Positions 1 through 64,000 of a stretch of 64,000 nucleotides of DNA are shown here, piece by piece. The notes under the pieces were generated by a model. That model saw nothing but the letters and a program-made list of their open reading frames with translations, did not search any database and was not told the DNA's origin. The position numbers were made by a program, and so were the translations under genes. Source of the DNA: a candidate division Kazan bacterium (GTDB taxonomy: Bacteria; Patescibacteriota; Kazan-3B-28); the NCBI GenBank assembly GCA_003647645.1, contig QMNG01000001.1, positions 7,938 to 71,937 of the forward strand, in the 5' to 3' direction. How positions within the stretch are numbered: the stretch's first letter is position 1; the number at the start of each line of letters is the position of its first letter.

Positions 1-217
1 CGGAAAATTGTTTGAACATTATAAATCACATAATTCGATGATTGAGCCCGGGAGTTTTGTAATATCGCCAGACAAAGTGATTAGTTTTTTTACCGAGGAT
101 GAAATAAAAGCCGCACTTAAAGGTATGAAAATAGACTATTTAGGAGTTGAACAATTTACTGACCAATCTAAAAATCAGAATGTCATCTATCTCCTCGCGC
201 GTAAAATAGGCAACTAA
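1..217 (+). CDS. 3' fragment of a gene cut by the window edge; function unknown
   Basis: Frame of track ORF 8..217 stays open back to position 2; TAA at 215-217; no diagnostic motif in the visible ~70 residues. Confidence 0.4.
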   Translation, partial: GKLFEHYKSHNSMIEPGSFVISPDKVISFFTEDEIKAALKGMKIDYLGVEQFTDQSKNQNVIYLLARKIGN

Positions 218-334
218 TTTAGTATTTTTTCTCCTTTCGAGGTGGGTCATCGGTAGTTTTGCTTGTTCTGGAACGGGTTTTTTGATAGGCTTTAAGAGAT
301 ATGTTAATCTATCCTCTATATAAGCTGCTAAAAT

Positions 335-359
335 AAATGGCCCAGAATCTGGGCCATTT
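335..359 (+). terminator. Intergenic hairpin, probable terminator
   Basis: Perfect 10-bp stem aaatggccca/tgggccattt with 5-nt loop between two plus-strand genes. Confidence 0.4.
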
Positions 360-364
360 AGAGT

Positions 365-1003
365 TTGGGGTATAATTCAGATGTGAAACTCATTATTGTT
401 CGACATGGAGAATCAGATATGAATGTGGCTGGCCTTAGCCAAGGGCCGGTGACTAAGAGCCACCTGACAGAGCGAGGGAGAGAGCAATCGGCCAAACTGG
501 CTGAAAAATTGCGCGATACTAAGATAGATTTAGCATTTATTAGTTCGGCAGATAGAACCCGGCAAACTGCTGAAATCATTTTGACATATCATCCGGATGC
601 AAAGATTAACTTTTCAAGCCAACTTTTAGAGAAAAACCCCGGCAAGTTTGCCGGTCGGCCAACTCATGAATTAAGAGAAGCCTGGCGGGCTTCCGATTTA
701 CCGTTCGGTGAATTTCAACCGGAGGGTGGGGAGAGTTGGTATCAAGCAGGGAGGCGGGTAGTTGATTTTATTGAGAAGTTGATTAAAAAGTACAAGGGTA
801 GCGATTCTACAATCTTGATCGTTGGCCACGGTGGTGTTCTTACCTATCTCTTTATGTGGTCTGACAAGTTTGATCCCAGAACTGACAGCAAAGAGAAGTA
901 TGATCATTACCATGTGGACAACACTGCTGTGAGCGTGATAGAGGTTGACCATAACGGTCAGCCGATACTGGCTTCCATCAACGATACTAGCCATCTTGAC
1001 TAA
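365..1003 (+). CDS. Histidine phosphatase superfamily (phosphoglycerate mutase-like) protein
   Basis: N-terminal LIIVRHGES (RHG catalytic motif) and distal LIVGHGGV histidine motif; start ambiguous (TTG 365 or GTG 383, the latter 6 nt after TATAAT at 371-376). Confidence 0.8.
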   Translation: MGYNSDVKLIIVRHGESDMNVAGLSQGPVTKSHLTERGREQSAKLAEKLRDTKIDLAFISSADRTRQTAEIILTYHPDAKINFSSQLLEKNPGKFAGRPTHELREAWRASDLPFGEFQPEGGESWYQAGRRVVDFIEKLIKKYKGSDSTILIVGHGGVLTYLFMWSDKFDPRTDSKEKYDHYHVDNTAVSVIEVDHNGQPILASINDTSHLD

Positions 1004-1128
1004 CCCGCTCAGCCTCTAACCAGCTAACCTGCTTACCCACTAATTCCCTTGCCCCAAAGCCATTTTTCCTATATAAAGGAACTGCCTATCCAATGGGGTA
1101 GAGTACTTTGAGATTAGGGGATGACGCA

Positions 1129-1527
1129 ATGAATCTTTGGATTATTGGCGTAGCCATCTTGTTGCTGGTGGGAGTACAGTGGCTGGTGTTGGTTTTTGAC
1201 CGAGATCTCCGCAACGCAGGCGTTGTACGCCAGCATCCCGCCGCCGTGGGTATTACACAGTTTACACACATGTTCTTACCGTCGGCGCTGGCCGGTATGG
1301 CCTACTGTCTATTCTGGTTTGGGATTAACTGGAACCTAATGGCAGCTCAGAACTTTGGCTGTGCGGATGTGGTGGGAGCCTCGTCATGGCAGGCTGTCAT
1401 CATGGCGCTGGTCCTGGCATCTATGGGAGGTCTAATGCTCTCCACCCTGGCTTTGTTCATTCCCATCGGCAATGTCCTGCTCTTCCCATTTGTGCCTTAC
1501 TTGCTCTTTAAGAATAGGGGTCAGTAA
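1129..1527 (+). CDS. Small integral membrane protein, unknown function
   Basis: Track ORF 1108..1527; ATG at 1129 gives MNLWIIGVAILLLVG; about 4 hydrophobic helices; tagagt -10-like box at 1098-1103. Confidence 0.55.
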   Translation: MNLWIIGVAILLLVGVQWLVLVFDRDLRNAGVVRQHPAAVGITQFTHMFLPSALAGMAYCLFWFGINWNLMAAQNFGCADVVGASSWQAVIMALVLASMGGLMLSTLALFIPIGNVLLFPFVPYLLFKNRGQ

Positions 1528-1640
1528 TCCTCGCAGTTAAGCCTCTGCGTATCAAAAGGCTTTTTTGTTTTTATTTAAGGGGTAGGGAATAGTATATACT
1601 ATTTATATTTACTTTTAGCAAAGGATTCTTTGCGTCACCA

Positions 1641-1867
1641 TTTTGCTTGCCCAAACGGCTAGTTTCCCAAGCGCTTGACGGCGCTTGACCCGTCGGGACT
1701 TTTCTAGAAAAGTCCCCCCAAAAGTCCTCCGCAGTCGTTTTCGCTATTCATAAAAGAAAACTACCTTTCCAGCTCTCGCTGAACTCGGTTGCCGCGGCGA
1801 CCTCAAACATGCAGCCCCGCCAGCGGCAGTTTTCTTAATGAATTACGCTCAAACTCCAATGCTCGAT
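1641..1867. repeat. Copy A of a ~225-nt structured intergenic element (possible ncRNA), second copy at 28451-28670
   Basis: Shared blocks TTTGCTTGCCC, CAAAAGTCCTCCGC, CTGAACTCG, GCTCAAAC, AATGCTCGAT; hairpin 1695-1716 and helix 1747-1762:1828-1842 retained in copy B through compensatory substitutions. Confidence 0.6.
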
Positions 1868-2083
1868 AGGGAATAAAAAGCTTCCCGCTCTAGGAGCGGG
1901 TAACTTATTGAGATTTATATTTAAGTAGGTTGTTATATGCTGTCAATGTGAAGTGCCAGTCTAACCCTCAGGGAAGCTAATATCATTGACCATCCAATAT
2001 CGTCTGGCGGAATGGGTTGACAGAGCATTTAAGTATGGTATGCTTAGACTGATATCCATTTATCAGGGTGAAAGGAATAAAAT

Positions 2084-2437
2084 ATGAAAGCGGATAAGGA
2101 GATTCTAGGTTTGGTCGCTCAAATGCGCAATATGCTCGACTCACTGGAGTTAAAGTTGGGTGTCAGCCAGGGCAACGACAGGCCGTCAAAGCAAGTGCAG
2201 AAGCCACGAGCCGATTATTCGGGGCCAAGTGGCGGTGTGAGGCTGCTGTTAGATGAAGACTTCTTTAAAACTCCTAAAGCTGTGTCGGCGGTAGAGAGTC
2301 GTCTGCGTCAAGAGGGACGTCACTATCGGCAATCTGTGGTTGCAATGGCCTTATTGCGTGCTGTGCGCAAGCGTCTGTTGACTAGGTTACCATCTGGCGG
2401 CAAGAAAGGACAGTGGAGTTATGTTGAAAGAAAGTAG
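2084..2437 (+). CDS. Small coiled-coil plus winged-helix-like protein, paralog 1 of a tandem family
   Basis: 117 aa; N-terminal amphipathic helix, Gly-rich linker SGPSGGVRLLL, C-terminal module ending KKGQWSYVERK; paralogous to 2421..2768 and 3056..3370; TTGACA at 2018-2023 upstream. Confidence 0.6.
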   Translation: MKADKEILGLVAQMRNMLDSLELKLGVSQGNDRPSKQVQKPRADYSGPSGGVRLLLDEDFFKTPKAVSAVESRLRQEGRHYRQSVVAMALLRAVRKRLLTRLPSGGKKGQWSYVERK

Positions 2438-2768
2438 TATTGTAAAAAAACTGCATGAATTATCTAAGCGGGTAGCCCGGCTGGAGCGATTGCTGATACT
2501 AGGCCGCCCGTCTGAGTCGGCTAGCGATCCAGTAGGGAGAGCTCCAAGTGGTTTTCGCGGCTCAACGGGAGGTGTCCGGCTGCTTATTAAAGATGGAGTC
2601 TTTAGGCAGAAGTGTCAGCTATCTGATGTAGTGGCTGCACTGACCAAAAGGGGTTATCACTACAGCCGTCAGGCAGTGCATGAGTCTCTGAGAAGACTCT
2701 CTTCGACTCATGGTCCGCTTGTGTCGTTAAAAGAAAAGGGCCGTAAAGTTTATGTTGAGAGGAGATAA
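2421..2768 (+). CDS. Small coiled-coil plus winged-helix-like protein, paralog 2
   Basis: 115 aa; GSTGGVRLLIKDGVF...KRGYHYSRQAVHESLRRL...KGRKVYVERR aligns with paralog 1; 17-nt overlap with the upstream gene suggests coupling. Confidence 0.6.
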   Translation: MLKESSIVKKLHELSKRVARLERLLILGRPSESASDPVGRAPSGFRGSTGGVRLLIKDGVFRQKCQLSDVVAALTKRGYHYSRQAVHESLRRLSSTHGPLVSLKEKGRKVYVERR

Positions 2769-2770
2769 TT

Positions 2771-2986
2771 GTGAAAAGAAAAAGGTCGAAAACGAGTCTC
2801 GCTGAAAAACTTATCAAAGTTATTAATAAGGAGCCGAGGTCTGCGGAGGAGCTTCGGCGAGATTTGAAAGACAGGTTTGGGTACAATGAGAAACCAGAGG
2901 ATATTAGAGTAAATCTACTTTACCTGTTGCGGCGGGAGAGGATTAAGCGGAAGAAGAGTGAGAAAATATACAAGTACCATATTTAA
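2771..2986 (+). CDS. Minimal basic winged-helix-like protein, paralog 3 (lacks N-terminal helix)
   Basis: 71 aa, GTG start 2771 preceded by gagaggag; EELRRDLKDRFGY...RVNLLYLLRRERIKRKKSEKIYKYHI follows the C-terminal module pattern of its neighbours. Confidence 0.5.
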   Translation: MKRKRSKTSLAEKLIKVINKEPRSAEELRRDLKDRFGYNEKPEDIRVNLLYLLRRERIKRKKSEKIYKYHI

Positions 2987-3003
2987 TTTGAGAATGGCAA
3001 GGT

Positions 3004-3048
3004 CCGAACAATCCAAACAATCCCAACAATCCGAACAATCTGAACATA
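3004..3048. repeat. Five tandem 9-mers CCNAACAAT directly upstream of paralog 4
   Basis: ccgaacaat ccaaacaat cccaacaat ccgaacaat ctgaacata, ending 7 nt before ATG 3056; position fits an operator or iteron-like array over the promoter. Confidence 0.7.
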
Positions 3049-3055
3049 TAAGACT

Positions 3056-3370
3056 ATGAACAAGAAGATCATTCAATCACTTATCAAACGGATAAAACGA
3101 CTCGAGAATCACGTCTTCGGCAGCAAAAAATCACAGCGCCCGCAGAAAAGAAAAAGTAAAAGCTTGCCGGATATTATTCTTGGGCTGAGGGATTCAGGAT
3201 TCTTTAAGCAACCCCGGACAGTAAAATCAGTTTATGATAAGTTACTGCTGATGTATCATACTGATCTTAAAAAGGTAGATACAGCTCTTCATAGGCTCCG
3301 GGTTCGAAAAAAACTTCGGATAACTCATTTGTCAGATGGAAAGAAGGAGGTGAAAGCGTATGTCTGGTAA
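3056..3370 (+). CDS. Small coiled-coil plus winged-helix-like protein, paralog 4
   Basis: 104 aa; IKRIKRLENHVFG helix, LPDIILGLRDSGFFKQPRTVKSVYDKLL...GKKEVKAYVW matches paralogs 1 and 2. Confidence 0.6.
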   Translation: MNKKIIQSLIKRIKRLENHVFGSKKSQRPQKRKSKSLPDIILGLRDSGFFKQPRTVKSVYDKLLLMYHTDLKKVDTALHRLRVRKKLRITHLSDGKKEVKAYVW

Positions 3371-4145
3371 AGTGACCGATACCGAGGCGAAGATAAAGAG
3401 TATTCTTCAGCAAGAGTTTGAGAAGGGCCGCATAGATGCAATCTTAAAGCATTTCACTACTGCGAAGGAAAAATATAGAGAGGGAGATTGGGATGGTTCT
3501 ATATCTAAGTCCAGCAAGTTTGTCGAAGCGGTAACAAAGATGCTATTGCGGTTTTGTGGTAAGACCCTACCAAGAACAAGGCAATTTCGTGCTGGGCAAT
3601 CTTTGCGCAATCTTGAAAATGAACCTATTTCAATTGATGACGCAGTACGTATTGTAATACCGAAATGCTGTTTGTTTATTTACGAAATAGCCAGTAACCG
3701 AGGAGCTCGTCATGATACTGATGAAGTAGATGCGAATGAGATTGACGCCGGTGTAATCGACATATCAATATCTTGGGTTTTAGGCGAACTGATTCGTTTC
3801 GCTAGCAAGAGAAGTAAAGACCCCGAAGAAGCACAGGAACTAGTAGAAGCGCTCGCTGGCAAAACATATCCATTTTTCGAAGAAATCGAGGATAGATTCT
3901 ACGTCAATATTGAAGGATTAAGTGCCAAAAAAACTGCTTTACTTATTCTTTATGGTCGCTATTCTCGTAGGACTAAACCAGATATCTTGCTAAAGTTAGT
4001 GGAACGACATGGGTTTTCGTCCAAAAATGCTGACATGGCTGTCAGGCGTGTAAAGAAGATTTGTGATATTAACGAGCGCGGTATGAGGTTGAGAAGCATT
4101 GGTATAAAGAAGGCTGAAATGCTCTTAACCCAATTTGGTAAATAA
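3360..4145 (+). CDS. Helical N-terminal domain (weak HEPN-like NRGARHD signature) fused to the same winged-helix-like C-terminal module
   Basis: 261 aa; aaggagg 3344-3350 before ATG 3360, 11-nt overlap with paralog 4; C-terminus LLILYGRYSRRTKPDILLKLVERHGFSSKNADMAVRRVKK follows the module pattern; ccctcc...ggaggg hairpin plus T-run at ~4173-4210. Confidence 0.5.
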   Translation: MSGKVTDTEAKIKSILQQEFEKGRIDAILKHFTTAKEKYREGDWDGSISKSSKFVEAVTKMLLRFCGKTLPRTRQFRAGQSLRNLENEPISIDDAVRIVIPKCCLFIYEIASNRGARHDTDEVDANEIDAGVIDISISWVLGELIRFASKRSKDPEEAQELVEALAGKTYPFFEEIEDRFYVNIEGLSAKKTALLILYGRYSRRTKPDILLKLVERHGFSSKNADMAVRRVKKICDINERGMRLRSIGIKKAEMLLTQFGK

Positions 4146-4232
4146 TACTAGAGATTGGCTTCGGGGGTGCATAGCCCTCCCTAGCTCATAGAGCGACGGA
4201 GGGGTTTTTGATTTGGGCCTACCTACTGGAGG

Positions 4233-4252
4233 TAGGGTATAATTCAGTTATG
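4233..4252 (+). promoter_or_regulatory. Leaderless-type promoter of the SIR2-like gene
   Basis: tagggTATAAT (4238-4243) then 6 nt then ATG 4250. Confidence 0.5.
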
Positions 4253-5473
4253 AAGGAGAAAGTTAAAACAGTTCTAATTTTTGGAGCGGGGGCATCTTAT
4301 GATTGTGGAAACCCGACAAAAATTCGGATACCTATGTCTAGAGATATCTACAACATGGGTGCCATCGACAAAATTGATCAGTTACGATCAGCCCCTACAA
4401 CTTGGTCGTATATCCGGTCTAGGGCATCATCTGTGCAGATTACTATACAAACAGAGTTCGAGGGTAATACCGAAAAGTATTTGGATAGTGTTTGGGATAA
4501 TCCAAGAGAACAACAGTTTATGATTGATTCTCTATACTATTTGCGCCATCTGACATCGGTAGGAGAAGTTATATCTGGTAATACTAATAATTATCAAAAG
4601 TTATTTGACTGGGTTATTAAGAAAGAAGAAATCCGACTTTCTGACGTAATAAGCTTCAATTATGATACTATCTTAGATAGCACTTTTTGCCCAAGATTCG
4701 GGATTGAAGATAATCCCAAAAGCTATCTTGGTTTGAATCGTTCTGGGCCACGATTGATTAAGCCACATGGCTCTGCCAACTGGTATGTAAAAATCCCAGT
4801 ACCAGATCATGGCAAGTTGGCGCAGTATAGCGATTCCCACAGAAGATCAATGGAAAAAGTTCGTTTATGTAGAGACTTTATTCTGCAGCCAGATATAGAT
4901 ATAGATCAAATCAATGTGGGTGATGCTGGCAGGATTTCCGGACTCATAAGTGACCCAGGGAATATCTTGCCCAGACCCTGCATCATACTACCGTTATTAT
5001 CTAAAGCGGTTGTTACGAACGTATTCCCCGAGATTATGCAAGCGACTGAGGATGCTATTAGTAAAGCTGACCACCTGATCCTAATTGGTTACAGGGGGGC
5101 GGATGACGATTTCACTAACATTTTGTCTAACAGATTATCAGTCGGCAGTAAAAAACTTGTGGTATCTACGGTTGGTATGGGTAGTGCAGTTGAGATACGA
5201 GATACATTAGTAAAGCTTGGTGCCACCGGTTTGGCAGGGTTTGCTTTCACAGGTGGTTTTACTAGATTCATAGATGTTCTAAACAGTCAGTATTCTCAAT
5301 CCGTTGTGGATTTTGTTGGTGATGGTTATCTTTGTGTAAGAGACTTCAGGATAAAAAAAGACTTTATGGAGCAGTGGGTAGCTAGACCTATTAGCGATTC
5401 AGGTGTTTTATTGAGTAACGATTTTGAGAGACTAGTCAAAGGTCAGGAAATAGCTCCCGGGGCTGGTTTTTGA
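4250..5473 (+). CDS. SIR2_2-like (SIR2-family, non-sirtuin) protein, candidate NADase effector
   Basis: LIFGAGASYDCG, SFNYDTILDS, IKPHGSANWY and LILIGYRGADDDF in the order typical of the SIR2-like defence domain; no sirtuin CxxC zinc ribbon; in-frame ATG 4250 preferred over TTG 4208. Confidence 0.65.
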   Translation: MKEKVKTVLIFGAGASYDCGNPTKIRIPMSRDIYNMGAIDKIDQLRSAPTTWSYIRSRASSVQITIQTEFEGNTEKYLDSVWDNPREQQFMIDSLYYLRHLTSVGEVISGNTNNYQKLFDWVIKKEEIRLSDVISFNYDTILDSTFCPRFGIEDNPKSYLGLNRSGPRLIKPHGSANWYVKIPVPDHGKLAQYSDSHRRSMEKVRLCRDFILQPDIDIDQINVGDAGRISGLISDPGNILPRPCIILPLLSKAVVTNVFPEIMQATEDAISKADHLILIGYRGADDDFTNILSNRLSVGSKKLVVSTVGMGSAVEIRDTLVKLGATGLAGFAFTGGFTRFIDVLNSQYSQSVVDFVGDGYLCVRDFRIKKDFMEQWVARPISDSGVLLSNDFERLVKGQEIAPGAGF

Positions 5474-5475
5474 TT

Positions 5476-5495
5476 TGGGGTATAATTGGAATATG
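5476..5495 (+). promoter_or_regulatory. Leaderless-type promoter of the methyltransferase gene
   Basis: tggggTATAAT (5481-5486) then 6 nt then ATG 5493; SIR2-like gene stop TGA at 5471-5473. Confidence 0.5.
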
Positions 5496-6635
5496 GGGAC
5501 AACAAAGAGGCAATTGGGCCAATTTTTTACAACCAATGCAGACTATATTTTGCAGGGTTTTGAGCGATATGTAGCAGGTAAAGATGTAACGGATCCTTTT
5601 GCTGGTGGAAGTGATCTTCTGTTATGGTCTCAAAATCACGGTGCTAAAACGGTGCGGGGGTTTGATTGCGATAAAAGATATGTAGATGATCGGATTATTT
5701 TTAAAAACGATTCAATCAATTCTCCTGGCAGTTATAAGTTTGTATGTACTAATCCTCCCTACCTACACAAAAACAAAGCCGACAAATTAACCAAAAAGTT
5801 ATTTTTTAATGGGGATCATTCGGTCTTTGAGGACCTGTACCAGGTATCGATATTTTCTATGCTGGGAGCAGAGGAAGGTATTGTTATAATACCACTCAAC
5901 TTCCTCTGTGCTGATAATTCTCGTAAGATACGGAATTTATTCTTTGAAAAGTTTAAGATTGTTAAGCTTAATATTTTTACTGAGCAAGTTTTTCACGACA
6001 CGACTTACAATGTAATCTCTTTCTATTTTAGGAGGTGTAAGAAAACAGCTGATGTATATACAATCCCCGCATTGGTTTTACCAGAGCATAGAGAAATATC
6101 ATTGACTATCGAAAAACGGCTAGGCTGGAAATTAGGTGGTGAGTTCTTAGCACGGGTGAATGGTACCAACAGTAAAGGAGTCATGCGACTCACTCAAGAT
6201 ATGATTCATGAGGGTCCCCATCAAGTTCTGCTATCCGTACAGGATTTGAAACAGGCAGCAATGTGTTGGGTAGACAGCTCCACGAAGAAGATGCTTAAGC
6301 AGAATATTCTACTTTTAAGAGCGATAGATAGTAAGAATAGTCATAAAATTAGGTTAGAAGACATTAGACAGTATGGTGTAGATGGATTAGTGGGTAAATC
6401 AACTTCACGCAATATGGCTCACATTATATTCAAGGAACCGTTGTCAATTAATGAACAGTTAGAGCTGATAGATAAATTCAATAGCATGTTAAATAAACAT
6501 CGCGAAAGATATTTTTCATTCTTTCTGACCAATTATCGTGATAACAACCGGAAAAGAATTTCTTTTGATTTCACATATAAATTCATAAATTATTTAATCT
6601 CCTCACAGCGGACGTTGGAAGGAGTAATGAGATAA
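5493..6635 (+). CDS. N6-adenine DNA methyltransferase (gamma-class, NPPY)
   Basis: LGQFFT, DPFAGGSDLL (motif I FxGxG) followed by CTNPPYLHKNKA (motif IV). Confidence 0.8.
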   Translation: MGTTKRQLGQFFTTNADYILQGFERYVAGKDVTDPFAGGSDLLLWSQNHGAKTVRGFDCDKRYVDDRIIFKNDSINSPGSYKFVCTNPPYLHKNKADKLTKKLFFNGDHSVFEDLYQVSIFSMLGAEEGIVIIPLNFLCADNSRKIRNLFFEKFKIVKLNIFTEQVFHDTTYNVISFYFRRCKKTADVYTIPALVLPEHREISLTIEKRLGWKLGGEFLARVNGTNSKGVMRLTQDMIHEGPHQVLLSVQDLKQAAMCWVDSSTKKMLKQNILLLRAIDSKNSHKIRLEDIRQYGVDGLVGKSTSRNMAHIIFKEPLSINEQLELIDKFNSMLNKHRERYFSFFLTNYRDNNRKRISFDFTYKFINYLISSQRTLEGVMR

Positions 6636-6636
6636 G

Positions 6637-7455
6637 TTGCAAATAATTGTTATGAATAAATGGGTTAAAAAGAGTCTGGATTTAGCAGCTTCCCCCGGTT
6701 ATCTGGATAAGTTACATGACATCTACCCTGTAGACATCAGTGTGGTGCGACAGATAGGTTCCCAAGTAGAGCAGTCTATCAAAGCGGCTTTTAAAAGTAG
6801 GAATAAAGAGAGATTGATAACGACTTTGCTTGATTTAGAGCGTTTTCCAATTGATGAACCATATGTAGGATTTATTCGTAAGAACAGAGCTGCACTGGGC
6901 AGGAATCCCAAGACAGTACGACGTATCTACAGAAGGCTCGAAGAACTAGGTTTGCCAGGTATTCTCGAAGGCGTGAGTAAACCACCGTCACCATCGCGTA
7001 AAATGGGCCCCGCATTTAAAAAATGGCTACACAGTCTCGGATATCCTGTTCTAAGTGCTAGGGAGATTTTAGAGACCAGAGAAAAAATTGCTGTTTTGTC
7101 AGGCAGTGATGCTGCTCTCAAGAAATTTGCCAAACATGAATTAGGATACCGAGGAGGTAAAGGATTAGACTTGGTTATGAAGGTGGGAGAAACATTCTTG
7201 ATCGGAGAAGCAAAATTTATGTCAACTGGCGGCGGAACTCAGGATAAAAGTTTTCGAGAGAGTTTACGTTTTGTCAAGAGTTCTAGTGGTAATGCGATAC
7301 GAATTGCGGTTATGGATGGCATTGCCTGGGCACGACCCTTTCAACAGAGGTCATCCAAATCACTGACTTTATATAAAAGCGTGGAGAAATTGGGTGAAAA
7401 GCAGGTAGTGCTGAGTGCCTTATTGCTCAAACAATTTATTAATTCATTGGCATAG
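6637..7455 (+). CDS. Putative type II restriction endonuclease (PD-(D/E)xK)
   Basis: Immediately follows the MTase; GLDLVMKVGETFLIGEAKF gives D...(E)xK spacing; start TTG 6637 or ATG 6652. Confidence 0.5.
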   Translation: MQIIVMNKWVKKSLDLAASPGYLDKLHDIYPVDISVVRQIGSQVEQSIKAAFKSRNKERLITTLLDLERFPIDEPYVGFIRKNRAALGRNPKTVRRIYRRLEELGLPGILEGVSKPPSPSRKMGPAFKKWLHSLGYPVLSAREILETREKIAVLSGSDAALKKFAKHELGYRGGKGLDLVMKVGETFLIGEAKFMSTGGGTQDKSFRESLRFVKSSSGNAIRIAVMDGIAWARPFQQRSSKSLTLYKSVEKLGEKQVVLSALLLKQFINSLA

Positions 7456-7471
7456 AAATTGCTCGGATTGT

Positions 7472-7499
7472 CCAACGGCTCAACGTGTTGAGCCGTTGG
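7472..7499 (+). terminator. Palindromic hairpin closing the accessory block
   Basis: ccaacggctcaac gt gttgagccgttgg followed by ggttttgg; near-identical palindrome again at 7862-7885. Confidence 0.55.
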
Positions 7500-7504
7500 G
7501 GTTT

Positions 7505-7524
7505 TGGGGTAGAATAAAACCATG
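7505..7524 (+). promoter_or_regulatory. Leaderless-type promoter
   Basis: tggggTAGAAT (7510-7515) then 6 nt then ATG 7522. Confidence 0.5.
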
Positions 7525-7863
7525 CATTGGTGGGTTTGGTTTATTTTAGGTTTTGTGGTGGCGTTGGGTGTTGTGGCCTGGGCTTTACTTAGCGTACGGG
7601 GCAAGAATGACCCGTCTACGCCGAAGGCTTCGCCGGGCCTGCCTGATGACTTGATAAGCCATCAGGCGCGGGAAAAGGCAGAGAACCTAGGGAAGATCAA
7701 GGGTTTGTTTGCAAGGCAAACAAAAGTGGCGAATGATGATGTGCAGACACTCTTGGGCATCTCCGATGCCACTGTGACGAGGTATTTGGATGAGTTAGAA
7801 AAACAGGGAATTATCCGGCAGGTCGGGCAGACTGGCAAGCATGTTTATTACGAAAAAATCTAA
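7522..7863 (+). CDS. Membrane-anchored winged-helix (DeoR/MarR-like HTH) protein
   Basis: 113 aa; N-terminal TM WWVWFILGFVVALGVVAWALL; C-terminal LLGISDATVTRYLDELEKQGIIRQVGQTGKHVYY. Confidence 0.55.
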   Translation: MHWWVWFILGFVVALGVVAWALLSVRGKNDPSTPKASPGLPDDLISHQAREKAENLGKIKGLFARQTKVANDDVQTLLGISDATVTRYLDELEKQGIIRQVGQTGKHVYYEKI

Positions 7864-7924
7864 CGGCTCAACGCGTTGAGCCGTTGAGCTTATCCACCCA
7901 AGCGCGAGGCTTTTGACGGGGTTT

Positions 7925-7944
7925 TGGAGTAAAATAAAACTATG
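7925..7944 (+). promoter_or_regulatory. Leaderless-type promoter
   Basis: tggagTAAAAT (7930-7935) then 6 nt then ATG 7942. Confidence 0.5.
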
Positions 7945-8328
7945 GAAAATAAAATCAAGAAAATTAGGAAACTAGCGCAGGATGTTTATAAATCCTTGGG
8001 TTCAGGATTTCCGGAGGTGGTTTATGATCGGGCGATGCAGGTAGGGTTGAGATTGCAGAAGATAAAATATGATAGCCAGAAAGTTGTTGAGCTGAAGTAT
8101 AAAGATCACTATGTCGGAGAAGGTTTCCCGGACATTATTGTGAACTTCGGCAAAGATAAGATGGTGGTGGAGCTGAAAGCTGTCGGCGGGACTTTGGGCG
8201 GTGCCGAAGAGCAGCAGATAAAATCCTACATGAAGTTGCTGAAAATTAAGAATGGCCTGCTTATTAACTTTCAACAACCCAGAAAAGACGGTAAGACCAG
8301 TCTGGAGATTAAGGAGATAGAGGGTTAA
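7942..8328 (+). CDS. GxxExxY-family PD-(D/E)xK nuclease-like protein
   Basis: 128 aa; LGSGFPEVVYDRAM (GxxExxY), EGFPDIIVNFGKDKMVVELKAV (D...ExK). Confidence 0.75.
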   Translation: MENKIKKIRKLAQDVYKSLGSGFPEVVYDRAMQVGLRLQKIKYDSQKVVELKYKDHYVGEGFPDIIVNFGKDKMVVELKAVGGTLGGAEEQQIKSYMKLLKIKNGLLINFQQPRKDGKTSLEIKEIEG

Positions 8329-8332
8329 TGGA

Positions 8333-8367
8333 GAATGAAGAATTAAGAATTAAGAATTAAGAATTAA
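8333..8367. repeat. Tandem heptamer repeat GAATKAA x5
   Basis: gaatgaa gaattaa gaattaa gaattaa gaattaa just after the GxxExxY stop; related run at 32629-32649. Confidence 0.8.
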
Positions 8368-8395
8368 GACATTGGTATATTTTCTAAAATTAATT

Positions 8396-9034
8396 ATGAA
8401 TAAAACATTACTTTGGATTATTGGAGCTGTCGTTATAGTTGGAGTCGGCGTAGGTAGTTACTATTGGGGTGCTTGGGGAACTTCCCCGGCGGAAGTTGAA
8501 ATGAATGGTTCCGATGAATCAGTTCAACCGATCGGAGATATCGCTGATCAAACTGCTGGTCAAAACACTTCTCAAAATACTTCCCCAATCATTGAGGATG
8601 AGGAAAGTCCTGTCGGGGAATCAACCACACCTACGATTACTCCTGCCAAATCAAATTGGAAGACCTATTATTCCGAAAAGTTAAAGATTGGTTTTAGCTA
8701 TCCGCCAGAAGTGGAGGATCGGCCCTATGATGGTGCACATTTTGCCGATGTGTTGGTTAAAGAGAGTGGTAATAAAATAACATTTGTAGTAGGTGGTTAT
8801 GATGATGAGATAATTGAACGGCGAGATGATAAGCTCCCTAGTGAAACGGCTCGAGAAGCTTTTGATCGTTTAGTAGTTGGCGCCTGGGAAGCTGAGGTTG
8901 GCATGCCAATAGTAGAACCTTGGTATGATCCTAATTATCCGACTACTCTCCTTGTGCTTTGGGTAGGACATGATAGCTTGATTGGGGTTGATAATCACGA
9001 AATTATTAGAAATTCGATAAAAGTTTTTGGTTAA
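8396..9034 (+). CDS. Membrane-anchored or secreted hypothetical protein
   Basis: Track ORF 8372..9034; ATG 8396 gives MNKTLLWIIGAVVIVGVGV signal-anchor; taaaat 8385-8390 lies 5 nt upstream. Confidence 0.5.
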   Translation: MNKTLLWIIGAVVIVGVGVGSYYWGAWGTSPAEVEMNGSDESVQPIGDIADQTAGQNTSQNTSPIIEDEESPVGESTTPTITPAKSNWKTYYSEKLKIGFSYPPEVEDRPYDGAHFADVLVKESGNKITFVVGGYDDEIIERRDDKLPSETAREAFDRLVVGAWEAEVGMPIVEPWYDPNYPTTLLVLWVGHDSLIGVDNHEIIRNSIKVFG

Positions 9035-9103
9035 AACAGGGTGGGAGTATCAAAAAAGACGGCAAGGCCAACTTGGAGATTAAGGAAATTAAAGTTTAGA
9101 ACA

Positions 9104-9637
9104 ATGAGAATTAATCCATACAAGCCCAAAGATTTTGATGAATTTTGGGAGTCCCGAGTTAATAAGTGGATGGTTGATGGAATCAGGAGTTGTGTTGTTA
9201 GTCAAACAAATATTGGAGCAACAACTTTGATATTTTGCTATATTGATTTTTTTGGCAGTTTGTTAAAGCGAAGGGGAAGCCCCCGAGAACGTTTTTATAT
9301 AATGGTTGATAAATATTTCGCTCCCTATAATAAAAAATATAATACGTATAAATGTACATTATATGAAAATTTTCGTTGTAGTTTAGTACATGAGGGAATT
9401 ATGAAAAAGGGTACTGGTATTTTTAGAAGTGACAATCCTGAAGATCGTGACTACCAGCATTTTGGTAATCATAATGGGGCTTTGTTTTTAGATTTAATTC
9501 AGTTAAGTAACGATTTTTATTCGGCCATTAAGGATTTGAAACGAGACATCGATAGCGATAAAAAACTGAAAAACCGTGTACTCAAAAGGGTTAGAGATGA
9601 TTTGAAATGGTCTTTACCAGAAGAAATTAACTCATGA
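9104..9637 (+). CDS. Hypothetical protein with an R-x4-H (HEPN-like) signature
   Basis: Track ORF 9041..9637; internal ATG 9104 (MRINPYKPKDF) preferred because 9053-9099 is a relic of the GxxExxY gene 3' end; motif ENFRCSLVHEG. Confidence 0.45.
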   Translation: MRINPYKPKDFDEFWESRVNKWMVDGIRSCVVSQTNIGATTLIFCYIDFFGSLLKRRGSPRERFYIMVDKYFAPYNKKYNTYKCTLYENFRCSLVHEGIMKKGTGIFRSDNPEDRDYQHFGNHNGALFLDLIQLSNDFYSAIKDLKRDIDSDKKLKNRVLKRVRDDLKWSLPEEINS

Positions 9638-9647
9638 TTTTTTTAGA

Positions 9648-9673
9648 CTTATACACTTCATGAAGTGTATAAG
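9648..9673 (+). terminator. Perfect 26-nt palindrome, probable terminator
   Basis: cttatacacttca/tgaagtgtataag directly after the 9637 stop. Confidence 0.4.
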
Positions 9674-9677
9674 GTTT

Positions 9678-9698
9678 CGGGAGTATAATTTAAATATG
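9678..9698 (+). promoter_or_regulatory. Leaderless-type promoter
   Basis: cgggagTATAAT (9684-9689) then 6 nt then ATG 9696. Confidence 0.45.
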
Positions 9699-10058
9699 AA
9701 GAAGAAAAAGTCATCCACCACGAAAATAGTATTTCCTCAGTTAGACAAATACTTAATCATCGCAGCTGTGTTAGTCAGTGGCTATTTTGTTATCAGCTTT
9801 GTTATACAGGGGATACAGGATGCTAGTTCTCAATATCATGAACAAAAACAAGCTCGGTTTGAACAATCGTTCATAACCTGTTACGAACAGTATCCACAGG
9901 TGAGGTCACAAAAATTAAATAAAATGTATAGGGACCTTACAACAATTCCTCAAAGTTCGTGGGAGAGAATGACAACAAGAGTAGATTATTCTAGGTATAG
10001 ATTTGATTACAGTTCTGTGCCTGAGGAGTTTGCCAATTGTATGAAAAATTATCGTTAG
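9696..10058 (+). CDS. Membrane-anchored hypothetical protein
   Basis: Track ORF 9660..10058; ATG 9696 gives MKKKKSSTTKIVF followed by TM LIIAAVLVSGYFVISFVI. Confidence 0.45.
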   Translation: MKKKKSSTTKIVFPQLDKYLIIAAVLVSGYFVISFVIQGIQDASSQYHEQKQARFEQSFITCYEQYPQVRSQKLNKMYRDLTTIPQSSWERMTTRVDYSRYRFDYSSVPEEFANCMKNYR

Positions 10059-10128
10059 GGTTTGGGGTGTCTGGGATTGACATTTTTCCAGATCTGTGCC
10101 AGGCTTTAAGTAGTTAAGAATGACAACT

Positions 10129-10315
10129 AGGAATATCAAGAGTGTGGTGAACCTCCAACGCAAAAGCTACGGAGGTCAGGATTTCTAAGATTTAGGAGTT
10201 CTGGGGTACTGGCCCTATGATCCACCGGCAACCTGCTTATCAAGGCAAGGTGCCAAAGCCAGCCCATAAGGGAACGATATATTAGTATGACTTCTCTTGT
10301 GATGGAGAAGTTTTT
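10129..10315 (+). promoter_or_regulatory. SAM-I (S-box) riboswitch, copy 1, with intrinsic terminator
   Basis: aaTATCAAGAG ... GGGGTACTGGCCCTATGATCCACCGGCAACC ... AAGGTGCCAAAGCCAGCCC ... GGGAACGATAT matches S-box core blocks; terminator acttctc-ttgtgatg-gagaagttttt 10290-10315 whose 5' half (ctcttg) can pair with P1 caagag. Confidence 0.85.
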
Positions 10316-10332
10316 AAGTCATGGAGGTTACC

Positions 10333-10923
10333 ATGGTAGAAAAAGAAAAAAGAAGTTCAACTAAGGCTATGAAAAAGAGTATTCAGAGCCTGCCCCGAAA
10401 GGACAGAGAACTTGTCCGGAAAATCCTCAAAATGAAAAAAGAGGAGCTAATCAAAAACATTCTTAAGCTCAAAACTCGCGGTGGGCAAGGAGTTGGTATC
10501 TATGGTCGCGAGGTATGCGAATTGTGTGGGCAAAAGGGTAATTTTAATGGGTGGGCTGATGCAATGAGTTCTCATGGTTCTGGTCGGTTTGTTTGTCCGA
10601 GATGCCGTGGCAAAGTTCAGCATGGCAGTGGAGGAGTAGATTCAGACTTACTGGATTTAGAAATCAAAAAACGCAAAAGTAGATATTGCTCTGCTTGTGG
10701 CACCAAAACGCCCATCGATCCTAAAAATAAAGAGGATGTCAGGAAAAATGATTTTCGTTGTCTTGAGTGCACCATTAATGAATTTCAACCTGATCCCCGA
10801 CTCCGCTATCTCCTCTGGGAAGCTTCTCGTAGCGGCGAGGATGCCTTGCGAGCTACATATTGTTCGATGATTGGCGCGAAGAGAGCTATAGATGAGATGA
10901 TGCAGGGGAAGAAGAAAGAATAG
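10333..10923 (+). CDS. Lys-rich double zinc-ribbon protein, unknown function, under SAM-I riboswitch control
   Basis: CELCG-x-CPRCRG and CSACG-x-CLEC pairs; ATG 10333 sits 5 nt after ggagg (10324-10328), alternative ATG 10321. Confidence 0.55.
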   Translation: MVEKEKRSSTKAMKKSIQSLPRKDRELVRKILKMKKEELIKNILKLKTRGGQGVGIYGREVCELCGQKGNFNGWADAMSSHGSGRFVCPRCRGKVQHGSGGVDSDLLDLEIKKRKSRYCSACGTKTPIDPKNKEDVRKNDFRCLECTINEFQPDPRLRYLLWEASRSGEDALRATYCSMIGAKRAIDEMMQGKKKE

Positions 10924-10972
10924 GCCAACTTGGAGATTAAGGAGATTAAGGTATAATGCGTTTGTGACAATT

Positions 10973-11190
10973 AGGAATATCAAGAGTGTGGTGAACCTCC
11001 AACGCAAAAGCTACGGAGGTCAGGATTTCTAAGATTTAGGAGTTCTGGGGTACTGGCCCTGTGATCCACCGGCAACCTACTTATCAAGGCAAGGTGCCAA
11101 AGCCAGCCCGCCTCGGTGGTATTCTCCACGGGGCACGGCAAGGGAACGATATATATTAGATGAAACTTCTCTTGCAAATGAGGAGTTTTT
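10973..11190 (+). promoter_or_regulatory. SAM-I (S-box) riboswitch, copy 2, upstream of metK
   Basis: ~145 nt with 3 mismatches to copy 1, then a 31-nt expansion of the P4 loop; TTGGAG-16-TATAAT promoter (10930-10957); terminator acttctc-ttgcaaat-gaggagttttt 11165-11190. Confidence 0.85.
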
Positions 11191-11208
11191 AACATTTTGG
11201 GAGGAAAA

Positions 11209-12075
11209 ATGAGAACTGCAGAATATGTGATGCCGGGGCATCCGGATAAGATATGTGATGCAATATCAGACAAAATTTTGGATGCGATTGTGGCTCAGGA
11301 TGAAAATGCTCGTGTAGCGATAGAAACAATGGGTGGGCACGGGAAGATCTGTATCTTTGGCGAAGTGAAAACCTCCGCCGAAGTGGATTATGTGAAGTTG
11401 GCCAAGGAAGTGTTACATGGACTGGGCCTTCCGACGGATTACGAATTTATTATCAATGTAGCTGAGCAATCCCCGGATATCACCCAAGGTGTAGATACCG
11501 GCGGAGTAGGAGACCAAGGAATAATGGTCGGATACTATACTAAAGAAACGCTGGAAGGTTTGCCGTTGCCATTTGCGCTATCGAAAAGGATCTGCGAAAA
11601 GTTGTTTGCGATCGGCCCGAAGTTTGGCCTAGGGCCAGACGGTAAGGCGCAGGTAACAGTAGAGAATGACAAGCCGACTGTTATTGTAGTATCGGTACAG
11701 CATCAAGAAAAGGTATCAGTAGAAGAAGTGCGAAAAATTGTGAAACGTGAAGTGTTGGAACCGATATTTGGTGATTTATCGGATGTAAAATTGTTTATCA
11801 ATCAAACGGGCAGATTTGTAATCGGCGGGTTTGATGCGGACACTGGTTTAACCGGGCGCAAAATAGTTATCGACGCTTACGGGCCGGAAGTGCCAGTCGG
11901 CGGGGGAGCATTCTCTGGCAAGGATAAAACTAAGATGGATAGAACTGGAGCAATTCTGGCAAGAGAGATGGCAAGGAAGATCGTGGAGGAAGAAAAGGTC
12001 GATTGGGCAAAAGTAACACTGGCATATGCGATAGGGGTGAGGGATCCCATTATGGTAAATGTGGAAAAAGGATAG
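11209..12075 (+). CDS. metK: S-adenosylmethionine synthetase, C-terminally short form
   Basis: GHPDKICDAISD, GDQGIMVGY, GRFVIGG, GLTGRKIVIDAYG, GGGAFSGKDKTKMDRTGA; 288 aa, ending right after the AYAIGV block; gggagga before ATG 11209. Confidence 0.8.
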   Translation: MRTAEYVMPGHPDKICDAISDKILDAIVAQDENARVAIETMGGHGKICIFGEVKTSAEVDYVKLAKEVLHGLGLPTDYEFIINVAEQSPDITQGVDTGGVGDQGIMVGYYTKETLEGLPLPFALSKRICEKLFAIGPKFGLGPDGKAQVTVENDKPTVIVVSVQHQEKVSVEEVRKIVKREVLEPIFGDLSDVKLFINQTGRFVIGGFDADTGLTGRKIVIDAYGPEVPVGGGAFSGKDKTKMDRTGAILAREMARKIVEEEKVDWAKVTLAYAIGVRDPIMVNVEKG

Positions 12076-12345
12076 GTTTTTCTTGGCTAGGAGCGGATTT
12101 TCTTGTATTAAATCTCATTTTTATTATACCGGGGGCAACTTTTTGTCCCTTGAAAACAGGGGAAAATTCAACAAAAGGAGTGTAATCTACGATGAAACAG
12201 CTATATACAGTTGTTTTTCTGTTTTTCATTTTTCATTCGACATTCTTTGTTTATCATTAATTATTATTGACTGGGAATGGGCTCTTTTAGTATAAAGTAA
12301 ATGGCTCTTTGACAAAATCTGTGAGCCAAAGGAGGCAAGAGAAAG

Positions 12346-12777
12346 GTGATTATAGAAACCTTTCTTCTGAACTGTGCGTTGGCCACCCTCACTGGTCTCG
12401 TTGTTGGTGGAGCCGTCAAAAGCGTTGTCCGTCACGGCGAAGACGATGACGATTCATCGTACAGTTTAGTGAGGTCACCAGGATCCAGCCCTCTGCCTTA
12501 TCAGCAGTACACTCCTTATACTCCGTCCTCCTATTACGGAGAAAGCACGGTCAAGCTTAACAAGGATGTGGCTGAGATCATGGGGCGGGCGACAACCCTT
12601 ACCAGTCAGCATCGCAAGGAAGAGCACGGATTTAGTATGGTAGCGCAGCTGTTGGCATCGAACCCTTCGTCTGAGGAAGCAAGCGTTAGCATGTTCAAAC
12701 GCCGGGAAAACAGTTTCCTCGGATTCACTTGGGGCGAGATGGTCGAAACCGAGAGGTATGTGGCCAAGAGGTGGTAA
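12346..12777 (+). CDS. Hypothetical protein
   Basis: 143 aa, GTG start 7 nt after aaggagg; N-terminal hydrophobic helix; no recognisable motif. Confidence 0.45.
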   Translation: MIIETFLLNCALATLTGLVVGGAVKSVVRHGEDDDDSSYSLVRSPGSSPLPYQQYTPYTPSSYYGESTVKLNKDVAEIMGRATTLTSQHRKEEHGFSMVAQLLASNPSSEEASVSMFKRRENSFLGFTWGEMVETERYVAKRW

Positions 12778-13281
12778 TCACGCCATTACTACAAAAGGAC
12801 GGGATGCTGGTGTTTGCTTTTTGAGGCATCTGAGGAAGGGTGCCCAATAAGGCAATCACTAAATCACACAAGTTGAATAAGTTCTCGGTAGAAGGGGTAG
12901 GCTTCATGGACTCACATGTGTTTCAAATCTTTGCTGCCGGCGTTAGCCAGCACGCCAGATAGTCGTCTCCACGGAGGGAGACGACTTTTGCTTTTTGTAG
13001 AGAAAAGGGCCTGTATAAGTGGGGCACGGGGGTAGAGGAGCTCGGTGAACGCCAGCCCAAAGACTGGGTCGGCAGGATCTGACGATGATTCCTGTTTCTC
13101 CCCGCAGTTAAGCCACTGCGTTAACAAAAGGCTTTATTGTTTATTTTGATTGGGGGTGGGTTTTATATTTTTAATTTCAAGTCATTAATATTTTCTTTAA
13201 ATAGCGGGAGGGATAAATACCTCAGCCGGGTGAGGTGTTTGGCGCGGCGCGGCGCCCTGAATCCTACATAGTTTGGGGTTT

Positions 13282-13302
13282 TGGGAGTAAAATAAAAATA
13301 TG
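13282..13302 (+). promoter_or_regulatory. Leaderless-type promoter
   Basis: tgggagTAAAAT (13288-13293) then 6 nt then ATG 13300. Confidence 0.5.
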
Positions 13303-13854
13303 AAGAGGCGTCTTCTTCTCACTTTTTCGTTGGTGCTGACAGCAACTTTGCTGGTTGCCTGCGGCAAATCATCAAATTTGGAATCAATTAACACTAATAA
13401 AATTATGGATAACTTAGTTCTTGCAAGCCCTGCTTTCACTGAAGGCGGCTCTATTCCGGCCAAATATACCGGCGAAGGGGAAAATATCAACCCACCGCTT
13501 AAGATTTCAGGAGTGCCTGAGAATGCTCGGAGTCTTGTTTTGATTATGGATGATCCCGATGCCCCAATGGGGGTTTGGGACCACTGGATCGTCTGGAATA
13601 TTCCTCCTCAAACAGCGGAGATTAAGGAGGGTGAATTGCCCGCCGGCGCCGTGGTGGGAACAAATAGTTTTGGCAACCAAAACTATGGCGGGCCTTATCC
13701 GCCTCCCGGTCCGGCCCACCGCTATGTTTTTAAACTCTATGCTCTAAACCAAGGTCTTGACCTTTCTGCTGGAGCTAAGAAGTCGGAAGTGGAAAAAGCC
13801 ATGGAAGGTAAAATCCTCGCTCAAACCACTTTGACGGGCAAATACAATCGCTGA
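13300..13854 (+). CDS. YbhB/YbcL-type PEBP family lipoprotein
   Basis: Lipobox LLVAC; MDDPDAPMGVWDHWIVWNIP and GPAHRYVFKLYAL are PEBP signatures. Confidence 0.8.
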   Translation: MKRRLLLTFSLVLTATLLVACGKSSNLESINTNKIMDNLVLASPAFTEGGSIPAKYTGEGENINPPLKISGVPENARSLVLIMDDPDAPMGVWDHWIVWNIPPQTAEIKEGELPAGAVVGTNSFGNQNYGGPYPPPGPAHRYVFKLYALNQGLDLSAGAKKSEVEKAMEGKILAQTTLTGKYNR

Positions 13855-13958
13855 GTTGTTTAGACCTGCAAGGATTTAGCCCAGCGGATTTTTCTTGACT
13901 GGGAACGGATTCTTTAGTACAATTCTCGTATCTTGCACCATATTAAGGAGGTATGATT

Positions 13959-14390
13959 ATGTCGGCGGAAGAGACAGAACGGCCTAAAATGCAACAGGTC
14001 TCAGAGAATCTTTTTTTGGTGCCGGAGGGTGTTCTAATCTTCTGCCCTGGCCATGATTTCGGCGGCCGATTTGATTCACCCTTTCAATGCCACCAAGAAT
14101 TCTTTGACCAGCTGCTGGCAAAGTTTCCCGATCCGTCAGTTCATCTTTTGATAAGAAGATATGTCCAGCTGGGGTGGATGCGAGAGCTGATGGCAACGCG
14201 CATGAAGCGCCTGGGATACTCTCAGGAAAAAATCAAATCTGTGCAGAAAAAGATTAGCGTCTTTCTTGCCGAAGAAGAGAAAGAATATGTAGCTCTTGGT
14301 TACGCGCCCATCAGTTTTGCTGGATATGATCCCAATGAATTGGAGGAATACGAGGCAAAACTGCTTGAGCGAGCCGGAATTCCAGCCTGA
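13959..14390 (+). CDS. Hypothetical protein
   Basis: aaggagg then ATG 13953 or 13959; no recognisable motif; terminator-like hairpin gcgcccaga...tctgggtgc at ~14418-14447. Confidence 0.45.
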   Translation: MSAEETERPKMQQVSENLFLVPEGVLIFCPGHDFGGRFDSPFQCHQEFFDQLLAKFPDPSVHLLIRRYVQLGWMRELMATRMKRLGYSQEKIKSVQKKISVFLAEEEKEYVALGYAPISFAGYDPNELEEYEAKLLERAGIPA

Positions 14391-14585
14391 GCTTGACTTT
14401 CTCAGTGTACTCAGCAAAGCGCCCAGATACATTCTGGGTGCTTCTTTATTATATATTTGCTAGTTTTTATATAATTTCTGAAATGAATTGAATGCCTGTC
14501 CACTGTAACGAGAGCAATTAAAAGTATTAGCTGAGCAGAAGTTTGTTAGATGGGATATAATCCAAATATAAGGGGGTGAACCTTA

Positions 14586-14969
14586 ATGACAAGGAATGTA
14601 CCTACTTGTTTGGATGTCGATAAAATCATCGCTAACTTAGGCAGACGGCGCTCTGGCAGTATTGTCTATATAGACGTCTGTCCACCAGAGACTGAGGGAT
14701 GGTATCTCATTGCTCGGAGAGGCAAGAGGCAAGAGAAGGTTTTCTATTTCCTTCTTGCTGGGTTGAAGCACAAGCTGAGGAAACTAGGGTACGTAGTAGT
14801 TACTACTCTGGAGGCCAAGCGCAAGATCAGGGAATGGAAGAAAGAAGACGAGGAATGGCATAGGAGAACTGCGGAGGAAGTGAAAAGGATCAACGAGGTC
14901 TTTGATCGAATGCGGCACCCTCCGTTTAATCCGTACAGTCCTATCTATGGCGGACGCGTGGCTGCTTAA
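14586..14969 (+). CDS. Hypothetical basic protein
   Basis: 127 aa; tgggaTATAAT at 14551-14561 and aaggggg RBS; followed by terminator 14998-15032. Confidence 0.45.
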   Translation: MTRNVPTCLDVDKIIANLGRRRSGSIVYIDVCPPETEGWYLIARRGKRQEKVFYFLLAGLKHKLRKLGYVVVTTLEAKRKIREWKKEDEEWHRRTAEEVKRINEVFDRMRHPPFNPYSPIYGGRVAA

Positions 14970-14997
14970 GGCGGCGAGGCCTATCGACTTTCATCAG

Positions 14998-15032
14998 ACC
15001 GCTTTCCTGTTTATAAGGAAAGCGGTTTTTTA
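14998..15032 (+). terminator. Rho-independent terminator
   Basis: accgctttcc-tgtttataa-ggaaagcggt followed by tttttt. Confidence 0.75.
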
Positions 15033-15100
15033 TTGTAATTCTCTTTACCGTTTATGCAATTTGGAGTATTATCATAGTCGTATTAAGAACGCTTTCGTTT

Positions 15101-15535
15101 ATGGCGAAAACAAACCTGAAAATACTGTGGTCCAAATGGCTCTTATATATTTTTTGGGGCGTGCTCAGCGTGTTTGCTTTGAGCTTGGTAGGGATGTTTG
15201 GGGCTGATATGCTAACCCAAACCCAGGCGGATACGGGTACCACAATAAGCAGTGATATGGCTCATGGACGAGATTTTAGTAGCTATATCTGTGGGCCAGT
15301 GATGGGGGCCGCTACTGGCATCATCGGCGTACTGGCGATTTTAATGCTGGTTGTTGCGGGCATAACTTATGCCACATCAATGGGTGGCAGCGGCGCTAGC
15401 AACGCTAAGGAAATGATAATGGCGGCGATTACCGGAGTGGCCTTTTTTCTTATTGCCAGATCACTAATTGTCGGAAATTGTGGCGGAGACGGGGGTTTGC
15501 TGCAGCATATCCTAAATCAAACACTGGGTAGTTAA
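15101..15535 (+). CDS. Small membrane protein, possible VirB2/TrbC-like (T4SS pilin-like)
   Basis: Signal-anchor plus two long hydrophobic helices ([23 protein letters not shown]; [18 protein letters not shown]), a layout typical of T4SS pilin-like proteins; topology-based call only. Confidence 0.35.
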
Positions 15536-15564
15536 AAACAAACAAACTTCGAAGTTTAAGCTTG

Positions 15565-18429
15565 ATGAGAGACACAATAGAGGTTCGGGGGGCGAGAGAA
15601 CATAACCTCAAAAATATTAATGTTGATATCCCCAAGAACAAGGTAGTAGTTATTACCGGTCTTTCAGGTTCTGGAAAAAGTTCTTTAGCTTTTGATACTA
15701 TATATGCCGAAGGACATCGGCGATATGTTGAATCGCTGTCGGCCTATGCCCGGCAGTTTTTGGGGCTGACCAATAAGCCGGATGTGGATAGCATAGAAGG
15801 ATTAAGTCCCGCGATTTCAATTGATCAAAAATCGTCCGGGAGCAATCCCAGATCGACTGTCGGCACCACCACGGAAATATATGATTACCTGCGATTGCTA
15901 TACTCTCGTATCGGAATTCCACATTGCCCAAAGTGTGGCAATAAAGTTGTTCGCCAGAGCATTGACCAGATTATTCAGCAGATTTTGCCGTTAAAGCTGG
16001 ATGAGGCCAAGATTTTGGCGCCGATTGTAGTAGATAGAAAGGGAGAATTTAAACAGGAGCTGGCAGATATTAAAAAGATGGGATATGTGCGGGTGATGAT
16101 AGATGGCATCATGCGTGAGTTGGATGAAAAGATTGTTTTAGATAAGAATAAGAAGCACAGCATTGATGTGGTGGTGGATAGGCTAAGCCTAAAAGTGGCC
16201 AGCCAGGATGAGAGAGTTCGGTTAGCGGACTCGGCAGAAACGGCGCTGAAACTGGGCGGCGGCAAGATGAAAATCACCAATGGTGACAAGATCTCTAACC
16301 CCAAGAGCTCTTCAGATCACCAAGAATGGTTCTTTTCTGAAACTTTGGCCTGTCCCAAGTGCGATATTTCTATTCCTGACCTTGAGCCGAGGCATTTTTC
16401 TTTTAATAGTCCCCACGGTGCCTGCCCTCGCTGTACTGGCTTGGGTGTGACGATGGAACTGGATCCTGATTTGCTAATTCCTAATAAGCGTTTGAGTATA
16501 GCCGAGGGAGCAATCCGTCCTTGGGGAGCCAATATGACAAGCGGCGGAGGCTGGAACCATCGCTTGCTGGAATCGGTGGCGAAAAAGTTTAAATTTGATA
16601 TTAATGTTCCGGTTGAAAAACTGGATAAAAAATCCTTGAAAATAGTTCTGTATGGAACCGGCGATGAGAAAGTGAAAGTATTTTACGACAGCCCGCAAGG
16701 CCGGAAGATGGAGTACAGCACTAAGTTTGAGGGGGTGATTCCCAATTTGATGCGGCGATATAAAGAGACCGACTCAGAATTTATTCGGGCGGAAATTGAG
16801 CGGTATATGGTGAGCAAAGTATGTCCCGAGTGCGGAGGAGCCCGGCTCCGCCCTGAGACGTTGGCAGTGACGGTAGATGGCAAGTCAATTGTTGATATAG
16901 CCCGAATGTCGATTCGAGATGCACTGAAGTTTTTTGCCAAACTAAAATTGAGCGGGCAAGATAAGACAATTGTTAAGCAGGTATTAAAGGAAATTGGCGA
17001 GCGTTTAGGGTTTTTACATAATGTGGGACTGGACTATTTAACACTAGATCGGCCAGCCAGCACCCTAGCCGGCGGTGAAGCTCAACGGATCCGTTTAGCT
17101 ACGCAGATCGGTTCCGGTCTTTCGGGCGTAATTTATATCTTAGACGAACCGTCGATCGGCCTGCACCAGTACGATAACGCTAAGTTGATTAAAACTTTAG
17201 TTAAATTAAAAGACCTGGGCAACACCGTTTTGATCGTGGAACATGATGAGGAAACGATTCGCTCTGCCGACTGGGTGATTGATGTCGGCCCCGGGGCCGG
17301 CAAGCATGGCGGCGAGATTGTGGCCGAGGGAACTGTCGCCAAAATAGAAAGGAGCAAAAAATCACTGACAGGGTTATATCTCTCCGGTAAGAAGAAAATT
17401 GAATTCTCCAGTACGAGGCGCAAACCCAACGGCAAGTCAATCAAGATAATGGGGGCATCAGAATTTAATCTCCGGAACATAAATGTGGATATTCCTCTGC
17501 AAATGTTTGTCTGCGTTACCGGCCTGTCTGGTTCTGGCAAGTCGACTTTAATTAATGAGATTTTGGCCAAAAAATTATCCCGTGTGTTACACGGAGCTCA
17601 TGCCGTGCCGGGAGCACATAAAAAAATTGAGGGCATTGAAAATCTAGACAAAGTGATCAATATTGACCAATCACCCATTGGCCGAAGTCCCAGAAGTAAT
17701 CCCTCGACTTACACTGGACTGTTTACTTATATTCGTGACTTGTTTGCCCAGTTGCCTGAAGCAAAATCCCGCGGCTATAGACAGGGGAGATTCTCTTTTA
17801 ATGTAAAAGGCGGGCGGTGCGAAAACTGCCATGGCGATGGAGTGATAAAAATTGAGATGCACTTTTTGCCGGATGTGTATGTACCATGCAGCGTGTGCGG
17901 GGGGCGTCGGTACAACAAAGAAACCTTGGAAATTCAATACAAAGGCAAAAATATCGCCGATGTTTTAGATCTGACCGTTAACGACGCCGCTGATTTTTTT
18001 GCCAACATTCCTCAGATAAAAGCCAAATTAGAAACCTTGCAGGAGGTAGGTCTGGGATATATAAAGCTCGGCCAGCCAGCGACTCAGCTGTCTGGCGGCG
18101 AGGCCCAGCGAGTGAAATTAGCAACAGAATTATCGCGTCGGGCGACTGGCAAAACCCTATATATTTTAGATGAACCGACAACCGGCCTGCATTTTGAAGA
18201 TGTTAAAAAATTGCTGAAGGTGTTGCACCATTTGGTAGAAAAAGGCAATACAATGCTGGTGATCGAGCACAATTTGGACGTAATTAAAACCGCTGATTGG
18301 ATCATTGATTTGGGCCCTGAAGGCGGGGACTTGGGAGGCAGAATAGTTGCGGAGGGCGCACCGGAACAAGTTGCCAAAGTAAAAGGTTCCTACACCGGTC
18401 GTTATTTGAAGAAAATGTTGAAGCAATAA
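15565..18429 (+). CDS. uvrA: Excinuclease ABC subunit A
   Basis: GARENLKN-type N-terminus ([10 protein letters not shown]), two Walker A sites ([18 protein letters not shown]), zinc fingers CPKCG and CxxCxGxG, two LSGGE ABC signatures. Confidence 0.97.
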
Positions 18430-18431
18430 AT

Positions 18432-18460
18432 TTGACCCGTATAGGCTAGCTTGATATATT
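18432..18460 (+). promoter_or_regulatory. Sigma70-like promoter
   Basis: TTGACC, 17-nt spacer ending in TGA, TATATT. Confidence 0.6.
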
Positions 18461-18466
18461 AGGCGC

Positions 18467-18687
18467 AGTACTCTTCATCAGTGAGTACTGCTCTCCTTAG
18501 AAGTCCGAGCTCATGTCATTCCATATTGTGGTGTGGATGGTGTGTGTGGTCATCAGATGATCTGCTGAGACTCCCAAGGTGGTCAAACCCTCCGGTCTAT
18601 CTACACCAAAGAGATTACTTCCTCCTAGTCCCGTTGGAATAGGCATTGCTTGGACAGGGGCTTCCTCCCCGGAAGCCCCGTTTTTTT
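18467..18687 (+). ncRNA. Candidate ~220-nt structured RNA or terminator-type leader upstream of ORF 18774
   Basis: Starts after promoter 18432-18460; hairpin gcagtactc...gagtactgc (18466-18491); ends in ggggcttcc-tcccc-ggaagcccc + ttttttt (18657-18687); no ORF of 60 aa or more. Confidence 0.35.
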
Positions 18688-18773
18688 ATAAATTTTTTTA
18701 TTGACTAATATCTTTGATACTGGCCTGATGAAAGTAGGACTATGAATCTTTTCTGTGAGAGAGGTGACATCTA

Positions 18774-19415
18774 ATGGGAGAGAGTACCTTGAGAGAAATT
18801 AAACTGTCTCAGTCGAGATGGTTTCAGAGAGAGCTCGCAATGTTTGAGAAGATCAATAAGTTTTGTGGAGGTGCATCCATTGTGCCGGATACGGCAGAGA
18901 CGGTTTGGCGTCCGGGATATGGTAGTCATCACCGTCTTATGCCATCAGGCCTAGGGTGGGAGCTGCTATTGGAGGGTTGTAGACGGGCTGGCATTAAGTA
19001 TAACTACCGGAGTTATTTTTTTCAGTCGTTGCCGACAGAAGCCGGGATAATTCATTGCGATTTCGAAAAAATTCTGCTCACGACAGACAGCGACTCTCGG
19101 CCCTTCATGCTCTATTATTCCGATCAAAAGAGATGGGTACGCGAGCAAGGCGGGGATATTCCAACTTCCGTCGAAGAGACGCTGTATATCCTATTGCGTT
19201 TCTATTTAGAGCAGAACCGGGTGCCGTTTGCCGCTTTCTGCATTCGTTGTCGCAATTCAGCCCAGGAATTTCGGGGCATACCGGCGGTTGAGTGGCAGGC
19301 AGAAAAAGGCCTGGCGGTAGTTTACACTTCAAATCATCCGAGCTGTTGTGCCACTGTTATTCCCCGCAAACTCTTTACCATACCTCAAATTATTGTTCCT
19401 TCCAGCTCTCCCTAA
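18774..19415 (+). CDS. Hypothetical protein inserted between uvrA and uvrC
   Basis: 213 aa; RBS gagagaggtga before ATG; Cys/Trp-rich, no recognisable motif. Confidence 0.45.
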   Translation: MGESTLREIKLSQSRWFQRELAMFEKINKFCGGASIVPDTAETVWRPGYGSHHRLMPSGLGWELLLEGCRRAGIKYNYRSYFFQSLPTEAGIIHCDFEKILLTTDSDSRPFMLYYSDQKRWVREQGGDIPTSVEETLYILLRFYLEQNRVPFAAFCIRCRNSAQEFRGIPAVEWQAEKGLAVVYTSNHPSCCATVIPRKLFTIPQIIVPSSSP

Positions 19416-19540
19416 AAAGAGCCTCGCTATATCTATTGATTGGGGCTCTTTCTTAATATTACAAGGGGACGCAAGACCAGAGATACAAGGCAACTGTAAA
19501 TCAATCCAGCCTCTTCATTTCTAAAGAACAAATGATAATG

Positions 19541-19569
19541 TTGACAGTGAGAGCGGATTTTGATAGCAT
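19541..19569 (+). promoter_or_regulatory. Sigma70-like promoter
   Basis: TTGACA, 17-nt spacer ending in TGA, TAGCAT. Confidence 0.5.
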
Positions 19570-19575
19570 GGCTAT

Positions 19576-19905
19576 TGTTGGCGGGAGTGCTTTATTTCCT
19601 GCCGATCTTACCACCTTGATGTCTATACTGCAGAACGGTGAGATGGATGTGCCTGTATGTCTGTCTGCAACACTCCCAGCTGCCTGCCTAATCTTGAGCA
19701 TTACAGGCGGATTAACCAACGTTGTCCCATAGGTGGACAATCGATGGGTTGGCGGCTAATAAGCTTACGAAGGGCTGAGATAGCTGGGATATTAGTGTTG
19801 CGATACCATCTGCAGTAGAGACCATATGAATTGTCTGGGTTGTTAGTACTCTTAGACATTCCAGGCAAGGGCCGACGGGACTTCTAACCGTCGGTCTCTT
19901 TTTTT
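19576..19905 (+). ncRNA. Candidate ~330-nt structured RNA or leader upstream of uvrC
   Basis: Long-range complementarity gggagtg (19575-19581):cactccc (19671-19677) and tctatactgcaga (19622-19634):tctgcagtagaga (19808-19820); terminator ccgacgg-gacttctaa-ccgtcgg + T-run at 19872-19905. Confidence 0.35.
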
Positions 19906-19950
19906 AAAAGAATGTTTGGCTCTGTTAAAACGAAAGGATAATATAAGGCC

Positions 19951-21765
19951 ATGAGGGAACAAGAATTGAAACGCCTACCTGATCAGCCCGGTGTCTATGT
20001 AATGAAGGATAGCCTCGGGAAGGTTTTATATGTGGGGAAAGCTAAAAACATCAGAAAGCGGGTAGCTTCGTATTTTAATAGACAGCAAAAGCCAGCCAAA
20101 ATAGTAAAATTAGTGGAGAAAATTCATAAGGTTGAGCCGATCGTGGTGAAGACGGAGACAGAGGCGCTGGTTTTAGAAAGTGAGTTAATTAAAAAGTATC
20201 GCCCGCCGTTCAATGTAGTGATGCGGGATGATAAGAATTATTTATACATTAGAATCAATCCCAAAGACAGTTTGCCTCAAATCCAATTGGTCCGCAGGGT
20301 GGCCAAGGACAAGGCAAAATATTTTGGTCCCTATGTTAATAGTAAATCAGTAAAAAGGACCATTCAGTTACTACAAAAGATTTTCCCGCTGTGCACTGCC
20401 AAGCGAGTCGGCCGAGCCTGCTTGAACTATCATTTAGGCATTTGTCCCGGTGTATGCATTGGTTTAGTAAGCAGCAAAGAGTACAAAAAGACAATTGATC
20501 AGGTAATAGATTTTTTGTCCGGGAAGTATGAAGAGGTCTTGAAATCAATGGCTCAAAAAATGAGCCATTTGTCTGAGTCCAAAAAGTTTGAACAGGCAGC
20601 TAGATTGCGCGACGCCATCAGGGCGATAAAAAATATCGGCGAACAGCAGCAGATAGTGACAGTTGATCTGAAAGCAAACCGGGATGTTATAGGGCTGACT
20701 CGCAAATTAAATAAGACGATTATATTGTTGCTGCAGATTCGGCACGGGAAGTTGCTGCATCAACAACAATACGTCATGGATTCTAGATATGAAGCCGGCG
20801 ACCCTGAGGTTATAGCCGGCTTTTTGCGGGATTACTACAGCCGGACGCAGGATTTTCCGAAAGAGGTGCTGTTGCCGGTTGCAATATTTGAAAATAATTT
20901 TTTTGAAGAATGGTTGAGCAATTTGGCCGGGCACAAGGTGGCTGTTACAAAACCGATTCGCGGCCGTAAACGGCGCCTAGTGGATTTAGCTATTCGCAAT
21001 GCCAAAGTGCGTTTTGAGGAAATGGCAAATAAATGGGGATTGGATAATCGGGGTGTAGGGGAAGGCGTTGAAAAGTTAAAGAAACTGCTGAAACTTAAAA
21101 AACTGAGCCGTATTGAGGCATACGACATTTCCAACTTTCAGGGAGCTGATTCGGTTGGTTCGATGGTGGTTTTTGAGCGGGGGAAAATGGATAAGAAGCA
21201 ATACCGGCGGTTTAGAATTAAGGGAGTTGTGGGTCCGAATGATTTTGCCTCGTTGACCGAAATTTTACGGAGGAGGTTTGAGCATAAAACGGGGGATGCT
21301 AAATTTGCCAAATTACCGGATCTGATTTTGATAGACGGTGGCAAGGGGCAGGTGAACGCAGCTAAGAAATCGCTGGGCAGATCTAAAATAAAAATTATCG
21401 GGATGGCAAAAAGGGGCTATAGTTCGCGTAAGGGCAGAGCTGCTTCCCCAACTCGGCGCGGTCCTGTAGATAGTTTGATAATAAATAATAAAATCGTGAC
21501 TTTGCCAAATCATAGTCCAGTGAAATACTTGCTTCAAAATATTCGGGATGAGGCGCACCGGTTTGCACTGAGCTATCATGTTCACATTCGTCGCAAGCGG
21601 ATGAGGGCTTCAGAATTTGAAAATATTCCCGGCGTCGGCCCGGCTACTCGCAGAAAACTGGTTAAAAAATTCGGTTCATTGGCAGCTGTTAAAAAAGCGG
21701 CAGAAAAAGACATCGCCAAAGTAGTCGGAAAAAGAAAAGCTGAGATGGTAAAAAATCAGTTGTAA
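19951..21765 (+). CDS. uvrC: Excinuclease ABC subunit C
   Basis: GIY-YIG N-terminus (GVYVMKD...VLYVGKAKNIRKRV), UVR domain (FEQAARLRD), C-terminal endonuclease and HhH region. Confidence 0.95.
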   Translation: MREQELKRLPDQPGVYVMKDSLGKVLYVGKAKNIRKRVASYFNRQQKPAKIVKLVEKIHKVEPIVVKTETEALVLESELIKKYRPPFNVVMRDDKNYLYIRINPKDSLPQIQLVRRVAKDKAKYFGPYVNSKSVKRTIQLLQKIFPLCTAKRVGRACLNYHLGICPGVCIGLVSSKEYKKTIDQVIDFLSGKYEEVLKSMAQKMSHLSESKKFEQAARLRDAIRAIKNIGEQQQIVTVDLKANRDVIGLTRKLNKTIILLLQIRHGKLLHQQQYVMDSRYEAGDPEVIAGFLRDYYSRTQDFPKEVLLPVAIFENNFFEEWLSNLAGHKVAVTKPIRGRKRRLVDLAIRNAKVRFEEMANKWGLDNRGVGEGVEKLKKLLKLKKLSRIEAYDISNFQGADSVGSMVVFERGKMDKKQYRRFRIKGVVGPNDFASLTEILRRRFEHKTGDAKFAKLPDLILIDGGKGQVNAAKKSLGRSKIKIIGMAKRGYSSRKGRAASPTRRGPVDSLIINNKIVTLPNHSPVKYLLQNIRDEAHRFALSYHVHIRRKRMRASEFENIPGVGPATRRKLVKKFGSLAAVKKAAEKDIAKVVGKRKAEMVKNQL

Positions 21766-21919
21766 TGTAAAATGGGCCTATGGAGTCCCGTTAGGGGTTT
21801 GCCTGAGTAATAAGTTATACTAAGGGTAGTCAACGGGAAGTTCAGCAGCATGTTTTTAATGTTTTGGAAGAGGTAATTTATACTTGTCTAGGTCATTTTC
21901 ACTAAGGATTTCTAACAAG

Positions 21920-22234
21920 ATGGAAGGAAACACTAGTTCAGGATTAAGGACAGTGGGGGTGATTGCCGGCATTATTGTCATACTGGGAGTTTTGGTAGTC
22001 GGCGGGCAATATATGGCTAGGCTGGCTGGCTGGGTGAGCGCGGATGTAGTTGACGATTTTGCTCAATTTAGCGCTGAAAATCCAAAGGTAACCGTAGAAA
22101 CTGAAAAAATCAGAGATATCCTCTATTTCTTGAGGGATTACCCGCTGGCAACAGATAATGCCCAAAAACAGGAGTTATTTCAAGAGTATGCGGCTGAGAT
22201 TGAAAAATGGGCTGCTGATTTGATGAAAAAGTAA
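21920..22234 (+). CDS. Membrane-anchored hypothetical protein
   Basis: Track ORF 21884..22234; ATG 21920 gives MEGNTSSGLRTVGVIAGIIVILGVLVV; hairpin attcgcttcagaagcgaat follows. Confidence 0.45.
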   Translation: MEGNTSSGLRTVGVIAGIIVILGVLVVGGQYMARLAGWVSADVVDDFAQFSAENPKVTVETEKIRDILYFLRDYPLATDNAQKQELFQEYAAEIEKWAADLMKK

Positions 22235-22296
22235 TTATTCGCTTCAGAAGCGAATATATAAATAGTAGTTTGTCCACATTGTGGATGTTTTGCGTA

Positions 22297-22325
22297 TTGA
22301 CAAAGAAAACGAACTATGATATAAT
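22297..22325 (+). promoter_or_regulatory. Near-consensus sigma70 promoter
   Basis: TTGACA, 17-nt spacer ending in TGA, TATAAT. Confidence 0.7.
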
Positions 22326-22393
22326 TTGCGTGAAAGTGGAGGGTTTGCGGGTAGATGAGCAAGCAAATAAACAACCCACCAATCAGGTGAATT

Positions 22394-23518
22394 ATGGTAA
22401 ATTCTGATGACAATCAGGGATCAGGGCATAAATCTGTGATTAAGAAGATTATGGTTGAGCAAGAAGAAAAAGCGCGGACTTCTGCTGATCCTTTGGTCGT
22501 GGTAATGAATGCGCTTAATGTCCTTAAGGAGCGGGAGCGCGAAGTTTTAATAAGCAGGTTTGGCCTGACTGGCGATAAAAAGGCCACTTTGGAGACTATT
22601 GGCAGGAAGTTACGGGTTACCCGTGAGCGAGTTCGTCAGATCGAAACAACTGCAATCAAGCGATTAGCCAACAGCCAGAGCAAAGAGCTGACACAACTGA
22701 TTAAAATAATAAACAGCTATATAACCGGCAATGGCGGTTTAACCGATCTAAAAGGGCTGGCTGAGTATCTTAAGGTTGATAGTGACCAGCGCGCCGAAGC
22801 CACGACCAACGCACTGCGTTTAGCTATGGCTGTAAATGGCGCAGTTTTGCCACTGGAGAAGCGCGCCGGCCTGAAGCCGGGCTGGGCACAAAAGCAGTTT
22901 CCCATCGATTTGTTAGTGCCGATTATTAATGAGGTTGAAAAGATTTTAGATGAAGCCAATCAGGTGATGTCGGACAGCGTGATCTGGGACAAATTTCAGG
23001 AAACTGATCTATATGCCAAAAATTCAGACAGGATCACTTCGTTGACGGTAAACGGAGCCATTCACGTGGCAATAAATATTACCCAGACCCGGGATGGCAA
23101 ATGGGGTCTAAGCTCGTGGCCGACTGTGGTGCCTAAACGGATTCGGGATAAGGTTTATTTAATTTTGAAACGTAAAAACGAGCCAATGCACTTTACTGAT
23201 ATTACTGAGGCAGTTAACCGAGAGTATCCCGATAAACAGGTGCTGAGCCGAACGGTGCACAATGAGCTTATCGGTGACGATCGGTTTGTGCTGGTGGGGC
23301 GGGGTATCTATGCATTGAAATCTTGGGGGTATAAACCGGGTGTGGTGGCCGACGTGATTCAAGATATATTAAAAAAGGCCAAGAGACCAATGACAACAAG
23401 CGAGATTATTGAAGCGGTCTTACAAATTCGCCAAATTAAGAGAAATACCGTTATTGCTAACTTGCAAAATCATAAGCTATTTAAAAAAGTGGGTCGGGGT
23501 ACCTATACGTTGGCTTAA
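22394..23518 (+). CDS. Sigma-70 region-4-like HTH protein with two HARE-HTH-like C-terminal domains
   Basis: REREVLISRFGL...ATLETIGRKLRVTRERVRQIETTAIKRLA is a region 4 signature; two repeats of the pattern ending VGRGIYALKSWGY and VGRGTYTLA. Confidence 0.55.
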   Translation: MVNSDDNQGSGHKSVIKKIMVEQEEKARTSADPLVVVMNALNVLKEREREVLISRFGLTGDKKATLETIGRKLRVTRERVRQIETTAIKRLANSQSKELTQLIKIINSYITGNGGLTDLKGLAEYLKVDSDQRAEATTNALRLAMAVNGAVLPLEKRAGLKPGWAQKQFPIDLLVPIINEVEKILDEANQVMSDSVIWDKFQETDLYAKNSDRITSLTVNGAIHVAINITQTRDGKWGLSSWPTVVPKRIRDKVYLILKRKNEPMHFTDITEAVNREYPDKQVLSRTVHNELIGDDRFVLVGRGIYALKSWGYKPGVVADVIQDILKKAKRPMTTSEIIEAVLQIRQIKRNTVIANLQNHKLFKKVGRGTYTLA

Positions 23519-23545
23519 ATAAAATTCAACACTACAAAATAACGT

Positions 23546-26452
23546 ATGTTTTTTAATGGTTTCAACTTGATAATCGTAGGCGGGTTGGTAGTCGGTTGGC
23601 TGCTTTTATTTTATTTGATATTTATTTGGATTCGCAGGGCTGGGGAAACCAAGTCGCTCGAAGAGCCGGGCGATTCCAAGCAGGGTGAGGCCATTAGTAA
23701 GGTGCTAGACACTAAACCAGCCAAACCAGCTGCCAGAGCGTTCGATGAGGGTGTGTTGCTGGGCTTGGAGGTGCCGAAAGATAGCGAAACAACTCCACTG
23801 GCTGCCGAGCTGTTGTTTTCGAGTTTGCATGGCATCTTTAAGCCGGAGTTAGACAAAAAGCGGAGAGGCGTTCAGGAGCGAATTGGTTTTGAGATCCAAG
23901 CCAAGGAAAAATCAATCCGGTTCTATGCTTGGGTACCGCGCCACTTACAGGGTTATGTTGAGGGTCAGATTTATGCCCAGTATCCGGGCGTGAATATTCT
24001 GGAAGTGAAAAACTACACCAAAAATGCCCAGGAGTTGTTGAAGAATTCTCATGTGGCTTCCGCAGAGTTGATTCTCACCCGCGAAGACCTGTTTCCAATT
24101 AAAAGCTTCGATAGTTTCGATGTTGACCCTTTGGCTGCGATTACAGCAACTCTGAGCAAGTTGCAGGGTGATGAACAGGTGTGGATTCAGATATTAGTAC
24201 GGCCGGAGGATAATCGTTGGCGGGAGCGGGCAATCAGCTATATTTCAGCAGTGCGTTCCGGCAGACAGGCTTTCGGCGCAGCACTAATTAAGGGTTTGGC
24301 TGGGTTGGCTTCGGATGTAGTCAAAACTGCCATGAGCGGCGAAGTGCCGGTAAACGAGGACAAAAAGGCAGAGTTGGCGCCAGGGGTTGAAGATGCCTTA
24401 AAAAAAATCGAAGAAAAAAGCTCTAAACTTGGATTCCAGACCAAAATTCGAATTATAGCCTTTGCTGAGAGCGGCATCGCTGCCCAGCAAAAGGTTGATT
24501 TGGTAGTGGGTTCGTTTAAGCAGTTTAACACCACTAATCTGAACGGATTTAAGGCGGCCATTGCCAAGCCGTCCGCGGTGCCAACACAGATTGTTAATGA
24601 ATATGTAGCGCGCGAGTTTCCTGCTGTCAAAAGCCCGGTATTGAATGTCACCGAACTGGCCAGTATTTACCACTTGCCGAACAAGTCTGTGGTTACTCCC
24701 AATATTGAGTGGGCAGGTTCTAAAAAGGGAGAGCCACCCGCCAATTTACCGTTGGCTGATGAGGTGGACGCCAGCATTCTAACCAATTTGGGCGTGACCG
24801 ATTTTCGCGGCAACAAAGAAAAGTTTGGAATTAAAATGAAAGACAGATACCGACATATCTATATTATCGGCAAGAGCGGTGTTGGAAAATCTGTCTTACT
24901 GGAAAATATGACGCTGGACGATGTCCGGGAGCGCCGCGGCGTGGGAGTGGTGGATCCGCATGGCGAATATGTGGATTATGTTTTGGACAGGATTCCCTCA
25001 TATCGGGTTAACGATGTGATTCTGTTTGACTTGGGAGACAGGGAATATCCGATCGGATTCAATGTTTTAGAAGTAAGCAACGACAACCAAAAGCCGATCG
25101 TAGCTTCGGGTGTAGTAGGAGTGTTCAAGAAAATTTTTGGCGACTCTTGGGGTCCACGATTGGAGTATTGGTTGAGTTCGGCCATCTTAGCACTATTGGA
25201 TTATCCTAATGCTACTTTAATGATGGTTCCGCGGCTTTACACGGACAAAGCCTTTCGCAGTGAGGTATTGGAGTATGTTAAGGATCCGGTGATCAAGGCT
25301 CGATGGATTAACGAATTCAACAGATTAGATCAACGGCAGGTAAATGAAACCATTAGTCCGATTTTAAATAAGGTTGGACAGTTTTTGTCTTCGTCAATTA
25401 TCAGAAATATTGTTGGTCAGCCCAAAAGCGCCATCAACATGCGGGCAGCGATGGATGAGGGCAAGATTCTGCTAATTAAACTGACCAAGGGTGCCATTGG
25501 CGAAGATAATATGGCGTTGATCGGCTCTTTGATCATTACCCAAATCCAGCTGGCGGCAATGTCCAGGTCCGATATAAAGGATCCGGAAAAAAGACGGCCC
25601 TTCTTTTTGTATGTCGATGAGTTCCAAAATTTTGCCACCGATTCGTTCGCTACGATCTTGTCTGAGGCCAGAAAGTATAAGTTGAGCCTAGCGATGGCTA
25701 ATCAGTTTATGGCGCAGTTATCTGATACAGTCAGAGACGCGATTCTGGGAAATGTGGGGACGCTGCTGTCATTCAGGGTTGGCGGAACGGATGCAGCGGT
25801 CTTGGTGAAGGAGTTCGCGCCGGTCTTTGATGAACAGGATTTAGTAAATTTGGATTTGTATAAAATTTATCTGAAGCTCTCAATAGATGGCTTAACTGCC
25901 AACGCCTTTTCGGCTACAACTTTGCCGCCAACTACAGAAACTACCAACAACCGTGAAAAAATTATTCGGCTTTCGCGCGAAAGGTATGCCAAAAAAGCAT
26001 CATTTGTGGAGAGTAAAATATCCAAATTTAATATAGCTTTAGAGGGTGCGCCGCCGTCTGCTGCCCCTTACAGGGATATAAGTCGATCAGGCAGGACCAT
26101 TAGCAGGGCACCAGCAAGAGGCGGGCAGAGAACGCCGACCGGATCGGTACCGGTTGACGCCGAAAGAAGAGATGGTAAACCCAAGCGCAGCGGCGGGGCT
26201 GGCAGCATTTTAAGGAATTTAATTTCTCGGATCGAACGGAAACGTGAAAAGCCCTTTGATGAAGAACAGCGCAGCGATGTAGCTAAAACACTGATAGACG
26301 ACCTAAAAGATGAGGGTGGCAGCATCAAGGAAGCCCTGGAAAAGGCCAAGCAGCGCAAGGCGGAAGAGCAACGCCAATTAAACGAGCTGAAGCCCGACCA
26401 AATTATTGATATTGAACCGCCAGACGATGCAGAGGACGAAGAGGATCGGTAA
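23546..26452 (+). CDS. Membrane-anchored TraD/VirD4-like (coupling-protein-like) P-loop ATPase, paralog 1
   Basis: N-terminal TM; Walker A IIGKSGVGKS; DPHGEY; Walker B-like FFLYVDEFQNF; SEARKYKLSL; paralogous to 36402..38831; Lys/Arg/Glu-rich disordered tail. Confidence 0.6.
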   Translation: MFFNGFNLIIVGGLVVGWLLLFYLIFIWIRRAGETKSLEEPGDSKQGEAISKVLDTKPAKPAARAFDEGVLLGLEVPKDSETTPLAAELLFSSLHGIFKPELDKKRRGVQERIGFEIQAKEKSIRFYAWVPRHLQGYVEGQIYAQYPGVNILEVKNYTKNAQELLKNSHVASAELILTREDLFPIKSFDSFDVDPLAAITATLSKLQGDEQVWIQILVRPEDNRWRERAISYISAVRSGRQAFGAALIKGLAGLASDVVKTAMSGEVPVNEDKKAELAPGVEDALKKIEEKSSKLGFQTKIRIIAFAESGIAAQQKVDLVVGSFKQFNTTNLNGFKAAIAKPSAVPTQIVNEYVAREFPAVKSPVLNVTELASIYHLPNKSVVTPNIEWAGSKKGEPPANLPLADEVDASILTNLGVTDFRGNKEKFGIKMKDRYRHIYIIGKSGVGKSVLLENMTLDDVRERRGVGVVDPHGEYVDYVLDRIPSYRVNDVILFDLGDREYPIGFNVLEVSNDNQKPIVASGVVGVFKKIFGDSWGPRLEYWLSSAILALLDYPNATLMMVPRLYTDKAFRSEVLEYVKDPVIKARWINEFNRLDQRQVNETISPILNKVGQFLSSSIIRNIVGQPKSAINMRAAMDEGKILLIKLTKGAIGEDNMALIGSLIITQIQLAAMSRSDIKDPEKRRPFFLYVDEFQNFATDSFATILSEARKYKLSLAMANQFMAQLSDTVRDAILGNVGTLLSFRVGGTDAAVLVKEFAPVFDEQDLVNLDLYKIYLKLSIDGLTANAFSATTLPPTTETTNNREKIIRLSRERYAKKASFVESKISKFNIALEGAPPSAAPYRDISRSGRTISRAPARGGQRTPTGSVPVDAERRDGKPKRSGGAGSILRNLISRIERKREKPFDEEQRSDVAKTLIDDLKDEGGSIKEALEKAKQRKAEEQRQLNELKPDQIIDIEPPDDAEDEEDR

Positions 26453-28435
<1,983 letters not shown>

Positions 28436-28450
28436 TATATTTTTGGCAGT

Positions 28451-28670
28451 TTTTGCTTGCCCGCCTGTAGCCTTGGTATAGGAGGGTCCAAAACGGTTTT
28501 CCTTCGGCACTTTTTTAAAAAAGTGCCCAAAAATTCTCCGCGTTCACTCTCGCTGTTAGCGTAAAAGAAATTTTTCTTCTTGCTTATCACTGAACTCGCT
28601 ACGCTCAAACAGCAGGCATGCTAGAATAAAAAATTTCTTTAGCTAAAGACGCTCGAGTTCAATGCTCGAT
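28451..28670. repeat. Copy B of the ~225-nt structured intergenic element
   Basis: Same conserved blocks as 1641-1867; hairpin ggcactttttt/aaaaaagtgcc 28506-28527; helix 28557-28573:28631-28645. Confidence 0.6.
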
Positions 28671-28745
28671 TTCAATTGTTGACTCCGCCAAATAGAAGTG
28701 ATTTTGCTATCGGCTTACACAATTGCCTCGATGTGCCCCAAAAAT

Positions 28746-28771
28746 CTATCGGCCCATCTATGGGCCGATAG
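28746..28771 (-). terminator. Strong hairpin with T-run on the minus strand
   Basis: 11-bp stem ctatcggccca/tgggccgatag, loop tcta; minus strand continues atttttgggg. Confidence 0.55.
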
Positions 28772-28798
28772 AATCCGATCCCTATCTGAGCATCAGCG

Positions 28799-28839
28799 GT
28801 CTATTTTGTCTATTCGTCCATAAGTCCATTCGTCTATAT
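28799..28839. repeat. Five tandem GTCYAT units at 8-9 nt spacing (iteron-like)
   Basis: gtctatttt gtctattc gtccataa gtccattc gtctatat between two minus-strand terminator hairpins. Confidence 0.6.
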
Positions 28840-28846
28840 AAGAAAA

Positions 28847-28876
28847 CCGCCCATAGGGAATAGAGCCCTAGGGCGG
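28847..28876 (-). terminator. Terminator of the purC-like gene
   Basis: ccgccc-a-taggg-aatagag-cccta-gggcgg; minus strand continues ttttcttat; ~55 nt after the stop. Confidence 0.6.
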
Positions 28877-28930
28877 CAAAGATGATAGGTTCATCTCGTC
28901 ACCTTGAAGGTGCGAATTAATAATTGGATG

Positions 28931-29815
28931 TTAGACATCCAATTTTCGAGCGAGCTTGGCCACGAGCGCGTATTTGATACGAACTTTGTCTAGCTCATCT
29001 CCATTGCGGAAGGACTGTTTGCTGACATCCTCCCATCCACCGCCCTTGGTTGGAAAGTGAAGCCGCCAACTGTCCGGATCGATGACATCAGCAACCACTA
29101 GTCTGCCGTCCGGCGCGATGCCAAACTCGATCTTAAGATCGATAAGCCGAAGTCTTAATCGGCCCCAGGCATTTTCAAGGGTCAAAAACACCCGCCGGAC
29201 GATGTCGTCCATATTCTGAACGGTTTCAAAGACCATCATGTTGGGTATGACAGCGCTGGCTGCAATATTTCCCAACTCGCGGTTCTCGTCCCAAACTGGG
29301 AGCTTGGGATGAATAAGTTGCCAGTTGGAACCGAATGGATTGGCGATTAGTGGATCATCCTGCTCGGGAGTAAGACCGCCGATCAGAGCTTGGCCTTTCT
29401 CATTTATGAGCCTACCCCTGATGGTCTTTAGAAAAAATTCTACGAGCAGATGAGAACATCTTGTCCCTTCAATGACATCAAGATGTCGTTTGAGATAGCT
29501 GCCAACAAGATACCGACGAGCCACAATTTCCAGTGGGATCATCTGGCATTTTAGTGCTAAAAACTCATTGGCCGACAGCTGTTTGATGAAGGCGGTAGGA
29601 ATGCCTACTCGGTTGAGTAGGTCAAAAACACGGCAGTTAATGGTGTTGGAGTCAGCGCCTTTGCCGATGAATTCGCGGGTAAGCTTCGGATCGTTGTGGG
29701 CAGTGATAGTATCTTTATATACACATATCACTCTATCGTCCTGTCCTTTGACGGCAAACACCCTTTTGGTTTTACCCTCAGCAAGCAATTTTCCAACTTC
29801 GATCTTCACATCCAT
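28931..29815 (-). CDS. purC: SAICAR synthetase family protein
   Basis: EGKTKRVF, KDTITAHND, IPLEIVARRYLVGSYLKR, LIDLKIEFG, DPDSWRL and KQSFR align with PurC blocks; carries an internal insertion. Confidence 0.75.
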   Translation of the reverse strand: MDVKIEVGKLLAEGKTKRVFAVKGQDDRVICVYKDTITAHNDPKLTREFIGKGADSNTINCRVFDLLNRVGIPTAFIKQLSANEFLALKCQMIPLEIVARRYLVGSYLKRHLDVIEGTRCSHLLVEFFLKTIRGRLINEKGQALIGGLTPEQDDPLIANPFGSNWQLIHPKLPVWDENRELGNIAASAVIPNMMVFETVQNMDDIVRRVFLTLENAWGRLRLRLIDLKIEFGIAPDGRLVVADVIDPDSWRLHFPTKGGGWEDVSKQSFRNGDELDKVRIKYALVAKLARKLDV

Positions 29816-29988
29816 GAAATTCCTCCCTATAATATCTGATTGTCAAAAACACAGAGGGGCTGGTTGCCCCCATTGGCTGATAGTCTATTCTTATCAGAAA
29901 ACACGCCCTAAATCAAATAAAAACTTGGCTAGAAGGCAATTTCTTTATTGCCTAACTGTGCAATTATAAGGTAGTATATAGCCGTAAA

Positions 29989-31275
29989 ATGAGTAGTAAA
30001 TTTATTATCGAAGGGGGACAGACCCTGAGAGGTGAGGTTCAGATTAGTGGTTCGAAAAACGCAGCCTTGCCGATTTTAGCATCCACATTATTGACTACTG
30101 AACCAGTGACGATCTCGAATATTCCCGCAATTCAGGATGTCAAAGTATTGGGAGAAATTATTGAAAGTTTGGGGGGCAAGGTAGAGTGGCTCTCAGATAC
30201 TCAAGTTCGGGTGGATAATAGCGGAGTTGATGGACGCGAGCCGGATTACAAAAAAATTAAAAAACTTCGGGCATCAATTTTAATTTTGGGGCCGCTGCTG
30301 GCTCGACTGGGCAGGGTAAGAACCTCCCAACCGGGGGGCTGTTATATTGGTCCCCGGCCAATTGATGTGCACTTAGATGGATTGAAAGCGCTGGGAGCAA
30401 TCATTACCCCGGATGGCGAATTTTATGATATTAGAGCTGATGACGGGTTGGTCGGCACCAAAATTGTGCTTAATGAAATGAGTGTAACGGGCACCAGTAA
30501 TATTTTGATGGCGGCGGTGCTGGCCAAAGGCAAAACTGAAATTAGACTGGCAGCGGCCGAGCCGGAAAATAATAATCTGGCAGAATCTTTGGTGAAGATG
30601 GGGGCCAAAATCAGTGGAATTGGCACTCATACGCTGACGATTGAAGGAGTGGATAATTTACACAGCGCAAAGCTGGAAATAATTCCCGATCGGCTTGAAG
30701 CCGGAACTTTCGCCATTGCGGCGGCTTTAACTCATGGGGAAGTAACAATTAAGGGCTATGTGAGAGACCACTTGGATCTTTTTACCAACAAGTTGCTGGA
30801 AACAGGCGTACGGATGAACTTTATATCCGATGATACGGTTCAGATTCTAAAAACCAGCGGGCTTAGGGCTGTAGATATAAAAACACAGACATATCCGGGT
30901 TTTCCGACAGATCTTCAGGCGCCATTTGGAACTTTACTAACTCAAGCAGTTGGTACCAGCAAGATATATGAAACAATGTACGATGGCAGGTTAAATTATT
31001 TCAAGGAGCTAGCCAAGATGGGCGCAACAGCCAACATTTTAGATCCGCATCGGGCAGTAGTTTCCGGCCCCACGGTTTTGTATGGGAAAGAAATAGAGAG
31101 CTTGGATATTCGGGCAGGAGCGACATTAATTTTGGCGGCGCTGGCAGCTAACGGGAAAAGCATTATTGATAAAGTTGAGTTGATAGACAGAGGATATGTT
31201 CAAATTGAAAAGAAATTGCAGAAACTGGGCGCTAAAATTGAACGAGTAGAGGAGAAGGAGTCGGTTGCCGCATGA
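29989..31275 (+). CDS. murA: UDP-N-acetylglucosamine 1-carboxyvinyltransferase
   Basis: GSKNAALPIL, KLRASILILGPLLAR, GGCYIGPRPID (catalytic Cys loop), YPGFPTDLQA. Confidence 0.95.
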   Translation: MSSKFIIEGGQTLRGEVQISGSKNAALPILASTLLTTEPVTISNIPAIQDVKVLGEIIESLGGKVEWLSDTQVRVDNSGVDGREPDYKKIKKLRASILILGPLLARLGRVRTSQPGGCYIGPRPIDVHLDGLKALGAIITPDGEFYDIRADDGLVGTKIVLNEMSVTGTSNILMAAVLAKGKTEIRLAAAEPENNNLAESLVKMGAKISGIGTHTLTIEGVDNLHSAKLEIIPDRLEAGTFAIAAALTHGEVTIKGYVRDHLDLFTNKLLETGVRMNFISDDTVQILKTSGLRAVDIKTQTYPGFPTDLQAPFGTLLTQAVGTSKIYETMYDGRLNYFKELAKMGATANILDPHRAVVSGPTVLYGKEIESLDIRAGATLILAALAANGKSIIDKVELIDRGYVQIEKKLQKLGAKIERVEEKESVAA

Positions 31276-32171
31276 CAGTCGCTACATTGGGTATCCAAAA
31301 GGAAATTAAACTGGCGGATCGTTGCCGATTTGGTGTTGGCGGCCCGGCTGATTTTTTTGTGGAGGTAACTGCGGCTGAGGATATAAAAGCGGCAATCATG
31401 TACGCTCTGGATCATAATCTAGACTATTTTATCTATGGAGAAGGTAGCAATTTATTTTTTGATGACAAGGGTTTTCGGGGGCTGGTCATTAGAATATCAG
31501 GGGGCAAATTTGAGGTTAGCAGCGGAGGTGTGGTAAGGGTTGATGCAGGGTATTCACTACCGAAATTGGTTCGTGATCTAGCTGAAAAGGGCTGGGGCGG
31601 TCTGGAATTTTTGGGTAATATTCCGGGAAGCATTGGCGGAGCGGTAGTCGGCAATGCCGGATGTTATGGTAAGGCAATTAAGGATGTGCTGATAGACGCA
31701 CAAGTTTATTCAGTGAAACAAAACAAAATTGAAGAATGGAAACCAAAGGATTTTGAATTTGATTACAGGCATTCAAAAATAAAATATGATCCAGATAAAA
31801 TTATATTGAGTGTTAACTTAAAAGCTGTTAAGCGATCGCCGAGTGAAATTGTTCGGGAGATTGAGCAGGAACTAAATGAACGCAAAAGCAAACATCCCCA
31901 CACAGCTAAATGTGCCGGTAGCTTCTTCAAAAATCCAAAGGAGATGGCAGCTTGGAAAGCGATTACCGATGCAGGGATGGCAGACGCTAATGTTGGTGGT
32001 GCTGCAATTTCACCAAAACATGCGAATTTTTTGGTGAATAGTGGCGGGGCTACAAGCGAGGATATTTTGAAATTGGCTCGGATGATTCAGAAAGAGGTTA
32101 GCAGTAAGCTCGGCATTCAATTAGAGCCGGAAGTAAGATACGTGGGCGAATTTAGTGTTAGGGGAATATAG
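31272..32171 (+). CDS. murB: UDP-N-acetylenolpyruvoylglucosamine reductase
   Basis: FGVGGPADFF, GEGSNLFF, IPGSIGGAVVGNAGCYG, GSFFKNP; ATGA overlap with the murA stop. Confidence 0.9.
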   Translation: MTVATLGIQKEIKLADRCRFGVGGPADFFVEVTAAEDIKAAIMYALDHNLDYFIYGEGSNLFFDDKGFRGLVIRISGGKFEVSSGGVVRVDAGYSLPKLVRDLAEKGWGGLEFLGNIPGSIGGAVVGNAGCYGKAIKDVLIDAQVYSVKQNKIEEWKPKDFEFDYRHSKIKYDPDKIILSVNLKAVKRSPSEIVREIEQELNERKSKHPHTAKCAGSFFKNPKEMAAWKAITDAGMADANVGGAAISPKHANFLVNSGGATSEDILKLARMIQKEVSSKLGIQLEPEVRYVGEFSVRGI

Positions 32172-32221
32172 CCACTGCTTTTGCTGGAAATGCTGTACGT
32201 AACGCTGTGGATAGGCAAGTA

Positions 32222-32245
32222 GCCGGTGAAACTCCGGCATTTTTC
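32222..32245 (+). terminator. Rho-independent terminator after murB
   Basis: gccgg-tgaaact-ccggc followed by attttt. Confidence 0.6.
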
Positions 32246-32321
32246 TTATCTGATAACCTGTTTTCCGATATAATGACTCTGTAATCTAAAGGGAAGTTCT
32301 AAATCCTAAATCATAAAAACA

Positions 32322-32624
32322 ATGGCGGTAGATAAATTGCCAAAAGCACAGGTCGAATGGGTGGCCAAGTTAGCCTATATTGAGCTGTCGGAGTCGGAGA
32401 AAATAAAATATGCCGGAGAACTCTCGGCAATTTTGGGATACGTTAGCGAGTTGCAGACAGTAGATACCGGCAAGGTAGGCGAGGTAATGCAGATTACCGG
32501 TCTTAAGAATGTGGTTGAAGCAGATGAAATCGGCAAATGCGGAATTGTTCGCAATGAGTTTTTAAAGCGGGCTCCGCAAAATGAGAAAGGTTATATCAAG
32601 GTAAAAAGTGTGTTTCAAAGATAA
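32322..32624 (+). CDS. gatC: Asp/Glu-tRNA amidotransferase subunit C
   Basis: 100 aa; VAKLAYIELSESE...L..ILGYV..L..VD pattern typical of GatC; precedes gatA. Confidence 0.85.
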   Translation: MAVDKLPKAQVEWVAKLAYIELSESEKIKYAGELSAILGYVSELQTVDTGKVGEVMQITGLKNVVEADEIGKCGIVRNEFLKRAPQNEKGYIKVKSVFQR

Positions 32625-32651
32625 TGAAGAATTAAGAATGAAGAATGCCAA

Positions 32652-34115
32652 ATGAGGATTGAAGAGGCAGAACAATTGGGAATCGAGAAGGCAGTAGCAG
32701 AATCACTTAAGACAATCAAGGAAAAAAGTGATCTTAATACTGTTTTGTCTGTGGTGGACGAACCCGTAATTTTCAAAGATAACTCTTCGACCCGCCTTCG
32801 CCCAAGGCTTCGGAACGGGCAGGCAGGCTCGGGGAATAAATTGAGTGTTCCATATATCTGTAAGGATAACATTGTGACATTGGGCACAAAAACCACAGCG
32901 GCTTCAAAGATCTTGGAAAATTTTGAATCGCCCTACGAAGCCACCGTTATCAAAAAATTGAAAGCAGCCGGGGCAGTGATGATTGCTAAGGCCAATTTAG
33001 ACGAATTTGCGCTCGGTGCCAGCACGGAGAATTCAGCTTTTGGCGCTACTAAAAATCCTTGGGACAAAACTAGGGTACCCGGAGGCAGTTCTGGCGGCAG
33101 TACGGCGGCAGTAGCCGCTGGTATGGCCCCGTTTGCTCTGGGCAGCGACACAGGCGGCTCTATTCGCCAGCCGTCAGCCTTTTGCGGGGTAGTTGGGCTG
33201 ATGCCAACCTATGGGCGGGTCAGCCGATATGGCTTGATCGCGGCAGCCAGCTCGCTGGACAGAATTGGGCCGATTGCCAATTCTGTGAAAGATGTGGCGC
33301 GGGTTTTACAGATAATTGCGGGCAGGGATAAGCATGATTCTACAACTGTGGATAAGCCGGTGCCGAATTATGCGGCTGTCTTGAATAGCGGTATTAAAGG
33401 AATAAAGATCGGTGTCCCCAAAGAGTTTTTTGGCGAGGGTGTAGATAAGCAAGTTGCCGAAAAAGTTAATCAGGCAGTAGCCAAATTAAAGGAACTCGGC
33501 GCCAAAGTAGTGGATATTAGTTTGCCGCATTCAAGGTATGCACTGGCTACCTACTATATCATCCAACCAGCTGAAGTTTCGGCCAATTTGGCCAGATACG
33601 ACGGAGCGCGATATGGTTTCTCGACGACTGAGGACGCGAATGTCGGAGATTTGCGCGAGATGTATAGAACTACAAGAGCCAAGGGTTTTGGCGATGAAGT
33701 TAAACGGCGGATTATGCTGGGCACTTATGCTCTTTCGGCTGGCTTCCGCGATGCTTATTATGAAAAAGCTCAAAGAGTGCGCACATTAATTAAACAAGAT
33801 TTTGATAAAGCGTTTGAAAAGGTAGATGTGATTATTTCACCGACTACGCCTACAATAGCGTTTAAAATCGGCGAACGGGCAGATAATCCGCTAGAGATGT
33901 ATAAAGCTGATCTATTGACCTGCCCGGCGAGCTTAGCAGGGATTCCAGCCATCTCGATACCATGCGGGTTGGTGGATAAGATGCCGGTGGGCTTGCAAAT
34001 TATGGGCAGGCAGTTTGATGAGGAGACCGTTTTAAAAGTGGCACATACATACGAACAAAGTGTGGATTGGTCTCAGACCCATGAGGGTCACCAACCCGGA
34101 GGGAGGAAAGAGTGA
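32652..34115 (+). CDS. gatA: Asp/Glu-tRNA amidotransferase subunit A
   Basis: Amidase signature [14 protein letters not shown]...[31 protein letters not shown]. Confidence 0.93.
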
Positions 34116-34528
34116 TTTATTGGCTGATAGGTATTTTAGTTGTGGCAGCTCTGGCTCTTTGGTTTGTTACCAAAGGAATTGGACGCAAGCATGCGCTGGA
34201 TAAATCTGTCAAACAGAAAGTGGCAGAGGCCTGGGATATTATTGAACAGATTATGCAGGAGGATAATGAATCGGCCCATGCACGGGCCGTTGTGGATGCG
34301 GATAAATTATTAGATTTTGTACTGAAAAAAAAGAATATTCCCGGCGAAACTATGGGTGACAGGTTAAAAAACGGAAGCAATTATTTTAAAGATGTTGATT
34401 CGGTGTGGCGAGCCCACAAGGTTCGCAACCAAATTGCCCATGAAATAAATATGAAAATTACCCGCACACAGGCCAAGCAGACATTAGATTTATTTAAAAA
34501 AAGTTTAAGAGATCTGGGAGCGCTCTAG
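34112..34528 (+). CDS. Membrane-anchored HEPN-like (RNxxxH) protein inserted between gatA and gatB
   Basis: 138 aa; GTGA overlap with the gatA stop; N-terminal [20 protein letters not shown]; [13 protein letters not shown] is an R-x4-H motif ~30 residues from the C-terminus. Confidence 0.5.
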
Positions 34529-34579
34529 GCAACTTCGTTGCAGTTATCAATAATCAATTTTCAATTAGCAATTAAAAGT

Positions 34580-35962
34580 ATGACAACGAAACTTAAGACA
34601 ACTTATGAAACAGTGATCGGCTTGGAAATCCATGTGCAATTGGACACAAAAACCAAGATGTTTTGCCGATGTGATAACGATTCGGATAATGCCGAGCCCA
34701 ATACTAATGTCTGTCCAGTATGTATGGGCTACCCTGGTGTATTGCCGGTGATTAATAATCAGGCCATCGAGTGGGGGATTAAGACGGCTCTAGCACTAGG
34801 TTGCGAAATTAATCCTATGCAGAGGTTTGATAGAAAAAATTATTTCTATCCTGATCTGCCGAAGGGTTATCAAATCTCCCAATTTTTTTATCCGGTAGGG
34901 GAGAATGGTGTTGTGGAAGTGGATTATTTGGCCCAAGACAGGAAAACCAAAAAAGAATTTAAACTGGGTATTACTCGTTTACATTTAGAGGAAGACGCTG
35001 GCAAGTTGGTGCACGCCAAGGGTGCTACATTGGTCGATTTAAATCGCTGTGGTACACCATTGGCAGAGATAGTAACCGAGCCGGATATTAAATCCCCCGA
35101 AGAAGCTAGGGCATTTTTGCAAGAGTTGCAGCGAATCGTGCGAACGATTGGCGTCTCCAAAGCGGATATGGAAAAAGGCCATTTGCGGGTTGACGCTAAT
35201 GTTTCCGTGCGGCCCAAAGGACAAAAAGAATTTGGAACCAAAGTTGAGGTTAAGAACATTAATTCATTTAAGTTTGTAGAAAAAGCTCTTAAGTATGAAG
35301 TTGGGCGGCAGATTGAGGTGCTCGAAAACGGGGGTACAATAGATCAAGAAACCCGGGGTTGGGATGAAAAAAATAACCAGACAATCCCCCAGCGGGGCAA
35401 AGAGGGTGACATCGATTATCGCTATTTTCCTGAGCCAGATTTGCCGCCGATCTATGTGAGCGAAGAGCAAATTAAAAATATTCAGAAAAATATGGAGGAT
35501 ATGCCCTCACTTCTGCGCAGGAAAGCCGAGGAATTTGGTTTGCCCTATGATAGGATTTCGGAATTGCAGGACATAGCAACATTGGAATATAACCCTTTGG
35601 TTGGATATGTAAAATTAATGGGGAGCAATCCCGGTTTAGACCCAGTCAAGGTTGTAAATATGTTAATTAAAATTCTGGCATTGGGGCGGAAAGAGGACGC
35701 CGGAATAAAAATAACCGATGACATGTGGCAAAAAGCCCTGGAAATTGTCGTGTCAAAAAAAGATTCGTTTACAGCTAAGGATAGTGATATTGAAGTCGTT
35801 GCCAAGAGTATATTAGAGTTGGAGAAGGAAGTTGTTGAGCGGTATAAGAAGGGGGAAGAAAAGCTATTCGGCTACCTAGTGGGGCAGGTGATGGCAAAAA
35901 TGAAAGGAACTGCAGAACCAGCTCTGGTACAGCAAATTTTAAAGAAATTATTGACAAAATAA
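34580..35962 (+). CDS. gatB: Asp/Glu-tRNA amidotransferase subunit B
   Basis: YETVIGLEIHVQL, KMFCRC, NTNVCPVCMGYPGVLP, TRLHLEEDAGK; ATG 34580 preferred over track start 34538. Confidence 0.93.
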   Translation: MTTKLKTTYETVIGLEIHVQLDTKTKMFCRCDNDSDNAEPNTNVCPVCMGYPGVLPVINNQAIEWGIKTALALGCEINPMQRFDRKNYFYPDLPKGYQISQFFYPVGENGVVEVDYLAQDRKTKKEFKLGITRLHLEEDAGKLVHAKGATLVDLNRCGTPLAEIVTEPDIKSPEEARAFLQELQRIVRTIGVSKADMEKGHLRVDANVSVRPKGQKEFGTKVEVKNINSFKFVEKALKYEVGRQIEVLENGGTIDQETRGWDEKNNQTIPQRGKEGDIDYRYFPEPDLPPIYVSEEQIKNIQKNMEDMPSLLRRKAEEFGLPYDRISELQDIATLEYNPLVGYVKLMGSNPGLDPVKVVNMLIKILALGRKEDAGIKITDDMWQKALEIVVSKKDSFTAKDSDIEVVAKSILELEKEVVERYKKGEEKLFGYLVGQVMAKMKGTAEPALVQQILKKLLTK

Positions 35963-35999
35963 ATTAGGTGTGGTATAATCAAAATAATAATAAATTTTT

Positions 36000-36362
36000 G
36001 TGATGTCAGAGCTGGAGAATCAATTTAATGAGAGACAAAGGGAACGGGAGCGAGATTCCGAGCAGGAGCAGATCTGTTCTCTTGAGGAAAGTTCAGCAGA
36101 TGCTGAAGAGGCTGAGGAGTACGGTTATCCTCTGCCTCAGACTGAATTGTTAGAAGAGTCTGAAGCAGATTTTGGGTCTCGGCGAGAGGTGTCGGATCTG
36201 GATCTTATCGGTGGCCAGCCGTTTGTGGTTTCTGGTTATGCCGATGATGGACATCCTCCTAAGGGGTTGGTGAGTATCGAAGAACTAGACGAAGCGATGG
36301 ATCAGTTGCCGGAAGATGATTCGGGAAGTTTGCGAAAAATTATTGATATTATCAATCATTAG
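36000..36362 (+). CDS. Highly acidic hypothetical protein
   Basis: 120 aa, Asp/Glu-rich; tgtggTATAAT at 35968-35980 upstream; directly precedes T4CP-like paralog 2. Confidence 0.45.
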   Translation: MMSELENQFNERQRERERDSEQEQICSLEESSADAEEAEEYGYPLPQTELLEESEADFGSRREVSDLDLIGGQPFVVSGYADDGHPPKGLVSIEELDEAMDQLPEDDSGSLRKIIDIINH

Positions 36363-36401
36363 ATTGGATAAAAGTCAGAAAACAAAATAAAATTAAATTA
36401 G

Positions 36402-38831
36402 ATGTTCTGGATTTATCTTACAGTCGCAATAGCCATAATCGCCGGCGGTAGCTGGCTGGTTTTTAATATAAAAAGGAGAAGGGGAGCGCCGGCGGGTGAT
36501 GACATTAACAGTCGGGTAAATCTAATGATTACTGTCCCGCGCGGCGAGGAGGAGGAAAAAGACGTCAAGGAGAAAATTTCTCCAATGGCGACGGTTATGA
36601 GCAATCTTGCTAACATTGACGAAGTGATTGAGAAGCGTCATCTGACTTTTGAGCTGGCCACTGAGGGTGAATCGATTGTTTTTTATTTAACGGTGCCCGG
36701 GCCGCTGGTAGAGTTTGTAGAAAAACAGATAACTTCGCAGTATCCGGAGGCGGTGGTGGAGTCATCACCGTATCCAAATATTTTTCCCAAAGATGGAAAG
36801 GTAACTGCGGCTCAATTGGCGCTGAAAAAGCCTGCCTATTTTCCGATACAGACATTCGAGGAATTGTCCACAGACGGTTTAAACGCCTTAACTAACGCGT
36901 TAAGCAAGTTGGCCCAAGTCCGGTCTGGGGCGGCGATCCAGATATGCTTCCGCCCAACCACGGATAAGAAATGGCAAAATAAAGCCAATGATGTGGCCAG
37001 CAGGATGCAGCAGGGTAATTTTGGAGACGACAATTTAGGCAAAGAAATGTTCAAAGAATTCGCCAGCATTATAAAAGCCAATGATGACGACAAGAAAGAA
37101 TTTTCAGAAAGTAAACGCTTAACGGGCGTGCAGGAAGAGATAATTGACGCCATTAGCAAAAAAGCGGCCCGGCCGGGCTTTGACGTGGTTATCAGAATGG
37201 TAGCGGCTGCGCCTGATGATAAAACAGCCAAACTGAATTTACACTCTTTGGTAGACAGCTTTCTGCAATTTGGTTCGCACCAAATAAATCAATTCGAGGT
37301 CAATAACAGAATTAGTAAACGAGAAATAATTAAAAACTATGTATTGCGCCAATTTGGAAATCCAAAAGATAGCTTTATTTTAAATACAGACGAGTTAGCA
37401 ACCATCTTTCACCTGCCTTATACCGGTATCGAAACCCCGAATATCCGCTGGGTGAGGGCTAGGCGTCTGCCGGCTCCAGATAATTTGCCCAAAGAGGGGA
37501 TTACGATCGGAAAAAACATTTTTCGCGGCATGGAGCGGATGGTAAAAATTAAGCGCGACGACCGACGCAGACATCTATATATGATTGGTAGAACTGGCAC
37601 CGGTAAAACCACCTGGATGCAAAATATGGCCCTTCAGGACATTATTAACGGCGAGGGAGTCTGTGTAGTAGATCCCCATGGTGAAATGATCGAATGGCTT
37701 CTACAGAGAATCCCCAAGGATAGAGTGGAGGATATTATTCACTTCTATCCGCCGGATATCGACCGGCCGCTGGGACTTAATCTGCTGGAAGCCAAAACTC
37801 CGACCGAAAAAGACATGGTGGTGTCGGAGATGATTTCTATTTTTTACAAGCTGTTTGATCCGGAAGGAACAGGTAATTTTATCGGCCCGGTGTTCGAGCA
37901 CTATATGCGAAACATTATGTTGCTGTTGCTGGCGGACGAGGCCAGCGGTGCCACACTGATTGATATCCCGCGGGTGTTGACGGACGACGCCTTTCGTGAG
38001 GCCAAATTAGCCAAAGTAACTGATCCAACAGTAATGCGATTTTGGAAAGAAGAGTTTGAAAAGGCCAAAAAAAGCAATCAGCACGGCGAGATGTTAAGCT
38101 ATATAATCAGTAAGATCGGCCGGTTTATATCCAATCAAACTATGCGCAATATTGTCGGCCAAAATAAAAGCTCCTTCGATATGCGGGATGTAATGGATAA
38201 CCAAAAAATTCTGCTGGTGAACTTGTCCAAGGGCTTAATTGGAGATATTAACAGCAATTTGCTTGGCTTTATCATTGTTTCTAAGCTACAGATGGCGGCG
38301 CTGTCCCGGGCCGATATGCCTGAATCTGAACGCAAGGACTTTTATCTTTATATTGATGAGTTTCAAAATGTTACAACCAATTCAATTACTACGATCTTAT
38401 CCGAAGCGCGCAAATACAAACTCGATTTAATAATTGCCCATCAGTTCATGGCTCAACTGGATGAAAAAATTCGGGATGCAGTATTAGGCAATGTAGGTTC
38501 GATGGTAGCGTTTAGGATAGGTGTCCAAGATAGTGAATGGCTGAGTGAGGAGTTTGCTCCCGATGTCAGCGAAACCGATTTGATTAATATTGAAAATCGC
38601 AACGCATATATCAAATTAATGATTGATGGGGGAGTCAGTCGCCCGTTTACAATGCAGACTCTGCCGCCAATGGGTCGTGAAAATCCGAGAATCAGCCAGG
38701 CTATCAGACAGCTCTCTAGGCTCAAATTTGGCCGGGATAAGCGGCTGGTAGATAGCGAGGTGGGTAAAAGGATTAAATTTGTAAAAAAGATGCCACCAGG
38801 GCCTGATAACTTGCCAAACAAGGGCTTTTAG
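36402..38831 (+). CDS. Membrane-anchored TraD/VirD4-like P-loop ATPase, paralog 2
   Basis: N-terminal TM; MIGRTGTGKT; DPHGEM; FYLYIDEFQNV; SEARKYKLDL; collinear with 23546..26452, including ATIFHLPY..TPNIRW. Confidence 0.6.
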   Translation: MFWIYLTVAIAIIAGGSWLVFNIKRRRGAPAGDDINSRVNLMITVPRGEEEEKDVKEKISPMATVMSNLANIDEVIEKRHLTFELATEGESIVFYLTVPGPLVEFVEKQITSQYPEAVVESSPYPNIFPKDGKVTAAQLALKKPAYFPIQTFEELSTDGLNALTNALSKLAQVRSGAAIQICFRPTTDKKWQNKANDVASRMQQGNFGDDNLGKEMFKEFASIIKANDDDKKEFSESKRLTGVQEEIIDAISKKAARPGFDVVIRMVAAAPDDKTAKLNLHSLVDSFLQFGSHQINQFEVNNRISKREIIKNYVLRQFGNPKDSFILNTDELATIFHLPYTGIETPNIRWVRARRLPAPDNLPKEGITIGKNIFRGMERMVKIKRDDRRRHLYMIGRTGTGKTTWMQNMALQDIINGEGVCVVDPHGEMIEWLLQRIPKDRVEDIIHFYPPDIDRPLGLNLLEAKTPTEKDMVVSEMISIFYKLFDPEGTGNFIGPVFEHYMRNIMLLLLADEASGATLIDIPRVLTDDAFREAKLAKVTDPTVMRFWKEEFEKAKKSNQHGEMLSYIISKIGRFISNQTMRNIVGQNKSSFDMRDVMDNQKILLVNLSKGLIGDINSNLLGFIIVSKLQMAALSRADMPESERKDFYLYIDEFQNVTTNSITTILSEARKYKLDLIIAHQFMAQLDEKIRDAVLGNVGSMVAFRIGVQDSEWLSEEFAPDVSETDLINIENRNAYIKLMIDGGVSRPFTMQTLPPMGRENPRISQAIRQLSRLKFGRDKRLVDSEVGKRIKFVKKMPPGPDNLPNKGF

Positions 38832-38838
38832 ATGTAGA

Positions 38839-39417
38839 ATGACGCGTACTGTTAACAGAAATATAGAAATCAAAAGAAAGGAAAATAAAATGACAGACAA
38901 ATCCAAAATAGAAGTAGTTAAACAAATGCTAGAAAGCGCGAGCGCTAACTTGGCTTCAGCCAAGCAGATCTTGGGTGAACTTTTAGGCACTTCCTTCGAT
39001 GATGGCGTGATAAGTAAAACTACCGGTCTATCGTCCCGAGGGAATATCATTGAAGGCGTGTTTGACGGCCAGCATATGCTCGACGGCGATGGCAAAAAAT
39101 ATCCCGTGCCTGCCAACTATGCCAGCAAGTCTAAATTAGTGGTCGGCGATGTGCTTAAGTTGACCATTCAGGATGACGGCAGCTTTATATTCAAGCAGAT
39201 CGGCCCAGTTGAACGCAAGAAGTTAATTGGCACTCTGGTTCATGAAAATGATGAGTATAAAGTCGTTGCTGGCGGGAAGTCTTATTCCGTGCTGATGGCT
39301 TCTGTGACGTACTTCAAGATCAGCCCCGGCGATCAAGTAACCATTATGGTGCCCAAAGATAATGAAAATGTTGAGTGGGCCGCAGTAGAAAGCGCAATTA
39401 TTCAACCCGAGGGCTAG
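38839..39417 (+). CDS. Hypothetical protein
   Basis: 192 aa (or start ATG 38890, MTDKSKIEVV); predicted helix then beta-rich C-terminal half; no motif recognised. Confidence 0.45.
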   Translation: MTRTVNRNIEIKRKENKMTDKSKIEVVKQMLESASANLASAKQILGELLGTSFDDGVISKTTGLSSRGNIIEGVFDGQHMLDGDGKKYPVPANYASKSKLVVGDVLKLTIQDDGSFIFKQIGPVERKKLIGTLVHENDEYKVVAGGKSYSVLMASVTYFKISPGDQVTIMVPKDNENVEWAAVESAIIQPEG

Positions 39418-39995
39418 TTTATAGGTGTCAGGGTTATATCTGATTTATGTCGTACAAGATACATTGTGCGACTATTCCTGTTTCGATATACAGGCATATA
39501 TTATGTCTATCTTGCACTGGTACATATCCCCTAACATAAATTATGTTGGAAATTTTAAACTTTAATTATTTAGTTGTTAAACTTTCGTCTCTTAAAATGA
39601 CCCCGGCTTACGTGAATTCCCTATTCCAGGTGTAAATGGCTATTTTTATGCTCTGGGAGCTAATAAATTGACCTTTGACAGAGGAAAGGGGCTCAAATCC
39701 CGTAGGATATGAGCCCAAACCACCCAGGATACATGTTCCGCTCCAGGAGGGGGAAGTTGTCGGAGGGAAATCACCACCCATTTATAGGGGGATGATTGTT
39801 AATTACCCTGGGAAGTGTCCTCATACTAATCCAATTATTTCTAATATGTCAAATTTTTGTACAAAAAAGGGGCCAACTATCCGTCAGCCCCAAGGTGCAC
39901 ACCTCGATGGGGTAGGGTGTAGGACACCTTCCCTCCTCTGGCATGCCAGTGGTTCTTCTGAAAGGGGTAATGGTATGTGCAGATGTAGATCCCCG

Positions 39996-40352
39996 CTAGC
40001 CTGTTGCAGTTGGTGATGAAGACGAAGAAGTTGTTGTCAACATGTGGGCGTTAATGAATTCCTTCAGGTCCTTATCGTCTTCCTCACACTTCCCCTCAGT
40101 ACATGGGAAGTAGCCAACTTTTTCACCCACCTCGATACAGAGTTCTTTTCCCCTTAACCAGATGGATACTGGAACATATGCTTCTTCTTCTGTGCTAATT
40201 ACTACGCCTTCAAAGTGTGTTACGACTCCTTTTTGCACCATCATGACGAGATTGTGGGCCTGGACACGGCTGCGAATTACCACAGGACCGTGGCCATGGA
40301 CCATTTTCCCGCCATAAATAGAGCGACTGTGAGTACCCCTTGCGAAAGACAT
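39996..40352 (-). CDS. Hypothetical protein with Ser/Thr-rich tail
   Basis: Track ORF 39996..40442; ATG 40352 sits 7 nt after ggggagga; MSFARGTHSRSIYGG... Confidence 0.45.
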   Translation of the reverse strand: MSFARGTHSRSIYGGKMVHGHGPVVIRSRVQAHNLVMMVQKGVVTHFEGVVISTEEEAYVPVSIWLRGKELCIEVGEKVGYFPCTEGKCEEDDKDLKEFINAHMLTTTSSSSSPTATG

Positions 40353-40565
40353 TGCGGTTTCCTCCCCGTTTATTAAGGTTGTAAGGTTGAGAGAGGCCGT
40401 CCCGTCCTCCTGCGAGTATCCAAAGGAACAATAAACACACACGGCAACATAACCCCATTAGCAAGAACCAGTTGACATTTTTATTATACTGAATTATCGG
40501 TCTCCCAACAAGAAAAAAGGAAGGTTAGCGATTTACCTTCCTTTTTTTGACATGCTGTGCTTCTC

Positions 40566-40880
40566 TTAGAAAAAAGAAGCATCGGGTGCACAGGCCTTAA
40601 ATCGAATCCGTGGTAGTTTGTCTTGGGGGAGATCCAGAGTAACAACATCAGTCAAACAGACGCTCATTTGTTCCGCGGTAGCATCGAGCTTCTGGATAAC
40701 TAGGCTGCTCTTATCCGATTCAATCCCAATCAAGATACCCTCCACCGTCTCATTACGGCCAATTCCAATTTGGAGCTGTTGGTCTCCTGCTAGTCGATCG
40801 ATCAGGACCAAGTATCCGTTGATACAGGCCGAACTGATGTTGATGATGATCTCTTCAGTTTTTCTGGTGGCTGCTGGCAC
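40566..40880 (-). CDS. Hypothetical protein
   Basis: 104 aa; GTG start 9 nt after aaggagg; beta-rich; no motif recognised. Confidence 0.45.
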   Translation of the reverse strand: MPAATRKTEEIIINISSACINGYLVLIDRLAGDQQLQIGIGRNETVEGILIGIESDKSSLVIQKLDATAEQMSVCLTDVVTLDLPQDKLPRIRFKACAPDASFF

Positions 40881-40904
40881 TAGTTTTTGCCTCCTTGGTA
40901 TTTT

Positions 40905-41714
40905 TTACCAGCGAAAGTCCCCCGCTGGATTTTCCCATAGTAAAGGTCCATTGATGTACCGGTTGGTTGATACATCGGGTATAATAGCTGATTTTAGCTC
41001 TGGTAGCAAATATTTTGCAGGATTAATCCCCCACCGCTGTTCGTTTTCATATTTGTCTATCTCAAAATGCAAGTGGGGATTTATCGTTCCAGATGAACCG
41101 CTATAACCAATAATCTGGCCTTGGGTGACTCTCTCCCCTACTTTTACTAGGAATGAATCCAGGTGGCCATAAGTAATTTGGAAGTTATCGATTTGAACAA
41201 CAATGCTATGACCGACTCTCTCGCCAACAAAGGTTACTTCTCCCCCACTGGCGGCTAAAACTGGCGTGCCGGATGCTACAGCGAAATCTATACCGTTATG
41301 TCTGCCGTTCCAGAGCGGGTATTTTACATTCCAATCGTATTTTACTGCTTCGATCGGGCCGAATAGGCCATAGATAAACCAAGTGTCCCCCGGCTGATAG
41401 ATGAATTTGCCGTTTTCTACTCCGTAGGTATGATATTGTCTGCTATTGATGTCTTGCCAGTGGAACACGTCATTTGGGCCAAAATAGTTTGTATGAATGG
41501 ACGGTCCGGCTAGCGGCATAATTAAATCTAACTCCGGGTTGGGAGACGGCTCTGGCTCTGGTGTCACCGGCAAATCGACAACAGCTTCGTTTATCGGAGG
41601 CTTAGCTATTTTTAATAAACCTAGGGTATCTCCCCCTGTTGCCGGTGCGCTGGCGCTGGTGGGATATAGAACCAGACTAACTGAAAAAATTATTGCTAAA
41701 AGGAATTTTGCCAT
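40905..41714 (-). CDS. M23 family (LytM-like) metallopeptidase
   Basis: Signal peptide; HNGIDFAVASGTPVLAASGGEV and GYSGSSGTINPHLHFEI (HxxxD and HxH zinc motifs). Confidence 0.85.
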   Translation of the reverse strand: MAKFLLAIIFSVSLVLYPTSASAPATGGDTLGLLKIAKPPINEAVVDLPVTPEPEPSPNPELDLIMPLAGPSIHTNYFGPNDVFHWQDINSRQYHTYGVENGKFIYQPGDTWFIYGLFGPIEAVKYDWNVKYPLWNGRHNGIDFAVASGTPVLAASGGEVTFVGERVGHSIVVQIDNFQITYGHLDSFLVKVGERVTQGQIIGYSGSSGTINPHLHFEIDKYENEQRWGINPAKYLLPELKSAIIPDVSTNRYINGPLLWENPAGDFRW

Positions 41715-41747
41715 AACGCAGCATTCTCACACAAAATTGGTCTTAGG

Positions 41748-44700
41748 TCAACTCTTCTTAATTTCTTGGACAAATTTAGTGAGATCGGTTAGCCAATCAT
41801 GAGAGAAATCACGCTGACTGACTCGAATTTCTTTTTCTCCTATTTGCAAACTAGGCGCCAGTTTGAGTAAGGGCTCTAAGGTTTTAGGTTTGGGTGTTTT
41901 GGTTAGATGAATAATTATTTGGTACTCCGGGATTTCAGTGGATGATTTTATATTTTTGGCAGTAATTGCAGTGACAACCTGTGTATTCAGAGCTGACAGT
42001 TTCAACATTAGTAGCTTTTTTAGATTGACGACCTCTTCCGGCAGTTTACCGAAATTTTCTTCAATATTTTTAAACTCCTGATTGAGAACCCTGTCGTTCT
42101 CTATTGTACCGAGAGTTTGGTAAATTTTTAGACGCTGGCTTTCGGCATCGACATATTTCGTAGGCAAATAAGCACTGACTGGCAAATCGATAGTAACATC
42201 ACTGACGTCAACTTTCCTTCCTGCACGCATCTCATCAATAGCTTTGTTGAGCAGTTTGGTATACAAACTTAGACCGATAGCTGTGATGTGGCCATGTTGT
42301 TGCTTGGACAGAACACCCCCTGCTCCCCTGATTTGCATATCCCGCATGGCGATATTGTAACCACTGCCCAGATCGGTATTTTCTTGGATGGTTTTAAGGC
42401 GCTCTAAGGCCTTGAGCGAGAGTTTACCCTTGTTATAAAGGAAATACGCATAAGCCTGAACCTGCCCCCTGCCAATCCGGCCACGCAGCTGGTGCAGTTG
42501 GCTCAAGCCGAAATGTCCGGCATCATCGATGATCAATGTATTGACATTGGGATTATCTAAACCATTTTCAATAATGGTGGAGGCGATCAGCACGTCATAT
42601 TTATTTTGGTTAAACTCCTGCATGATTTTAGCCAGTAGGCGCTCACTCATCTGACCATGGGCGTGAATAAACTTCACCTCAGGCATTAATCTTTTGAGCT
42701 TGTGCTGCATGGTATCAATGGTCTGGACTCGGTTATGAACAAAATAGACTTGTCCGCCGCGTCTGACTTCTTTTTCAATGGCCTGCTTAATTAGATTGTT
42801 ACTGTATGGTGCAACGGTTGTGATGATTGGCAGGCGGTTGGTCGGCGGGGTTTCGATGACACTGATGTCCCGGATACCGGAAAGAGCCAAGTTGAGAGTT
42901 CGGGGAATTGGGGTGGCAGTCAGACTTAAGACGTCAACATCCGAGCGCAGCATTTTCAGTTTTTCTTTGTGGGCTACGCCGAAGCGTTGCTCCTCATCGA
43001 TGATGACCAACCCAAGGTTCTTAAATTTGATATCTTTGGACAAAAGCCGATGGGTACCAATAACAATATCCACTTCACCGACTTTCAGCTGGGCGATAAT
43101 TTTCGCTTGGTCTTTTTTGGACTTGAATCGGCTCAGAGCCGCCACTCTTGTGCCGAATTGTTTGAGTCGTTCGGTAAAAGTTTTATAGTGTTGTTCGACC
43201 AAAATGGTTGTGGGTGCCAGATAGGCCACCTGATAGCCAGAAGTAACTGCTTTAAAAGCTGCCCGAACAGCGACTTCTGTTTTGCCGAAGCCCACATCAG
43301 CTACCAACAGGCGGTCCATGGGTTTATCTCGTTCCATGTCTCTCAGAATTTTGTTAATTACAGTCTCCTGATCTGGCGTTTCAGAATAGATAAAGCTGTC
43401 AGACAAGGCCTTGCTCCAGAATTCCTCGGAATTAAAACTGATGCCTTGTTTAAGTTGGCGTTTGGCGTAGAGATCAAGCAGCTCCTTGGCGAACTTATGG
43501 GATTCTTTACGGATCTTGCCAATTGTCCGCTTCCATGAATGACTGGATAATCGAGTAAGTTGCGGAGTTCTGCCATCGATTGAGATGTATTTACTGATTT
43601 TGTCTATTTGATCAACTGGAGCATATAGCTTATCCCCTTTGGCATACTCCAAAATTAAGTATTCCCGTTCGACGCCATTGAGTTGGATCTTCTGGATATC
43701 AATCAATCTTCCAATACCGTGGTCATTGTGAACAATGTAATCCCCTTTCTCAATGTCAGCCATAAACAGGCGCTGTTCACGATGGGATGTTTTTGCCTCT
43801 GCTTGGGTGTCGGTAGTGGCAAATATCTCCTGATCTGTCAAAACGACAAGTTTTAAGCTGGGGCTGACAACTCCCACTCCGGCGATTGGCGGCAAAAATT
43901 GAGGATTTTTGCCTGGGGCTAAATCGGCTTCCTTTAATATCTGGCCCAGAGACTTTTGCTTGTCGCTACTAATGGCCACTTGCCACTTGTCTTTTATACG
44001 TTTAGATATGTCATTAGTCAGCTTGTCCATTTGTGAGGCGTAAATTGGGGCGTCGGTAAAATCAAAGCTAATTTGGCTAACATCACCAGAGGCTATGGCT
44101 TCAATTTTTATAAGGGGGATGCTATCCAAGGCCTTGTTGACTACTGCCAATTTAGTGTTTTCGCTAGCCACGAACATCTCATATAGGGACTGCATTAATT
44201 CCTCGGTGTGGTCCAGAATTGTAATAAAATTCTGCTTGTTTTGGCTGATGTATTCGACCAAGGTTGGAGCAAAACTTCTGTTTTTGAGCGCGGATATATT
44301 GATGGAAGAATCGTCTTTAATTTTGTTGCCGCTCACCGGATCAAACGAATAAATTCCGTCAATTTTATTGCCGGTGAATTTAATGCGATGCGGGCTGTCA
44401 TTTCCCAATGGAAATATATCGACCACCTCGCCTCGGTGGGCAATCTCGCCAACTTGAAAAGTTTTGGCTTGTCTGTCAAAACCTAAGCTGATAAGTTTGG
44501 CAACCAAGCTTGGTGGAGAAATTTCGTCACCAACTTTTAATTTTATACTGGTGGCTGGAGCACTGAGAGGTTCAATTAGATTATTGCCGACAAAGAAGAA
44601 AATCTTTCCAAGCGAGTTAAGATCTTTGACTATTTTAATCCGTTTATTAAAGTTTTCAATAAATTCTTGCCGGTTTACGTTGCTGGAGCGCAATGGGGGG

Positions 44701-44954
44701 TAAATTACAGGACTGATTCCCCAAAGCTCTCTGAGTAATTTTTGAATTCGAAATTGCTCTTGTTCGCTTCTAGTGACAAAGATGATAGGTTTTGAGGCCC
44801 TGTGAACTAATCCAGCCAACATCAAAGACCGCCCAAAATTATTGAGTCCTGTAAGAGTCAGCTTTTTGCTTCCCGCTGATTTCAAAAGTTGTTTAAAAGC
44901 CGCTGTAGTAGCAAACTTCTCTAAAATCGGTCGGAAAAGCTTTATTGTGTCCAA
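41748..44954 (-). CDS. mfd: Transcription-repair coupling factor
   Basis: CarD-like module (GDYIVHNDHGIGR), helicase motifs DVGFGKTEVA, DEEQRFG, LSLTATPIPRT, QLHQLRGRIGR; TTG start. Confidence 0.95.
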   Translation of the reverse strand: MDTIKLFRPILEKFATTAAFKQLLKSAGSKKLTLTGLNNFGRSLMLAGLVHRASKPIIFVTRSEQEQFRIQKLLRELWGISPVIYPPLRSSNVNRQEFIENFNKRIKIVKDLNSLGKIFFFVGNNLIEPLSAPATSIKLKVGDEISPPSLVAKLISLGFDRQAKTFQVGEIAHRGEVVDIFPLGNDSPHRIKFTGNKIDGIYSFDPVSGNKIKDDSSINISALKNRSFAPTLVEYISQNKQNFITILDHTEELMQSLYEMFVASENTKLAVVNKALDSIPLIKIEAIASGDVSQISFDFTDAPIYASQMDKLTNDISKRIKDKWQVAISSDKQKSLGQILKEADLAPGKNPQFLPPIAGVGVVSPSLKLVVLTDQEIFATTDTQAEAKTSHREQRLFMADIEKGDYIVHNDHGIGRLIDIQKIQLNGVEREYLILEYAKGDKLYAPVDQIDKISKYISIDGRTPQLTRLSSHSWKRTIGKIRKESHKFAKELLDLYAKRQLKQGISFNSEEFWSKALSDSFIYSETPDQETVINKILRDMERDKPMDRLLVADVGFGKTEVAVRAAFKAVTSGYQVAYLAPTTILVEQHYKTFTERLKQFGTRVAALSRFKSKKDQAKIIAQLKVGEVDIVIGTHRLLSKDIKFKNLGLVIIDEEQRFGVAHKEKLKMLRSDVDVLSLTATPIPRTLNLALSGIRDISVIETPPTNRLPIITTVAPYSNNLIKQAIEKEVRRGGQVYFVHNRVQTIDTMQHKLKRLMPEVKFIHAHGQMSERLLAKIMQEFNQNKYDVLIASTIIENGLDNPNVNTLIIDDAGHFGLSQLHQLRGRIGRGQVQAYAYFLYNKGKLSLKALERLKTIQENTDLGSGYNIAMRDMQIRGAGGVLSKQQHGHITAIGLSLYTKLLNKAIDEMRAGRKVDVSDVTIDLPVSAYLPTKYVDAESQRLKIYQTLGTIENDRVLNQEFKNIEENFGKLPEEVVNLKKLLMLKLSALNTQVVTAITAKNIKSSTEIPEYQIIIHLTKTPKPKTLEPLLKLAPSLQIGEKEIRVSQRDFSHDWLTDLTKFVQEIKKS

Positions 44955-44957
44955 TCC

Positions 44958-44986
44958 TTGACTGAATTAATTATATGTGGTATAAT
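44958..44986 (+). promoter_or_regulatory. Near-consensus extended -10 promoter facing away from mfd
   Basis: TTGACT, 17-nt spacer ending in TGG, TATAAT; the best promoter match in the window; no plus-strand CDS follows. Confidence 0.65.
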
Positions 44987-44992
44987 GAAAAG

Positions 44993-45265
44993 ATAGGGAT
45001 ATATTTCCTATTACATGCTCCTCAAGGCATAGGGCATAGGCGGTAGAATCTTGCTCGCATTTGGACTATTCTGCCCTCCTTGAATAGATCAAGAACATGT
45101 GAGCAAGATTCCTCTGCTTATTCCTCTGAAATCCCAATCCTTTCATTCAAGTGTATGGATTTGGTAGGTTTCGGGCTATGGGGAGCTGGGGAAGCTTCGC
45201 TAGATTGGCCTTTGGGCCGTTCTGGCAAGCAACGGCGAAGGCGGGGCTTAGTCCCCGTTTTCGCT
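44993..45265 (+). ncRNA. Candidate ~270-nt ncRNA between mfd and pth (antisense to their spacer)
   Basis: Bounded by promoter 44958-44986 and hairpin cgggg-cttagt-ccccg + ttttcgctt (45242-45265); 11-bp helix gaatcttgctc:gagcaagattc enclosing ctattc-tgccctcctt-gaatag; two attcctct repeats. Confidence 0.4.
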
Positions 45266-45814
45266 TATAAATTTTTCATTAATTATTTGTTCGGTTCTTG
45301 CAATTGCAAAATTCATTTTTTTTATTTCAGAAATGGAGAATCTTCCAAGAACATAATCGCTGGTGCTTTTTATCTCTGAAGGTTTGTTGTGATGGTTGTC
45401 TGAGATGTCCGGCCGGCCCACCCCAATTCGAATCCGTTTAATGTCTGTGGTGTTCAAAGCGTCAATAATGGACTGCATACCTCTATGCCCAGCGCTGCTG
45501 CCTGTTTTTCGATAACGGACTTCACCGGTCGGCAGATCGACGTCATCATAAATAACCAAAACATTGTCGTCGGTCACATTAAAGTAACCAATCAACATCT
45601 TAACCGCTCTACCTGAATTATTCATAAAGGTAGTCGGTTTGGCAAGGATTAAATTATCAATTTCTGCAATTTCAGAATTACTTTTCTTATGAATTCTAAA
45701 ATTTGTCTTTAGTTTTCTGGCTAAATGATCAACCGCCATAAATCCCACGTTATGGCGAGTTTTATTATACTGCTTGCCGGGATTTCCGAGTCCAACAACT
45801 AGCTTACTTTTCAT
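45248..45814 (-). CDS. pth: Peptidyl-tRNA hydrolase
   Basis: LVVGLGNPGKQYNKTRHNVGF, NNSGRAV, DDVDLPTG; internal ATG 45814 preferred over 45841. Confidence 0.9.
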   Translation of the reverse strand: MKSKLVVGLGNPGKQYNKTRHNVGFMAVDHLARKLKTNFRIHKKSNSEIAEIDNLILAKPTTFMNNSGRAVKMLIGYFNVTDDNVLVIYDDVDLPTGEVRYRKTGSSAGHRGMQSIIDALNTTDIKRIRIGVGRPDISDNHHNKPSEIKSTSDYVLGRFSISEIKKMNFAIARTEQIINEKFISENGD

Positions 45815-46049
45815 TTTCGGGGTTTTCTTCTGATTTCTCATGTTTGTCGGCAGTAGTTTGTTCTATTTCCCCGCGTCTGTTGTAAGTTGGAAAAGGTTCT
45901 TTGCCTATTCCCTCTTTGTCATATCTATCCTGACCTTTACGGGTTTTGGGAACCGGCTCAACCTTCCCAACCTTTTTGGGAACATCATCCTCGCCATCCG
46001 GAAAGTAAGCCGGATTTAGACCCTCGCTGCCTCCGATTTTTTTTATCAT
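45804..46049 (-). CDS. Hypothetical charged, low-complexity protein
   Basis: 81 aa, no motif; overlaps the pth start region. Confidence 0.35.
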   Translation of the reverse strand: MIKKIGGSEGLNPAYFPDGEDDVPKKVGKVEPVPKTRKGQDRYDKEGIGKEPFPTYNRRGEIEQTTADKHEKSEENPENEK

Positions 46050-46053
46050 TTAG

Positions 46054-46302
46054 TTAGATAACTACCTCAGTACCCTCTTTGATGGGCTTATCGACTTTCA
46101 GGCCGATAACATCGCCCTTCTTGGCCTTGTCCACACTTTCTTTTTCGATTTGCATAGATTCGACCTTCTGGGAGTGAATTTCTTCACCACCCTTTTTGAA
46201 AGTGACAGAGTCACCTAGCTTCAGCGGGCCGGCAAGCTCAACAATCGCTACGCCAATCTTGTCGTAGTAATGGGTTACCTTACCAACTTTTTTGTCAGCC
46301 AT
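46054..46302 (-). CDS. Small EF-Tu domain-2-like beta-barrel protein
   Basis: 82 aa; KVTHYYDKIGVAIVEL...LKLGDSV.F......Q.V.SMQ......D.A.KGD.IGLKV pattern of translation-factor domain II. Confidence 0.5.
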   Translation of the reverse strand: MADKKVGKVTHYYDKIGVAIVELAGPLKLGDSVTFKKGGEEIHSQKVESMQIEKESVDKAKKGDVIGLKVDKPIKEGTEVVI

Positions 46303-46343
46303 TTTATCCTCCCTTGGGTTAGGACTATGACTCTTGCATTATA

Positions 46344-47669
46344 CTACTTATTGGAACTTTTTTTGAGCACAATTTTTATCGGGGTGCCGGTGAAGTCCCA
46401 AACATTGCGAATCTGTTTTTCCAAGTATCTAAGGTAGGAAAAATGGACCTCTTCGGGACGATTCACTTTTAACTCAAATACTGGCGGATTTACATCTCTC
46501 TGGCTGGAGTAATAGAACTTCGGTGTGGTCCGTCTGCCCTTGGGGGGCTGAGAGCTAACCGCCTTGGCAATTAAGCGGTTGAGATCCTTGGTGGAAATTT
46601 TTAGATTTCTGGCTTGCCAGACAAATGCGATCTGTTCTAACAGCTTGTCTACCCGCTGGCCAGTCAGCGCGGAAATATAAACGCGGGGCATCCAAGTGGC
46701 AAACGCATATTTTGAATCGAGATATTTATCAAACTCAGCTGTAATTTTGTGGGTCTTGTCTATTAAATCCCATTTGTTAATGACTAAAATTGTGCCCTTC
46801 AAACTTTCTAGAATCATCTGCATGATGTGCATATCTTGGGCAACGACGCCTTTATCAGCTTCTGTTACCAGCAAACAGATGTCTGCCTGCTGAATGGAAC
46901 GCAGTACCCGCAAACTACTGAATTTTTCAATCCCCTGCTCTATTTTACCGCGGCGGCGCAGTCCGGCCGTATCAATGAACTCGATGATTTTATCTAGATA
47001 TTCAATTTGCTCGTTGATAGTATCTCTGGTAGTTCCGGGTATTTTACTGACCACGCTTCGCTTTTTGCCAATTAACTTGTTAAACAAAGTAGATTTGCCG
47101 ACATTTGGACGGCCTATAATAGCTACTTTGATAATTTCCTTATCCTTTTTCTTTTCGACTTTGGGCTTTTTAATTTCCCTGAGCTGTTTTACAATGCTAT
47201 CCAGTACATCCCCTACCCCCTTGCCACTAAGCCCGGAAGTTTCGTAAAAATTTTTAAAACCAAGACTATGAAACTCATTAACATTGGCTTGGCCAGACTT
47301 AGTATCGGTTTTGTTAACCAGTAGAACCACTGGTTTGTCGAGTTTGCGGATAATTTTTGCCGCCTTAACATCTTCTGGATTAAGGCCTTCCTTAGCGTCT
47401 ACCATGAACAGGACTAGATCGGCAGAATTAAGGGCCACTTTAGTTTGCAACAGAACGTCTTGGGCAAGTTGGGATTTATCATCCAGCTCAATCCCGGCTG
47501 TGTCAGCTATTGTGAAAGCCAGCCGATTCCAAGTAACTTCGCTGAATAAAACATCCCGGGTAGTTCCCGGTACTTCGGATAAAATCGCCTGTTTAGTGCC
47601 AATCAGGCGATTAAACAGGGTGGATTTGCCAACATTTGGGCGACCAACAATGGCAACTAGGTGACTCAT
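46344..47669 (-). CDS. der: Ribosome-associated GTPase Der/EngA
   Basis: Two GTPase domains (GRPNVGKSTLFN twice, DTAG twice, NKxD twice) plus KH-like C-terminus. Confidence 0.95.
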   Translation of the reverse strand: MSHLVAIVGRPNVGKSTLFNRLIGTKQAILSEVPGTTRDVLFSEVTWNRLAFTIADTAGIELDDKSQLAQDVLLQTKVALNSADLVLFMVDAKEGLNPEDVKAAKIIRKLDKPVVLLVNKTDTKSGQANVNEFHSLGFKNFYETSGLSGKGVGDVLDSIVKQLREIKKPKVEKKKDKEIIKVAIIGRPNVGKSTLFNKLIGKKRSVVSKIPGTTRDTINEQIEYLDKIIEFIDTAGLRRRGKIEQGIEKFSSLRVLRSIQQADICLLVTEADKGVVAQDMHIMQMILESLKGTILVINKWDLIDKTHKITAEFDKYLDSKYAFATWMPRVYISALTGQRVDKLLEQIAFVWQARNLKISTKDLNRLIAKAVSSQPPKGRRTTPKFYYSSQRDVNPPVFELKVNRPEEVHFSYLRYLEKQIRNVWDFTGTPIKIVLKKSSNK

Positions 47670-47742
47670 GGTCTTATATAAAAAAAGGGGGTTAATAAAA
47701 TAAACAGCTTAAGTTTTGGATACTTTGGCAAGATAAAGCGTC

Positions 47743-48672
47743 TTAAACCACCTCTATCCAAGAGTAGGCCCTGAGAGCCCAGTCCAAAGCTTCTTTCCCT
47801 TCTCTGAATCTGTCTGGACTGTTTAACAGCACAGCAATAACTCTTTGTCCGCTGCTGCCGACAGCCGAGGCTACCAGCGACTCTCCGGCTTCGTCAGTCG
47901 TACCGGTTTTTACACCGATTACATTTTTAAATCTGCCAATTAGCTCGTTGGTGTTGTTCAAACTGTGGCTTAAACGGCCGGTAATGTCATAAACCGTGGT
48001 CTTGTCAATGGCTACAATTTCAGCAAATATTTCGTTATTTAAAGCAACTCTGGTCATCTCAGCGATGTCGCGGGCCGTAGAATAGTGATCCGCCTCGTCA
48101 AAACCAATGTCATTGGTAAAATGCGTGTTGATCAAACCCATCTCTTGTGCTTTAGAATTCATGGCCCGGACAAAACTGGAGGGATCATCGGCAATTTCAG
48201 TGGCAAATACCGTGGCAGCATCATTGGCCGATTGAATTAGTAATCCTTTCAACAAATCAAGGGCTGTTAATCTCTCATTTTTATATAAATACATCCGGGA
48301 GCCAGTAGCTTCTGCCGCTATAGACGAAACCTGAATTGGCATGTCCAGATTGTTCTGATACTTATCCAATACTACCAAGGCGGTCATTATCTTGGTAAGG
48401 GACGCTATGGGTAGCCTGGCATCAGGATTTTTGGCGTACAGCACCCGACCGCTGTCTTGGTCCAAAATCATTACTGACTTGGCGGCTAACTCAGGTCCTG
48501 GATAGCCGGGATTTTTAATCGGACCAATCAAAGTATTTAAATTTTGAACAAAGCTTGTCAGGGTGTAATTGGCATCAAATATGTTAAAAGTCTCCAGAAG
48601 TTGTCCCTGTATAGTGTTGAGAGCGCCCGAAAAAAATTGGGCGATTACTAATATTAACGCTAATGATTTCAC
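47743..48672 (-). CDS. D-alanyl-D-alanine carboxypeptidase (S11, PBP5/6-like)
   Basis: Signal peptide; SLTKIMT (SxxK), QSAND (SxN), KTGTT (KTG). Confidence 0.85.
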   Translation of the reverse strand: MKSLALILVIAQFFSGALNTIQGQLLETFNIFDANYTLTSFVQNLNTLIGPIKNPGYPGPELAAKSVMILDQDSGRVLYAKNPDARLPIASLTKIMTALVVLDKYQNNLDMPIQVSSIAAEATGSRMYLYKNERLTALDLLKGLLIQSANDAATVFATEIADDPSSFVRAMNSKAQEMGLINTHFTNDIGFDEADHYSTARDIAEMTRVALNNEIFAEIVAIDKTTVYDITGRLSHSLNNTNELIGRFKNVIGVKTGTTDEAGESLVASAVGSSGQRVIAVLLNSPDRFREGKEALDWALRAYSWIEVV

Positions 48673-48748
48673 GTGATAGAAGATTTTAGAAAATAATAGT
48701 TTTGTTTTTGGTTATATCGCATTATACAACCCAAATTACATTTCAGGG

Positions 48749-50134
48749 TTATTTCTTTTTGTTCTTTATAATTAATCCCAACTCTTTGAGAGCCGTATCG
48801 TCTAGGGGTTTGGGGGAGTTCATCATCGGGTCGCGTGCTTTGTCGGTCTTGGGAAAGGCAATAACCTCGCGGATATTCGGTTCATTCTGAAGAATCATAA
48901 CTAGCCTATCAATGCCGGGAGCAATGCCGCCGTGGGGCGGTGCGCCATATTTGAAGGCATCTAGCATGTGGCCGAATTTGGCCTCGATTGTTTTTTCATC
49001 TATTCCTAAAATATTAAATATCTTTTGCTGAATTTTTGCGTCGTGAATACGCAAAGAGCCGCTGCCGACTTCATAGCCATTGAGAACTAAATCATATGAA
49101 GTGCTAACTATCTTCCCGGGATCTTTATCAAGCAGTTTAATTTGGTCAGTTTTGGGTGCGGTAAAGGGATGGTGTTCAGAGGCTAACTTTCCGTTTTCCT
49201 TGGCAAATAACGGAAAATCTGTGATGAACGCAAAGGCCAGTTCATTATTGTCCTTCTTGTTTCTACGCAGGTCAGGCTTATCTGTCTTATATTTCTTTAT
49301 CGCCTCTTTGTAGGTAATACGCGGCCATGGTTCGGTGGTAATTTTTTTGTCTGGATAGAGGGTTTTAACTAATTCCGTAAACATTTCTTCTGTTAGCTTT
49401 AGGATATCGTCCTCATCAACAAATGACATCTCCAAATCCAGTTGGGTAAATTCAGGCTGACGGTCTCCCCGACTGTCTTCATCCCGCATACAGCGGGCAA
49501 TTTGGTAATATCTTTCAAAACCAGCCACCATTAAAAGTTGCTTGTACTGCTGCGGACTTTGGGGCAGAGCATAGAAACTGCCCGGGTATTTGCGGCTGGG
49601 GATAACGTAATCCCTGGCTCCCTCCGGTGTGGCTGATGTGATAATAGGTGTTTCTATTTCAACAAACTTGCGGTTATCCAGCCAGTTTCTTAAAAAGTTA
49701 ATAACTTTATGGCGCATTAGTAAGTTTCTGTGAATCCGTTCATGCCTGAGGTCCAGATAACGATACTTCAGGCGCAACTCTTCATCTGTGGCTTTCTCTC
49801 TGTCTATTTCAAATGGTGGAGTTTGAGACTCGTTTAAAATCTTGAATTCACTTGCCCGAATCTCGATCGTGCCAGTGGGAATTTTGTCGTTTACATTTTT
49901 ACTGTTCCGTTTAACAACTTTCCCTTTTACATAGACCACCGACTCCGGCTTGGCGTCCTCGGCCATTTGGCGAAACTTATTTTTGTCATCAAAGACCACC
50001 TGAACAAGGCCAAAACCATCGCGCAAATCAATAAATATGATCTGGCCCATATTTCGGATACTTCGAATCCAGCCGTATAAATTAACTTCTTTGCCGATTT
50101 TCTGCGGAGTATCTGATGTAAAAATTCTTTCCAT
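48749..50134 (-). CDS. aspS: Aspartyl-tRNA synthetase, bacterial type lacking the GAD insertion
   Basis: QSPQQYKQLLMVAGFERYYQIARCMRDEDSRGDRQPEFTQLDLEMSF, GGIAPGIDRLVMIL; DKPDLR is followed within ~15 aa by ITDFPLF, so the ~130-aa GAD domain is absent (461 aa). Confidence 0.9.
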   Translation of the reverse strand: MERIFTSDTPQKIGKEVNLYGWIRSIRNMGQIIFIDLRDGFGLVQVVFDDKNKFRQMAEDAKPESVVYVKGKVVKRNSKNVNDKIPTGTIEIRASEFKILNESQTPPFEIDREKATDEELRLKYRYLDLRHERIHRNLLMRHKVINFLRNWLDNRKFVEIETPIITSATPEGARDYVIPSRKYPGSFYALPQSPQQYKQLLMVAGFERYYQIARCMRDEDSRGDRQPEFTQLDLEMSFVDEDDILKLTEEMFTELVKTLYPDKKITTEPWPRITYKEAIKKYKTDKPDLRRNKKDNNELAFAFITDFPLFAKENGKLASEHHPFTAPKTDQIKLLDKDPGKIVSTSYDLVLNGYEVGSGSLRIHDAKIQQKIFNILGIDEKTIEAKFGHMLDAFKYGAPPHGGIAPGIDRLVMILQNEPNIREVIAFPKTDKARDPMMNSPKPLDDTALKELGLIIKNKKK

Positions 50135-50319
50135 AAACTAATATTAGCACAATGAAAACGATAAAACGTCAATCATTGGGCCAGAGTTCTATATTAAAAT
50201 AAAATTTTAATTTTGTGATAAATTTTGCAACTTCCAGAGCTGATTATCTTGACATCTGGGCAAAAAACTATAGGCTTGGAGAGAGTGTATTGTACCCTAT
50301 ATCGGGAGGTGACGTGCGT

Positions 50320-50697
50320 GTGAATACACCAGTCCAACTGCAGATCTTGCCTGTAATTCTGGTGGTGGATGATGACGAGTTCGTCAGAAAGATGCTCGAG
50401 AGCATGTTAACAAAGAGAGGATATTCGGTTTTAACTGCTGCTGACGGCAAAGAGGGTCTGAAGCAATTTGAAGACAATTCCGCGTCTGTTTCGCTGGTAA
50501 TTACAGATGTGGAAATGCCTGAAATGACAGGTCCAGACATGGTTAAACAGCTCCCGTCGAGTGTTCCTATCATCTTTATTTCGGGCAATTACGGCAATTC
50601 TCTAACCATTTCTTGCAGTAATTGGTTTGTATTTGTACCTAAGCCGATCGACAGCCAAAAACTGCTGGAGCTAATAGCCGGAATGGTCATTCACTAG
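50320..50697 (+). CDS. Stand-alone response-regulator receiver domain protein
   Basis: ILVVDDDEFVRKML...VITDVEMPEMTG...PKP pattern; GTG 50314 or 50320 after gggagg; track start 50215 is probably too long. Confidence 0.7.
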   Translation: MNTPVQLQILPVILVVDDDEFVRKMLESMLTKRGYSVLTAADGKEGLKQFEDNSASVSLVITDVEMPEMTGPDMVKQLPSSVPIIFISGNYGNSLTISCSNWFVFVPKPIDSQKLLELIAGMVIH

Positions 50698-50748
50698 CCA
50701 AACTCGGGCGAAAATTATACCCTTCGTCGCAAAGCGAGGGGTTTTTAT

Positions 50749-51069
50749 TTACTCGGTTGGCGACCCGCCCGTAAACATTGCAGTCAGTGATACAACAATA
50801 TTTTTCAGCATTGGCAGAATTCCCGGAAAGATAACCACAGCTAATACAATCCAAAGCCAATGCTTTTTGATCTGGTTGTACAGGAACGCTGCAATAGCCA
50901 GAACCAAAATAACTGAAACCACCCACTGGAACTGCTCCGGAAAAATGCCGATAAAACTGTTGTATGCACCGTAAATCCTATCAACAATAGTCTGGGTGGC
51001 CCCCTCGGCGGCCTCTTGTGCCTTATCGGCGATGGTGTTGGCGATAGAGTTTACTATAGTGTCTTCCAT
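50749..51069 (-). CDS. Small membrane protein, unknown function
   Basis: 106 aa with two hydrophobic helices; hairpin at ~50720-50745 between convergent genes. Confidence 0.4.
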   Translation of the reverse strand: MEDTIVNSIANTIADKAQEAAEGATQTIVDRIYGAYNSFIGIFPEQFQWVVSVILVLAIAAFLYNQIKKHWLWIVLAVVIFPGILPMLKNIVVSLTAMFTGGSPTE

Positions 51070-51076
51070 AGCATTT

Positions 51077-52090
51077 TCATTCTATCATAGCTTTGAAATC
51101 TTCCACTAACTTTACCGGAGTAGGATCGATACCCATTTTAAGCGCCAGATAATATGACGCAAAATCCATAACTATAAGCGTGGAAAACATCTTTTCCAAT
51201 TTAGTTTGGCCGAGCATATCCCAAACAGTCGCCTTCAACCCAATGGGCCGTTTGCGCAACAGATCTCCAGTGACCAACATTCGTTTATTAATCTTTGGAT
51301 CGTCATCAGGATCCCGTAGCATAACTATTCGATAGTTTCCTAACACATTGGAAAATCCCACCATTTCATTGTGATTGAGTTCGGGCAATACATTCCAAAA
51401 AGCTGGAATCTTCGAATTTTCGTTGAATTTAATCTTAGCAATCCGAGCAATCGGCCAATATTTGTCTGAAGCATATATAAGCGGAATTGTGCCAAATAAG
51501 CTCTCTCCGAGTTGCTTACCTTGGATTTCAGTATTAAGGCCCAAAAGGCTGTCGGCCATTTCTCTGACTTGACTTTCTGCTGATAGCGGAAGAAAGCCAA
51601 CTTTTTGAGCCAGCCCTACGAGAATAGCAAAAATATATCCAGATGACATCCGCGGCTGAAAGTTTTCTGATTCTTTTATCAATTTGATAAATTCTACCCT
51701 GTCTCGCATTGCCATATTTAGCAGCTTACCCCCGGAAGCAACGGCGACAATTTGAGCCCCTGTTTTAATAGCTTGCCTGTATGCTGATAAAGTTTCTTCT
51801 GTATTGCCAGAAAATGAAACAGCGATTACTAAAGTCTTTTCATCTAGTGGATGAGAAATATGATAGTTTCTGTTAATTAGCAATGGAGATTTAATGCTCT
51901 TTTCAAAAGCGCAATTTACTAAATCTCCGGCCAAAGCACTTCCGCCCATACCAGTGACAATTATTTTTTCCACGGGAGTTTTGACAGTAGTTTTCGTCAC
52001 CAAGTCAAAACCTTTCCCAAATTGTAAGGGATAGTTAGTAATCATTCTGTACATATTAGATGGGTCTGGATTTTTCATTTTATTTCGCAA
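51077..52090 (-). CDS. Bifunctional phosphoglucose/phosphomannose isomerase-like SIS protein
   Basis: SIS motifs VTGMGGSALAGD and VSFSGNTEET; size and C-terminal half fit the PGI/PMI family. Confidence 0.6.
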   Translation of the reverse strand: MRNKMKNPDPSNMYRMITNYPLQFGKGFDLVTKTTVKTPVEKIIVTGMGGSALAGDLVNCAFEKSIKSPLLINRNYHISHPLDEKTLVIAVSFSGNTEETLSAYRQAIKTGAQIVAVASGGKLLNMAMRDRVEFIKLIKESENFQPRMSSGYIFAILVGLAQKVGFLPLSAESQVREMADSLLGLNTEIQGKQLGESLFGTIPLIYASDKYWPIARIAKIKFNENSKIPAFWNVLPELNHNEMVGFSNVLGNYRIVMLRDPDDDPKINKRMLVTGDLLRKRPIGLKATVWDMLGQTKLEKMFSTLIVMDFASYYLALKMGIDPTPVKLVEDFKAMIE

Positions 52091-52931
52091 GTTTACGGAG
52101 CAGCTTAATATCTTTAATATCCTCCTTAATATTACCAGTGCGGGGAGTTTCCAAAATAAAGGGTAATTTTCTTAGCTTGGCAGTATGTAGCCAGTTTTTG
52201 AACGCTTGAGCTCCAATTTCCCCTTTGCCGATATTGGCATGCCTGTCTTTTTTGGAGCCGAGCCCGCATCCGCGTCTGGCATCATTCATATGAATAAATT
52301 TCAAATGCTTAAGACCTATCAGTCTATCAAATTTTCTTAATAGATCAGAAATATTTTTCTGGGTCCGAAGATCCGTACCAGACACAAACAGGTGGCAAGT
52401 ATCAAGACAAAAACCAAACCGTTTCTTGTTTTTGATACCTTTCCAAATGGCTCCCAACTCTTCAATGGTATCTCCTATCCGGTTGCCAGCACCGGCGTCA
52501 TTTTCAATAATTAATCTCACTGGCCATTTCTCGTCTGTTAATTCGGCTAATCTGTTTAAAGTTTTGATGGCTAGTTTGACCCCCTCTTGATTGCTATTTT
52601 GATTGCTGCCGCAATGAAAGTTGTAGCCGTCTGCTCCGATTCGATAAGCAATCTTAGCTTCCTCTTTAAGTTTTTTTAGGCTGAAATTTCTCAGAGTCAT
52701 CTTATGGCTGGCCGGATTAGGCAAATAGGCAGAATGGACCAGCACCTGTTTAACTCTAGAATTTTTCCAAGCTGTTTTAAATTTTTCTATTTCTTTATCG
52801 CTAACTTGAGGCGTCTGCCAAACTTGGGGAGAGCCAATAAAAATTTGAATTACGTCGCAAGTCAGCTCTTCGGCATCCTTAAAAGCATTATGTAATCCGC
52901 CAGCAGTAGAGACATGATATCCAAATAACAT
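52080..52931 (-). CDS. nfo: Endonuclease IV
   Basis: GYHVS.AGG, LIIENDAG, CLDTCHLF, HMNDA: TIM-barrel AP endonuclease metal-ligand blocks. Confidence 0.88.
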   Translation of the reverse strand: MLFGYHVSTAGGLHNAFKDAEELTCDVIQIFIGSPQVWQTPQVSDKEIEKFKTAWKNSRVKQVLVHSAYLPNPASHKMTLRNFSLKKLKEEAKIAYRIGADGYNFHCGSNQNSNQEGVKLAIKTLNRLAELTDEKWPVRLIIENDAGAGNRIGDTIEELGAIWKGIKNKKRFGFCLDTCHLFVSGTDLRTQKNISDLLRKFDRLIGLKHLKFIHMNDARRGCGLGSKKDRHANIGKGEIGAQAFKNWLHTAKLRKLPFILETPRTGNIKEDIKDIKLLRKLAK

Positions 52932-53068
52932 ATGAACGTATTATATCAACTTAAACTCTTTACATTATAAATTATGTATGGCTATATACTATAATGAGTC
53001 CAGTGGTCACCGACCCAGTTTCAGACTTGGAGAGTCTCAAGACTCGTTGAGAGGGTCTCTGACCCGAA

Positions 53069-53143
53069 GGGCGGGTTCGTCTATCGGCTAGGACGTCAGC
53101 TTCTCAAGCTGGAAAGACGGGTTCGATTCCCGTACCCGCTACC
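53069..53143 (+). tRNA. tRNA-Glu (anticodon CUC), CCA encoded
   Basis: Manual cloverleaf: acceptor GGCGGGT/ACCCGCT (G1-U72), D arm GTCT-ATCGGCTA-GGAC, anticodon arm TCAGC-TTCTCAA-GCTGG, T arm ACGGG-TTCGATT-CCCGT, A-CCA; 75 nt. Confidence 0.85.
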
Positions 53144-53355
53144 ACCCTATTGGCGACGCCAAGTAAAGTAAAGTCGGGGTAACTGGTAAATTTTTGCAGG
53201 CATTGGTTGTGTTGTCTGTTTAATCAATAAGTTTGAACAATAATACATCCAAACCAAGATTTTGCCTGCACCTGGCATATACTTTATACTACTTGTGATT
53301 GTCTCGGATACTTTTGCCAGGGGAATCAGTTCTTTAACAAAAAGGAGAAAAAACT

Positions 53356-54789
53356 ATGGCAACATTGCCAAAAATCATTCAGGGCGGTATGGGTGTGAAT
53401 ATCTCCGGCTGGCCATTGGCTCAAGCAGTCTCGAGACTCGGTCAGCAAGGTACGATTTCTGGTGTTGCATTAGAAAGGATCATGGCACGTATTCTACAGA
53501 GAGGAGATCCCGGTGGCCACATCCGCAGGGCACTTTCCAGTTTTCCTTTCCAAGATATTGCTGACAGAGTAGTTAGTAGATATTTTGTTCAAGGAGGAAT
53601 TTCTAAAACTGTGCCCTTTAAGAAAGTGCCTATATTCACTGTCAATATGCCGCGTCTTTTGATTGAGCTTATAATCTGTGCCAGCTTTGCATTTGTATGG
53701 TTGGCCAAAGAGGGGCATTCAAACGAGATTAGTATCAACTATATGGAAAAGGTGGCAATGCCCCACCTTTATGCCATTACGGGTGCAATGCTCGCCGGCG
53801 TAGATTGCATTACAATGGGAGCCGGAATTCCGCTTCAAATCCCAGCTGTGATTAACGCATTACTAGAGGGAAAATCCGTTGAATATCGGCTGCCAGTTAG
53901 TGGGACAAACATTGCTGGTTACACTATGAAGTTTAACCCTGAAAATTTCTTCGGTCGGCAAATCTCGTTTCCCAAAAGGCCAAAATTCCTTCCCATTGTT
54001 GCCTCGAATCTCCTCGCAAAGTTCTTTAAGAAGAAGTTGCCAGAAGGTAGTATATCGGGATTTGTCATTGAAGAACCAACCGCCGGTGGGCATAACGCAC
54101 CACCGAGGAAGATAATCCGAGATAAATCTGGTATCCCTCTGCCAATCTACGGTGCTAAGGACATTGTAGATTACGAAGAAATCGCAAGACTGGGTTTACC
54201 TTTCTGGATCGGTGGTTCACATGCTTCACCAAAAAAGCTTAGATGGGCACTTGATGCAGGTGCTGCCGGTATTCAAGCCGGCTCGATTTTCGCTTTGAGT
54301 GAGGAATCAGGGATGGATCCAGTGATTCGTAAAAGAATTCGCCAGTTGGGATTTGATGGCAACTTGCATGTCAAGACCGACATGCGAATTTCGCCGACGG
54401 GTTTCCCATTTAAGGTTGTATGTCTTAAAGGAACACTGTCAAATAGCATCATCTATAACGGCCGTGTCCGTATCTGCAATCATGGAGCGCTTACAGAACT
54501 CTATGAAAGACCTGATGGCAATGTGGGTTATAGATGCCCAGCTGAGATAGAGCAGCAATTCGTTATGAAGGGCGGAAAGATTGATGAAACCCTTGGTAGA
54601 GGATGTCTCTGCAGCGGTCTTCTATCAACAGCTGGCTATGGCGATCATGGTGAACCCCCGATTGTCACCCTCGGTGATGATGTTAGTTTTCTTCGAAAGC
54701 TCATGAAAGATCGCAGCTCATCGTACACTGTCGAGGATGCCATCAACTGGCTTCTTGACTGCCATAGGCCGCTAATCCAACATGGTTAG
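53356..54789 (+). CDS. Nitronate monooxygenase / FabK-like FMN oxidoreductase family protein
   Basis: IIQGGMGVNISGWPLAQAVSRLGQQGTISG and TAGGH blocks typical of the NMO family; 477 aa. Confidence 0.6.
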   Translation: MATLPKIIQGGMGVNISGWPLAQAVSRLGQQGTISGVALERIMARILQRGDPGGHIRRALSSFPFQDIADRVVSRYFVQGGISKTVPFKKVPIFTVNMPRLLIELIICASFAFVWLAKEGHSNEISINYMEKVAMPHLYAITGAMLAGVDCITMGAGIPLQIPAVINALLEGKSVEYRLPVSGTNIAGYTMKFNPENFFGRQISFPKRPKFLPIVASNLLAKFFKKKLPEGSISGFVIEEPTAGGHNAPPRKIIRDKSGIPLPIYGAKDIVDYEEIARLGLPFWIGGSHASPKKLRWALDAGAAGIQAGSIFALSEESGMDPVIRKRIRQLGFDGNLHVKTDMRISPTGFPFKVVCLKGTLSNSIIYNGRVRICNHGALTELYERPDGNVGYRCPAEIEQQFVMKGGKIDETLGRGCLCSGLLSTAGYGDHGEPPIVTLGDDVSFLRKLMKDRSSSYTVEDAINWLLDCHRPLIQHG

Positions 54790-54802
54790 CGGCCTCTTTT
54801 TT
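54767..54802 (+). terminator. Rho-independent terminator
   Basis: ggccgctaa-tccaacatgg-ttagcggcc followed by tctttttta; the stop codon lies in the stem. Confidence 0.7.
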
Positions 54803-54971
54803 ATGAACTTATCTTGATAACTGAATTATATCGCTGATACTCAGTGGACACACAACCTAGACAAATCGACAATGGGTTTAACGGCTGTCCATCTGAGTCT
54901 TTGCATTTGTATCCTTTAACCTACAAGCATCCGCCAGTTGACGGATGCTTGTTTCTATAATTTCTAGGAAT

Positions 54972-55169
54972 CTATTTCTTAGCTAAAATTGGCAAACCAG
55001 TGCGAGCGCTTTCCTTGATCTTGTAGCCAGCTGGTAGCTCATTGATCGATTCTGGCTTTACATCTTTGGAGAAATAGTAAATCCTCTGCTTGCGACCGCC
55101 TTTAAGGGTTACTTCCTTAGAGTTAAGGTAATAGGTATTGCCCTTGCTGTTTTTATGACTATAAGCCAT
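54972..55169 (-). CDS. Small basic hypothetical protein
   Basis: 65 aa; aggaggcg RBS before ATG; KGNTYYLNSKEV.LKGG..Q.IYYFSKD pattern. Confidence 0.5.
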   Translation of the reverse strand: MAYSHKNSKGNTYYLNSKEVTLKGGRKQRIYYFSKDVKPESINELPAGYKIKESARTGLPILAKK

Positions 55170-55412
55170 ACGCCTCCTAAATATTTAAGGATATATAATA
55201 TGTATTCATTTTACAGATATGCTTCTCCTTTGTCTAGGTGTAGGACCGAATCTGTCAAGGAGAGCCCCAAACTCAACGGCTTGGGGCTCAATAGTTTAGG
55301 GGATGTAAAAAGGAGTAAAGGTATTTAGCTTATGGGTACCACCTCCCCTATCCTGACGTACAGTCGTACAATCGCCAGCAGACAACAGGCAACCGTACGT
55401 TCTCATTATAAT

Positions 55413-55925
55413 CTAATTCAGGGTTTTTTCACCCGGCTGCCAATCTGCAGGACAGAGTTTGCCGGTTTGCAGTGCTTCCAGTGTCCGGAGTAGATCATTT
55501 ACACTTCTGCCAACACTGTCAGCTGATACAACCAGCCAGCTGATTTCGCCGTCCGGATTAATTACGAACGTGGCCCGCCTAGCAACACCTTTTTCATCAT
55601 CCAAAATTCCGTATTGATGGCTGATCTGCTTATTAAAATCGGAAAGCAGAGGGAAATTGAGCTCTCCCAGCTCCTTAGACCAAGCTTGATGCGAATAAAC
55701 ACTGTCCGTGCTAACCCCGAACACCTCTGCTCCTAATTTTTTAAAATCTTCTCTGGCTTTGCTTAGAGCGATAACTTCTGTGGGACAAACAAATGTAAAA
55801 TCTGTGGGATAGAAAAATAATACCACCCATTTGCCCTTATAGTTTGAAAGTTTAAATGTTTTAATGCTGTCATTGACATAGCCCTCAAGCACAAAGTCCG
55901 GTGCTTTATCTCTTACTGTGAGCAT
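55413..55925 (-). CDS. Peroxiredoxin (AhpC/Prx family)
   Basis: KWVVLFFYPTDFTFVCPTE peroxidatic Cys motif; ATG 55925 after taggagga preferred over 55964. Confidence 0.9.
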   Translation of the reverse strand: MLTVRDKAPDFVLEGYVNDSIKTFKLSNYKGKWVVLFFYPTDFTFVCPTEVIALSKAREDFKKLGAEVFGVSTDSVYSHQAWSKELGELNFPLLSDFNKQISHQYGILDDEKGVARRATFVINPDGEISWLVVSADSVGRSVNDLLRTLEALQTGKLCPADWQPGEKTLN

Positions 55926-56040
55926 ATTTCCTCCTAAATTAAATTCGTTTATAGTACCGACCATTATACACCATCTAAAGAATAAAAAACTGGGCAGCCG
56001 CTACGACTGCCCCAATGGACCAATTTACCGATGATATAGA

Positions 56041-56211
56041 CTAATATCTGCTGCGCGTCCCTCTCTGGTGGTTTTTGTAAAACGAATGGGGTGACACGCG
56101 GCGGGGAGTTTTCCCCGTTTGTCTAGCTCTTCCGCGTTTTCCGCGACGCTCCTTTTCATTTTCTTTTTCTCCGTCATAGTTACGGCTGTCATCGTCAATT
56201 TTGTTTCCCAT
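56041..56211 (-). CDS. Possible 56-aa Arg/Lys-rich protein missed by the 60-aa ORF cutoff
   Basis: aaggag 7 nt upstream of ATG 56211; MGNKIDDDSRNYDGEKENEKERRGKRGRARQTGKTPRRVSPHSFYKNHQRGTRSRY; different frame from track ORF 56025..56234. Confidence 0.3.
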   Translation of the reverse strand: MGNKIDDDSRNYDGEKENEKERRGKRGRARQTGKTPRRVSPHSFYKNHQRGTRSRY

Positions 56212-56542
56212 AAATACGACTCCTTAGGGTGCAATTCCAGAAATCACATAACTTTGTGCTTCTGGTGGCTTCAATATATCAAAAAGAAAATCATCCTGCA
56301 AGTATTTAGCTACCAGAGCCATATATTTGGTTATTTGGCATGCTGGAAATACGCCAAAAGCCTTTCAAACGACGAGGGCTAAATTGTATTTAACTTTGAA
56401 TTGCTTGCCTTGAAAATGGAGTATATTATAATTAAACGTCAAGTAGGGTCGAATCTATCTGCCGATAGGTAGACAAAGGGAAAATTATTGCTATGACATG
56501 TATTAGTTATGGCGGTCGTAATAAAATAATTGTATAAACTAT

Positions 56543-57358
56543 ATGAAATATCTGTATTACGGGAGTGTAATTCTTTTAGCCAGCTTGATGCTGGTTTTGA
56601 TGCCTCACGGCGATGTCGAAACGGCTGAAGCTGCTGCCGGACCCACGGTGTGGCAGTTTTCGCCAAGCACGGTAACCAGCCTGGATTTTTCAGGTGCCTA
56701 TATTGAAATTACTGGTACTAACTGGCCCAAAGAAATGTATGGGCTGAGTGCTCATCTGGTAAATGATGATGAGTGGGTTCAGCTAGAAACTATCAGCTAT
56801 GTTCCAGACGCCGGGCGGATGGTTGTAATGGTTCCTCCTTATAATCAAGCATCAGACGGGACCACTTACGATCTTGTAGTAATGAAAATATCTGGGGCCA
56901 GAACAGTGCTACAGGATGTCTTTACTGTAACTGATGATTCTGCCAGCGGAAGCGAAGGAAATGGGAATGAAGAGGAGACCACAAACGGGGAAGATACAAC
57001 ATCCGCAGACAGGCCAACGCCTGAAGTTTTCAAAGCTAACGCCAACGGTCCGGATGTTATCGATTATTATCCCAGCGAATTACTAGGCAATCCATACAGC
57101 GGAACAACTCTGACAATACTGGGACACAATTGGCCAGACGAAATGTATGGCTTGGTTGTTCAGTTAGTGGATCCAATGACTAATAATATATTCAATTGCC
57201 TAACTATCAGTTACGCCCCAATTGCCGGAAGAATTGTCGTGCAAACCCCGGTTATCTCGCTTACTAACGATGCTTTATTAGATATTTATATATCTGATAA
57301 TCAAGGCGGGCGTACTGTTATCAAAGACGGTTTGTGGTTTAGGCCAAATGTAAATTAG
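56543..57358 (+). CDS. Secreted protein with two internal ~100-aa repeats
   Basis: Signal peptide; repeats GTNWPKEMYGLSAHLV...TISYVPDAGRMVVMVPP and GHNWPDEMYGLVVQLV...TISYAPIAGRIVVQTP separated by an acidic linker. Confidence 0.55.
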   Translation: MKYLYYGSVILLASLMLVLMPHGDVETAEAAAGPTVWQFSPSTVTSLDFSGAYIEITGTNWPKEMYGLSAHLVNDDEWVQLETISYVPDAGRMVVMVPPYNQASDGTTYDLVVMKISGARTVLQDVFTVTDDSASGSEGNGNEEETTNGEDTTSADRPTPEVFKANANGPDVIDYYPSELLGNPYSGTTLTILGHNWPDEMYGLVVQLVDPMTNNIFNCLTISYAPIAGRIVVQTPVISLTNDALLDIYISDNQGGRTVIKDGLWFRPNVN

Positions 57359-57377
57359 AAATAGATAAGCTAAACCA

Positions 57378-57416
57378 AATAATCCCGGCATAGAGTGCTG
57401 GGATTATTTGTTTTTC
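57378..57416. terminator. Bidirectional terminator between convergent genes
   Basis: aaataatcccggca-tagag-tgctgggattattt followed by gttttt. Confidence 0.65.
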
Positions 57417-57419
57417 AGT

Positions 57420-58118
57420 TTATACAAACATTAACCAAACACCCAAAACCACCATAACTATTCCAACAACCAAGTGGAGAATTTTGAGGTTTTTGTTCTT
57501 CCACTCCATTGTCTGATCGGCAGTGGTGTAACCAAAACGGATCAGAAGCAAAATTAAGACAAGTGGGAGAACAAAAATTAGGTTGTAATACAATAAAGTA
57601 ACCAAAACCGCCGACCATGAAAATTCTTTACTCAAAAGTCCCAGAACAAAAAGATAGGGACCGCCTGTGCAAGGAAGCTCAAAAAAGGTCACTATCACAC
57701 CAATAACGAAAGCCATAATGGGACTGGCGACCTTTTTAATCAAACCCTTCATGGTGGGACGCCAGGATCTCGGCACCTCTGTGACAAAACCGAGTTTGCC
57801 ATACCAAAAGAAATCCTTAATATTGGCTAAACCTATTAAGATTGCAATTATCCCGACAATTTTATGTAAGATAAAGCCCAGCCCAGCTAGTTGCACCGCA
57901 CCCAATAGGCCTAAGCCAATAGCATAGTAAGTTGTATAGAGGCCGGCGACAAATGCCAAACCTGTCTTCAGGATTATATTTTTATCTTTAATTACGACTA
58001 AACCAGTAATTAGAAGCAACAGCACAGCAATAGCACAAGGATTAACAGAGTCAGCAAAAGCCGCGCCGGTGATAGCCCAAAAAGTTGGTTCAGTAATCTC
58101 AAGGGGTGAACAAACCAT
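57420..58118 (-). CDS. CcdA/DsbD-family thiol-disulfide transporter-like membrane protein
   Basis: ~6 TM helices; first helix carries FADSVNPCAIAVLLLL, a later one FELPCTGGPY: the two-Cys pattern of the DsbD/CcdA transmembrane domain. Confidence 0.5.
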   Translation of the reverse strand: MVCSPLEITEPTFWAITGAAFADSVNPCAIAVLLLLITGLVVIKDKNIILKTGLAFVAGLYTTYYAIGLGLLGAVQLAGLGFILHKIVGIIAILIGLANIKDFFWYGKLGFVTEVPRSWRPTMKGLIKKVASPIMAFVIGVIVTFFELPCTGGPYLFVLGLLSKEFSWSAVLVTLLYYNLIFVLPLVLILLLIRFGYTTADQTMEWKNKNLKILHLVVGIVMVVLGVWLMFV

Positions 58119-58122
58119 ATCC

Positions 58123-58395
58123 CTATTCTATCCTAACTGCCTTGCCAGTAACCATGGCTTCGGCAACTTTGTCATAGGCCTTCTGCAAAATCCTATGAAA
58201 AGTGCTTTGGGAAATTTTCATCTCTTCAGCTGCTTTAGATTGAGATAAATTCTGCAAATGCCTTAATCTTAAGGCCTCGCCCTCATCAAGTTCCAAATGG
58301 ATTACTTCTAAATGTCGCAGGGGGATACCCACGGGCTTGAAATAGTTAGCCCGTGGGCAAAACCGAATTCTGCGTTTAAGTCTTGGTCTGGCCAT
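58123..58395 (-). CDS. DUF134 (UPF0251) HTH protein
   Basis: MARPRLKRRIRFCPRANYFKPVGIP...LELDEGEALRL...QSKAAEEMKISQSTFHRIL matches the DUF134 layout. Confidence 0.75.
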   Translation of the reverse strand: MARPRLKRRIRFCPRANYFKPVGIPLRHLEVIHLELDEGEALRLRHLQNLSQSKAAEEMKISQSTFHRILQKAYDKVAEAMVTGKAVRIE

Positions 58396-58396
58396 C

Positions 58397-58612
58397 CTAG
58401 CAAAATTCCCCTGTCATTAGAGTGCCGCATTTAGGACATTTGATTTGTGTACAAGGCACACCACGCTGATTGTGTGGCTCCTTATGTCCACATTTGGGAC
58501 AAGTGCAGACGTCTGATCCCAATGGCCTACCAGCCATGCCACGGCCCTGGCCGCGGCCCAGACCTCGGCCAAATCCCTGCCCCATATTGCCAGTTCCATC
58601 TCTTCTAGGCAT
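58397..58612 (-). CDS. DUF5320-like protein with C-terminal zinc ribbon
   Basis: MPRRDGTGNMGQGFGRGLGRGQGRG N-terminus; CTCPKCG...CPKCG. Confidence 0.65.
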   Translation of the reverse strand: MPRRDGTGNMGQGFGRGLGRGQGRGMAGRPLGSDVCTCPKCGHKEPHNQRGVPCTQIKCPKCGTLMTGEFC

Positions 58613-58642
58613 ATATTCTCCTTGGTTTAACTTATATATATT

Positions 58643-58658
58643 ATGAATATATATTCAT
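58643..58658. promoter_or_regulatory. Perfect 16-nt palindrome overlapping the promoter of the DUF5320-DUF134-CcdA operon
   Basis: ATGAATATATATTCAT; on the minus strand it directly follows tgaTATAAT and lies ~30 nt upstream of ATG 58612. Confidence 0.5.
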
Positions 58659-58769
58659 TATATCATAAAGTCAACTCAAGGCAACTACTATTTGCTTGAA
58701 CTGACTGGGGCGGTTCTGTTGAACAGCAAAACGATCATGGAACCCCCCGCACTAAATTTTTGTTCTAAA

Positions 58770-58843
58770 TGGCTCCCGGGCAGGGATTCGAACCCCGATT
58801 CCTTGGACCAGAACCAAGTGTCCTGCCGTTAGACGACCCGGGA
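58770..58843 (-). tRNA. tRNA-Gln (anticodon CUG), CCA encoded
   Basis: Manual cloverleaf on the minus strand: acceptor TCCCGGG/CCCGGGA (U1-A72), D arm GTCT-AACGGCA-GGAC, anticodon arm CTTGG-TTCTGGT-CCAAG, T arm CGGGG-TTCGAAT-CCCTG, G-CCA; 74 nt. Confidence 0.85.
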
Positions 58844-58939
58844 ATATTATGCGCGGGACAGGCGCCACCAGTTGCCCCCACCTGCAACGCTTGGCATAGC
58901 AATAACGTTACACTGGCTTTGGCCAAATCTTTAGCTTGT

Positions 58940-59167
58940 TTAGCTTTCCATATCATTTTCGTGGAAGAATTTTTCCTGGACTTCGTCATTTGTACGAATC
59001 CAGCCCATTAATACTGCTACGTGCTCCTTTTCTTCATCACGATTATGAGACAGAACTTTCTTTAATGATTCGTTACTAGTTGCATCAACCCTCTCTTGAT
59101 ACTTGTTAATTGCATCAAGCTCCTCAATGAGTGATTGGCGAGCCATCTGAAGATCTTTCGAATTCAT
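58940..59167 (-). CDS. EncFtn-like (encapsulated-ferritin family) small ferritin-like protein
   Basis: LIEELDAINKYQERVDA...VLSHNRDEEKEHVAVLMGWIR matches the EncFtn helix-turn-helix with ExxH iron ligands. Confidence 0.65.
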   Translation of the reverse strand: MNSKDLQMARQSLIEELDAINKYQERVDATSNESLKKVLSHNRDEEKEHVAVLMGWIRTNDEVQEKFFHENDMES

Positions 59168-59176
59168 CGCTGCTCC

Positions 59177-59491
59177 CTAGAATATATAAACTAATATAAT
59201 CGCTAAAATACCCAGCCAAATTAATGTCAAACTAACTAGCCCGATAGCTCTACCCCATTGGTCCTTGACTGCCAAATAGATTGGATATCCCAGTACTGAA
59301 CCGGCGGCTAGCACTGCTACTATAATAAACATAATTGGTATAAGAATAAACCCAGTGGTATTCATCGCTTCGGATTCATCAACAAACTGGTTTATATTTA
59401 ACATGAACATTGACCACAACCAAACAAACACACTGGCACTCAATGCCTGCGCAAAACTTATTCCAACAAAACGAAGAATGTTTTTACCCAT
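59177..59491 (-). CDS. Small membrane protein
   Basis: 104 aa, three hydrophobic helices. Confidence 0.4.
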   Translation of the reverse strand: MGKNILRFVGISFAQALSASVFVWLWSMFMLNINQFVDESEAMNTTGFILIPIMFIIVAVLAAGSVLGYPIYLAVKDQWGRAIGLVSLTLIWLGILAIILVYIF

Positions 59492-59493
59492 AT

Positions 59494-60618
59494 CTATTTA
59501 AATAAGCTCTTATACACATCCTCTGTTTTTCTAATCATAGTTTCGGCGGAAAATTTCTCAACTGTTTTAGCATGATTGCTGCAGAGCTTACGCATTAATT
59601 TTTTATCATTAATAAGCTTGAGTAAAGTCGCTGACAGTTTTTTAGGGCTCTTGGGTTCCACCAGCAAACCATTGTGATTATGTGTAATAATTTCAGGAAT
59701 GCCGCCGACTCTCGTTGCTACAATTGGCACACCAACTTTCATTGCTTCAAGCAAGGTAATGCCAAACGCCTCCGAAAGAGACGGCAGAACAAAAATTTTA
59801 AATGTGCTAAGCGCAGGCAGAACATTTGCCAGAGAGCCGGTAAACACCACTTTATCTTCTATTTTTTGTTTCTTAGCCAACCGTTCGAGAAAATGTTTCA
59901 GATGTCCCCTACCCACAATAACCAGCTTAGCTCTGGGCACACTTTTGGCTATACGAGCAAACGCCTTGATTAGCGTAGCAGTATCCTTGGCAGGATTAAG
60001 AGAACCAACTGTCCCGATAATAAAATCTTCTGGTTGAATGCCGTTTTTTTTGCGAAATTCTTCAATGTCTTTTTCGCTAATCTTACTCCTGAGAGGAGTA
60101 ATGCCGTTATAAACCACTGTAATTTTATCTGGCTTGGTAATTTTAGATTCTATTAAAAACTTTTTTACAGCATTGCTGACGGCGATAACCTTGTCTGTCC
60201 ATCTGTCCAGCGCCTTCATTACTTGTAAATGTGTAACGTGCAACAGGGGATTACCCAAACGAAAATCATGGGTATATGTGTGCTCGGTGTGGATGCGTTT
60301 GATGTGAAGACTGCGAGACGCTAATCGCCCAACTAGGCCCGCCCTCTGACCATGGGTATGAATAATGTCGGGCTCATATTTTTTTAGCAGTTTAAATATG
60401 GCGTTAATGGCTGCTCTATCGGCTCTGCCTTTCATTGGCACTTGGAAAACGGGAATTTTGCGCTTTTTAAGCTCTGCTACCAGTGGCCCTGCCGGAGTAA
60501 TAACCGTTGGAATAAATTTAACTTTATCAATGCCGGACATCAAAGTCAGCAAGTGCCGCGGCGCACCCGTTAAAGAGCTATCCGCAATAATCTCAAAAAC
60601 GCTTATCCTTTTACTCAT
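59494..60618 (-). CDS. Glycosyltransferase family 4 (GT-B)
   Basis: GAPRHLLTL N-terminal domain; C-terminal VLPSLSEAFGITLLEAMKVGVPIVATRVGGIPEII (EX7E region). Confidence 0.8.
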   Translation of the reverse strand: MSKRISVFEIIADSSLTGAPRHLLTLMSGIDKVKFIPTVITPAGPLVAELKKRKIPVFQVPMKGRADRAAINAIFKLLKKYEPDIIHTHGQRAGLVGRLASRSLHIKRIHTEHTYTHDFRLGNPLLHVTHLQVMKALDRWTDKVIAVSNAVKKFLIESKITKPDKITVVYNGITPLRSKISEKDIEEFRKKNGIQPEDFIIGTVGSLNPAKDTATLIKAFARIAKSVPRAKLVIVGRGHLKHFLERLAKKQKIEDKVVFTGSLANVLPALSTFKIFVLPSLSEAFGITLLEAMKVGVPIVATRVGGIPEIITHNHNGLLVEPKSPKKLSATLLKLINDKKLMRKLCSNHAKTVEKFSAETMIRKTEDVYKSLFK

Positions 60619-60702
60619 AGTTTGAAATATGAAATCTAGAATTTGGAATTATATTTTATTCTCTGAGTTTGTCGAAGAGATACCATAACTTGATACTGAA
60701 TG

Positions 60703-62028
60703 CTAGATACTGGACGCTAATTTGCCAATTGCCGTTTTAATTCGTTTAATAGATTCATCTTTACCTAACGCTGCTAATAATTCTGTCGGGCTGGGACTCC
60801 CCTCTTCCCCGGATAAAGCCACTCTCACGGGCCAGAAAACATCTCCAGGCAAAAGGCCTTCAGCCGCCACCGTATTATCTAACACTTGCTGTAGTTTTGT
60901 CTCTACCCAATCCCTTTCATCAATGGCTTCCAATACTTTCAGCGCCGCATCTAACCCCTTGGCAGTTTGTTCAGGACTGCTTTTTTTGAAGATCAATAGC
61001 TTGCCATCGTATTTTGGTGCTTTCAAAAAATATTCAATCAGATCTGGAATTTCCGATAAGGTTTGAGCTCTATCTTGTACCAGCTTAAGCGCCTTTTCTA
61101 TTAAATCTTTGTCCCCTTTTAAATGTGTAATATACGGCTCGGCCAATTTGATATAGTCATCTAAACTTTTCTCCATTAAATAATGGTGATTTATGTGATT
61201 GAGGTTCTTAATGTCAAAAACCGCACCGGCCTTTTGAACACGATCTAGAGTAAACATTTTTACCAATTCTTCCAGCGTAAAAAAATCATTTTCATCTGGG
61301 GGTGACCAGCCCAATTGGGCCAAAAAGTTTATCATTGCTTCTGGCAGATATCCGGCTTTGATGTAGGCTTCAAAATCTATATCACCGGCCCGTGATGAAC
61401 CCGACGAAACCATGCGCTTGCTCATCTTACTTTTATCAGGGTTTAAAATCAGCGGGATATGAGCAAATTTGGGAACATCTGCCCCCAGTGCCTCATACAG
61501 TAGAATGTGCTTCGGTGTATTGCTCAAGTGATCTTCCCCGCGAATAACATGAGTAATGTTCATATCAATGTCGTCCACCACATTGGCAAAGTGAAAGGTT
61601 GGACTGCCATCTTTCTTAAACAAAACAACATCGTCAAAATCTTGTGAATTAAACTCAACCTTGCCGCGAATTAAATCATCAACAATGATTTTCTTGTTTT
61701 TTTCTGGCAGGCGGAAATAAGTCCCGCCATCATGCTCGTAAATCAAATCTTTGGCTTTAAGTTTATCTAAATATTTTTTGTAGATATCAGCCCGCTTGCT
61801 TTGGTGGTATTCCTCATCCCATTCGATCCCCATCCATTTAAGACCGTCTTTAATGTTGTTCTCGAAAACCGCCTCGCTTCTATCCTTGTCAGTATCCTCA
61901 AACCGTAAAATAAAAGTTCCCCCATTTGCCAAAGCATAAACATAGTTAAACAGTGCGGTACGGACACCACCAATGTGTAGTGGCCCTGTCGGACTAGGCG
62001 CAAAACGGACACAAACTTTCTTCTCCAT
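60703..62028 (-). CDS. gltX: Glutamyl-tRNA synthetase
   Basis: RFAPSPTGPLHIGG (HIGH), KMSKR (KMSKS); ATG 62028 preferred over track start 62085. Confidence 0.93.
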   Translation of the reverse strand: MEKKVCVRFAPSPTGPLHIGGVRTALFNYVYALANGGTFILRFEDTDKDRSEAVFENNIKDGLKWMGIEWDEEYHQSKRADIYKKYLDKLKAKDLIYEHDGGTYFRLPEKNKKIIVDDLIRGKVEFNSQDFDDVVLFKKDGSPTFHFANVVDDIDMNITHVIRGEDHLSNTPKHILLYEALGADVPKFAHIPLILNPDKSKMSKRMVSSGSSRAGDIDFEAYIKAGYLPEAMINFLAQLGWSPPDENDFFTLEELVKMFTLDRVQKAGAVFDIKNLNHINHHYLMEKSLDDYIKLAEPYITHLKGDKDLIEKALKLVQDRAQTLSEIPDLIEYFLKAPKYDGKLLIFKKSSPEQTAKGLDAALKVLEAIDERDWVETKLQQVLDNTVAAEGLLPGDVFWPVRVALSGEEGSPSPTELLAALGKDESIKRIKTAIGKLASSI

Positions 62029-62086
62029 ACCTCTATTGTAGCAGGTAAACAAACAGATTTTGGATAAAAGGAAAATTACCCCCAAA

Positions 62087-62956
62087 CTATAATCGGGCTA
62101 ATTTCTCATGTCGAACTGCCTTCATAAATTCAATTGTGGCAGTCTTTATTCGGTCTTTTCTCCACGGCTGGCTGATGAGGCGCCAGAGCCACTCTAATCC
62201 CCTATCGCGCATCCATTCCGGCGCCCGGCGGGCAGGCGTGGCGTTTGCCCCCGCTTGCATAGCAGCTCCGCCGACGATGAAGTCGAGCGCGCCTCCGATG
62301 CCGATGGCAATGGATTTGTGCAAACGCGGGAGAAAATTCTTTATCCACTTCATTTGCTTGTCGGCCGGGAAAGCTAGAAAGATGATTTGAGGATTGGTCT
62401 GCTGGATACGGCGGATCACTTCCTCCTCATCTTCGTGAGGCGGGCCGACCATCACTTCCACAACATTCAGCCGGGGATATAGTTGCTGCATCACTCGGGC
62501 GGCTTTGAGCGCCACACCCGGGCCGGCTCCCAAGAGAAAGATACGCCACCCCCGCTCGCTGGCGAGCTTGGCCATCTCCCATACCATATCGGCGCCCGTG
62601 AGCCGTTCAGGGATAACATTTAAAAGACGCGGCGCTAATACGACGGCAGCCGAGGTCCAGAGCCACTGCCACCATTCTTGGATCTGCTTCAAGACCGGAA
62701 TATTGGTAATAGGCAGGGATAGGTATTTGGCCGCCCACAAGAGGCCCACGCCGTCGGCCAATGACAAACTAGAGTTGTTTAACACTTCCCTGAACCACGG
62801 ATGTAGGTTGGCATACATCACCATCTCTGGATTGGGTGTGACGATGTAGTGATTTCTGCGAGTATGTATCATAGCTATAATCTCCTGCAGGGCTTGCGGC
62901 AGAGTAATAGTATGGACCTTAACGCCCAAGATTTTGACTGAGGATAGACTAGTCAT
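62087..62956 (-). CDS. WecB/TagA/CpsF family glycosyltransferase (GT26)
   Basis: ILGVKVHTITLPQALQEI N-terminus, PNPEMVM, LADGVGLLWA, FLLGAGPGV, AIGIGGALDF. Confidence 0.75.
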   Translation of the reverse strand: MTSLSSVKILGVKVHTITLPQALQEIIAMIHTRRNHYIVTPNPEMVMYANLHPWFREVLNNSSLSLADGVGLLWAAKYLSLPITNIPVLKQIQEWWQWLWTSAAVVLAPRLLNVIPERLTGADMVWEMAKLASERGWRIFLLGAGPGVALKAARVMQQLYPRLNVVEVMVGPPHEDEEEVIRRIQQTNPQIIFLAFPADKQMKWIKNFLPRLHKSIAIGIGGALDFIVGGAAMQAGANATPARRAPEWMRDRGLEWLWRLISQPWRKDRIKTATIEFMKAVRHEKLARL

Positions 62957-64000
62957 TTGAGAACTTTCTTTTTAACTGACTCAGCAACCAATTCTCTAAT
63001 CTCATCTTGAAATCTTTTTTTGCTAAATTTTTTAGCATGCTTGCGGATGATTTTACAGTCAAACTTATTTTCTTGAGTTATAAATAACCGCAGGGTTCTC
63101 TTTAAACTGACAACGCTTTGCTCATCAAAGAAAATGCCAGTTTTCCCCTCGATTACGGTTTCTAATAGTCCACCTTTTCTAAAGGCTATCACCGGTTTGC
63201 CGGCAGCCATCGCTTCTACTGGCACGATCCCAAAATCCTCCTCGCCGGGGAAAATGAGCGCCCGGCAATTTTGCAAGTACTTGATTTTCTCTGCGTCATT
63301 GACCCAACCCAGAATTTTAGTATTAGGCCCCGCCAATCTTTTGAGCTTTGATTCCTCCTCGCCTGTGCCAATCACAATTAAAGGCACATCTAAATCTCGA
63401 CAAGCCTCAATTGCCAAGTCCAGCCGCTTATAATAACTTAGACGCGAGATGGCCAAAAAATATCCTTTGTTTTCTGGATGCATCGATATTTTATCCACAT
63501 CAACCGGCGGATAAATAATTTGAGCATCACGCCGATAATATTTGCGAATCCGATTGCGGACATTCCTAGAGTTGGCCACAAACATATCTACACGGGAACT
63601 GCCCAGCTTATCCCACATCCGAATTTTGAAAAGCAGACCTCGCATAGTTTTGGTAATTGCTCTACTCAAACTCTGTTCCCCCAAGTATGTATGCCAGGCG
63701 TCCCAGACGTAGCGCATCGGTGAGTGAACATACGAAATATGCGTAGTAGCAGCCGGTGTAATAACATTTTTGGCAAATGAATTACTGCTGGATATGACCA
63801 CATCAAATCCACTAAAATCAAAACCCTCTATGGCTCCAGCGTAAAACGGCAACAAAAATTTTGCCGGCAATAACGAATACTTTTGCAGTTTGGAAACAAT
63901 GATCTTTCTGCCCCGAAAAAATTTGGCCAGCTTGGGGTTATATGTCAATGTGTAGATCGGCGCTTCGGGAAAAATTTTGCTCAACGCCAAAGTCACTCGT
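62953..64000 (-). CDS. Glycosyltransferase family 4, N-terminus beyond the window edge
   Basis: Frame open to the window end; C-terminal FPGEEDFGIVPVEAMAAGKPVIAFRKGGLLETV (EX7E region); 4-nt overlap with the downstream gene. Confidence 0.75.
   Translation of the reverse strand, partial: RVTLALSKIFPEAPIYTLTYNPKLAKFFRGRKIIVSKLQKYSLLPAKFLLPFYAGAIEGFDFSGFDVVISSSNSFAKNVITPAATTHISYVHSPMRYVWDAWHTYLGEQSLSRAITKTMRGLLFKIRMWDKLGSSRVDMFVANSRNVRNRIRKYYRRDAQIIYPPVDVDKISMHPENKGYFLAISRLSYYKRLDLAIEACRDLDVPLIVIGTGEEESKLKRLAGPNTKILGWVNDAEKIKYLQNCRALIFPGEEDFGIVPVEAMAAGKPVIAFRKGGLLETVIEGKTGIFFDEQSVVSLKRTLRLFITQENKFDCKIIRKHAKKFSKKRFQDEIRELVAESVKKKVLK

Follow-up and report, generated by a model that had tools for sequence, protein, structure and literature searches.

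An unannotated imperfect-palindrome element of Kazan bacteria, prophages and plasmids with possible affinity to single-strand origins

The window analysed here, a stretch of 64,000 nucleotides from a candidate division Kazan bacterium, carries two diverged copies of an intergenic element, which is real, kept by its structure, unannotated, and member of a family spanning phyla. The homology of its copies, their fold, its covariation, an insertion polymorphism between close relatives, motif identities, and occurrences in prophages and plasmids document this family, in which the conserved element measures about 150-230 bases. Our reading of its role is tentative: it may be a module resembling single-strand origins (sso), acting as folded single-stranded DNA on the minus strand of the window. 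DNA as the active form, minus as the active strand, and RNA polymerase priming as the activity are what we infer by analogy with these origins.

The two copies, named A and B, are homologous, an nhmmer search with copy A aligning 1641-1867 with 28451-28670 at E=2.9e-10 and giving no match besides B in the 64 kb. Covariance models recover both copies with E values from 1e-16 to 1e-47; model R1 scores A at 181 bits (E 1e-47) and B at 66 bits, and model R2 scores them at 110 and 81 bits, respectively. On either strand, the folds of both are better than those of dinucleotide shuffles, with plus-strand z-scores of -3.7 and -2.9. The sequence-only reading that this analysis followed up had described the pair from its letters, and its coordinates and strings for both copies are all present. 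The hairpins that it had proposed at 1695-1716 and 28506-28527, and the long-range helix at 1747-1762/1828-1842 and 28557-28573/28631-28645, are found as claimed in the predicted plus-strand folds. It had also held that the pair does not stem from a recent duplication, which agrees with an identity of about 62% and with helices kept by paired substitutions. A fragment of a coding gene, the origin that would have undone its proposal, is rejected, as no ORF is common to the copies and the indels have lengths (13-25 nt, hairpin P4) that are not divisible by three.

With regard to genomic context, copy B starts 15 nt past the ligA stop codon (28435), and a restriction-modification block (2084-7455; SIR2-like, Eco57I-like methylase, and Tsp45I-like endonuclease) has its first gene 217 nt downstream of copy A. 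Direct repeats bounding an island were considered and rejected, metK, uvrA, uvrC, and ligA being located between the copies. The small ORFs beside copy A showed no replication or mobility function in PHROGs and Pfam. The features of the two copies are as follows.

1641-1872: copy A as a whole, with 5' block, three 5' hairpins, joiner, and rod (nhmmer, covariance models R1 and R2)
1642-1652, plus strand: 5' block TTTGCTTGCCC, 5' arm of a small hairpin, common to A, B, and the L099 copy (see below) only
1668-1687: hairpin P1, CAAGCGC/GCGCTTG (helix 1, 97% paired)
1695-1716: hairpin P2 of A, GGGACTTTT/AAAAGTCCC (helix 2)
1719-1733, plus strand: joiner CCAAAAGTCCTCCGC, with a core CAAAG/CAAAAG kept in all copies, prophage copies included
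1737-1854: rod of A, with P3a (1737-1744/1847-1854), P3b (1746-1751/1838-1843), P3c (1754-1765/1825-1836), and Pcore (1778-1781/1812-1815)
1782-1809: apex of A, with AACTC (1782-1786), hairpin P4 GGTTGCCG/CGGCGACC (1787-1802), and TCAAACA (1803-1809)
1884-1900: GC-rich hairpin 16 nt right of A, with a terminator score on the minus strand and a near-threshold one on the plus strand
28451-28672: copy B as a whole (nhmmer, covariance models R1 and R2)
28506-28527: hairpin P2 of B, GGCACTTTTTT/AAAAAAGTGCC
28546-28658: rod of B, with P3a (28546-28553/28651-28658), P3b (28556-28560/28642-28646), P3c (28564-28575/28629-28640), and Pcore (CTG 28590-28592/CAG 28613-28615)
28593-28611: apical loop of B, AACTCGCTACGCTCAAACA, a 19-mer identical in 29 viral contigs and a Bacillus cereus plasmid
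28596-28601, minus strand: TAGCGA in the loop of B, matching the CS-6 hexamer, in the minus-strand context TGTTTGAGCG-TAGCGA-GTTCAG
28629-28650, minus strand: RSB-like stretch TCTTTAGCTAAAGAAATTTTTT, similar by eye to RSB TTTATGCCGAGAAAACTT, 26 nt 5' of TAGCGA
28745-28772: 12-bp perfect hairpin 75 nt right of B, with a terminator score on the minus strand

By its ligA, the organism belongs to candidate division Kazan, in the Patescibacteria, and its contig is ENA ERZ1742239 NODE_15. The ligA neighbourhoods of twelve further related genomes were searched with nhmmer and with models R1 and R2, built from alignments A6 and A9, respectively. Four further copies were found, all in candidate-division Kazan relatives, and are named here after their loci.

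L008, 9760-9968: between a DUF8128/TraD-like gene and ligA, 20 nt past a stop and 33 nt before ligA
L009, 5291-5500: beginning at the uvrC stop codon
L011, 4953-5168: after a 92-aa ORF, with a canonical terminator and then a 12/12 consensus promoter downstream
L099, 6736-6916: after ligA

Kazan sequence of about 310 kb thus holds six copies, all of them sense to their flanking genes, and the same methods gave no element in 8 of the 13 related neighbourhoods. The copies use four different intergenic slots of one syntenic block, and what follows them differs each time: a small winged-helix ORF, nothing (convergent purC), ligA, a 92-aa ORF, a terminator and then a sigma-like gene, and dagK. L009 and its close relative L097 have flanks that are 85-89% identical, but L009 contains about 280 nt more, whereas in L097 uvrC abuts the next gene; gain or loss of the element has therefore taken place over a short evolutionary time. 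This filled/empty junction, the only readable one, displays neither inverted repeats nor a target-site duplication, and no Rep, relaxase, integrase, or transposase was found near any Kazan copy. Over 1.0 Mb of loci from outside Kazan, model R2 gave no match below E=0.8. The ligA loci of metagenome relatives, which are only 43-53% identical since the search patterns were universal ligase motifs, yielded no copy of the element. In other respects, the Kazan context, with sense copies, no upstream promoter, and some downstream hairpins or terminators, favours transcription of the plus strand.

All copies are built on the same plan, in which variable 5' hairpins (P1, P2; one to three per copy) are followed by the CAAAG joiner and by an irregular rod, roughly 150 nt long and between 140 and 155 nt in every copy, that bears an apical motif. 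The rod helices come in the order P0, P3a, P3b, P3c, sometimes P3d, and Pcore, and the apex is capped by AACUC(G)...(C)UCAAACA. At the DNA level, AACTC and TCAAACA are invariant in alignments A9, A11, and A12; AACTC(G) and (C)TCAAACA are separated by CTACG/CTACA in B and L008, and by the inserted hairpin P4 in A, L009, and L011. The 5' module can also stand without a rod, as an orphan at 4200-4270 of L008. The conserved blocks listed in the sequence-only reading require one correction: TTTGCTTGCCC, CAAAARTYCTCCGC, CTGAACTCG, and AATGCTCGAT are indeed shared, the first having its only exact copies in the window at 1642-1652 and 28452-28462, but GCTCAAAC occupies non-homologous positions, being the 3' strand of the outer helix in A and the apical loop motif in B. 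The homologue in A of the apical motif of B is CCTCAAACA (1801-1809), and the motif truly shared at the apex is (C)TCAAACA.

The helices are maintained by compensatory change. In hand registers of the Kazan copies, paired substitutions are seen in every helix: P1 becomes GAAGCGC/GCGCTTC in L009 and CAAACGC/GCGTTTG in L011, P3c occurs as AAGAAAACTACC/GGCAGTTTTCTT, AGGAAAATCTTTT/AAAAGATTTTCCT, GCAAAATTTTC/GAAAATTTTGC, and AGGAGATCTCCC/GGGTGATTTCCT, and Pcore as GCTG/CAGC, CTG/CAG, CTA/TAG, GGCG/CGCC, and GGAC/GTCC. The covariation expected by the sequence-only reading in further homologs holds in the four additional Kazan copies and over 13 sequences in all; the values that follow come from alignments of few sequences, fitted to the covariance model. 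In alignment A8 (6 sequences), 86.6% of the cells are paired, 29 of 56 pairs are changed on both sides, and covariation amounts to 0.408, compared with 0.191 +/- 0.022 in shuffles (0 of 500 reach it) and 0.06-0.12 in slid controls. For the rod only (alignment A11, 6 sequences, 76.5% of cells paired), the corresponding figures are 19 of 40 pairs, including 8 of 11 in P3c and 5 of 5 in P3b, and a covariation of 0.397 versus 0.222 in shuffles and 0.08-0.16 in slid controls. The 13-sequence alignment, in which the prophage rows are partly redundant, reaches 0.495 versus 0.172 +/- 0.016 in shuffles, with 33 of 40 pairs changed on both sides. Across the copies, paired cells range from 81 to 87% and folding z-scores from -2.8 to -8.3.

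This pattern says little about the nature of the folded molecule. When folded with DNA parameters, the minus strand adopts the same rod, and forward and reverse consensus folding energies are equal. The model-fitted alignments contain 14 G-U and 10 A-C pairs, i.e., no significant strand bias; hand-registered helices give 9 G-U versus 2 A-C on the plus strand (p about 0.03), with registers that were chosen on that strand and are hence biased. As the sequence-only reading had noted, all compensations are Watson-Crick and assign no strand. Its further step, from compensatory pattern to functional RNA, is not supported as it was put, since folded single-stranded DNA explains the data at least equally.

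The element extends well beyond Kazan. The exact loop of B and L008, AACTCGCTACRCTCAAACA, was found in 29 viral contigs (IMG/VR), in almost all of which it caps a hairpin, the stem differing from case to case. A two-block pattern, CCAAAANNNCTCCGC...CTGAACTCG (21 specified bases), had 0 matches in viral contigs and 5 in genome contigs, none of which was scored by the covariance model at E<0.8. About 20 of the 29 contigs are near-identical P2-like prophages (among them loci L102-L106, L111, and L119-L126), where the element is located between the small terminase (gpM-like) and head-completion (gpL-like) genes, antisense to both; in one other contig, L107, it is sense to the flanking genes. The Kazan-only model R2 aligns about 17 of the contigs end to end with E values of 1e-7 to 1e-4, part of this score stemming from the loop used to select them. 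The parts follow one another as in Kazan (CCAAAG, P0, P3a, P3c, loop), in the form of CCAAAG, CCCCG/CGGGG, AAATCGC/GCGATTT, GGAAAATTTTT/AAAAATTTTCC, and the identical loop. The P2-family capsid, and nearest phages (about 51% identity) that infect Shewanella and Burkholderia, point to a proteobacterium as the presumed host. P2-family phages replicate by the rolling-circle mode. The prophage element is itself unannotated, without Rfam match, and absent from the GenBank phage set. As it is antisense in these prophages and sense in Kazan and L107, its function does not follow the direction of transcription.

Among plasmids, B. cereus pJ10_4 carries the exact Kazan loop ACTCGCTACGCTCAAACAG on a hairpin stem CCAGCCAT/ATGGCT, and the rolling-circle plasmid pIP823 (pUB110 family) has a shorter loop, CGTTTTGAGCGTAGCGAAAAACG, in the hairpin CGTTTT-GAGCGTAGCG-AAAACG, the TAGCGA strand being the rep sense strand. 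Small Acinetobacter plasmids carry the loop string as ACTCGCTACGCTC. BLAST gave no match for copy A among phages and plasmids, nor for a prophage copy among plasmids, E. coli genomes, and GenBank phages, and the literature on the motif string and on structured RNAs of CPR bacteria provided nothing relevant.

The loop leads to a known class of DNA elements. The sso are extensive, partly palindromic hairpins of single-stranded plasmid DNA, those of the ssoA type being about 160 nt long and orientation-specific; RSB, in the loop-distal stem, is needed for RNA polymerase binding, and CS-6, a stretch of 6 nt in the loop, ends primer synthesis, as in pSELNU1, where RSB is TTATGCCGAGAAAATTT and CS-6 is TAGCGT (PMC4598088, PMC5703833, PMC8860593). 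They are position-flexible modules, and RSB is in addition a recombination site (PMC5703833). The reverse complement of the B loop, TGTTTGAGCG-TAGCGA-GTT, contains TAGCGA, the CS-6 hexamer. In palA of pT181, TTTATGCCGAGAAAACTT is followed after 37 nt by gtTAGCGAGTTgg, and pE194 has the same RSB, then GAGCGTAAGCGAAAGTAGTAGCGA, with a match to the hexamer in GAGCGTAAGCGA...TAGCGA. TAGCGA is present in the loops of B, L008, and all prophage copies; it is absent from A, L009, L011, and L099 (4 of 6), where CGTAGC has given way to a hairpin or to other sequence, leaving only the flanks TGTTTGAG and CGAGTT. RSB-like strings occur in L008 (CATAAACCGACAGGAAAATCTTTT), A (TAAGAAAACTG), and L009 (TGTATGCAAAATTTT), 25-26 nt 5' of the loop motif or TAGCGA, and are similar on both strands because the stem is palindromic. 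Compared by eye with RSB TTTATGCCGAGAAAAYTT, the matches are partial (CCGA...GGAAAATCTTT in L008, the same string as above in A, TATGCAAAATTTT in L009), and the spacing in pT181 is 37 nt. With filters off, the best match of model R2 in pT181 and pE194 had an E value of 3.2, and their palA/ssoA regions were not detected; the resemblance to classical ssoA is therefore one of motifs and architecture only. The sequence-only reading had named the terminal repeat of a known mobile element as an outcome that would overturn it: the element is no such repeat, but a relation to a known plasmid element has now become possible.

Since the signature motifs of sso are found in the element, it may act as folded DNA, not RNA. 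Two ssoA hallmarks would be recognisable, an assignment that we hold with some reserve: a long hairpin with an RSB-like loop-distal stem, and a terminal loop with CS-6 (TAGCGT/A). With similar caution, the family could be described as imperfect-palindrome modules of several phyla, in which two features are constant: the irregular rod of about 150 nt and, at its apex, a loop that has the minus-strand sequence TGTTTGAG(CGTAGC)GAGTT as its basis. By analogy with plasmids, the minus strand, once single-stranded, would fold into the rod, and the host RNA polymerase would bind the promoter-like lower stem and make a short primer RNA stopping at the loop, from which DNA polymerase would synthesise the complementary strand. 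The Kazan copies, which are dispersed, diverged, and gained or lost between close relatives, would most likely be modules that arrived with single-stranded mobile DNA or were mobilised in its manner, selection on the fold keeping them intact. We regard the sso-like reading as the most economical, because the element occurs in opposite orientations to transcription, its loop is a known single-stranded DNA motif, and it is gained and lost as a module. The rods of all copies are long imperfect palindromes, as in ssoA (single-strand folding, about 160 nt). As for a replicon with a single-stranded stage, only the prophage and plasmid relatives provide one, Rep, relaxase, and integrase domains being absent from the window neighbourhoods and the related loci. 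With the direction of replication that GC skew and gene orientation suggest, the TAGCGA strand would be the leading-strand template, which is not normally single-stranded.

The sso-like, structured RNA, and selfish repeat readings overlap in part. The second, a serious contender to which we give somewhat less credence, sees in the element a stable non-coding RNA, either processed from the upstream 3' UTR or intercistronic mRNA, or produced by an independent small RNA gene and presenting a conserved apical loop that binds a universal partner (e.g., RNA polymerase, in a 6S-like manner). The sense orientation of all six Kazan copies suits it, as does their closeness to upstream stops (L009 at that of uvrC, L008 at 20 nt, and B at 15 nt after ligA). 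No upstream promoter was found in five of the six copies, a sigma-70-type promoter having been sought at L008, L009, L011, and L099; together with the canonical terminator of L011, which precedes the 12/12 promoter, this gives the appearance of a co-transcribed RNA. The strong covariation, the folding z-scores, and the excess of G-U pairs in the hand registers, chosen on the plus strand, point the same way. Against these, about 20 P2-like prophages carry the same strand antisense to the late operon in which it lies, which excludes a sense RNA made by co-transcription as the function shared by all. Furthermore, the unbiased pair counts and consensus energies are without strand signal, close relatives differ in where the element lies, as is uncommon among housekeeping RNAs, and the conserved loop corresponds to a motif with a known role in single-stranded DNA. 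Rfam also speaks against it: the sequence-only reading had recognised no known RNA signature, and scans of the Rfam 15 families, at the gathering threshold and down to E<=10, bear this out, returning only unrelated matches of 10-20 bits and none to 6S, SRP, RNase P, tmRNA, or riboswitches.

It is less probable still that the element is a selfish interspersed palindromic repeat of the ERIC, BOX, or Correia kind, the fold of which would be kept for mobility without host function, and the sso-like motifs of which would reflect ancestry or convergence. Such a repeat would account for the filled and empty sites in close relatives, the four slots in one syntenic block, the orphan 5' module and the modular number of 5' hairpins, and the presence of the element or its loop in prophages and plasmids of other phyla, with replicons of Ralstonia, Variovorax, Ilyobacter, and Parabacteroides carrying the loop string at two to six places each. 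However, its ends, TTTTGCTTGCCC and CAATGCTCGAT, are not inverted repeats, the one readable junction lacks a target-site duplication, and no transposase is nearby. Copies of the same genome share an identity of only about 62%, which sets them apart from recently active MITEs, and they are few, both in Kazan sequence at large, where most neighbourhoods have none, and in the 64 kb, which contain two. On the same grounds (terminal inverted repeats, target-site duplication, many near-identical copies), the element departs from a typical MITE or ERIC-like repeat.

A riboswitch or attenuator in the leader of the downstream gene, which an intergenic, highly structured element 217 nt upstream of the restriction-modification genes might have suggested in the case of A, is highly improbable and effectively refuted by the six unrelated downstream contexts in Kazan and the antisense position in prophages.

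Other systems were also compared and did not fit. Inspection of the helix bases for the RYYYAAC...GTTRRRY core of an integron attC site gave none, and the copies are solitary, with a conserved loop in contrast to the variable attC terminus. A retron non-coding RNA would require a nearby RT domain, which is missing, and a type I toxin-antitoxin a conserved small hydrophobic ORF, whereas no ORF at all is conserved between copies.

Returning to the sso-like reading, if it is true, single-strand-origin modules extend beyond small rolling-circle plasmids and ICEs, in the form of a mobile family kept intact in the chromosomes and prophages of several phyla, and the matter bears on the handling of single-stranded DNA in CPR bacteria, which rely strongly on taking up DNA. 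Should the RNA reading be true, the element is a new, well-supported class of structured RNA with a 19-nt loop unusually conserved between distant phyla. Either way, a previously unannotated family now has a usable covariance model. A broader scenario, which we put forward as speculative and rather improbable, is that of a single hairpin module that a universal enzyme, most plausibly RNA polymerase, would recognise, and that would have crossed between bacterial phyla to settle in chromosomes of ultra-small CPR bacteria and, among P2-like phages, in late operons; the Kazan copies would then be chromosomal priming sites converting imported or transferred single-stranded DNA to duplex, or their transcripts would be 6S-like RNAs relying on the same polymerase-binding logic.

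Compared with known systems, the element resembles the transcribed palindromic repeats of the ERIC, BOX, and Correia types in being an intergenic imperfect palindrome that would form a long RNA hairpin, is tolerated in operons, and is present or absent between relatives. These repeats differ by recognisable terminal inverted repeats, a higher copy number, and a much higher similarity between copies, and none has this loop. With 6S RNA, it shares a long irregular rod with internal loops, and the logic of 6S RNA, in which a promoter-like structure is presented to RNA polymerase, would also be that of an sso. The element differs from 6S RNA by the absence of an RF00013 match even at E<=10, its extra 5' hairpins, its variable genomic position, and an apical stem that is short or absent in B and L008. 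The P2-like prophage element departs from the Kazan copies in its lack of the 5' hairpins P1 and P2 and its antisense orientation to the flanks. The hairpins of pIP823 and pJ10_4 (GAGCGTAGCGA loop), putatively assigned as sso, have a loop core identical to that of Kazan on short stems, with neither the long rod nor the CAAAG joiner. Unlike ssoA, the Kazan copies are chromosomal, located between housekeeping genes, and several, diverged, per genome, with no Rep protein or double-strand origin beside them, and nothing described in ssoA corresponds to their extra 5' hairpins or to the conserved motifs CAAAG and CTCAATG. In common with the Kazan rod, the ssoA/palA elements of the pT181, pE194, and pMV158 families are long imperfect palindromes of about 150-160 nt, non-coding, position-flexible, and sequence-diverse. 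In the lower stem, the likeness lies in RSB-like GAAAAYTT/CCGA sequence as judged by eye, placed 5' of the hexamer at a distance of 25-37 nt and on its strand; at the loop, pT181 shares TAGCGAGTT, and pE194 GAGCGTA(A)GCGA, with the Kazan and prophage loops.

The two copies of the element, a conserved folded hairpin module, have distinct right-hand neighbours in the window, which also carries two riboswitch-like aptamers:

2084-7455: restriction-modification or defence-like block, immediately right of copy A
10183-10287: SAM-I riboswitch-like aptamer, 37.8 bits
11029-11155: SAM-I riboswitch-like aptamer, 28.1 bits
28745-28772: perfect hairpin of 12 bp, right of copy B
28745, 28757, 28800, 28809 and 28833: five TCTAT repeats within 28745-28860, right of copy B

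The sequence-only reading had placed a defence-like block against copy A and an iteron-like repeat after copy B; the latter corresponds to the stretch 28745-28860 with its hairpin and TCTAT repeats. Lying beside an element that resembles the single-strand origin of rolling-circle plasmids, this stretch may represent the remnant of a double-strand origin. In the block beside copy A, a methylase resembling Eco57I and an endonuclease resembling Tsp45I are accompanied by a 261-aa ORF, a 421-aa protein with weak SIR2 likeness, and four small paralogous ORFs (117, 115, 71 and 104 aa) without a family match.

With regard to DNA transfer, two paralogous DUF8128/TraD-TrwB-like ATPases, encoded at 23546-26452 (968 aa) and 36402-38831 (809 aa), are kept across all related loci, and a T4SS-pilin-like gene is present in the related locus L096. 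Together, these genes hint at a DNA-transfer or DNA-uptake apparatus, which would generate single-stranded DNA. The cumulative GC skew reaches its maximum at about 38000-41000, where gene orientation turns from plus to minus, and this region looks like a replication terminus or another convergence point.

Both SAM-I-like aptamers lie within a 145-nt direct repeat (10121-10265 and 10965-11109, 98% identical), one 5' of a 200-aa ORF and the other 5' of metK. Since their scores fall below the SAM-I gathering score of 44.4 bits, they were overlooked by a standard Rfam scan.

A terminator-like palindrome, CAACGGCTCAACG(Y)GTTGAGCCGTTG, recurs 3' of small genes in the window (7471-7503 and 7859-7891) and 3' of uvrA in L008 (4148-4172), the ligA neighbourhood of a related genome. 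In L008, uvrC is absent between uvrA and the next ORF, and about 1 kb of non-coding DNA (4162-5132) is found instead. This stretch contains several short tandem repeats (AGAGAATAGAG, ATTAGACATTAGACATT and AAATTCTAAATTCC). At 4200-4270 it also carries the element's 5' module as an orphan (GCCACCATTTTGCT...TTGCCC).

Beyond Kazan genomes, a related string, ACTCGCTACGCTCGA, occurs at 1400-1470 of the Acinetobacter plasmid p214-3. Small Acinetobacter plasmids carry it together with a second, degenerate copy, AACTCGGAATTCGCTTCGCTCA, in non-coding sequence at a distance of about 400 nt from repM. When a 43-nt hairpin served as query, many plasmids matched at 80-86%, the records concerned being about 300 from Acinetobacter and 750 from Klebsiella.

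Follow-up and report, generated by a model that had tools for sequence, protein, structure and literature searches.

Candidate subunits of a conserved operon-type module: small winged-helix-like genes ahead of a HEPN-like gene in a candidate division Kazan bacterium

Genes at the locus and the fold of the small proteins

The window, a stretch of 64,000 nucleotides from a candidate division Kazan bacterium, carries four consecutive small genes (c1 to c4, in order) that run into an effector-like gene, D. Related loci in other genomes and metagenomes are given as L0xx. The features discussed below are the following.

2017..2044, + strand: promoter-like site TTGACA-16-TG-TATGCT upstream of c1, with 10/12 consensus matches and an extended -10 TG
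2084..2437, + strand: c1 (DRH29_00055), putative A-type small subunit, 117 aa; N-terminal helix, disordered basic linker, C-terminal wHTH
2421..2768, + strand: c2, putative B-type small subunit, 115 aa; architecture as in c1; overlaps c1 by 17 nt
2771..2986, + strand: c3, 71 aa, GTG start; without the N-terminal helix and linker; wHTH-like by weak profile evidence
2994..3059, + strand: 21-codon mini-ORF, MARSEQSKQSQQSEQSEHIRL, with S-(E/K/Q)-Q repeats; possible coupling ORF
3004..3048, no strand assigned: five tandem 9-mers, CCNAACAAT x4 plus CTGAACATA, inside an insertion of ~60 nt (about 2996-3055)
3056..3370, + strand: c4, putative small subunit, 104 aa; architecture as in c1 and c2; no Shine-Dalgarno; overlaps D by 11 nt
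3360..4145, + strand: D, effector-like, 261 aa; N-terminal HEPN-like helical domain with a nearly invariant NRGxRHD, and a C-terminal wHTH
4208..5473, + strand: SIR2-like gene, 421 aa (PADLOC SIR2 3.6e-8; Pfam SIR2_2 1.4e-4, below cutoff)
5475..6635, + strand: Eco57I-type N6-adenine methylase of a Type II R-M pair (1.3e-6)
6637..7455, + strand: Tsp45I-family endonuclease of the Type II R-M pair (4.4e-62)
7522..7863, + strand: transmembrane and wHTH protein, 113 aa (HTH_24 1e-5), a recurrent companion of the modules described below

The four short reading frames and the 17-nt overlap of the first two were picked out by a sequence-only reading of this DNA and are present as described, with products of 117, 115, 71 and 104 aa. 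The site at 2017-2044 is likely the operon promoter, judging by its match to consensus. The same reading took the four genes for diverged copies of one another, which is true of three. BLASTP relates c1 to c2 (E=4e-9), c1 to c4 (E=2e-5) and c2 to c4 (E=0.01), and the family HMM matches all three at 1e-27 to 8e-19; by these scores c1, c2 and c4 are demonstrable paralogs. For c3, pairwise BLASTP against c1, c2 and c4 finds nothing significant (E 1.1-5.2). Its profile aligns to the family in the correct winged-helix register, but weakly (hhalign E=0.007, probability 5%), and it has a weak BlaI-type match (E 0.007). The family HMM matches some c3 orthologs (3e-5 to 9e-4, in a small database) and not c3 of the window. 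On these scores c3, which has no N-terminal helix, is related to the other three only distantly, if at all.

That the small proteins are wHTH-like, as first suggested, is upheld by an AF2 monomer model of c1 and its Foldseek superposition on known DNA-binding domains. The model comprises an N-terminal helix (residues 3-24), a disordered linker (26-41) and a winged helix (48-115), with pLDDT >90 over 50-117. Its elements (H48-57, bridge 65-66, H67-76, H83-95, E99-103, E111-115) give the wHTH topology H1-beta1-H2-H3-beta2-beta3, with a beta-hairpin wing after the recognition helix. In Foldseek the model superposes on Fur, Zur, PadR and BlaI over ~63-70 columns with an rmsd of 1.6-3.1 A, probability 0.99-1.0 and E ~1e-2; SmtB and MarR are also among the fold matches. 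At the profile level, a BlaI-type match aligns in register with H2, H3 and the wing. Sequence-profile searches of the PDB return weak or irrelevant matches only for the family and the c2 group, and nothing for D. The amphipathic N-terminal helix of the small subunits often carries an (R/K)(I/L/V)xxLE motif, which is common to small subunits with different C-terminal domains.

Gene order, effectors and restriction-modification neighbours

The sequence-only reading regarded the small genes as a local tandem expansion. Their distribution does not support this, as each type has orthologs (40-75% identity) in the same order in other genomes. Orthologs of c1 occur in L001 and L004 (L001_122 and L004_119, 61% identity), and those of c2 in the same two loci (L001_116 and L004_117, 52-59%) and in L002, L008, L007, L015 and L016 (42-45%). 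The c3 type is highly conserved, with orthologs at 64-75% identity in 19 metagenome loci, and c4 has orthologs in P0013/L006 (59%) and L016 (40%). Details of gene spacing recur as well: the 17-nt overlap of c1-type and c2-type genes is found in L001 and L004, and the c4 junction TATGTCTGGTAA in L006 and L016. Because orthologs of every paralog type recur in identical order elsewhere, sequence comparison indicates that c1-c4 are old, distinct components and not a recent local expansion.

The full order is c1-type, c2-type, c3-type, c4-type and then an overlapping effector gene, and the small genes always lie upstream of the latter. Product lengths in L016/L033, assigned to Paceibacterota by source name, are 120-110-77-109-260 aa, compared with 117-115-71-104-261 aa in the window. 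In L001 and L004 a c1-type gene is followed by a c2-type gene, and L008, L015 (Ca. Acidoferrum) and L002 have a set of the 117-108-147-257 aa type. Each paralog type is found in Paceibacterota in the same order; the c1 and c2 types also occur in Acidobacteriota and on unassigned metagenome contigs. A word-indexed search collects 694 proteins of the family, the number of cluster representatives at E<=1e-3 is ~2,360, and a profile scan of genome contigs with the c2 group identified one locus.

The AF2 monomer model of D (pLDDT 90) has an N-terminal domain folded as a four-helix up-down bundle that resembles solved HEPN domains. The best Foldseek matches are the HEPN proteins 1o3u, 2hsb, 1wol and 1ufb, with probability 0.95-1.0 and weak E values of 0.26-0.73; for 1o3u the probability is 1.00 and TM is 0.67 on the target. 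The curated Pfam HEPN profile scores below its cutoff of 22 bits (E 0.034, 14.7 bits). The nearly invariant motif N113-R114-G115-x-R117-H118-D119 lies in the loop before H125-149, and its R-to-H spacing is shorter than in the canonical HEPN Rx4-6H; distant relatives show RNKRNVAH. The search found 86 D homologs, some of which are called 'HEPN domain-containing' by JGI. On the strength of the model, the N-terminal domain of D is best described as HEPN-like.

The position taken by D is occupied by other domains in related loci. Some effectors combine a wHTH with a GDTxAHN motif (weak DUF4145, E 0.058) and others a wHTH with a PLD-like domain (PLDc_2 5.7e-5; PADLOC PDC-S05 3.4e-9 and DrmC 2.6e-4, the latter two matches being those of L032). 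The effector wHTH is itself related to the small proteins, as seen between L004_171 and L004_86 (E 2.5e-13).

R-M genes are frequent neighbours. In L016/L033 and in L039 the module separates hsdM from hsdS, and in L036 hsdS follows it. In L032 a Dam-class methylase is upstream, in L001 an N6_N4 methylase is downstream, and in the window the SIR2-like gene and the Tsp45I-type R-M pair follow. The SIR2-like gene is a neighbour that is absent from related loci, and the 7522..7863 protein has a homolog after hsdS in L039 (E 2e-15). Adjacent R-M genes are absent in L015, L002 and L019; the linkage is frequent, not universal. Three independent contexts thus place the module beside hsdM and hsdS or in the interval separating them, which keeps a putative role in DNA recognition plausible; the sequence-only reading had raised diversified target recognition, as by specificity subunits, as one such role. 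The genomic context also suggests a possible function in defence.

No curated model covers these genes. Searches of Pfam, NCBIfam, PADLOC and PHROGs with c1-c4 and D give nothing above threshold, and the same holds for orthologs and partner genes. The PADLOC 2.0 system models match neither c1-c4 and D nor the L008 five-gene set, and PADLOC matches at this locus are confined to the neighbouring SIR2 and R-M genes. A literature search yielded general concepts of R-M-linked HEPN and wHTH proteins and no description of the c1-c4/D gene set.

The 9-mer array and the c3-c4 junction

Five tandem 9-mers between c3 and c4 had drawn attention as a possible autoregulatory operator. The array is as described at 3004-3048, as TRF and shuffled sequences confirm, and ends 7 nt before the c4 ATG at 3056. 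TRF reports 3003-3046 with period 9, 4.9 copies, 88% matches and a score of 67. The units in order are CCGAACAAT, CCAAACAAT, CCCAACAAT, CCGAACAAT and CTGAACATA; the two-unit pattern occurs 3 times versus 0.06 expected, a count reached by 0/100 shuffles. Its placement in the -10 to -50 region of c4 counts from the start codon and does not refer to a transcription start. The array contains no called sigma-70-like site, and the only good one is that at 2017-2044. Another array, of an unrelated 7-mer, is present at a distance of 5 kb.

In the 19 other c3 loci, the interval between c3 and its downstream neighbour measures -4 to 17 nt and contains no repeats; in the window it is 69 nt, as against a junction of about 10 nt in relatives. 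The junction ahead of the c4 ortholog in L006, on a separate contig, is 18 nt without an array, and the array is also absent before the c4 ortholog of L016/L033 and in other D-bearing loci. The spacer of the window begins with TAATTTGAGAAT, as in L039. Because the gap is short in relatives and the 69 nt of the window begin with the same TAATTTGAGAAT, the array appears to sit in an insertion of ~60 nt that, among the loci examined, is seen in this genome only. The c4 start ATGAACAAG agrees with the unit CCGAACAAT at 6/9 positions, and the insertion is probably a product of replication slippage in the region where c4 begins. Viral contigs contain neither a c3 relative nor a copy of the array. 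GC declines gradually from 0.51 in c1 to 0.40 in c3/c4 with no step at the array, and so gives no sign of a recombination joint there. The c4 reading frame cannot be extended N-terminally across the array, given an in-frame TGA at 3041-3043, and a minus-strand ORF of 53 aa across it (2915-3076) is taken as spurious, consisting of repeat-derived SDC/WDC/LDC triplets with no support.

Three explanations of the array can be weighed against these observations. Winged-helix paralogs might bind it periodically as an operator, so that c4 and the genes after it are autoregulated. In favour, the repeat is genuine and exceeds chance, its position is immediately ahead of c4 and beside genes for proteins with a DNA-binding fold, and the insertion breaks an otherwise tight junction, which makes an internal control point conceivable in this genome. 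However, every related locus examined lacks the array, including those that carry the family's c3 and c4 types, an outcome that the sequence-only reading had itself named as refuting its proposal, and promoter-like hexamers are missing in and around it. The AACAAT core occurs nowhere else in 1500-4300, operon promoter region included, a 9-bp period would place successive sites on different faces of the helix, and the unrelated 7-mer array indicates that short intergenic arrays are not special here. An operator is therefore very unlikely, and the proposal of a periodic operator array serving locally expanded DNA binders does not hold up, although the array could still have gained a local role in this genome. 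An artefact of assembly or sequencing is scarcely credible. Short tandem repeats can be mis-assembled, but a 45-nt array is shorter than a read, and the window, an ENA SPAdes contig and a Logan assembly of SRR6823441, possibly from one sample, match at 100% identity across 8.4 kb that span the array; this identity makes them uninformative on copy-number variation or slippage.

The array may instead function as coding sequence, if the 21-codon ORF is translated and delivers ribosomes that have finished c3 to the start of c4. Its ATG lies 7 nt past the c3 stop, where the next gene of relatives starts, its TGA overlaps the c4 ATG (ATGA), and the repeat period equals three codons. Shine-Dalgarno sequences are absent ahead of c4 and its orthologs, and the array region is unstructured as RNA (z = +1.78). 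On the other hand, the unit is open in all three frames, so that an open frame is expected, and the ATGA needs only the right insertion length modulo 3, with a chance roughly estimated at 0.2-0.3. The insertion is also unique, hence there is no conservation signal. Translation of this ORF is a doubtful, if conceivable, role for the array. If it occurs, translational coupling could persist across the insertion, from the ancestral start position to the ATGA at c4. The array may simply be tolerated, as its period is three codons, its RNA is unstructured and a 21-codon ORF is left running into c4.

A candidate sensor module and its relation to known systems

The reading favoured here, with a probability of about 0.55, is that c1-c4 are small subunits of a conserved, uncharacterised operon-type module that acts through a complex-gating mechanism, and that the array lies outside its design. 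The small proteins would come together through their N-terminal helices, forming a complex that contains several winged helices. This complex would bind nucleic acid and position or gate the effector nuclease, and the module may serve as an accessory or second-line arm of R-M defence, as proposed for R-M-linked HEPN proteins such as PrrC.

Two other readings of the gene set account for part of the evidence. The small proteins could be plain transcriptional regulators of the defence genes beside them, comparable to the controller proteins of R-M systems or to defence-island wHTH repressors, and not structural partners of the effector. Their fold resembles the classical repressors Fur, PadR, BlaI and MarR, their genes head the operon right after the promoter-like site, and repressors of this kind are known, for instance RptR (PMC12255303). 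However, two to four paralog types kept in fixed order across phyla, in overlapping genes coupled into the effector, fit stoichiometric subunits better. The effectors have a related wHTH of their own, and N-terminal helices with a shared motif are found on subunits with different C-terminal domains, so that simple regulation seems rather unlikely. A toxin-antitoxin system, with D as a HEPN toxin and at least one small DNA-binding protein as an antitoxin that also represses the operon, is less probable still. The HEPN-like fold of D agrees with it, as do the antitoxin-first order, the overlapping genes and the mobile-island contexts (integrases, recombinases, ParE and PIN neighbours). Type II toxin-antitoxin pairs have one antitoxin, whereas three or four conserved, distinct small proteins are present here. 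Moreover, non-HEPN (PLD-like) effectors follow an equivalent set of small genes, and known antitoxin families are unmatched.

The subunit reading may be extended, more tentatively and at less than even odds, to an undescribed, widespread modular system. Two to four winged-helix paralogs would co-assemble via (R/K)hxxLE helices as a multivalent nucleic-acid sensor that gates an interchangeable HEPN, DUF4145-like HEPN or PLD effector. The unit would plug into R-M operons, frequently in the hsdM-hsdS interval, and there serve as a second line or extend specificity. Whatever its mechanism, a family without a curated model keeps several distinct winged-helix subunits together with exchangeable nuclease effectors, in R-M loci of distant phyla. 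The gene set is a concrete candidate for a curated family and for inclusion in screens for defence systems, which at present overlook the module. If the subunits form a sensor complex, they would constitute a new accessory layer of restriction-modification defence and a handle on how HEPN and PLD effectors are coupled to DNA recognition.

Among known systems, residues 48-115 of c1 share the fold of Fur/Zur, PadR, BlaI/MecI, MarR and ArsR/SmtB, with an rmsd of 1.6-2.9 A over about 70 columns and a sequence identity of 10-20% to the classical winged-helix repressors. The metal- or ligand-binding dimerisation domain of those repressors is absent here; the small proteins have a single N-terminal helix and a basic disordered linker in its place and, unlike the repressors, form paralog sets coupled to a nuclease gene. 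HARE-HTH domains (PF05066; RpoE delta, ASXL, R-M fusions) are also winged helices that occur with R-M enzymes. They likewise have a Trp in the last strand, where that of the present family is nearly invariant. The sole support for HARE-HTH membership is the automatic UniRef name of c2, 'HTH HARE-type domain-containing': c1-c4 have no Pfam HARE-HTH match at E<=1, no HARE structure is in the best 50 fold matches, and hhalign against the Bacillus subtilis RpoE delta N-terminal domain, with an approximate sequence of that domain, gives no meaningful alignment.

R-M controller (C) proteins are likewise small DNA-binding proteins in R-M loci, and a repeated operator had been proposed here. C proteins belong to the Xre-type HTH proteins, measure ~80 aa and recognise palindromic C-boxes, whereas the present proteins have a winged helix and the 9-mers are direct, not palindromic, and unconserved. 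Membership of c1-c4 in this group is rejected, given the winged-helix fold and no Xre-family (HTH_3/HTH_31) Pfam match at E<=1. Type II HEPN toxin-antitoxin and Abi systems such as HepT-MntA and AbiV resemble D in the fold of its N-terminal domain (6m6w and 9bj5/9bj7 are among the Foldseek matches), in their compact operons and in their mobile contexts. In contrast to these systems, the module has no nucleotidyltransferase partner, several wHTH partners and a C-terminal wHTH on effector D.

A further close precedent in principle is the R-M-embedded HEPN effector, described in PMC3710099 (Anantharaman et al. 2013). PrrC/RloC and DUF4145-type HEPN proteins of R-M operons likewise place a HEPN-like protein inside or beside R-M genes, including between type I hsd genes. 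Unlike PrrC/RloC, D is without an ABC ATPase, and it has no sequence match to PrrC or RloC, nor one to Pfam HEPN above threshold. Two to four dedicated small winged-helix subunits ahead of the effector are not described in the PMC3710099 survey. The module also shares with R-M-linked HEPN systems the occurrence of interchangeable nuclease domains at one position.

A winged-helix fold and the paralogy of three small genes

The four ORFs marked out by the sequence-only reading, and the overlap of the first two, are present in the window, and the last of them runs into an effector-like gene.

2084-2437, +, c1, 117 aa, locus tag DRH29_00055
2421-2768, +, c2, 115 aa, locus tag DRH29_00060; 17-nt overlap with c1
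2771-2986, +, c3, 71 aa, GTG start behind GGAG
3056-3370, +, c4, 104 aa, locus tag DRH29_00070; 11-nt overlap with D
3360-4145, +, D, 261 aa, DRH29_00075, effector-like

Their description as four copies of one another is true for three, because c3 has no demonstrable sequence homology to the others in pairwise comparison (E 1.1-5.2). The paralogy of c1, c2 and c4 is established by pairwise BLASTP (E 4e-9, 2e-5 and 0.01). In profile comparison c3 aligns weakly, though with its winged-helix elements in register (E 0.007, probability 5%), and the family HMM picks up some of its orthologs at 3e-5 to 9e-4 in a small database. As judged from sequence, c3 would be at best a remote relative of the other three, one without the N-terminal helix.

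A structure model of c1, built from a 128-sequence family alignment, displays a helix (residues 3-24), a disordered segment (26-41) and a winged helix (48-115) at pLDDT >90. Foldseek comparison with the PDB returned the DNA-binding domains of Fur, Zur, PadR, BlaI, MarR-type PefR and SmtB, on which c1 superposes over ~70 residues at 1.6-2.9 Å with a probability of ~1 and an E-value of only ~0.01 for this short domain. BlaI is also touched by the family profile, in the H2-H3-wing register. Taken together, the model, the Foldseek matches and the BlaI register support the earlier wHTH-like call, and the fold of c1 can be regarded as established. The automatic UniRef name of c2, a HARE-type HTH, was backed neither by Pfam nor by profile comparison with RpoE delta.

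The N-terminal helix of many small subunits carries an (R/K)(I/L/V)xxLE motif. The same helix is found on partner subunits of 136-161 aa, whose C-terminal halves come from different families. At one related locus (L032), partner subunits of 133 aa (2087-2488) and 159 aa (2726-3205) have weak JetB/MukE-like PADLOC matches (E 0.007 and 0.016), possibly by chance; the models matched are tandem winged-helix, DUF4194.

Fixed gene order, a coupled effector and restriction-modification neighbors

The c1, c2, c3 and c4 types each have their own orthologs elsewhere, in unchanged order and across phyla; the local expansion proposed from the sequence is thus not borne out. In a contig from Paceibacterota (L016/L017; L033 is identical), genes of 120, 110, 77, 109 and 260 aa match c1 (53%), c2 (45%), c3 (68%), c4 (40%) and D (68%) in the same order. 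Two further loci (L001 and L004) have a c1-type gene (61%) followed by a c2-type gene (52-59%), again overlapping by 17 nt. A more distant version (117, 105-108, 142-147 and 257-264 aa) is found in Ca. Acidoferrum (L015) and on many metagenome contigs (L002, L007, L008-L012). Family copies number two to four per locus.

A word-indexed search returned 694 family proteins; an exhaustive search returned 2,360 cluster representatives (50% identity) at E<=1e-3 and 735 when the cutoff was E<=1e-10, almost all of them proteins of 115-130 aa that stand alone. By source name, members belong to Xanthobacteraceae, other Alphaproteobacteria, Acidobacteriota and Bdellovibrionales, and the names of D homologs extend the range to Paceibacterota and Actinomycetia. 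The small-protein family has no Pfam, NCBIfam, PADLOC or PHROG model. Distant members adjoin integrase, transposase or serine recombinase genes (L041/L042 5389-6147, L043/L044), with varying downstream partners: a 252-aa protein with Pfam PF27235 (AF_1680), or 190- and 261-aa proteins.

The small genes always run into an effector-like gene, usually via overlapping stop and start codons. The c4/D junction TATGTCTGGTAA ('YVW*' over 'MSGK') occurs at 3357-3370 in the window, at 5998-6011 in L016 and at 525-538 in L006, where it is kept at the nucleotide level despite a different effector type; it could mark a site at which effectors are exchanged by recombination. The D model has an all-helical N-domain and a C-terminal winged helix (pLDDT 90). 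Its best structural matches are the HEPN proteins 1o3u, 2hsb, 1wol and 1ufb, with high probabilities and weak E-values, and AbiV and HepT lie further down the list. The NRGxRHD motif of D is nearly invariant, and comparison with Pfam HEPN is sub-threshold. Where D stands here, other loci encode a winged helix fused either to a DUF4145-like HEPN domain with a GDTxAHN motif or to a nuclease of PLD-like type that carries HDRYILAD (PLDc_2 5.7e-5, PADLOC PDC-S05 3.4e-9, DrmC). The effector's own winged helix can be kin to the small proteins, as in L004 (L004_171 versus L004_86, E 2.5e-13).

R-M genes are frequent neighbors. In the Paceibacterota loci (L016/L033) the module, as an insert of six genes, separates the type I genes hsdM and hsdS, and in L039 it lies between hsdM (N6_Mtase 5e-72) and hsdS (4e-23). 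An hsdS gene follows it in L036 (1e-25), a Dam-class methylase precedes it in L032 (2e-68), and an N6_N4 methylase comes after it in L001. The link is not universal, as R-M genes are absent next to the module in L015, L002 and L019. One more gene comes after the module in L016, and its 157-aa product has a hydrophobic stretch at its end. Downstream of D, the window has a SIR2-like gene, an Eco57I-type methylase and a Tsp45I-family endonuclease, then a further small gene.

4208-5473, +, SIR2-like gene, 421 aa, PADLOC SIR2 3.6e-8; flanked by the HEPN-like gene and the Tsp45I-type R-M pair
7522-7863, +, transmembrane plus winged-helix gene, 113 aa; downstream of the R-M pair

None of the related loci examined has the SIR2-like gene, so it may be a defence gene in its own right. 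The 113-aa protein has a homolog in L039 (5489-5851, E 2e-15) at the equivalent position after hsdS and may be a further gene that repeatedly accompanies these modules.

A 9-mer array found only in this genome

The 9-mer array noticed earlier is real: TRF places it at 3003-3046 (period 9, 4.9 copies, score 67), with four perfect CCNAACAAT units and one CTGAACATA, and its two-unit pattern count was reached in 0 of 100 shuffles. The decisive test was a metagenome scan with c3, which yielded 19 further loci. In all of them the c3 stop and the following start codon are -4 to 17 nt apart, most often 10-11 nt with the form TAATTTnnAGAATnATG; in L016 and L006 the gap before the c4 ortholog is 11 and 18 nt, respectively, with no repeat. 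The window spacer of 69 nt opens with TAATTTGAGAAT, identical to TAATTTGAGAAT-ATG in L039; after this come GGCAAGGT, the five 9-mers and then AAGACT, up to the c4 ATG. Given the short, repeat-free junctions of its relatives, the array lies within a ~60-nt insertion seen only in this genome. Its simplest source would be slippage at the start of c4: there, ATGAACAAG shares 6 of 9 positions with the unit CCGAACAAT, and the final unit plus flanking bases, CTGAACATATAAGAC, is similar to ATGAACATTAAGCC, with which the L006 ortholog begins.

As a property of the family, the proposed autoregulatory operator fails by the very test that the sequence-only reading set for it, the array being absent from these 19 c3 loci and both c4 orthologs. 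A Kazan-specific operator is unsupported, and we consider it very improbable. Other results also speak against an operator: no promoter-like site was called in the c3-c4 spacer, the AACAAT core is found nowhere else within 1500-4300, and a second array lies 5 kb away, so short arrays are not unique to this junction. A different role, or a reason why the array is tolerated, may lie in an ORF that spans the repeats.

2994-3059, +, 21-codon mini-ORF, product MARSEQSKQSQQSEQSEHIRL; its TGA overlaps the c4 ATG (ATGA)

Its ATG lies 7 nt past the c3 stop, where the next gene of relatives starts, and the repeat period equals three codons; c4 has no Shine-Dalgarno sequence, and the leader is less structured than shuffled controls (z +1.78). 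Translational coupling could be kept up in this way, but the reading is doubtful, and such an arrangement would be expected by chance fairly often.

The second array (AGAATTA x5.4, 8332-8369, TRF score 69) comes after a PDDEXK_3 gene (7942-8328) and before the next ORF, whose ATG is at 8397; this genome may tend to have short arrays in intergenic DNA directly ahead of genes. An intergenic cassette occurs twice (7471-7524 and 7859-7944), each copy ending at a gene start (7522 and 7942). It consists of a palindrome, CGGCTCAACG(T/C)GTTGAGCCG, then GGGGTTTTGG(G/A)GTA(G/A)AATAAAAC(C/T)ATG, and looks like a terminator/promoter-type unit.

Possible mechanism and relation to known systems

The reading we favor, at a probability of roughly 0.55, is a conserved multi-subunit module accompanied by a repeat that only this genome has and that is not an operator. 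Most of its uncertainty is in the mechanism. The small proteins may assemble via their N-terminal helices, several of their winged helices would bind nucleic acid, and together they would regulate the HEPN-like effector or direct it to its target, adding an accessory arm to R-M defence. Alternatively, they could be plain transcriptional regulators, which seems unlikely, or belong to a multi-antitoxin TA arrangement, which seems less likely again.

The gene set represents a real, sizeable and uncurated family, in a recurring architecture unrecognised by the defence-system catalogues searched; literature searches for the module found no description of it. HEPN proteins inside R-M operons, acting as a back-up and possibly suicidal arm, are an established theme of comparative genomics with PrrC as the paradigm (PMC3710099), although sets of small winged-helix partners are not described in that survey. 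We group the module with R-M-linked nuclease modules that have DNA-binding adaptors.

What the first reader, a model, noticed from the sequence alone, without database searches (positions are those of the whole stretch)
18430..19950. uvrA and uvrC are separated by an orphan gene flanked by two promoter-to-terminator non-coding units
Unit 1:
- TTGACC-17-TATATT promoter at 18432-18460.
- About 220 nt with a strong 5' hairpin and CU-rich boxes (ctccttag, cttcctcctag).
- GC-rich terminator at 18657-18687.
- ORF 18774-19415 follows ~87 nt later (213 aa, Cys/Trp-rich, no motif).

Unit 2:
- TTGACA-17-TAGCAT promoter at 19541-19569.
- About 330 nt with several long-range complementarities, for example 19622-19634 with 19808-19820.
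- Terminator at 19872-19905.
- uvrC starts 45 nt later.

The promoter, long structured leader, terminator and gene order is the layout of transcription-attenuation riboswitches. The units could instead be independent sRNAs. I found none of the conserved cores of known riboswitch classes, RNase P, tmRNA, SRP or 6S RNA.

A structured 330-nt leader in front of uvrC would be unusual.
Basis: partly seen in the sequence, partly recalled or inferred. Interest (0 to 1): 0.55.

Follow-up and report, generated by a model that had tools for sequence, protein, structure and literature searches.

The report
Two unclassified RNA genes between uvrA/uvrC
In a tiny-genome 'Kazan' (CPR) bacterium, the gap between two DNA-repair genes holds two strongly folded RNA units of unknown function, each with its own promoter and terminator. 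They flank a gene that is not an orphan but a stray member of a hypervariable-protein (DGR target) family.

Summary
Both units have a 10/12 sigma-70-like promoter with a TG extension, a hairpin at the predicted 5' end, a strongly folded body (z -4.1 and -6.5) and a strong intrinsic terminator.

- **The ORF is not an orphan.** It has 79 homologs. In two of them the 3' end is the variable repeat of a diversity-generating retroelement (DGR), lying next to Avd and a reverse transcriptase. The window holds no template repeat, reverse transcriptase or Avd, so this copy stands alone or is a remote target.
- **A riboswitch or attenuator reading is disfavoured.** There is no Rfam match, and no antiterminator competes with either terminator. 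uvrC and its orthologs carry a -10-like box 6-9 nt before the ATG, even where no leader exists.
- **Independent small-RNA genes fit best.** A third unit of the same design lies at 44958-45275 (z -8.8).

In Kazan relatives the uvrA-uvrC spacer ranges from about 50 to 1300 nt and often carries unrelated promoter-to-terminator RNAs. One of these (L030/L041) is conserved well above synonymous sites. No homolog of unit 1 or unit 2 was found, so covariation cannot be tested and their function is inferred.

The parts
15562..18429 (+). uvrA (context). Its stop codon lies 2 nt before the -35 box of unit 1, and uvrA has no terminator of its own before terminator 1.
   Evidence: Pfam UvrA_DNA-bind and UvrA_inter domains; 80% aa identity to UvrA of L030.
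18432..18460 (+). Promoter-like site P1: TTGACC-17-TATATT with a TG extension.
   Evidence: 10/12; one of only three TG-extended 10/12 sites in 20 kb.
18465..18687 (+). Unit 1 RNA, about 220 nt. It has a 5' hairpin at 18465-18491 and a single-stranded CU-rich linker at 18492-18502 (UCUCCUUAGAA). A closed multi-helix domain spans 18503-18655 and contains a second CU box (CUUCCUCCUAG, about 18618-18628). The terminator is 18657-18679 plus U7.
   Evidence: Folds (z -4.1 and -3.8). Anti-SD-like pentamers: 6 against 1.1 expected. No Rfam hit. Codon score negative in all frames of its 53-aa ORF. No gene called there in the ENA assembly.
18774..19415 (+). 213-aa gene, a stand-alone member of a CPR family of DGR variable (target) proteins. 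The RBS AGAGGUG lies 8 nt upstream. The VR-equivalent segment is residues 162-198, about nt 19257-19367.
   Evidence: 79 homologs and alignment A1 with conserved motifs. AlphaFold pLDDT 91.6, with weak C-type-lectin fold hits. Homologs carry VR/TR pairs with A-specific mismatches next to bAvd and RVT_1. Codon score is weak but best in frame.
19419..19453 (+). Weak hairpin after the ORF stop codon (AAAGAGCC...GGCUCUUU, then a U-rich tail). It may be the ORF's own weak terminator.
   Evidence: Read directly from the sequence; the terminator scan did not report it.
19541..19569 (+). Promoter-like site P2: TTGACA-17-TAGCAT with a TG extension.
   Evidence: 10/12.
19576..19905 (+). Unit 2 RNA, about 330 nt. 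It has a 5' hairpin at 19577-19606 and a linker at 19607-19620 (CUUACCACCUUGAU). A large domain is closed by the helix 19621-19634 / 19809-19822. A 3' hairpin lies at about 19831-19868. The terminator is 19869-19897 plus U7 (19899-19905).
   Evidence: Fold z -6.5 and inverted repeat I1. No Rfam hit. Not a template repeat for the ORF. No homolog in phages, plasmids or viral contigs.
19916..19944 (+). Weak promoter-like elements for uvrC: TTGGCT, then GATAAT/TAATAT ending 6-9 nt before the ATG.
   Evidence: Read from the sequence. Below the scanner threshold (8/12). A -10-like box is conserved at the same distance in five Kazan uvrC orthologs.
19951..21765 (+). uvrC (context).
   Evidence: Pfam GIY-YIG and UvrC domains; identical to an NCBI 'candidate division Kazan bacterium' protein.

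Best explanation
The 1.5-kb uvrA-uvrC interval is a lineage-specific insertion into a spacer that is hypervariable across Kazan (CPR) bacteria. It carries three separate transcription units.

**Units 1 and 2.** These are independent, probably abundant, structured small-RNA genes. Each is driven by a near-consensus extended -10 sigma-70-type promoter. Each starts with a hairpin that would protect the 5' end, folds into a compact closed domain, and ends at an efficient intrinsic terminator.

**The gene between them.** It encodes a stand-alone member of a family that serves elsewhere in CPR as the hypervariable target of diversity-generating retroelements.

**Shown here.**
- The sequence signals and the strand-specific excess folding.
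- The lack of coding signal in unit 1.
- The absence of any antiterminator.
- The DGR-target homology of the ORF.
- The variability of the spacer in relatives.

**Inferred.**
- That discrete RNAs are actually made.
- That unit 1, like the third unit at 44992-45275, uses its exposed CU-rich anti-Shine-Dalgarno-like boxes to pair with ribosome-binding sites of mRNAs in trans.
- Unit 2 lacks such boxes, and its mode of action is unknown.
- uvrC is most likely transcribed from its own promoter as a leaderless or near-leaderless mRNA rather than by read-through of unit 2.
For: **Signals and folding in the window**
- Promoters and terminators.
- Fold z-scores of -4.1 and -6.5, with no shuffle folding as well.
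- The + strand folds much better than the - strand, and both spacers are among the most structured of 21 gaps.
- A hairpin sits at the predicted transcription start in units 1, 2 and 3 and in L030 and L041.
- A third unit of identical design lies between unrelated genes (promoter 11/12 with TG, z -8.8).
- Terminators are free-standing, with no alternative pairing.
- CU/anti-SD pentamers are enriched in units 1 and 3 (13 against 4.1 expected, Poisson P about 3e-4).
- No genes are called inside the units.

**uvrC promoter**
- A -10-like box lies 6-9 nt before the uvrC ATG in the window and five relatives.
- Many other genes in the window show the same leaderless-type layout.

**Relatives**
- The spacer is about 50-110 nt in L010 and P0010.
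- It is 347-349 nt with a promoter-to-terminator RNA in L030 and L041.
- It is 930 nt in L032, with an RNA unit at z -5.4.
- It is 1297 nt in L034, with at least two units.
- The L030/L041 RNA is 86-87% identical, against 59% at uvrA third positions. It has non-triplet indels and 2 compensatory plus about 7 compatible pair changes. This shows that such spacer RNAs can be under selection.
Against: - No transcript data are available.
- No homolog of unit 1 or unit 2 was found anywhere: blastn and alignments, covariance-model searches, RNAalifold, and phage, plasmid and viral collections. There is therefore no conservation or covariation evidence for these two RNAs themselves.
- Only one genome, assembled several times with identical sequence, carries them.
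- In 160-nt sliding windows the units are not outliers.
- ORF 18774 has no convincing promoter of its own (best is 8/12, read). It may therefore depend on read-through of terminator 1, which would make unit 1 partly a leader.
- The CU-box enrichment is not corrected for the C+U-rich composition of the units.
- Unit 2 contains a 66-codon ORF with a positive codon score of +0.15. That ORF starts upstream of P2, has no RBS and is not called as a gene.
Confidence: 0.5

Rival explanations
1. The units are cis-acting attenuator leaders. Unit 1 would be a ligand-, protein- or RNA-controlled terminator switch for ORF 18774, and unit 2 the same for uvrC. Read-through of the terminator would then deliver the only, or the main, transcript of the downstream gene.
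For: - The order promoter, long structured RNA, terminator, gene is present.
- ORF 18774 has no promoter scoring 9/12 or better between terminator 1 and its ATG.
- GAAGUCC (about 18500-18506) could pair with the 5' arm of terminator 1, giving 7 bp including one G.U (read).
- An 11-bp complementarity links unit 1 (18627-18637) to the 5' arm of terminator 2 (I2). This could in principle allow RNA-driven antitermination.
Against: - No known aptamer class matches, even at E<=10.
- Energy minimisation finds no antiterminator. With the 3' arm blocked, the 5' arms stay essentially unpaired, at a cost of 12.7-15.1 kcal/mol.
- Both terminators are strong, with 9-10 bp stems and U7.
- uvrC orthologs keep a -10-like box just before the ATG whether or not a long spacer exists.
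- A unit of identical design (unit 3) ends in a terminator that faces the 3' end of a convergent gene, so it cannot be a leader.
- The short complementarities are within chance expectation, about 0.1-1.5 occurrences by my estimate.
Confidence: 0.17
2. The units have no function of their own. They would be debris of an inserted or decaying element, for example what remains of a DGR cassette or another mobile element that brought in the variable-protein gene. Their promoter-like, terminator-like and folding signals would then be leftovers or chance.
For: - The interval is absent from the closest relatives with a readable spacer.
- The ORF has atypical codon usage, with a per-codon score of 0.05 against 0.10-0.37 for the window's genes, and atypical amino-acid composition.
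- The ORF's VR-equivalent segment has lost several residues that are conserved in the family, which fits a gene cut off from its retroelement.
- No homologs of the units were found.
Against: - Two complete sets of TG-extended promoter, start-site hairpin, closed domain and 9-10 bp/U7 terminator, in the right order and on the same strand, are hard to obtain from decay.
- There is no trace of reverse transcriptase, Avd or a template repeat in the units.
- There is no trace of the protein family in relatives' spacers.
- The same design recurs at 44958-45275.
- An RNA in the same position in relatives is under purifying selection.
Confidence: 0.15
3. One or both units are highly divergent versions of a housekeeping RNA (6S RNA, RNase P RNA, SRP RNA or tmRNA) that Rfam models fail to recognise in this deep-branching lineage.
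For: - The sizes (about 190-300 nt without the terminator), strong promoters and strong folding suit abundant stable RNAs.
- Unit 1 contains AGAAGUCCGAGCUC, which loosely resembles the RNase P CR-I motif GAAAGUCCGGGCUC. This comparison rests on my memory of the E. coli sequence.
- None of these RNAs was found elsewhere in the 64-kb window.
Against: - No match to any of these families even at E<=10 with relaxed filters.
- ARAGORN finds no tmRNA.
- The pairing partner of the CR-I-like stretch does not have the RNase P P4 register, and unit 1 is too short (read).
- Housekeeping RNAs should be alignable among Kazan relatives, but the spacer RNAs are not.
- Some relatives have no RNA at this site at all.
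Confidence: 0.06
4. Unit 2 (or unit 1) is the template-repeat RNA of a diversity-generating retroelement that diversifies ORF 18774.
For: - Unit 2 occupies the position where the template repeat lies in the homologous locus L040: downstream of the target gene, after its terminator and on the same strand.
Against: - No stretch of either unit, on either strand, resembles the 3' part of the ORF, even when template adenines are treated as wildcards. Scores equal the shuffle means.
- No such match exists anywhere in the 64-kb window.
- tblastn finds no reverse transcriptase or Avd in the window.
Confidence: 0.02

Closest known systems
Independently transcribed bacterial small RNAs with C/U-rich seed boxes that pair with Shine-Dalgarno regions (for example RsaE/RoxS of Firmicutes; comparison from general knowledge)
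   Same: - Own sigma-70-type promoter and an intrinsic terminator.
- 100-300 nt long and non-coding.
- Exposed C/U-rich boxes complementary to GGAGG (units 1 and 3).
- A stabilising 5' hairpin.
   Different: - No sequence or structural homology was found (Rfam).
- The bodies are much larger and more intricately folded.
- Unit 2 has no CU box.
- No targets and no chaperone are known in CPR.
- Many genes of this genome appear to lack an SD altogether.
Transcription-attenuation riboswitches and leaders
   Same: The linear order is promoter, long structured RNA, intrinsic terminator, gene.
   Different: - No known aptamer is present.
- No antiterminator alternative exists.
- uvrC seems to have its own promoter.
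- The same design occurs where no downstream gene exists (unit 3).
The 'L030-type' spacer RNA of other Kazan bacteria (L030/L031/L041), found here and not in Rfam
   Same: - Same genomic slot between uvrA and uvrC.
- Same promoter type (TTGAC-N17-TGnTAnnnT).
- A hairpin at the transcription start, a closed multi-helix body of about 240 nt and a strong terminator abutting the uvrC promoter.
   Different: - No detectable sequence or structural similarity to unit 1 or unit 2.
- The L030-type RNA has direct evidence of purifying selection. The window's units have none.
DGR variable (target) proteins with a C-type-lectin fold, such as Mtd, TvpA and the CPR DGR clade (PMC8144416, PMC5006420)
   Same: - ORF 18774 is homologous over its whole length to proteins whose C-terminal ~37 residues are VRs paired with adenine-mutagenised TRs next to Avd and a DGR-type RT.
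- The top fold hits are C-type lectins, though weak.
   Different: - No TR, RT or Avd lies within 64 kb.
- Several scaffold residues of the VR region have changed.
- The N-terminal ~50-70 residues present in most homologs are missing.
- The gene is flanked by RNA genes and DNA-repair genes instead of a retroelement.

Membership tests
Transcription-attenuation riboswitch / leader | Aptamer or leader matching a described class | tested here: not met
   Rfam 15 gathering scan of the window and an E<=10 scan of 18380-20000 returned only noise.
Transcription-attenuation riboswitch / leader | Mutually exclusive terminator and antiterminator structures | tested here: not met
   With the 3' arm blocked, the 5' arms of terminators 1 and 2 find no stable partner. 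The cost is 12.7 and 15.1 kcal/mol.
Transcription-attenuation riboswitch / leader | Downstream gene depends on read-through and has no promoter of its own | tested here: inconclusive
   uvrC has a conserved -10-like box 6-9 nt before its ATG in the window and five relatives. ORF 18774 has no site of 9/12 or better between terminator 1 and its ATG.
Transcription-attenuation riboswitch / leader | Leader conserved with the regulated gene in relatives | tested here: not met
   uvrC orthologs have no spacer RNA (L010, P0010) or unrelated ones. Homologs of the ORF in L036, L038 and L040 have different upstream regions.
Independent small-RNA gene | Own promoter and own intrinsic terminator bounding a non-coding stretch | tested here: met
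   at the level of sequence patterns. No genes are called inside the units.
Independent small-RNA gene | Stable structure beyond chance, specific to the transcribed strand | tested here: met
   z -4.1 and -6.5; the + strand folds better than the - strand.
Independent small-RNA gene | A discrete transcript with defined ends | not testable with these tools
   No transcriptome data are available.
Independent small-RNA gene | Conservation or covariation in relatives | tested here: inconclusive
   No homologs exist among the loci held. The nearest readable relative is 57% identical in UvrC. A different RNA in the same slot is conserved.
DGR variable (target) protein family (for ORF 18774) | Homology to proteins whose 3' end is a VR paired with a TR differing at TR adenines, next to a DGR RT and Avd | tested here: met
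   - phmmer E-values reach 8.6e-30 for the best homolog.
- In L040, 16 of 17 mismatches in a 110-nt VR/TR pair fall at TR adenines, with bAvd and an RVT_1 protein carrying LGNLTSQ nearby.
- L037 has a VR/TR pair plus bAvd.
DGR variable (target) protein family (for ORF 18774) | C-type-lectin fold of the VR-bearing domain | tested here: inconclusive
   The model is confident (pLDDT 91.6). The best Foldseek hits are C-type lectins, but at E 0.36 or worse and TM 0.2-0.3.
DGR variable (target) protein family (for ORF 18774) | Cognate TR, RT and Avd in the same genome (an active target) | tested here: not met
   None is present in the 64-kb window. The rest of the 354-kb contig could not be read.
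DGR template-repeat RNA (for units 1 and 2) | A stretch matching the target's VR except at adenines | tested here: not met
   Adenine-wildcard local alignments score at the shuffle mean.
Housekeeping RNAs (6S, RNase P, SRP, tmRNA) | Match to the family covariance model or ARAGORN | tested here: not met

The most novel reading that the evidence does not exclude
The uvrA-uvrC spacer of Kazan/CPR bacteria is a dedicated landing site for a previously undescribed class of large RNAs. This class would include units 1 and 2, the L030-type RNA, and unit 3 elsewhere in the window. These RNAs are about 200-330 nt, strongly expressed, fast-evolving and highly structured. They would act in trans, for example as anti-Shine-Dalgarno sponges or regulators, or through RNA-RNA antitermination of the unit 2 terminator to tune uvrC. 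This would be the first regulatory-RNA system described in these reduced, episymbiotic genomes.
Probability: 0.12. Interest if true: 0.7.

Novelty: new member of a known kind. Interest (0 to 1): 0.42.

Why it matters
- The paper library searched here returned nothing relevant on regulatory RNAs in CPR/Patescibacteria. These genomes are so compact that 0.9 kb of non-coding but signal-rich DNA between two repair genes is conspicuous. If the units are expressed RNAs, they are entry points for studying RNA-based regulation in this lineage.
- The analysis re-annotates a 'hypothetical orphan' as a stand-alone relative of DGR hypervariable proteins.
- It shows that the uvrA-uvrC junction is a hot spot for gain and loss of RNA genes and for recombination.
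- It points to leaderless transcription as a common mode in this genome.
- None of this changes a major paradigm unless the RNAs prove to have an unusual function.

Tried and rejected
**Known RNA families**
- Rfam gathering and relaxed scans of the window interval, unit 3, and the spacers of L030, L032, L034, L041 and L027 returned nothing.

**Homologs of the units**
- blastn with word size 7 against the window and all loci found no paralogs or orthologs.
- Pairwise local and global alignments with shuffle controls among seven spacer RNAs gave nothing convincing. The best were z 2.6 and 3.6 in 21 comparisons, as short patches only.
- RNAalifold on six units gave zero consensus pairs.
- Covariance model R1 (unit 1) and model R2 (L030-type) hit only themselves, with filters on and off.
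- Phage and plasmid blastn and one viral-contig pattern scan found nothing.

**DGR hypothesis for the units**
- An adenine-wildcard scan of the window and local alignments were negative. tblastn with the RT and Avd proteins of L040 and L037 was also negative.

**The ORF**
- Remnants of the ORF family in relatives' spacers: none.
- Pfam, PHROGs, NCBIfam and PDB sequence searches gave no family.
- The word-indexed protein search found only the protein itself. This is what made it look like an orphan, and the full HMMER scan overturned it.
- A single-sequence AlphaFold model was useless, with pLDDT 42.

**Other ideas**
- A target-site duplication (GAAAATGTTGA / GATAATGTTGA) was judged to be chance.
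- The resemblance of unit 1 to RNase P CR-I was rejected on pairing register and size.
- A first z-score scan timed out. The rerun with 12 shuffles per window is noisy.
- The search for related loci with alignment A1 on viral contigs failed because no stretch was conserved enough.
- The look-up of P0001 found no contig.
Full report
**What is there.** The window comes from a 'candidate division Kazan' bacterium, a member of the Candidate Phyla Radiation. Its UvrC is identical to an NCBI protein of that name.

uvrA (15562-18429) and uvrC (19951-21765) are confirmed by Pfam. Between them lie 1521 bases.

- **Promoter-like sites.** They lie at 18432-18460 (TTGACC-17-TATATT) and 19541-19569 (TTGACA-17-TAGCAT). 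Both score 10/12 and carry a TG extension. In the first 20 kb of the window only three sites reach 10/12 with TG, and two are these.
- **Terminator 1.** It has a 9-bp stem with 7 G-C pairs at 18657-18679, followed by T7.
- **Terminator 2.** Its stem spans 19869-19897 with a 9-nt loop, followed by T7. The pattern scan allows loops of at most 8, so it missed this terminator. Folding shows it.
- **Folding.** The predicted RNAs fold far better than dinucleotide shuffles. Unit 1 gives -81 kcal/mol and z -4.1. Unit 2 gives -136.5 kcal/mol and z -6.5. No shuffle folds as well.
- **Strand specificity.** The two spacers rank among the most structured of 21 intergenic gaps in the window. The excess is specific to the + strand, which points to RNA-level rather than DNA-level structure.
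- **Source of the signal.** The signal comes from long-range helices such as 19621-19634 / 19809-19822. In 160-nt windows the units do not stand out.
- **Start-site hairpins.** Both RNAs begin with a perfect hairpin exactly where transcription should start.

**The ORF is not an orphan.** The word-indexed protein search found only the protein itself. No Pfam, PHROGs, NCBIfam or PDB sequence match exists.

A full HMMER scan of 1.84 billion representatives then found 79 homologs, with E-values reaching 8.6e-30 for the closest one. They share conserved motifs: RE, PT.xGV.CD, RPF, QGGDGLTSVEE.LYL, RCRN and PRKF. With this alignment AlphaFold gives pLDDT 91.6, against 42 without it.

The genomic context of the homologs identifies the family.
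- **L040.** The homolog is followed by a 110-nt repeat of its own 3' end. In this repeat 16 of 17 differences fall at adenines of the downstream copy. It lies next to a bAvd gene and a reverse transcriptase carrying the LGNLTSQ motif.
- **L037.** This locus shows the same kind of repeat, plus bAvd.

These are diversity-generating retroelements (DGRs). DGRs are abundant in CPR, and their variable regions sit in C-type-lectin folds (PMC8144416). The best Foldseek hits of the model are C-type lectins, but they are weak, at E 0.36 or worse.

ORF 18774 is therefore a member of a DGR variable-protein family. Its VR-equivalent is residues 162-198.

The 64-kb window contains no template repeat, reverse transcriptase or Avd. 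Several scaffold residues of the VR segment have changed, and the codon usage is atypical. The gene is thus a stand-alone, possibly fossilised, copy or a remote target. The rest of the genome could not be examined.

**The units are not DGR RNAs and not known RNAs.**
- Adenine-wildcard alignments of both units against the ORF score at the shuffle mean.
- Rfam finds nothing, even at E<=10.
- ARAGORN finds no tmRNA.
- Phage, plasmid and viral collections give nothing.

**Leader or independent gene?** Three observations argue against attenuation.

1. *No antiterminator.* When the 3' arm of either terminator is blocked, the 5' arm finds no partner. The RNA simply loses 12.7 or 15.1 kcal/mol.
2. *uvrC has its own -10-like box.* GATAAT/TAATAT ends 6-9 nt before the ATG. 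The five Kazan orthologs examined all have (C/T)ATAAT at the same distance, with or without a long spacer. Many other genes in the window show this SD-less, -10-adjacent layout. Leaderless transcription therefore seems common, and uvrC need not depend on read-through.
3. *A third unit of the same design exists.* It lies at 44958-45275. It has TTGACT-17-TATAAT with TG, a start-site hairpin, CU-rich boxes and a 284-nt body with z -8.8. Its 13-bp terminator faces the end of a convergent gene, so it cannot be a leader.

Unit 1 could still double as a leader. ORF 18774 has no promoter of 9/12 or better of its own.

**Relatives.** The order uvrA, uvrC, small ORF, sigma-like HARE-HTH protein, DUF8128 ATPase is conserved across Kazan-like genomes. 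The uvrA-uvrC spacer is not.

| Locus | Spacer | Content |
|---|---|---|
| L010 | about 50-80 nt | none |
| P0010 | 109 nt | none called (no DNA) |
| L030, L041 | 347-349 nt | one promoter-to-terminator RNA (z -3.9, -4.2) |
| P0015 | 352 nt | unknown (no DNA) |
| L032 | 930 nt | an RNA unit (z -5.4) plus a reverse response regulator |
| L034 | 1297 nt | at least two units |
| P0003 (63% relative) | at least 176-196 nt | all contigs read break here |

None of these RNAs resembles unit 1 or unit 2, or the others, in sequence or structure. The one exception is the pair L030/L041.

That pair is informative. The RNA is 86-87% identical with non-triplet indels, while uvrA third positions are 59% identical. 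The RNA shows 2 compensatory and about 7 compatible changes against 4 disruptions. RNAs in this slot can therefore be under purifying selection.

The same two contigs have UvrA 96.5% identical but UvrC only 59% identical. This marks a recombination breakpoint at the RNA/uvrC junction.

**How it most likely works.** Units 1 and 2 are independent, strongly promoted, terminator-bounded structured RNA genes. The signals and folding are shown. Expression is inferred.

Unit 1 and unit 3 expose anti-Shine-Dalgarno-like boxes, with 13 pentamers against 4.1 expected. The most economical mechanism is pairing in trans with ribosome-binding sites. This is inference only.

Unit 2 has no such boxes and no assignable mechanism. 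An 11-bp complementarity links unit 1 to the 5' arm of the unit 2 terminator. It is within chance expectation and is recorded as unexplained.

**Novelty and score.** The RNAs belong to no described family. The paper library searched returned nothing relevant on regulatory RNAs in Patescibacteria.

As a kind of thing, however, they are ordinary: bacterial sRNA-like genes next to a DGR-family protein. Without transcripts or homologs their function is open. I rate this as new members of a known kind, of moderate interest.

Noticed in passing
window 44958-45275 (+): A third promoter-to-terminator non-coding unit. It has TTGACT-17-TATAAT (11/12, with TG), a hairpin at the predicted start, several CU-rich boxes and a 284-nt RNA with MFE -131.8 and z -8.8. 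Its 13-bp terminator at 45234-45265 faces the 3' end of the convergent gene 45248-45841. No Rfam hit and no similarity to units 1 or 2.
   Followed up: partly
L030 4690-4995, L031 and L041 3296-3600: A conserved RNA of about 280 nt between uvrA and uvrC of other Kazan bacteria. It is 86-87% identical while uvrA third positions are 59% identical. It has non-triplet indels and 2 compensatory pair changes, and gives no Rfam hit. It is a candidate new RNA family unrelated to the window's units.
   Followed up: partly
L030 versus L041, whole loci: A mosaic: UvrA is 96.5% identical but UvrC only 59% identical between the same two contigs. Nucleotide identity drops from about 87% to about 50-60% exactly at the start of uvrC, so a recombination breakpoint lies at the spacer/uvrC junction.
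   Followed up: partly
window 7497-7521, 7917-7941, 13275-13299; also 56530-56542, 36385-36401, 19937-19950: Many genes lack a Shine-Dalgarno sequence and have a TAnAAT box 4-9 nt before the ATG. Three small genes share the upstream motif GGGGTTTTGGnGTAnAATAAAAC-N-ATG. This suggests widespread leaderless mRNAs and a repeated promoter cassette.
   Followed up: no
L036 3424-4272, L038 5001-5654, window 18774-19415: Homologs of the DGR-type variable protein lie next to DNA-repair or replication genes in three unrelated CPR lineages: after uvrB, next to the polA 5'-3' exonuclease, and between uvrA and uvrC. This could be coincidence or a preferred neighbourhood.
   Followed up: no
L036 versus L037: The identical 282-aa protein (P0200) sits in two different downstream contexts. 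PFOR genes follow in the JGI contig. A TR (interrupted by Ns) plus bAvd follows in the NCBI scaffold. This reflects either strain variation or a scaffolding artefact.
   Followed up: no
L026-L029, position 1: All contigs read for the closest relative (UvrC 63% identical, four listed of six) end 176-196 nt upstream of uvrC, next to a CCCGCCCG...CGGGCGGG hairpin. This is consistent with population-level variation or a repeat at this spacer.
   Followed up: no
window 18627-18637 and 19872-19882: Unit 1 single-stranded AGUCCCGUUGG is complementary (11 bp including one G.U) to the 5' arm and loop of the unit 2 terminator. It is within chance expectation, but would allow RNA-RNA antitermination toward uvrC.
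   Followed up: partly
window 58611-58395 (-): A small Cys-rich ORF (MPRRDGTGNMGQGFGRGLGRGQGRGMAGRPLGSDVCTCPKCGHKEPHNQRGVPCTQIKCPKCGTLMTGEFC) follows a TG-extended promoter downstream of tRNA-Gln. It resembles a zinc-ribbon protein and was not examined.
   Followed up: no
L038 5496-5555: The VR-equivalent region of the homolog P0164 contains an internal 30-nt tandem duplication at 73% identity.
   Followed up: no
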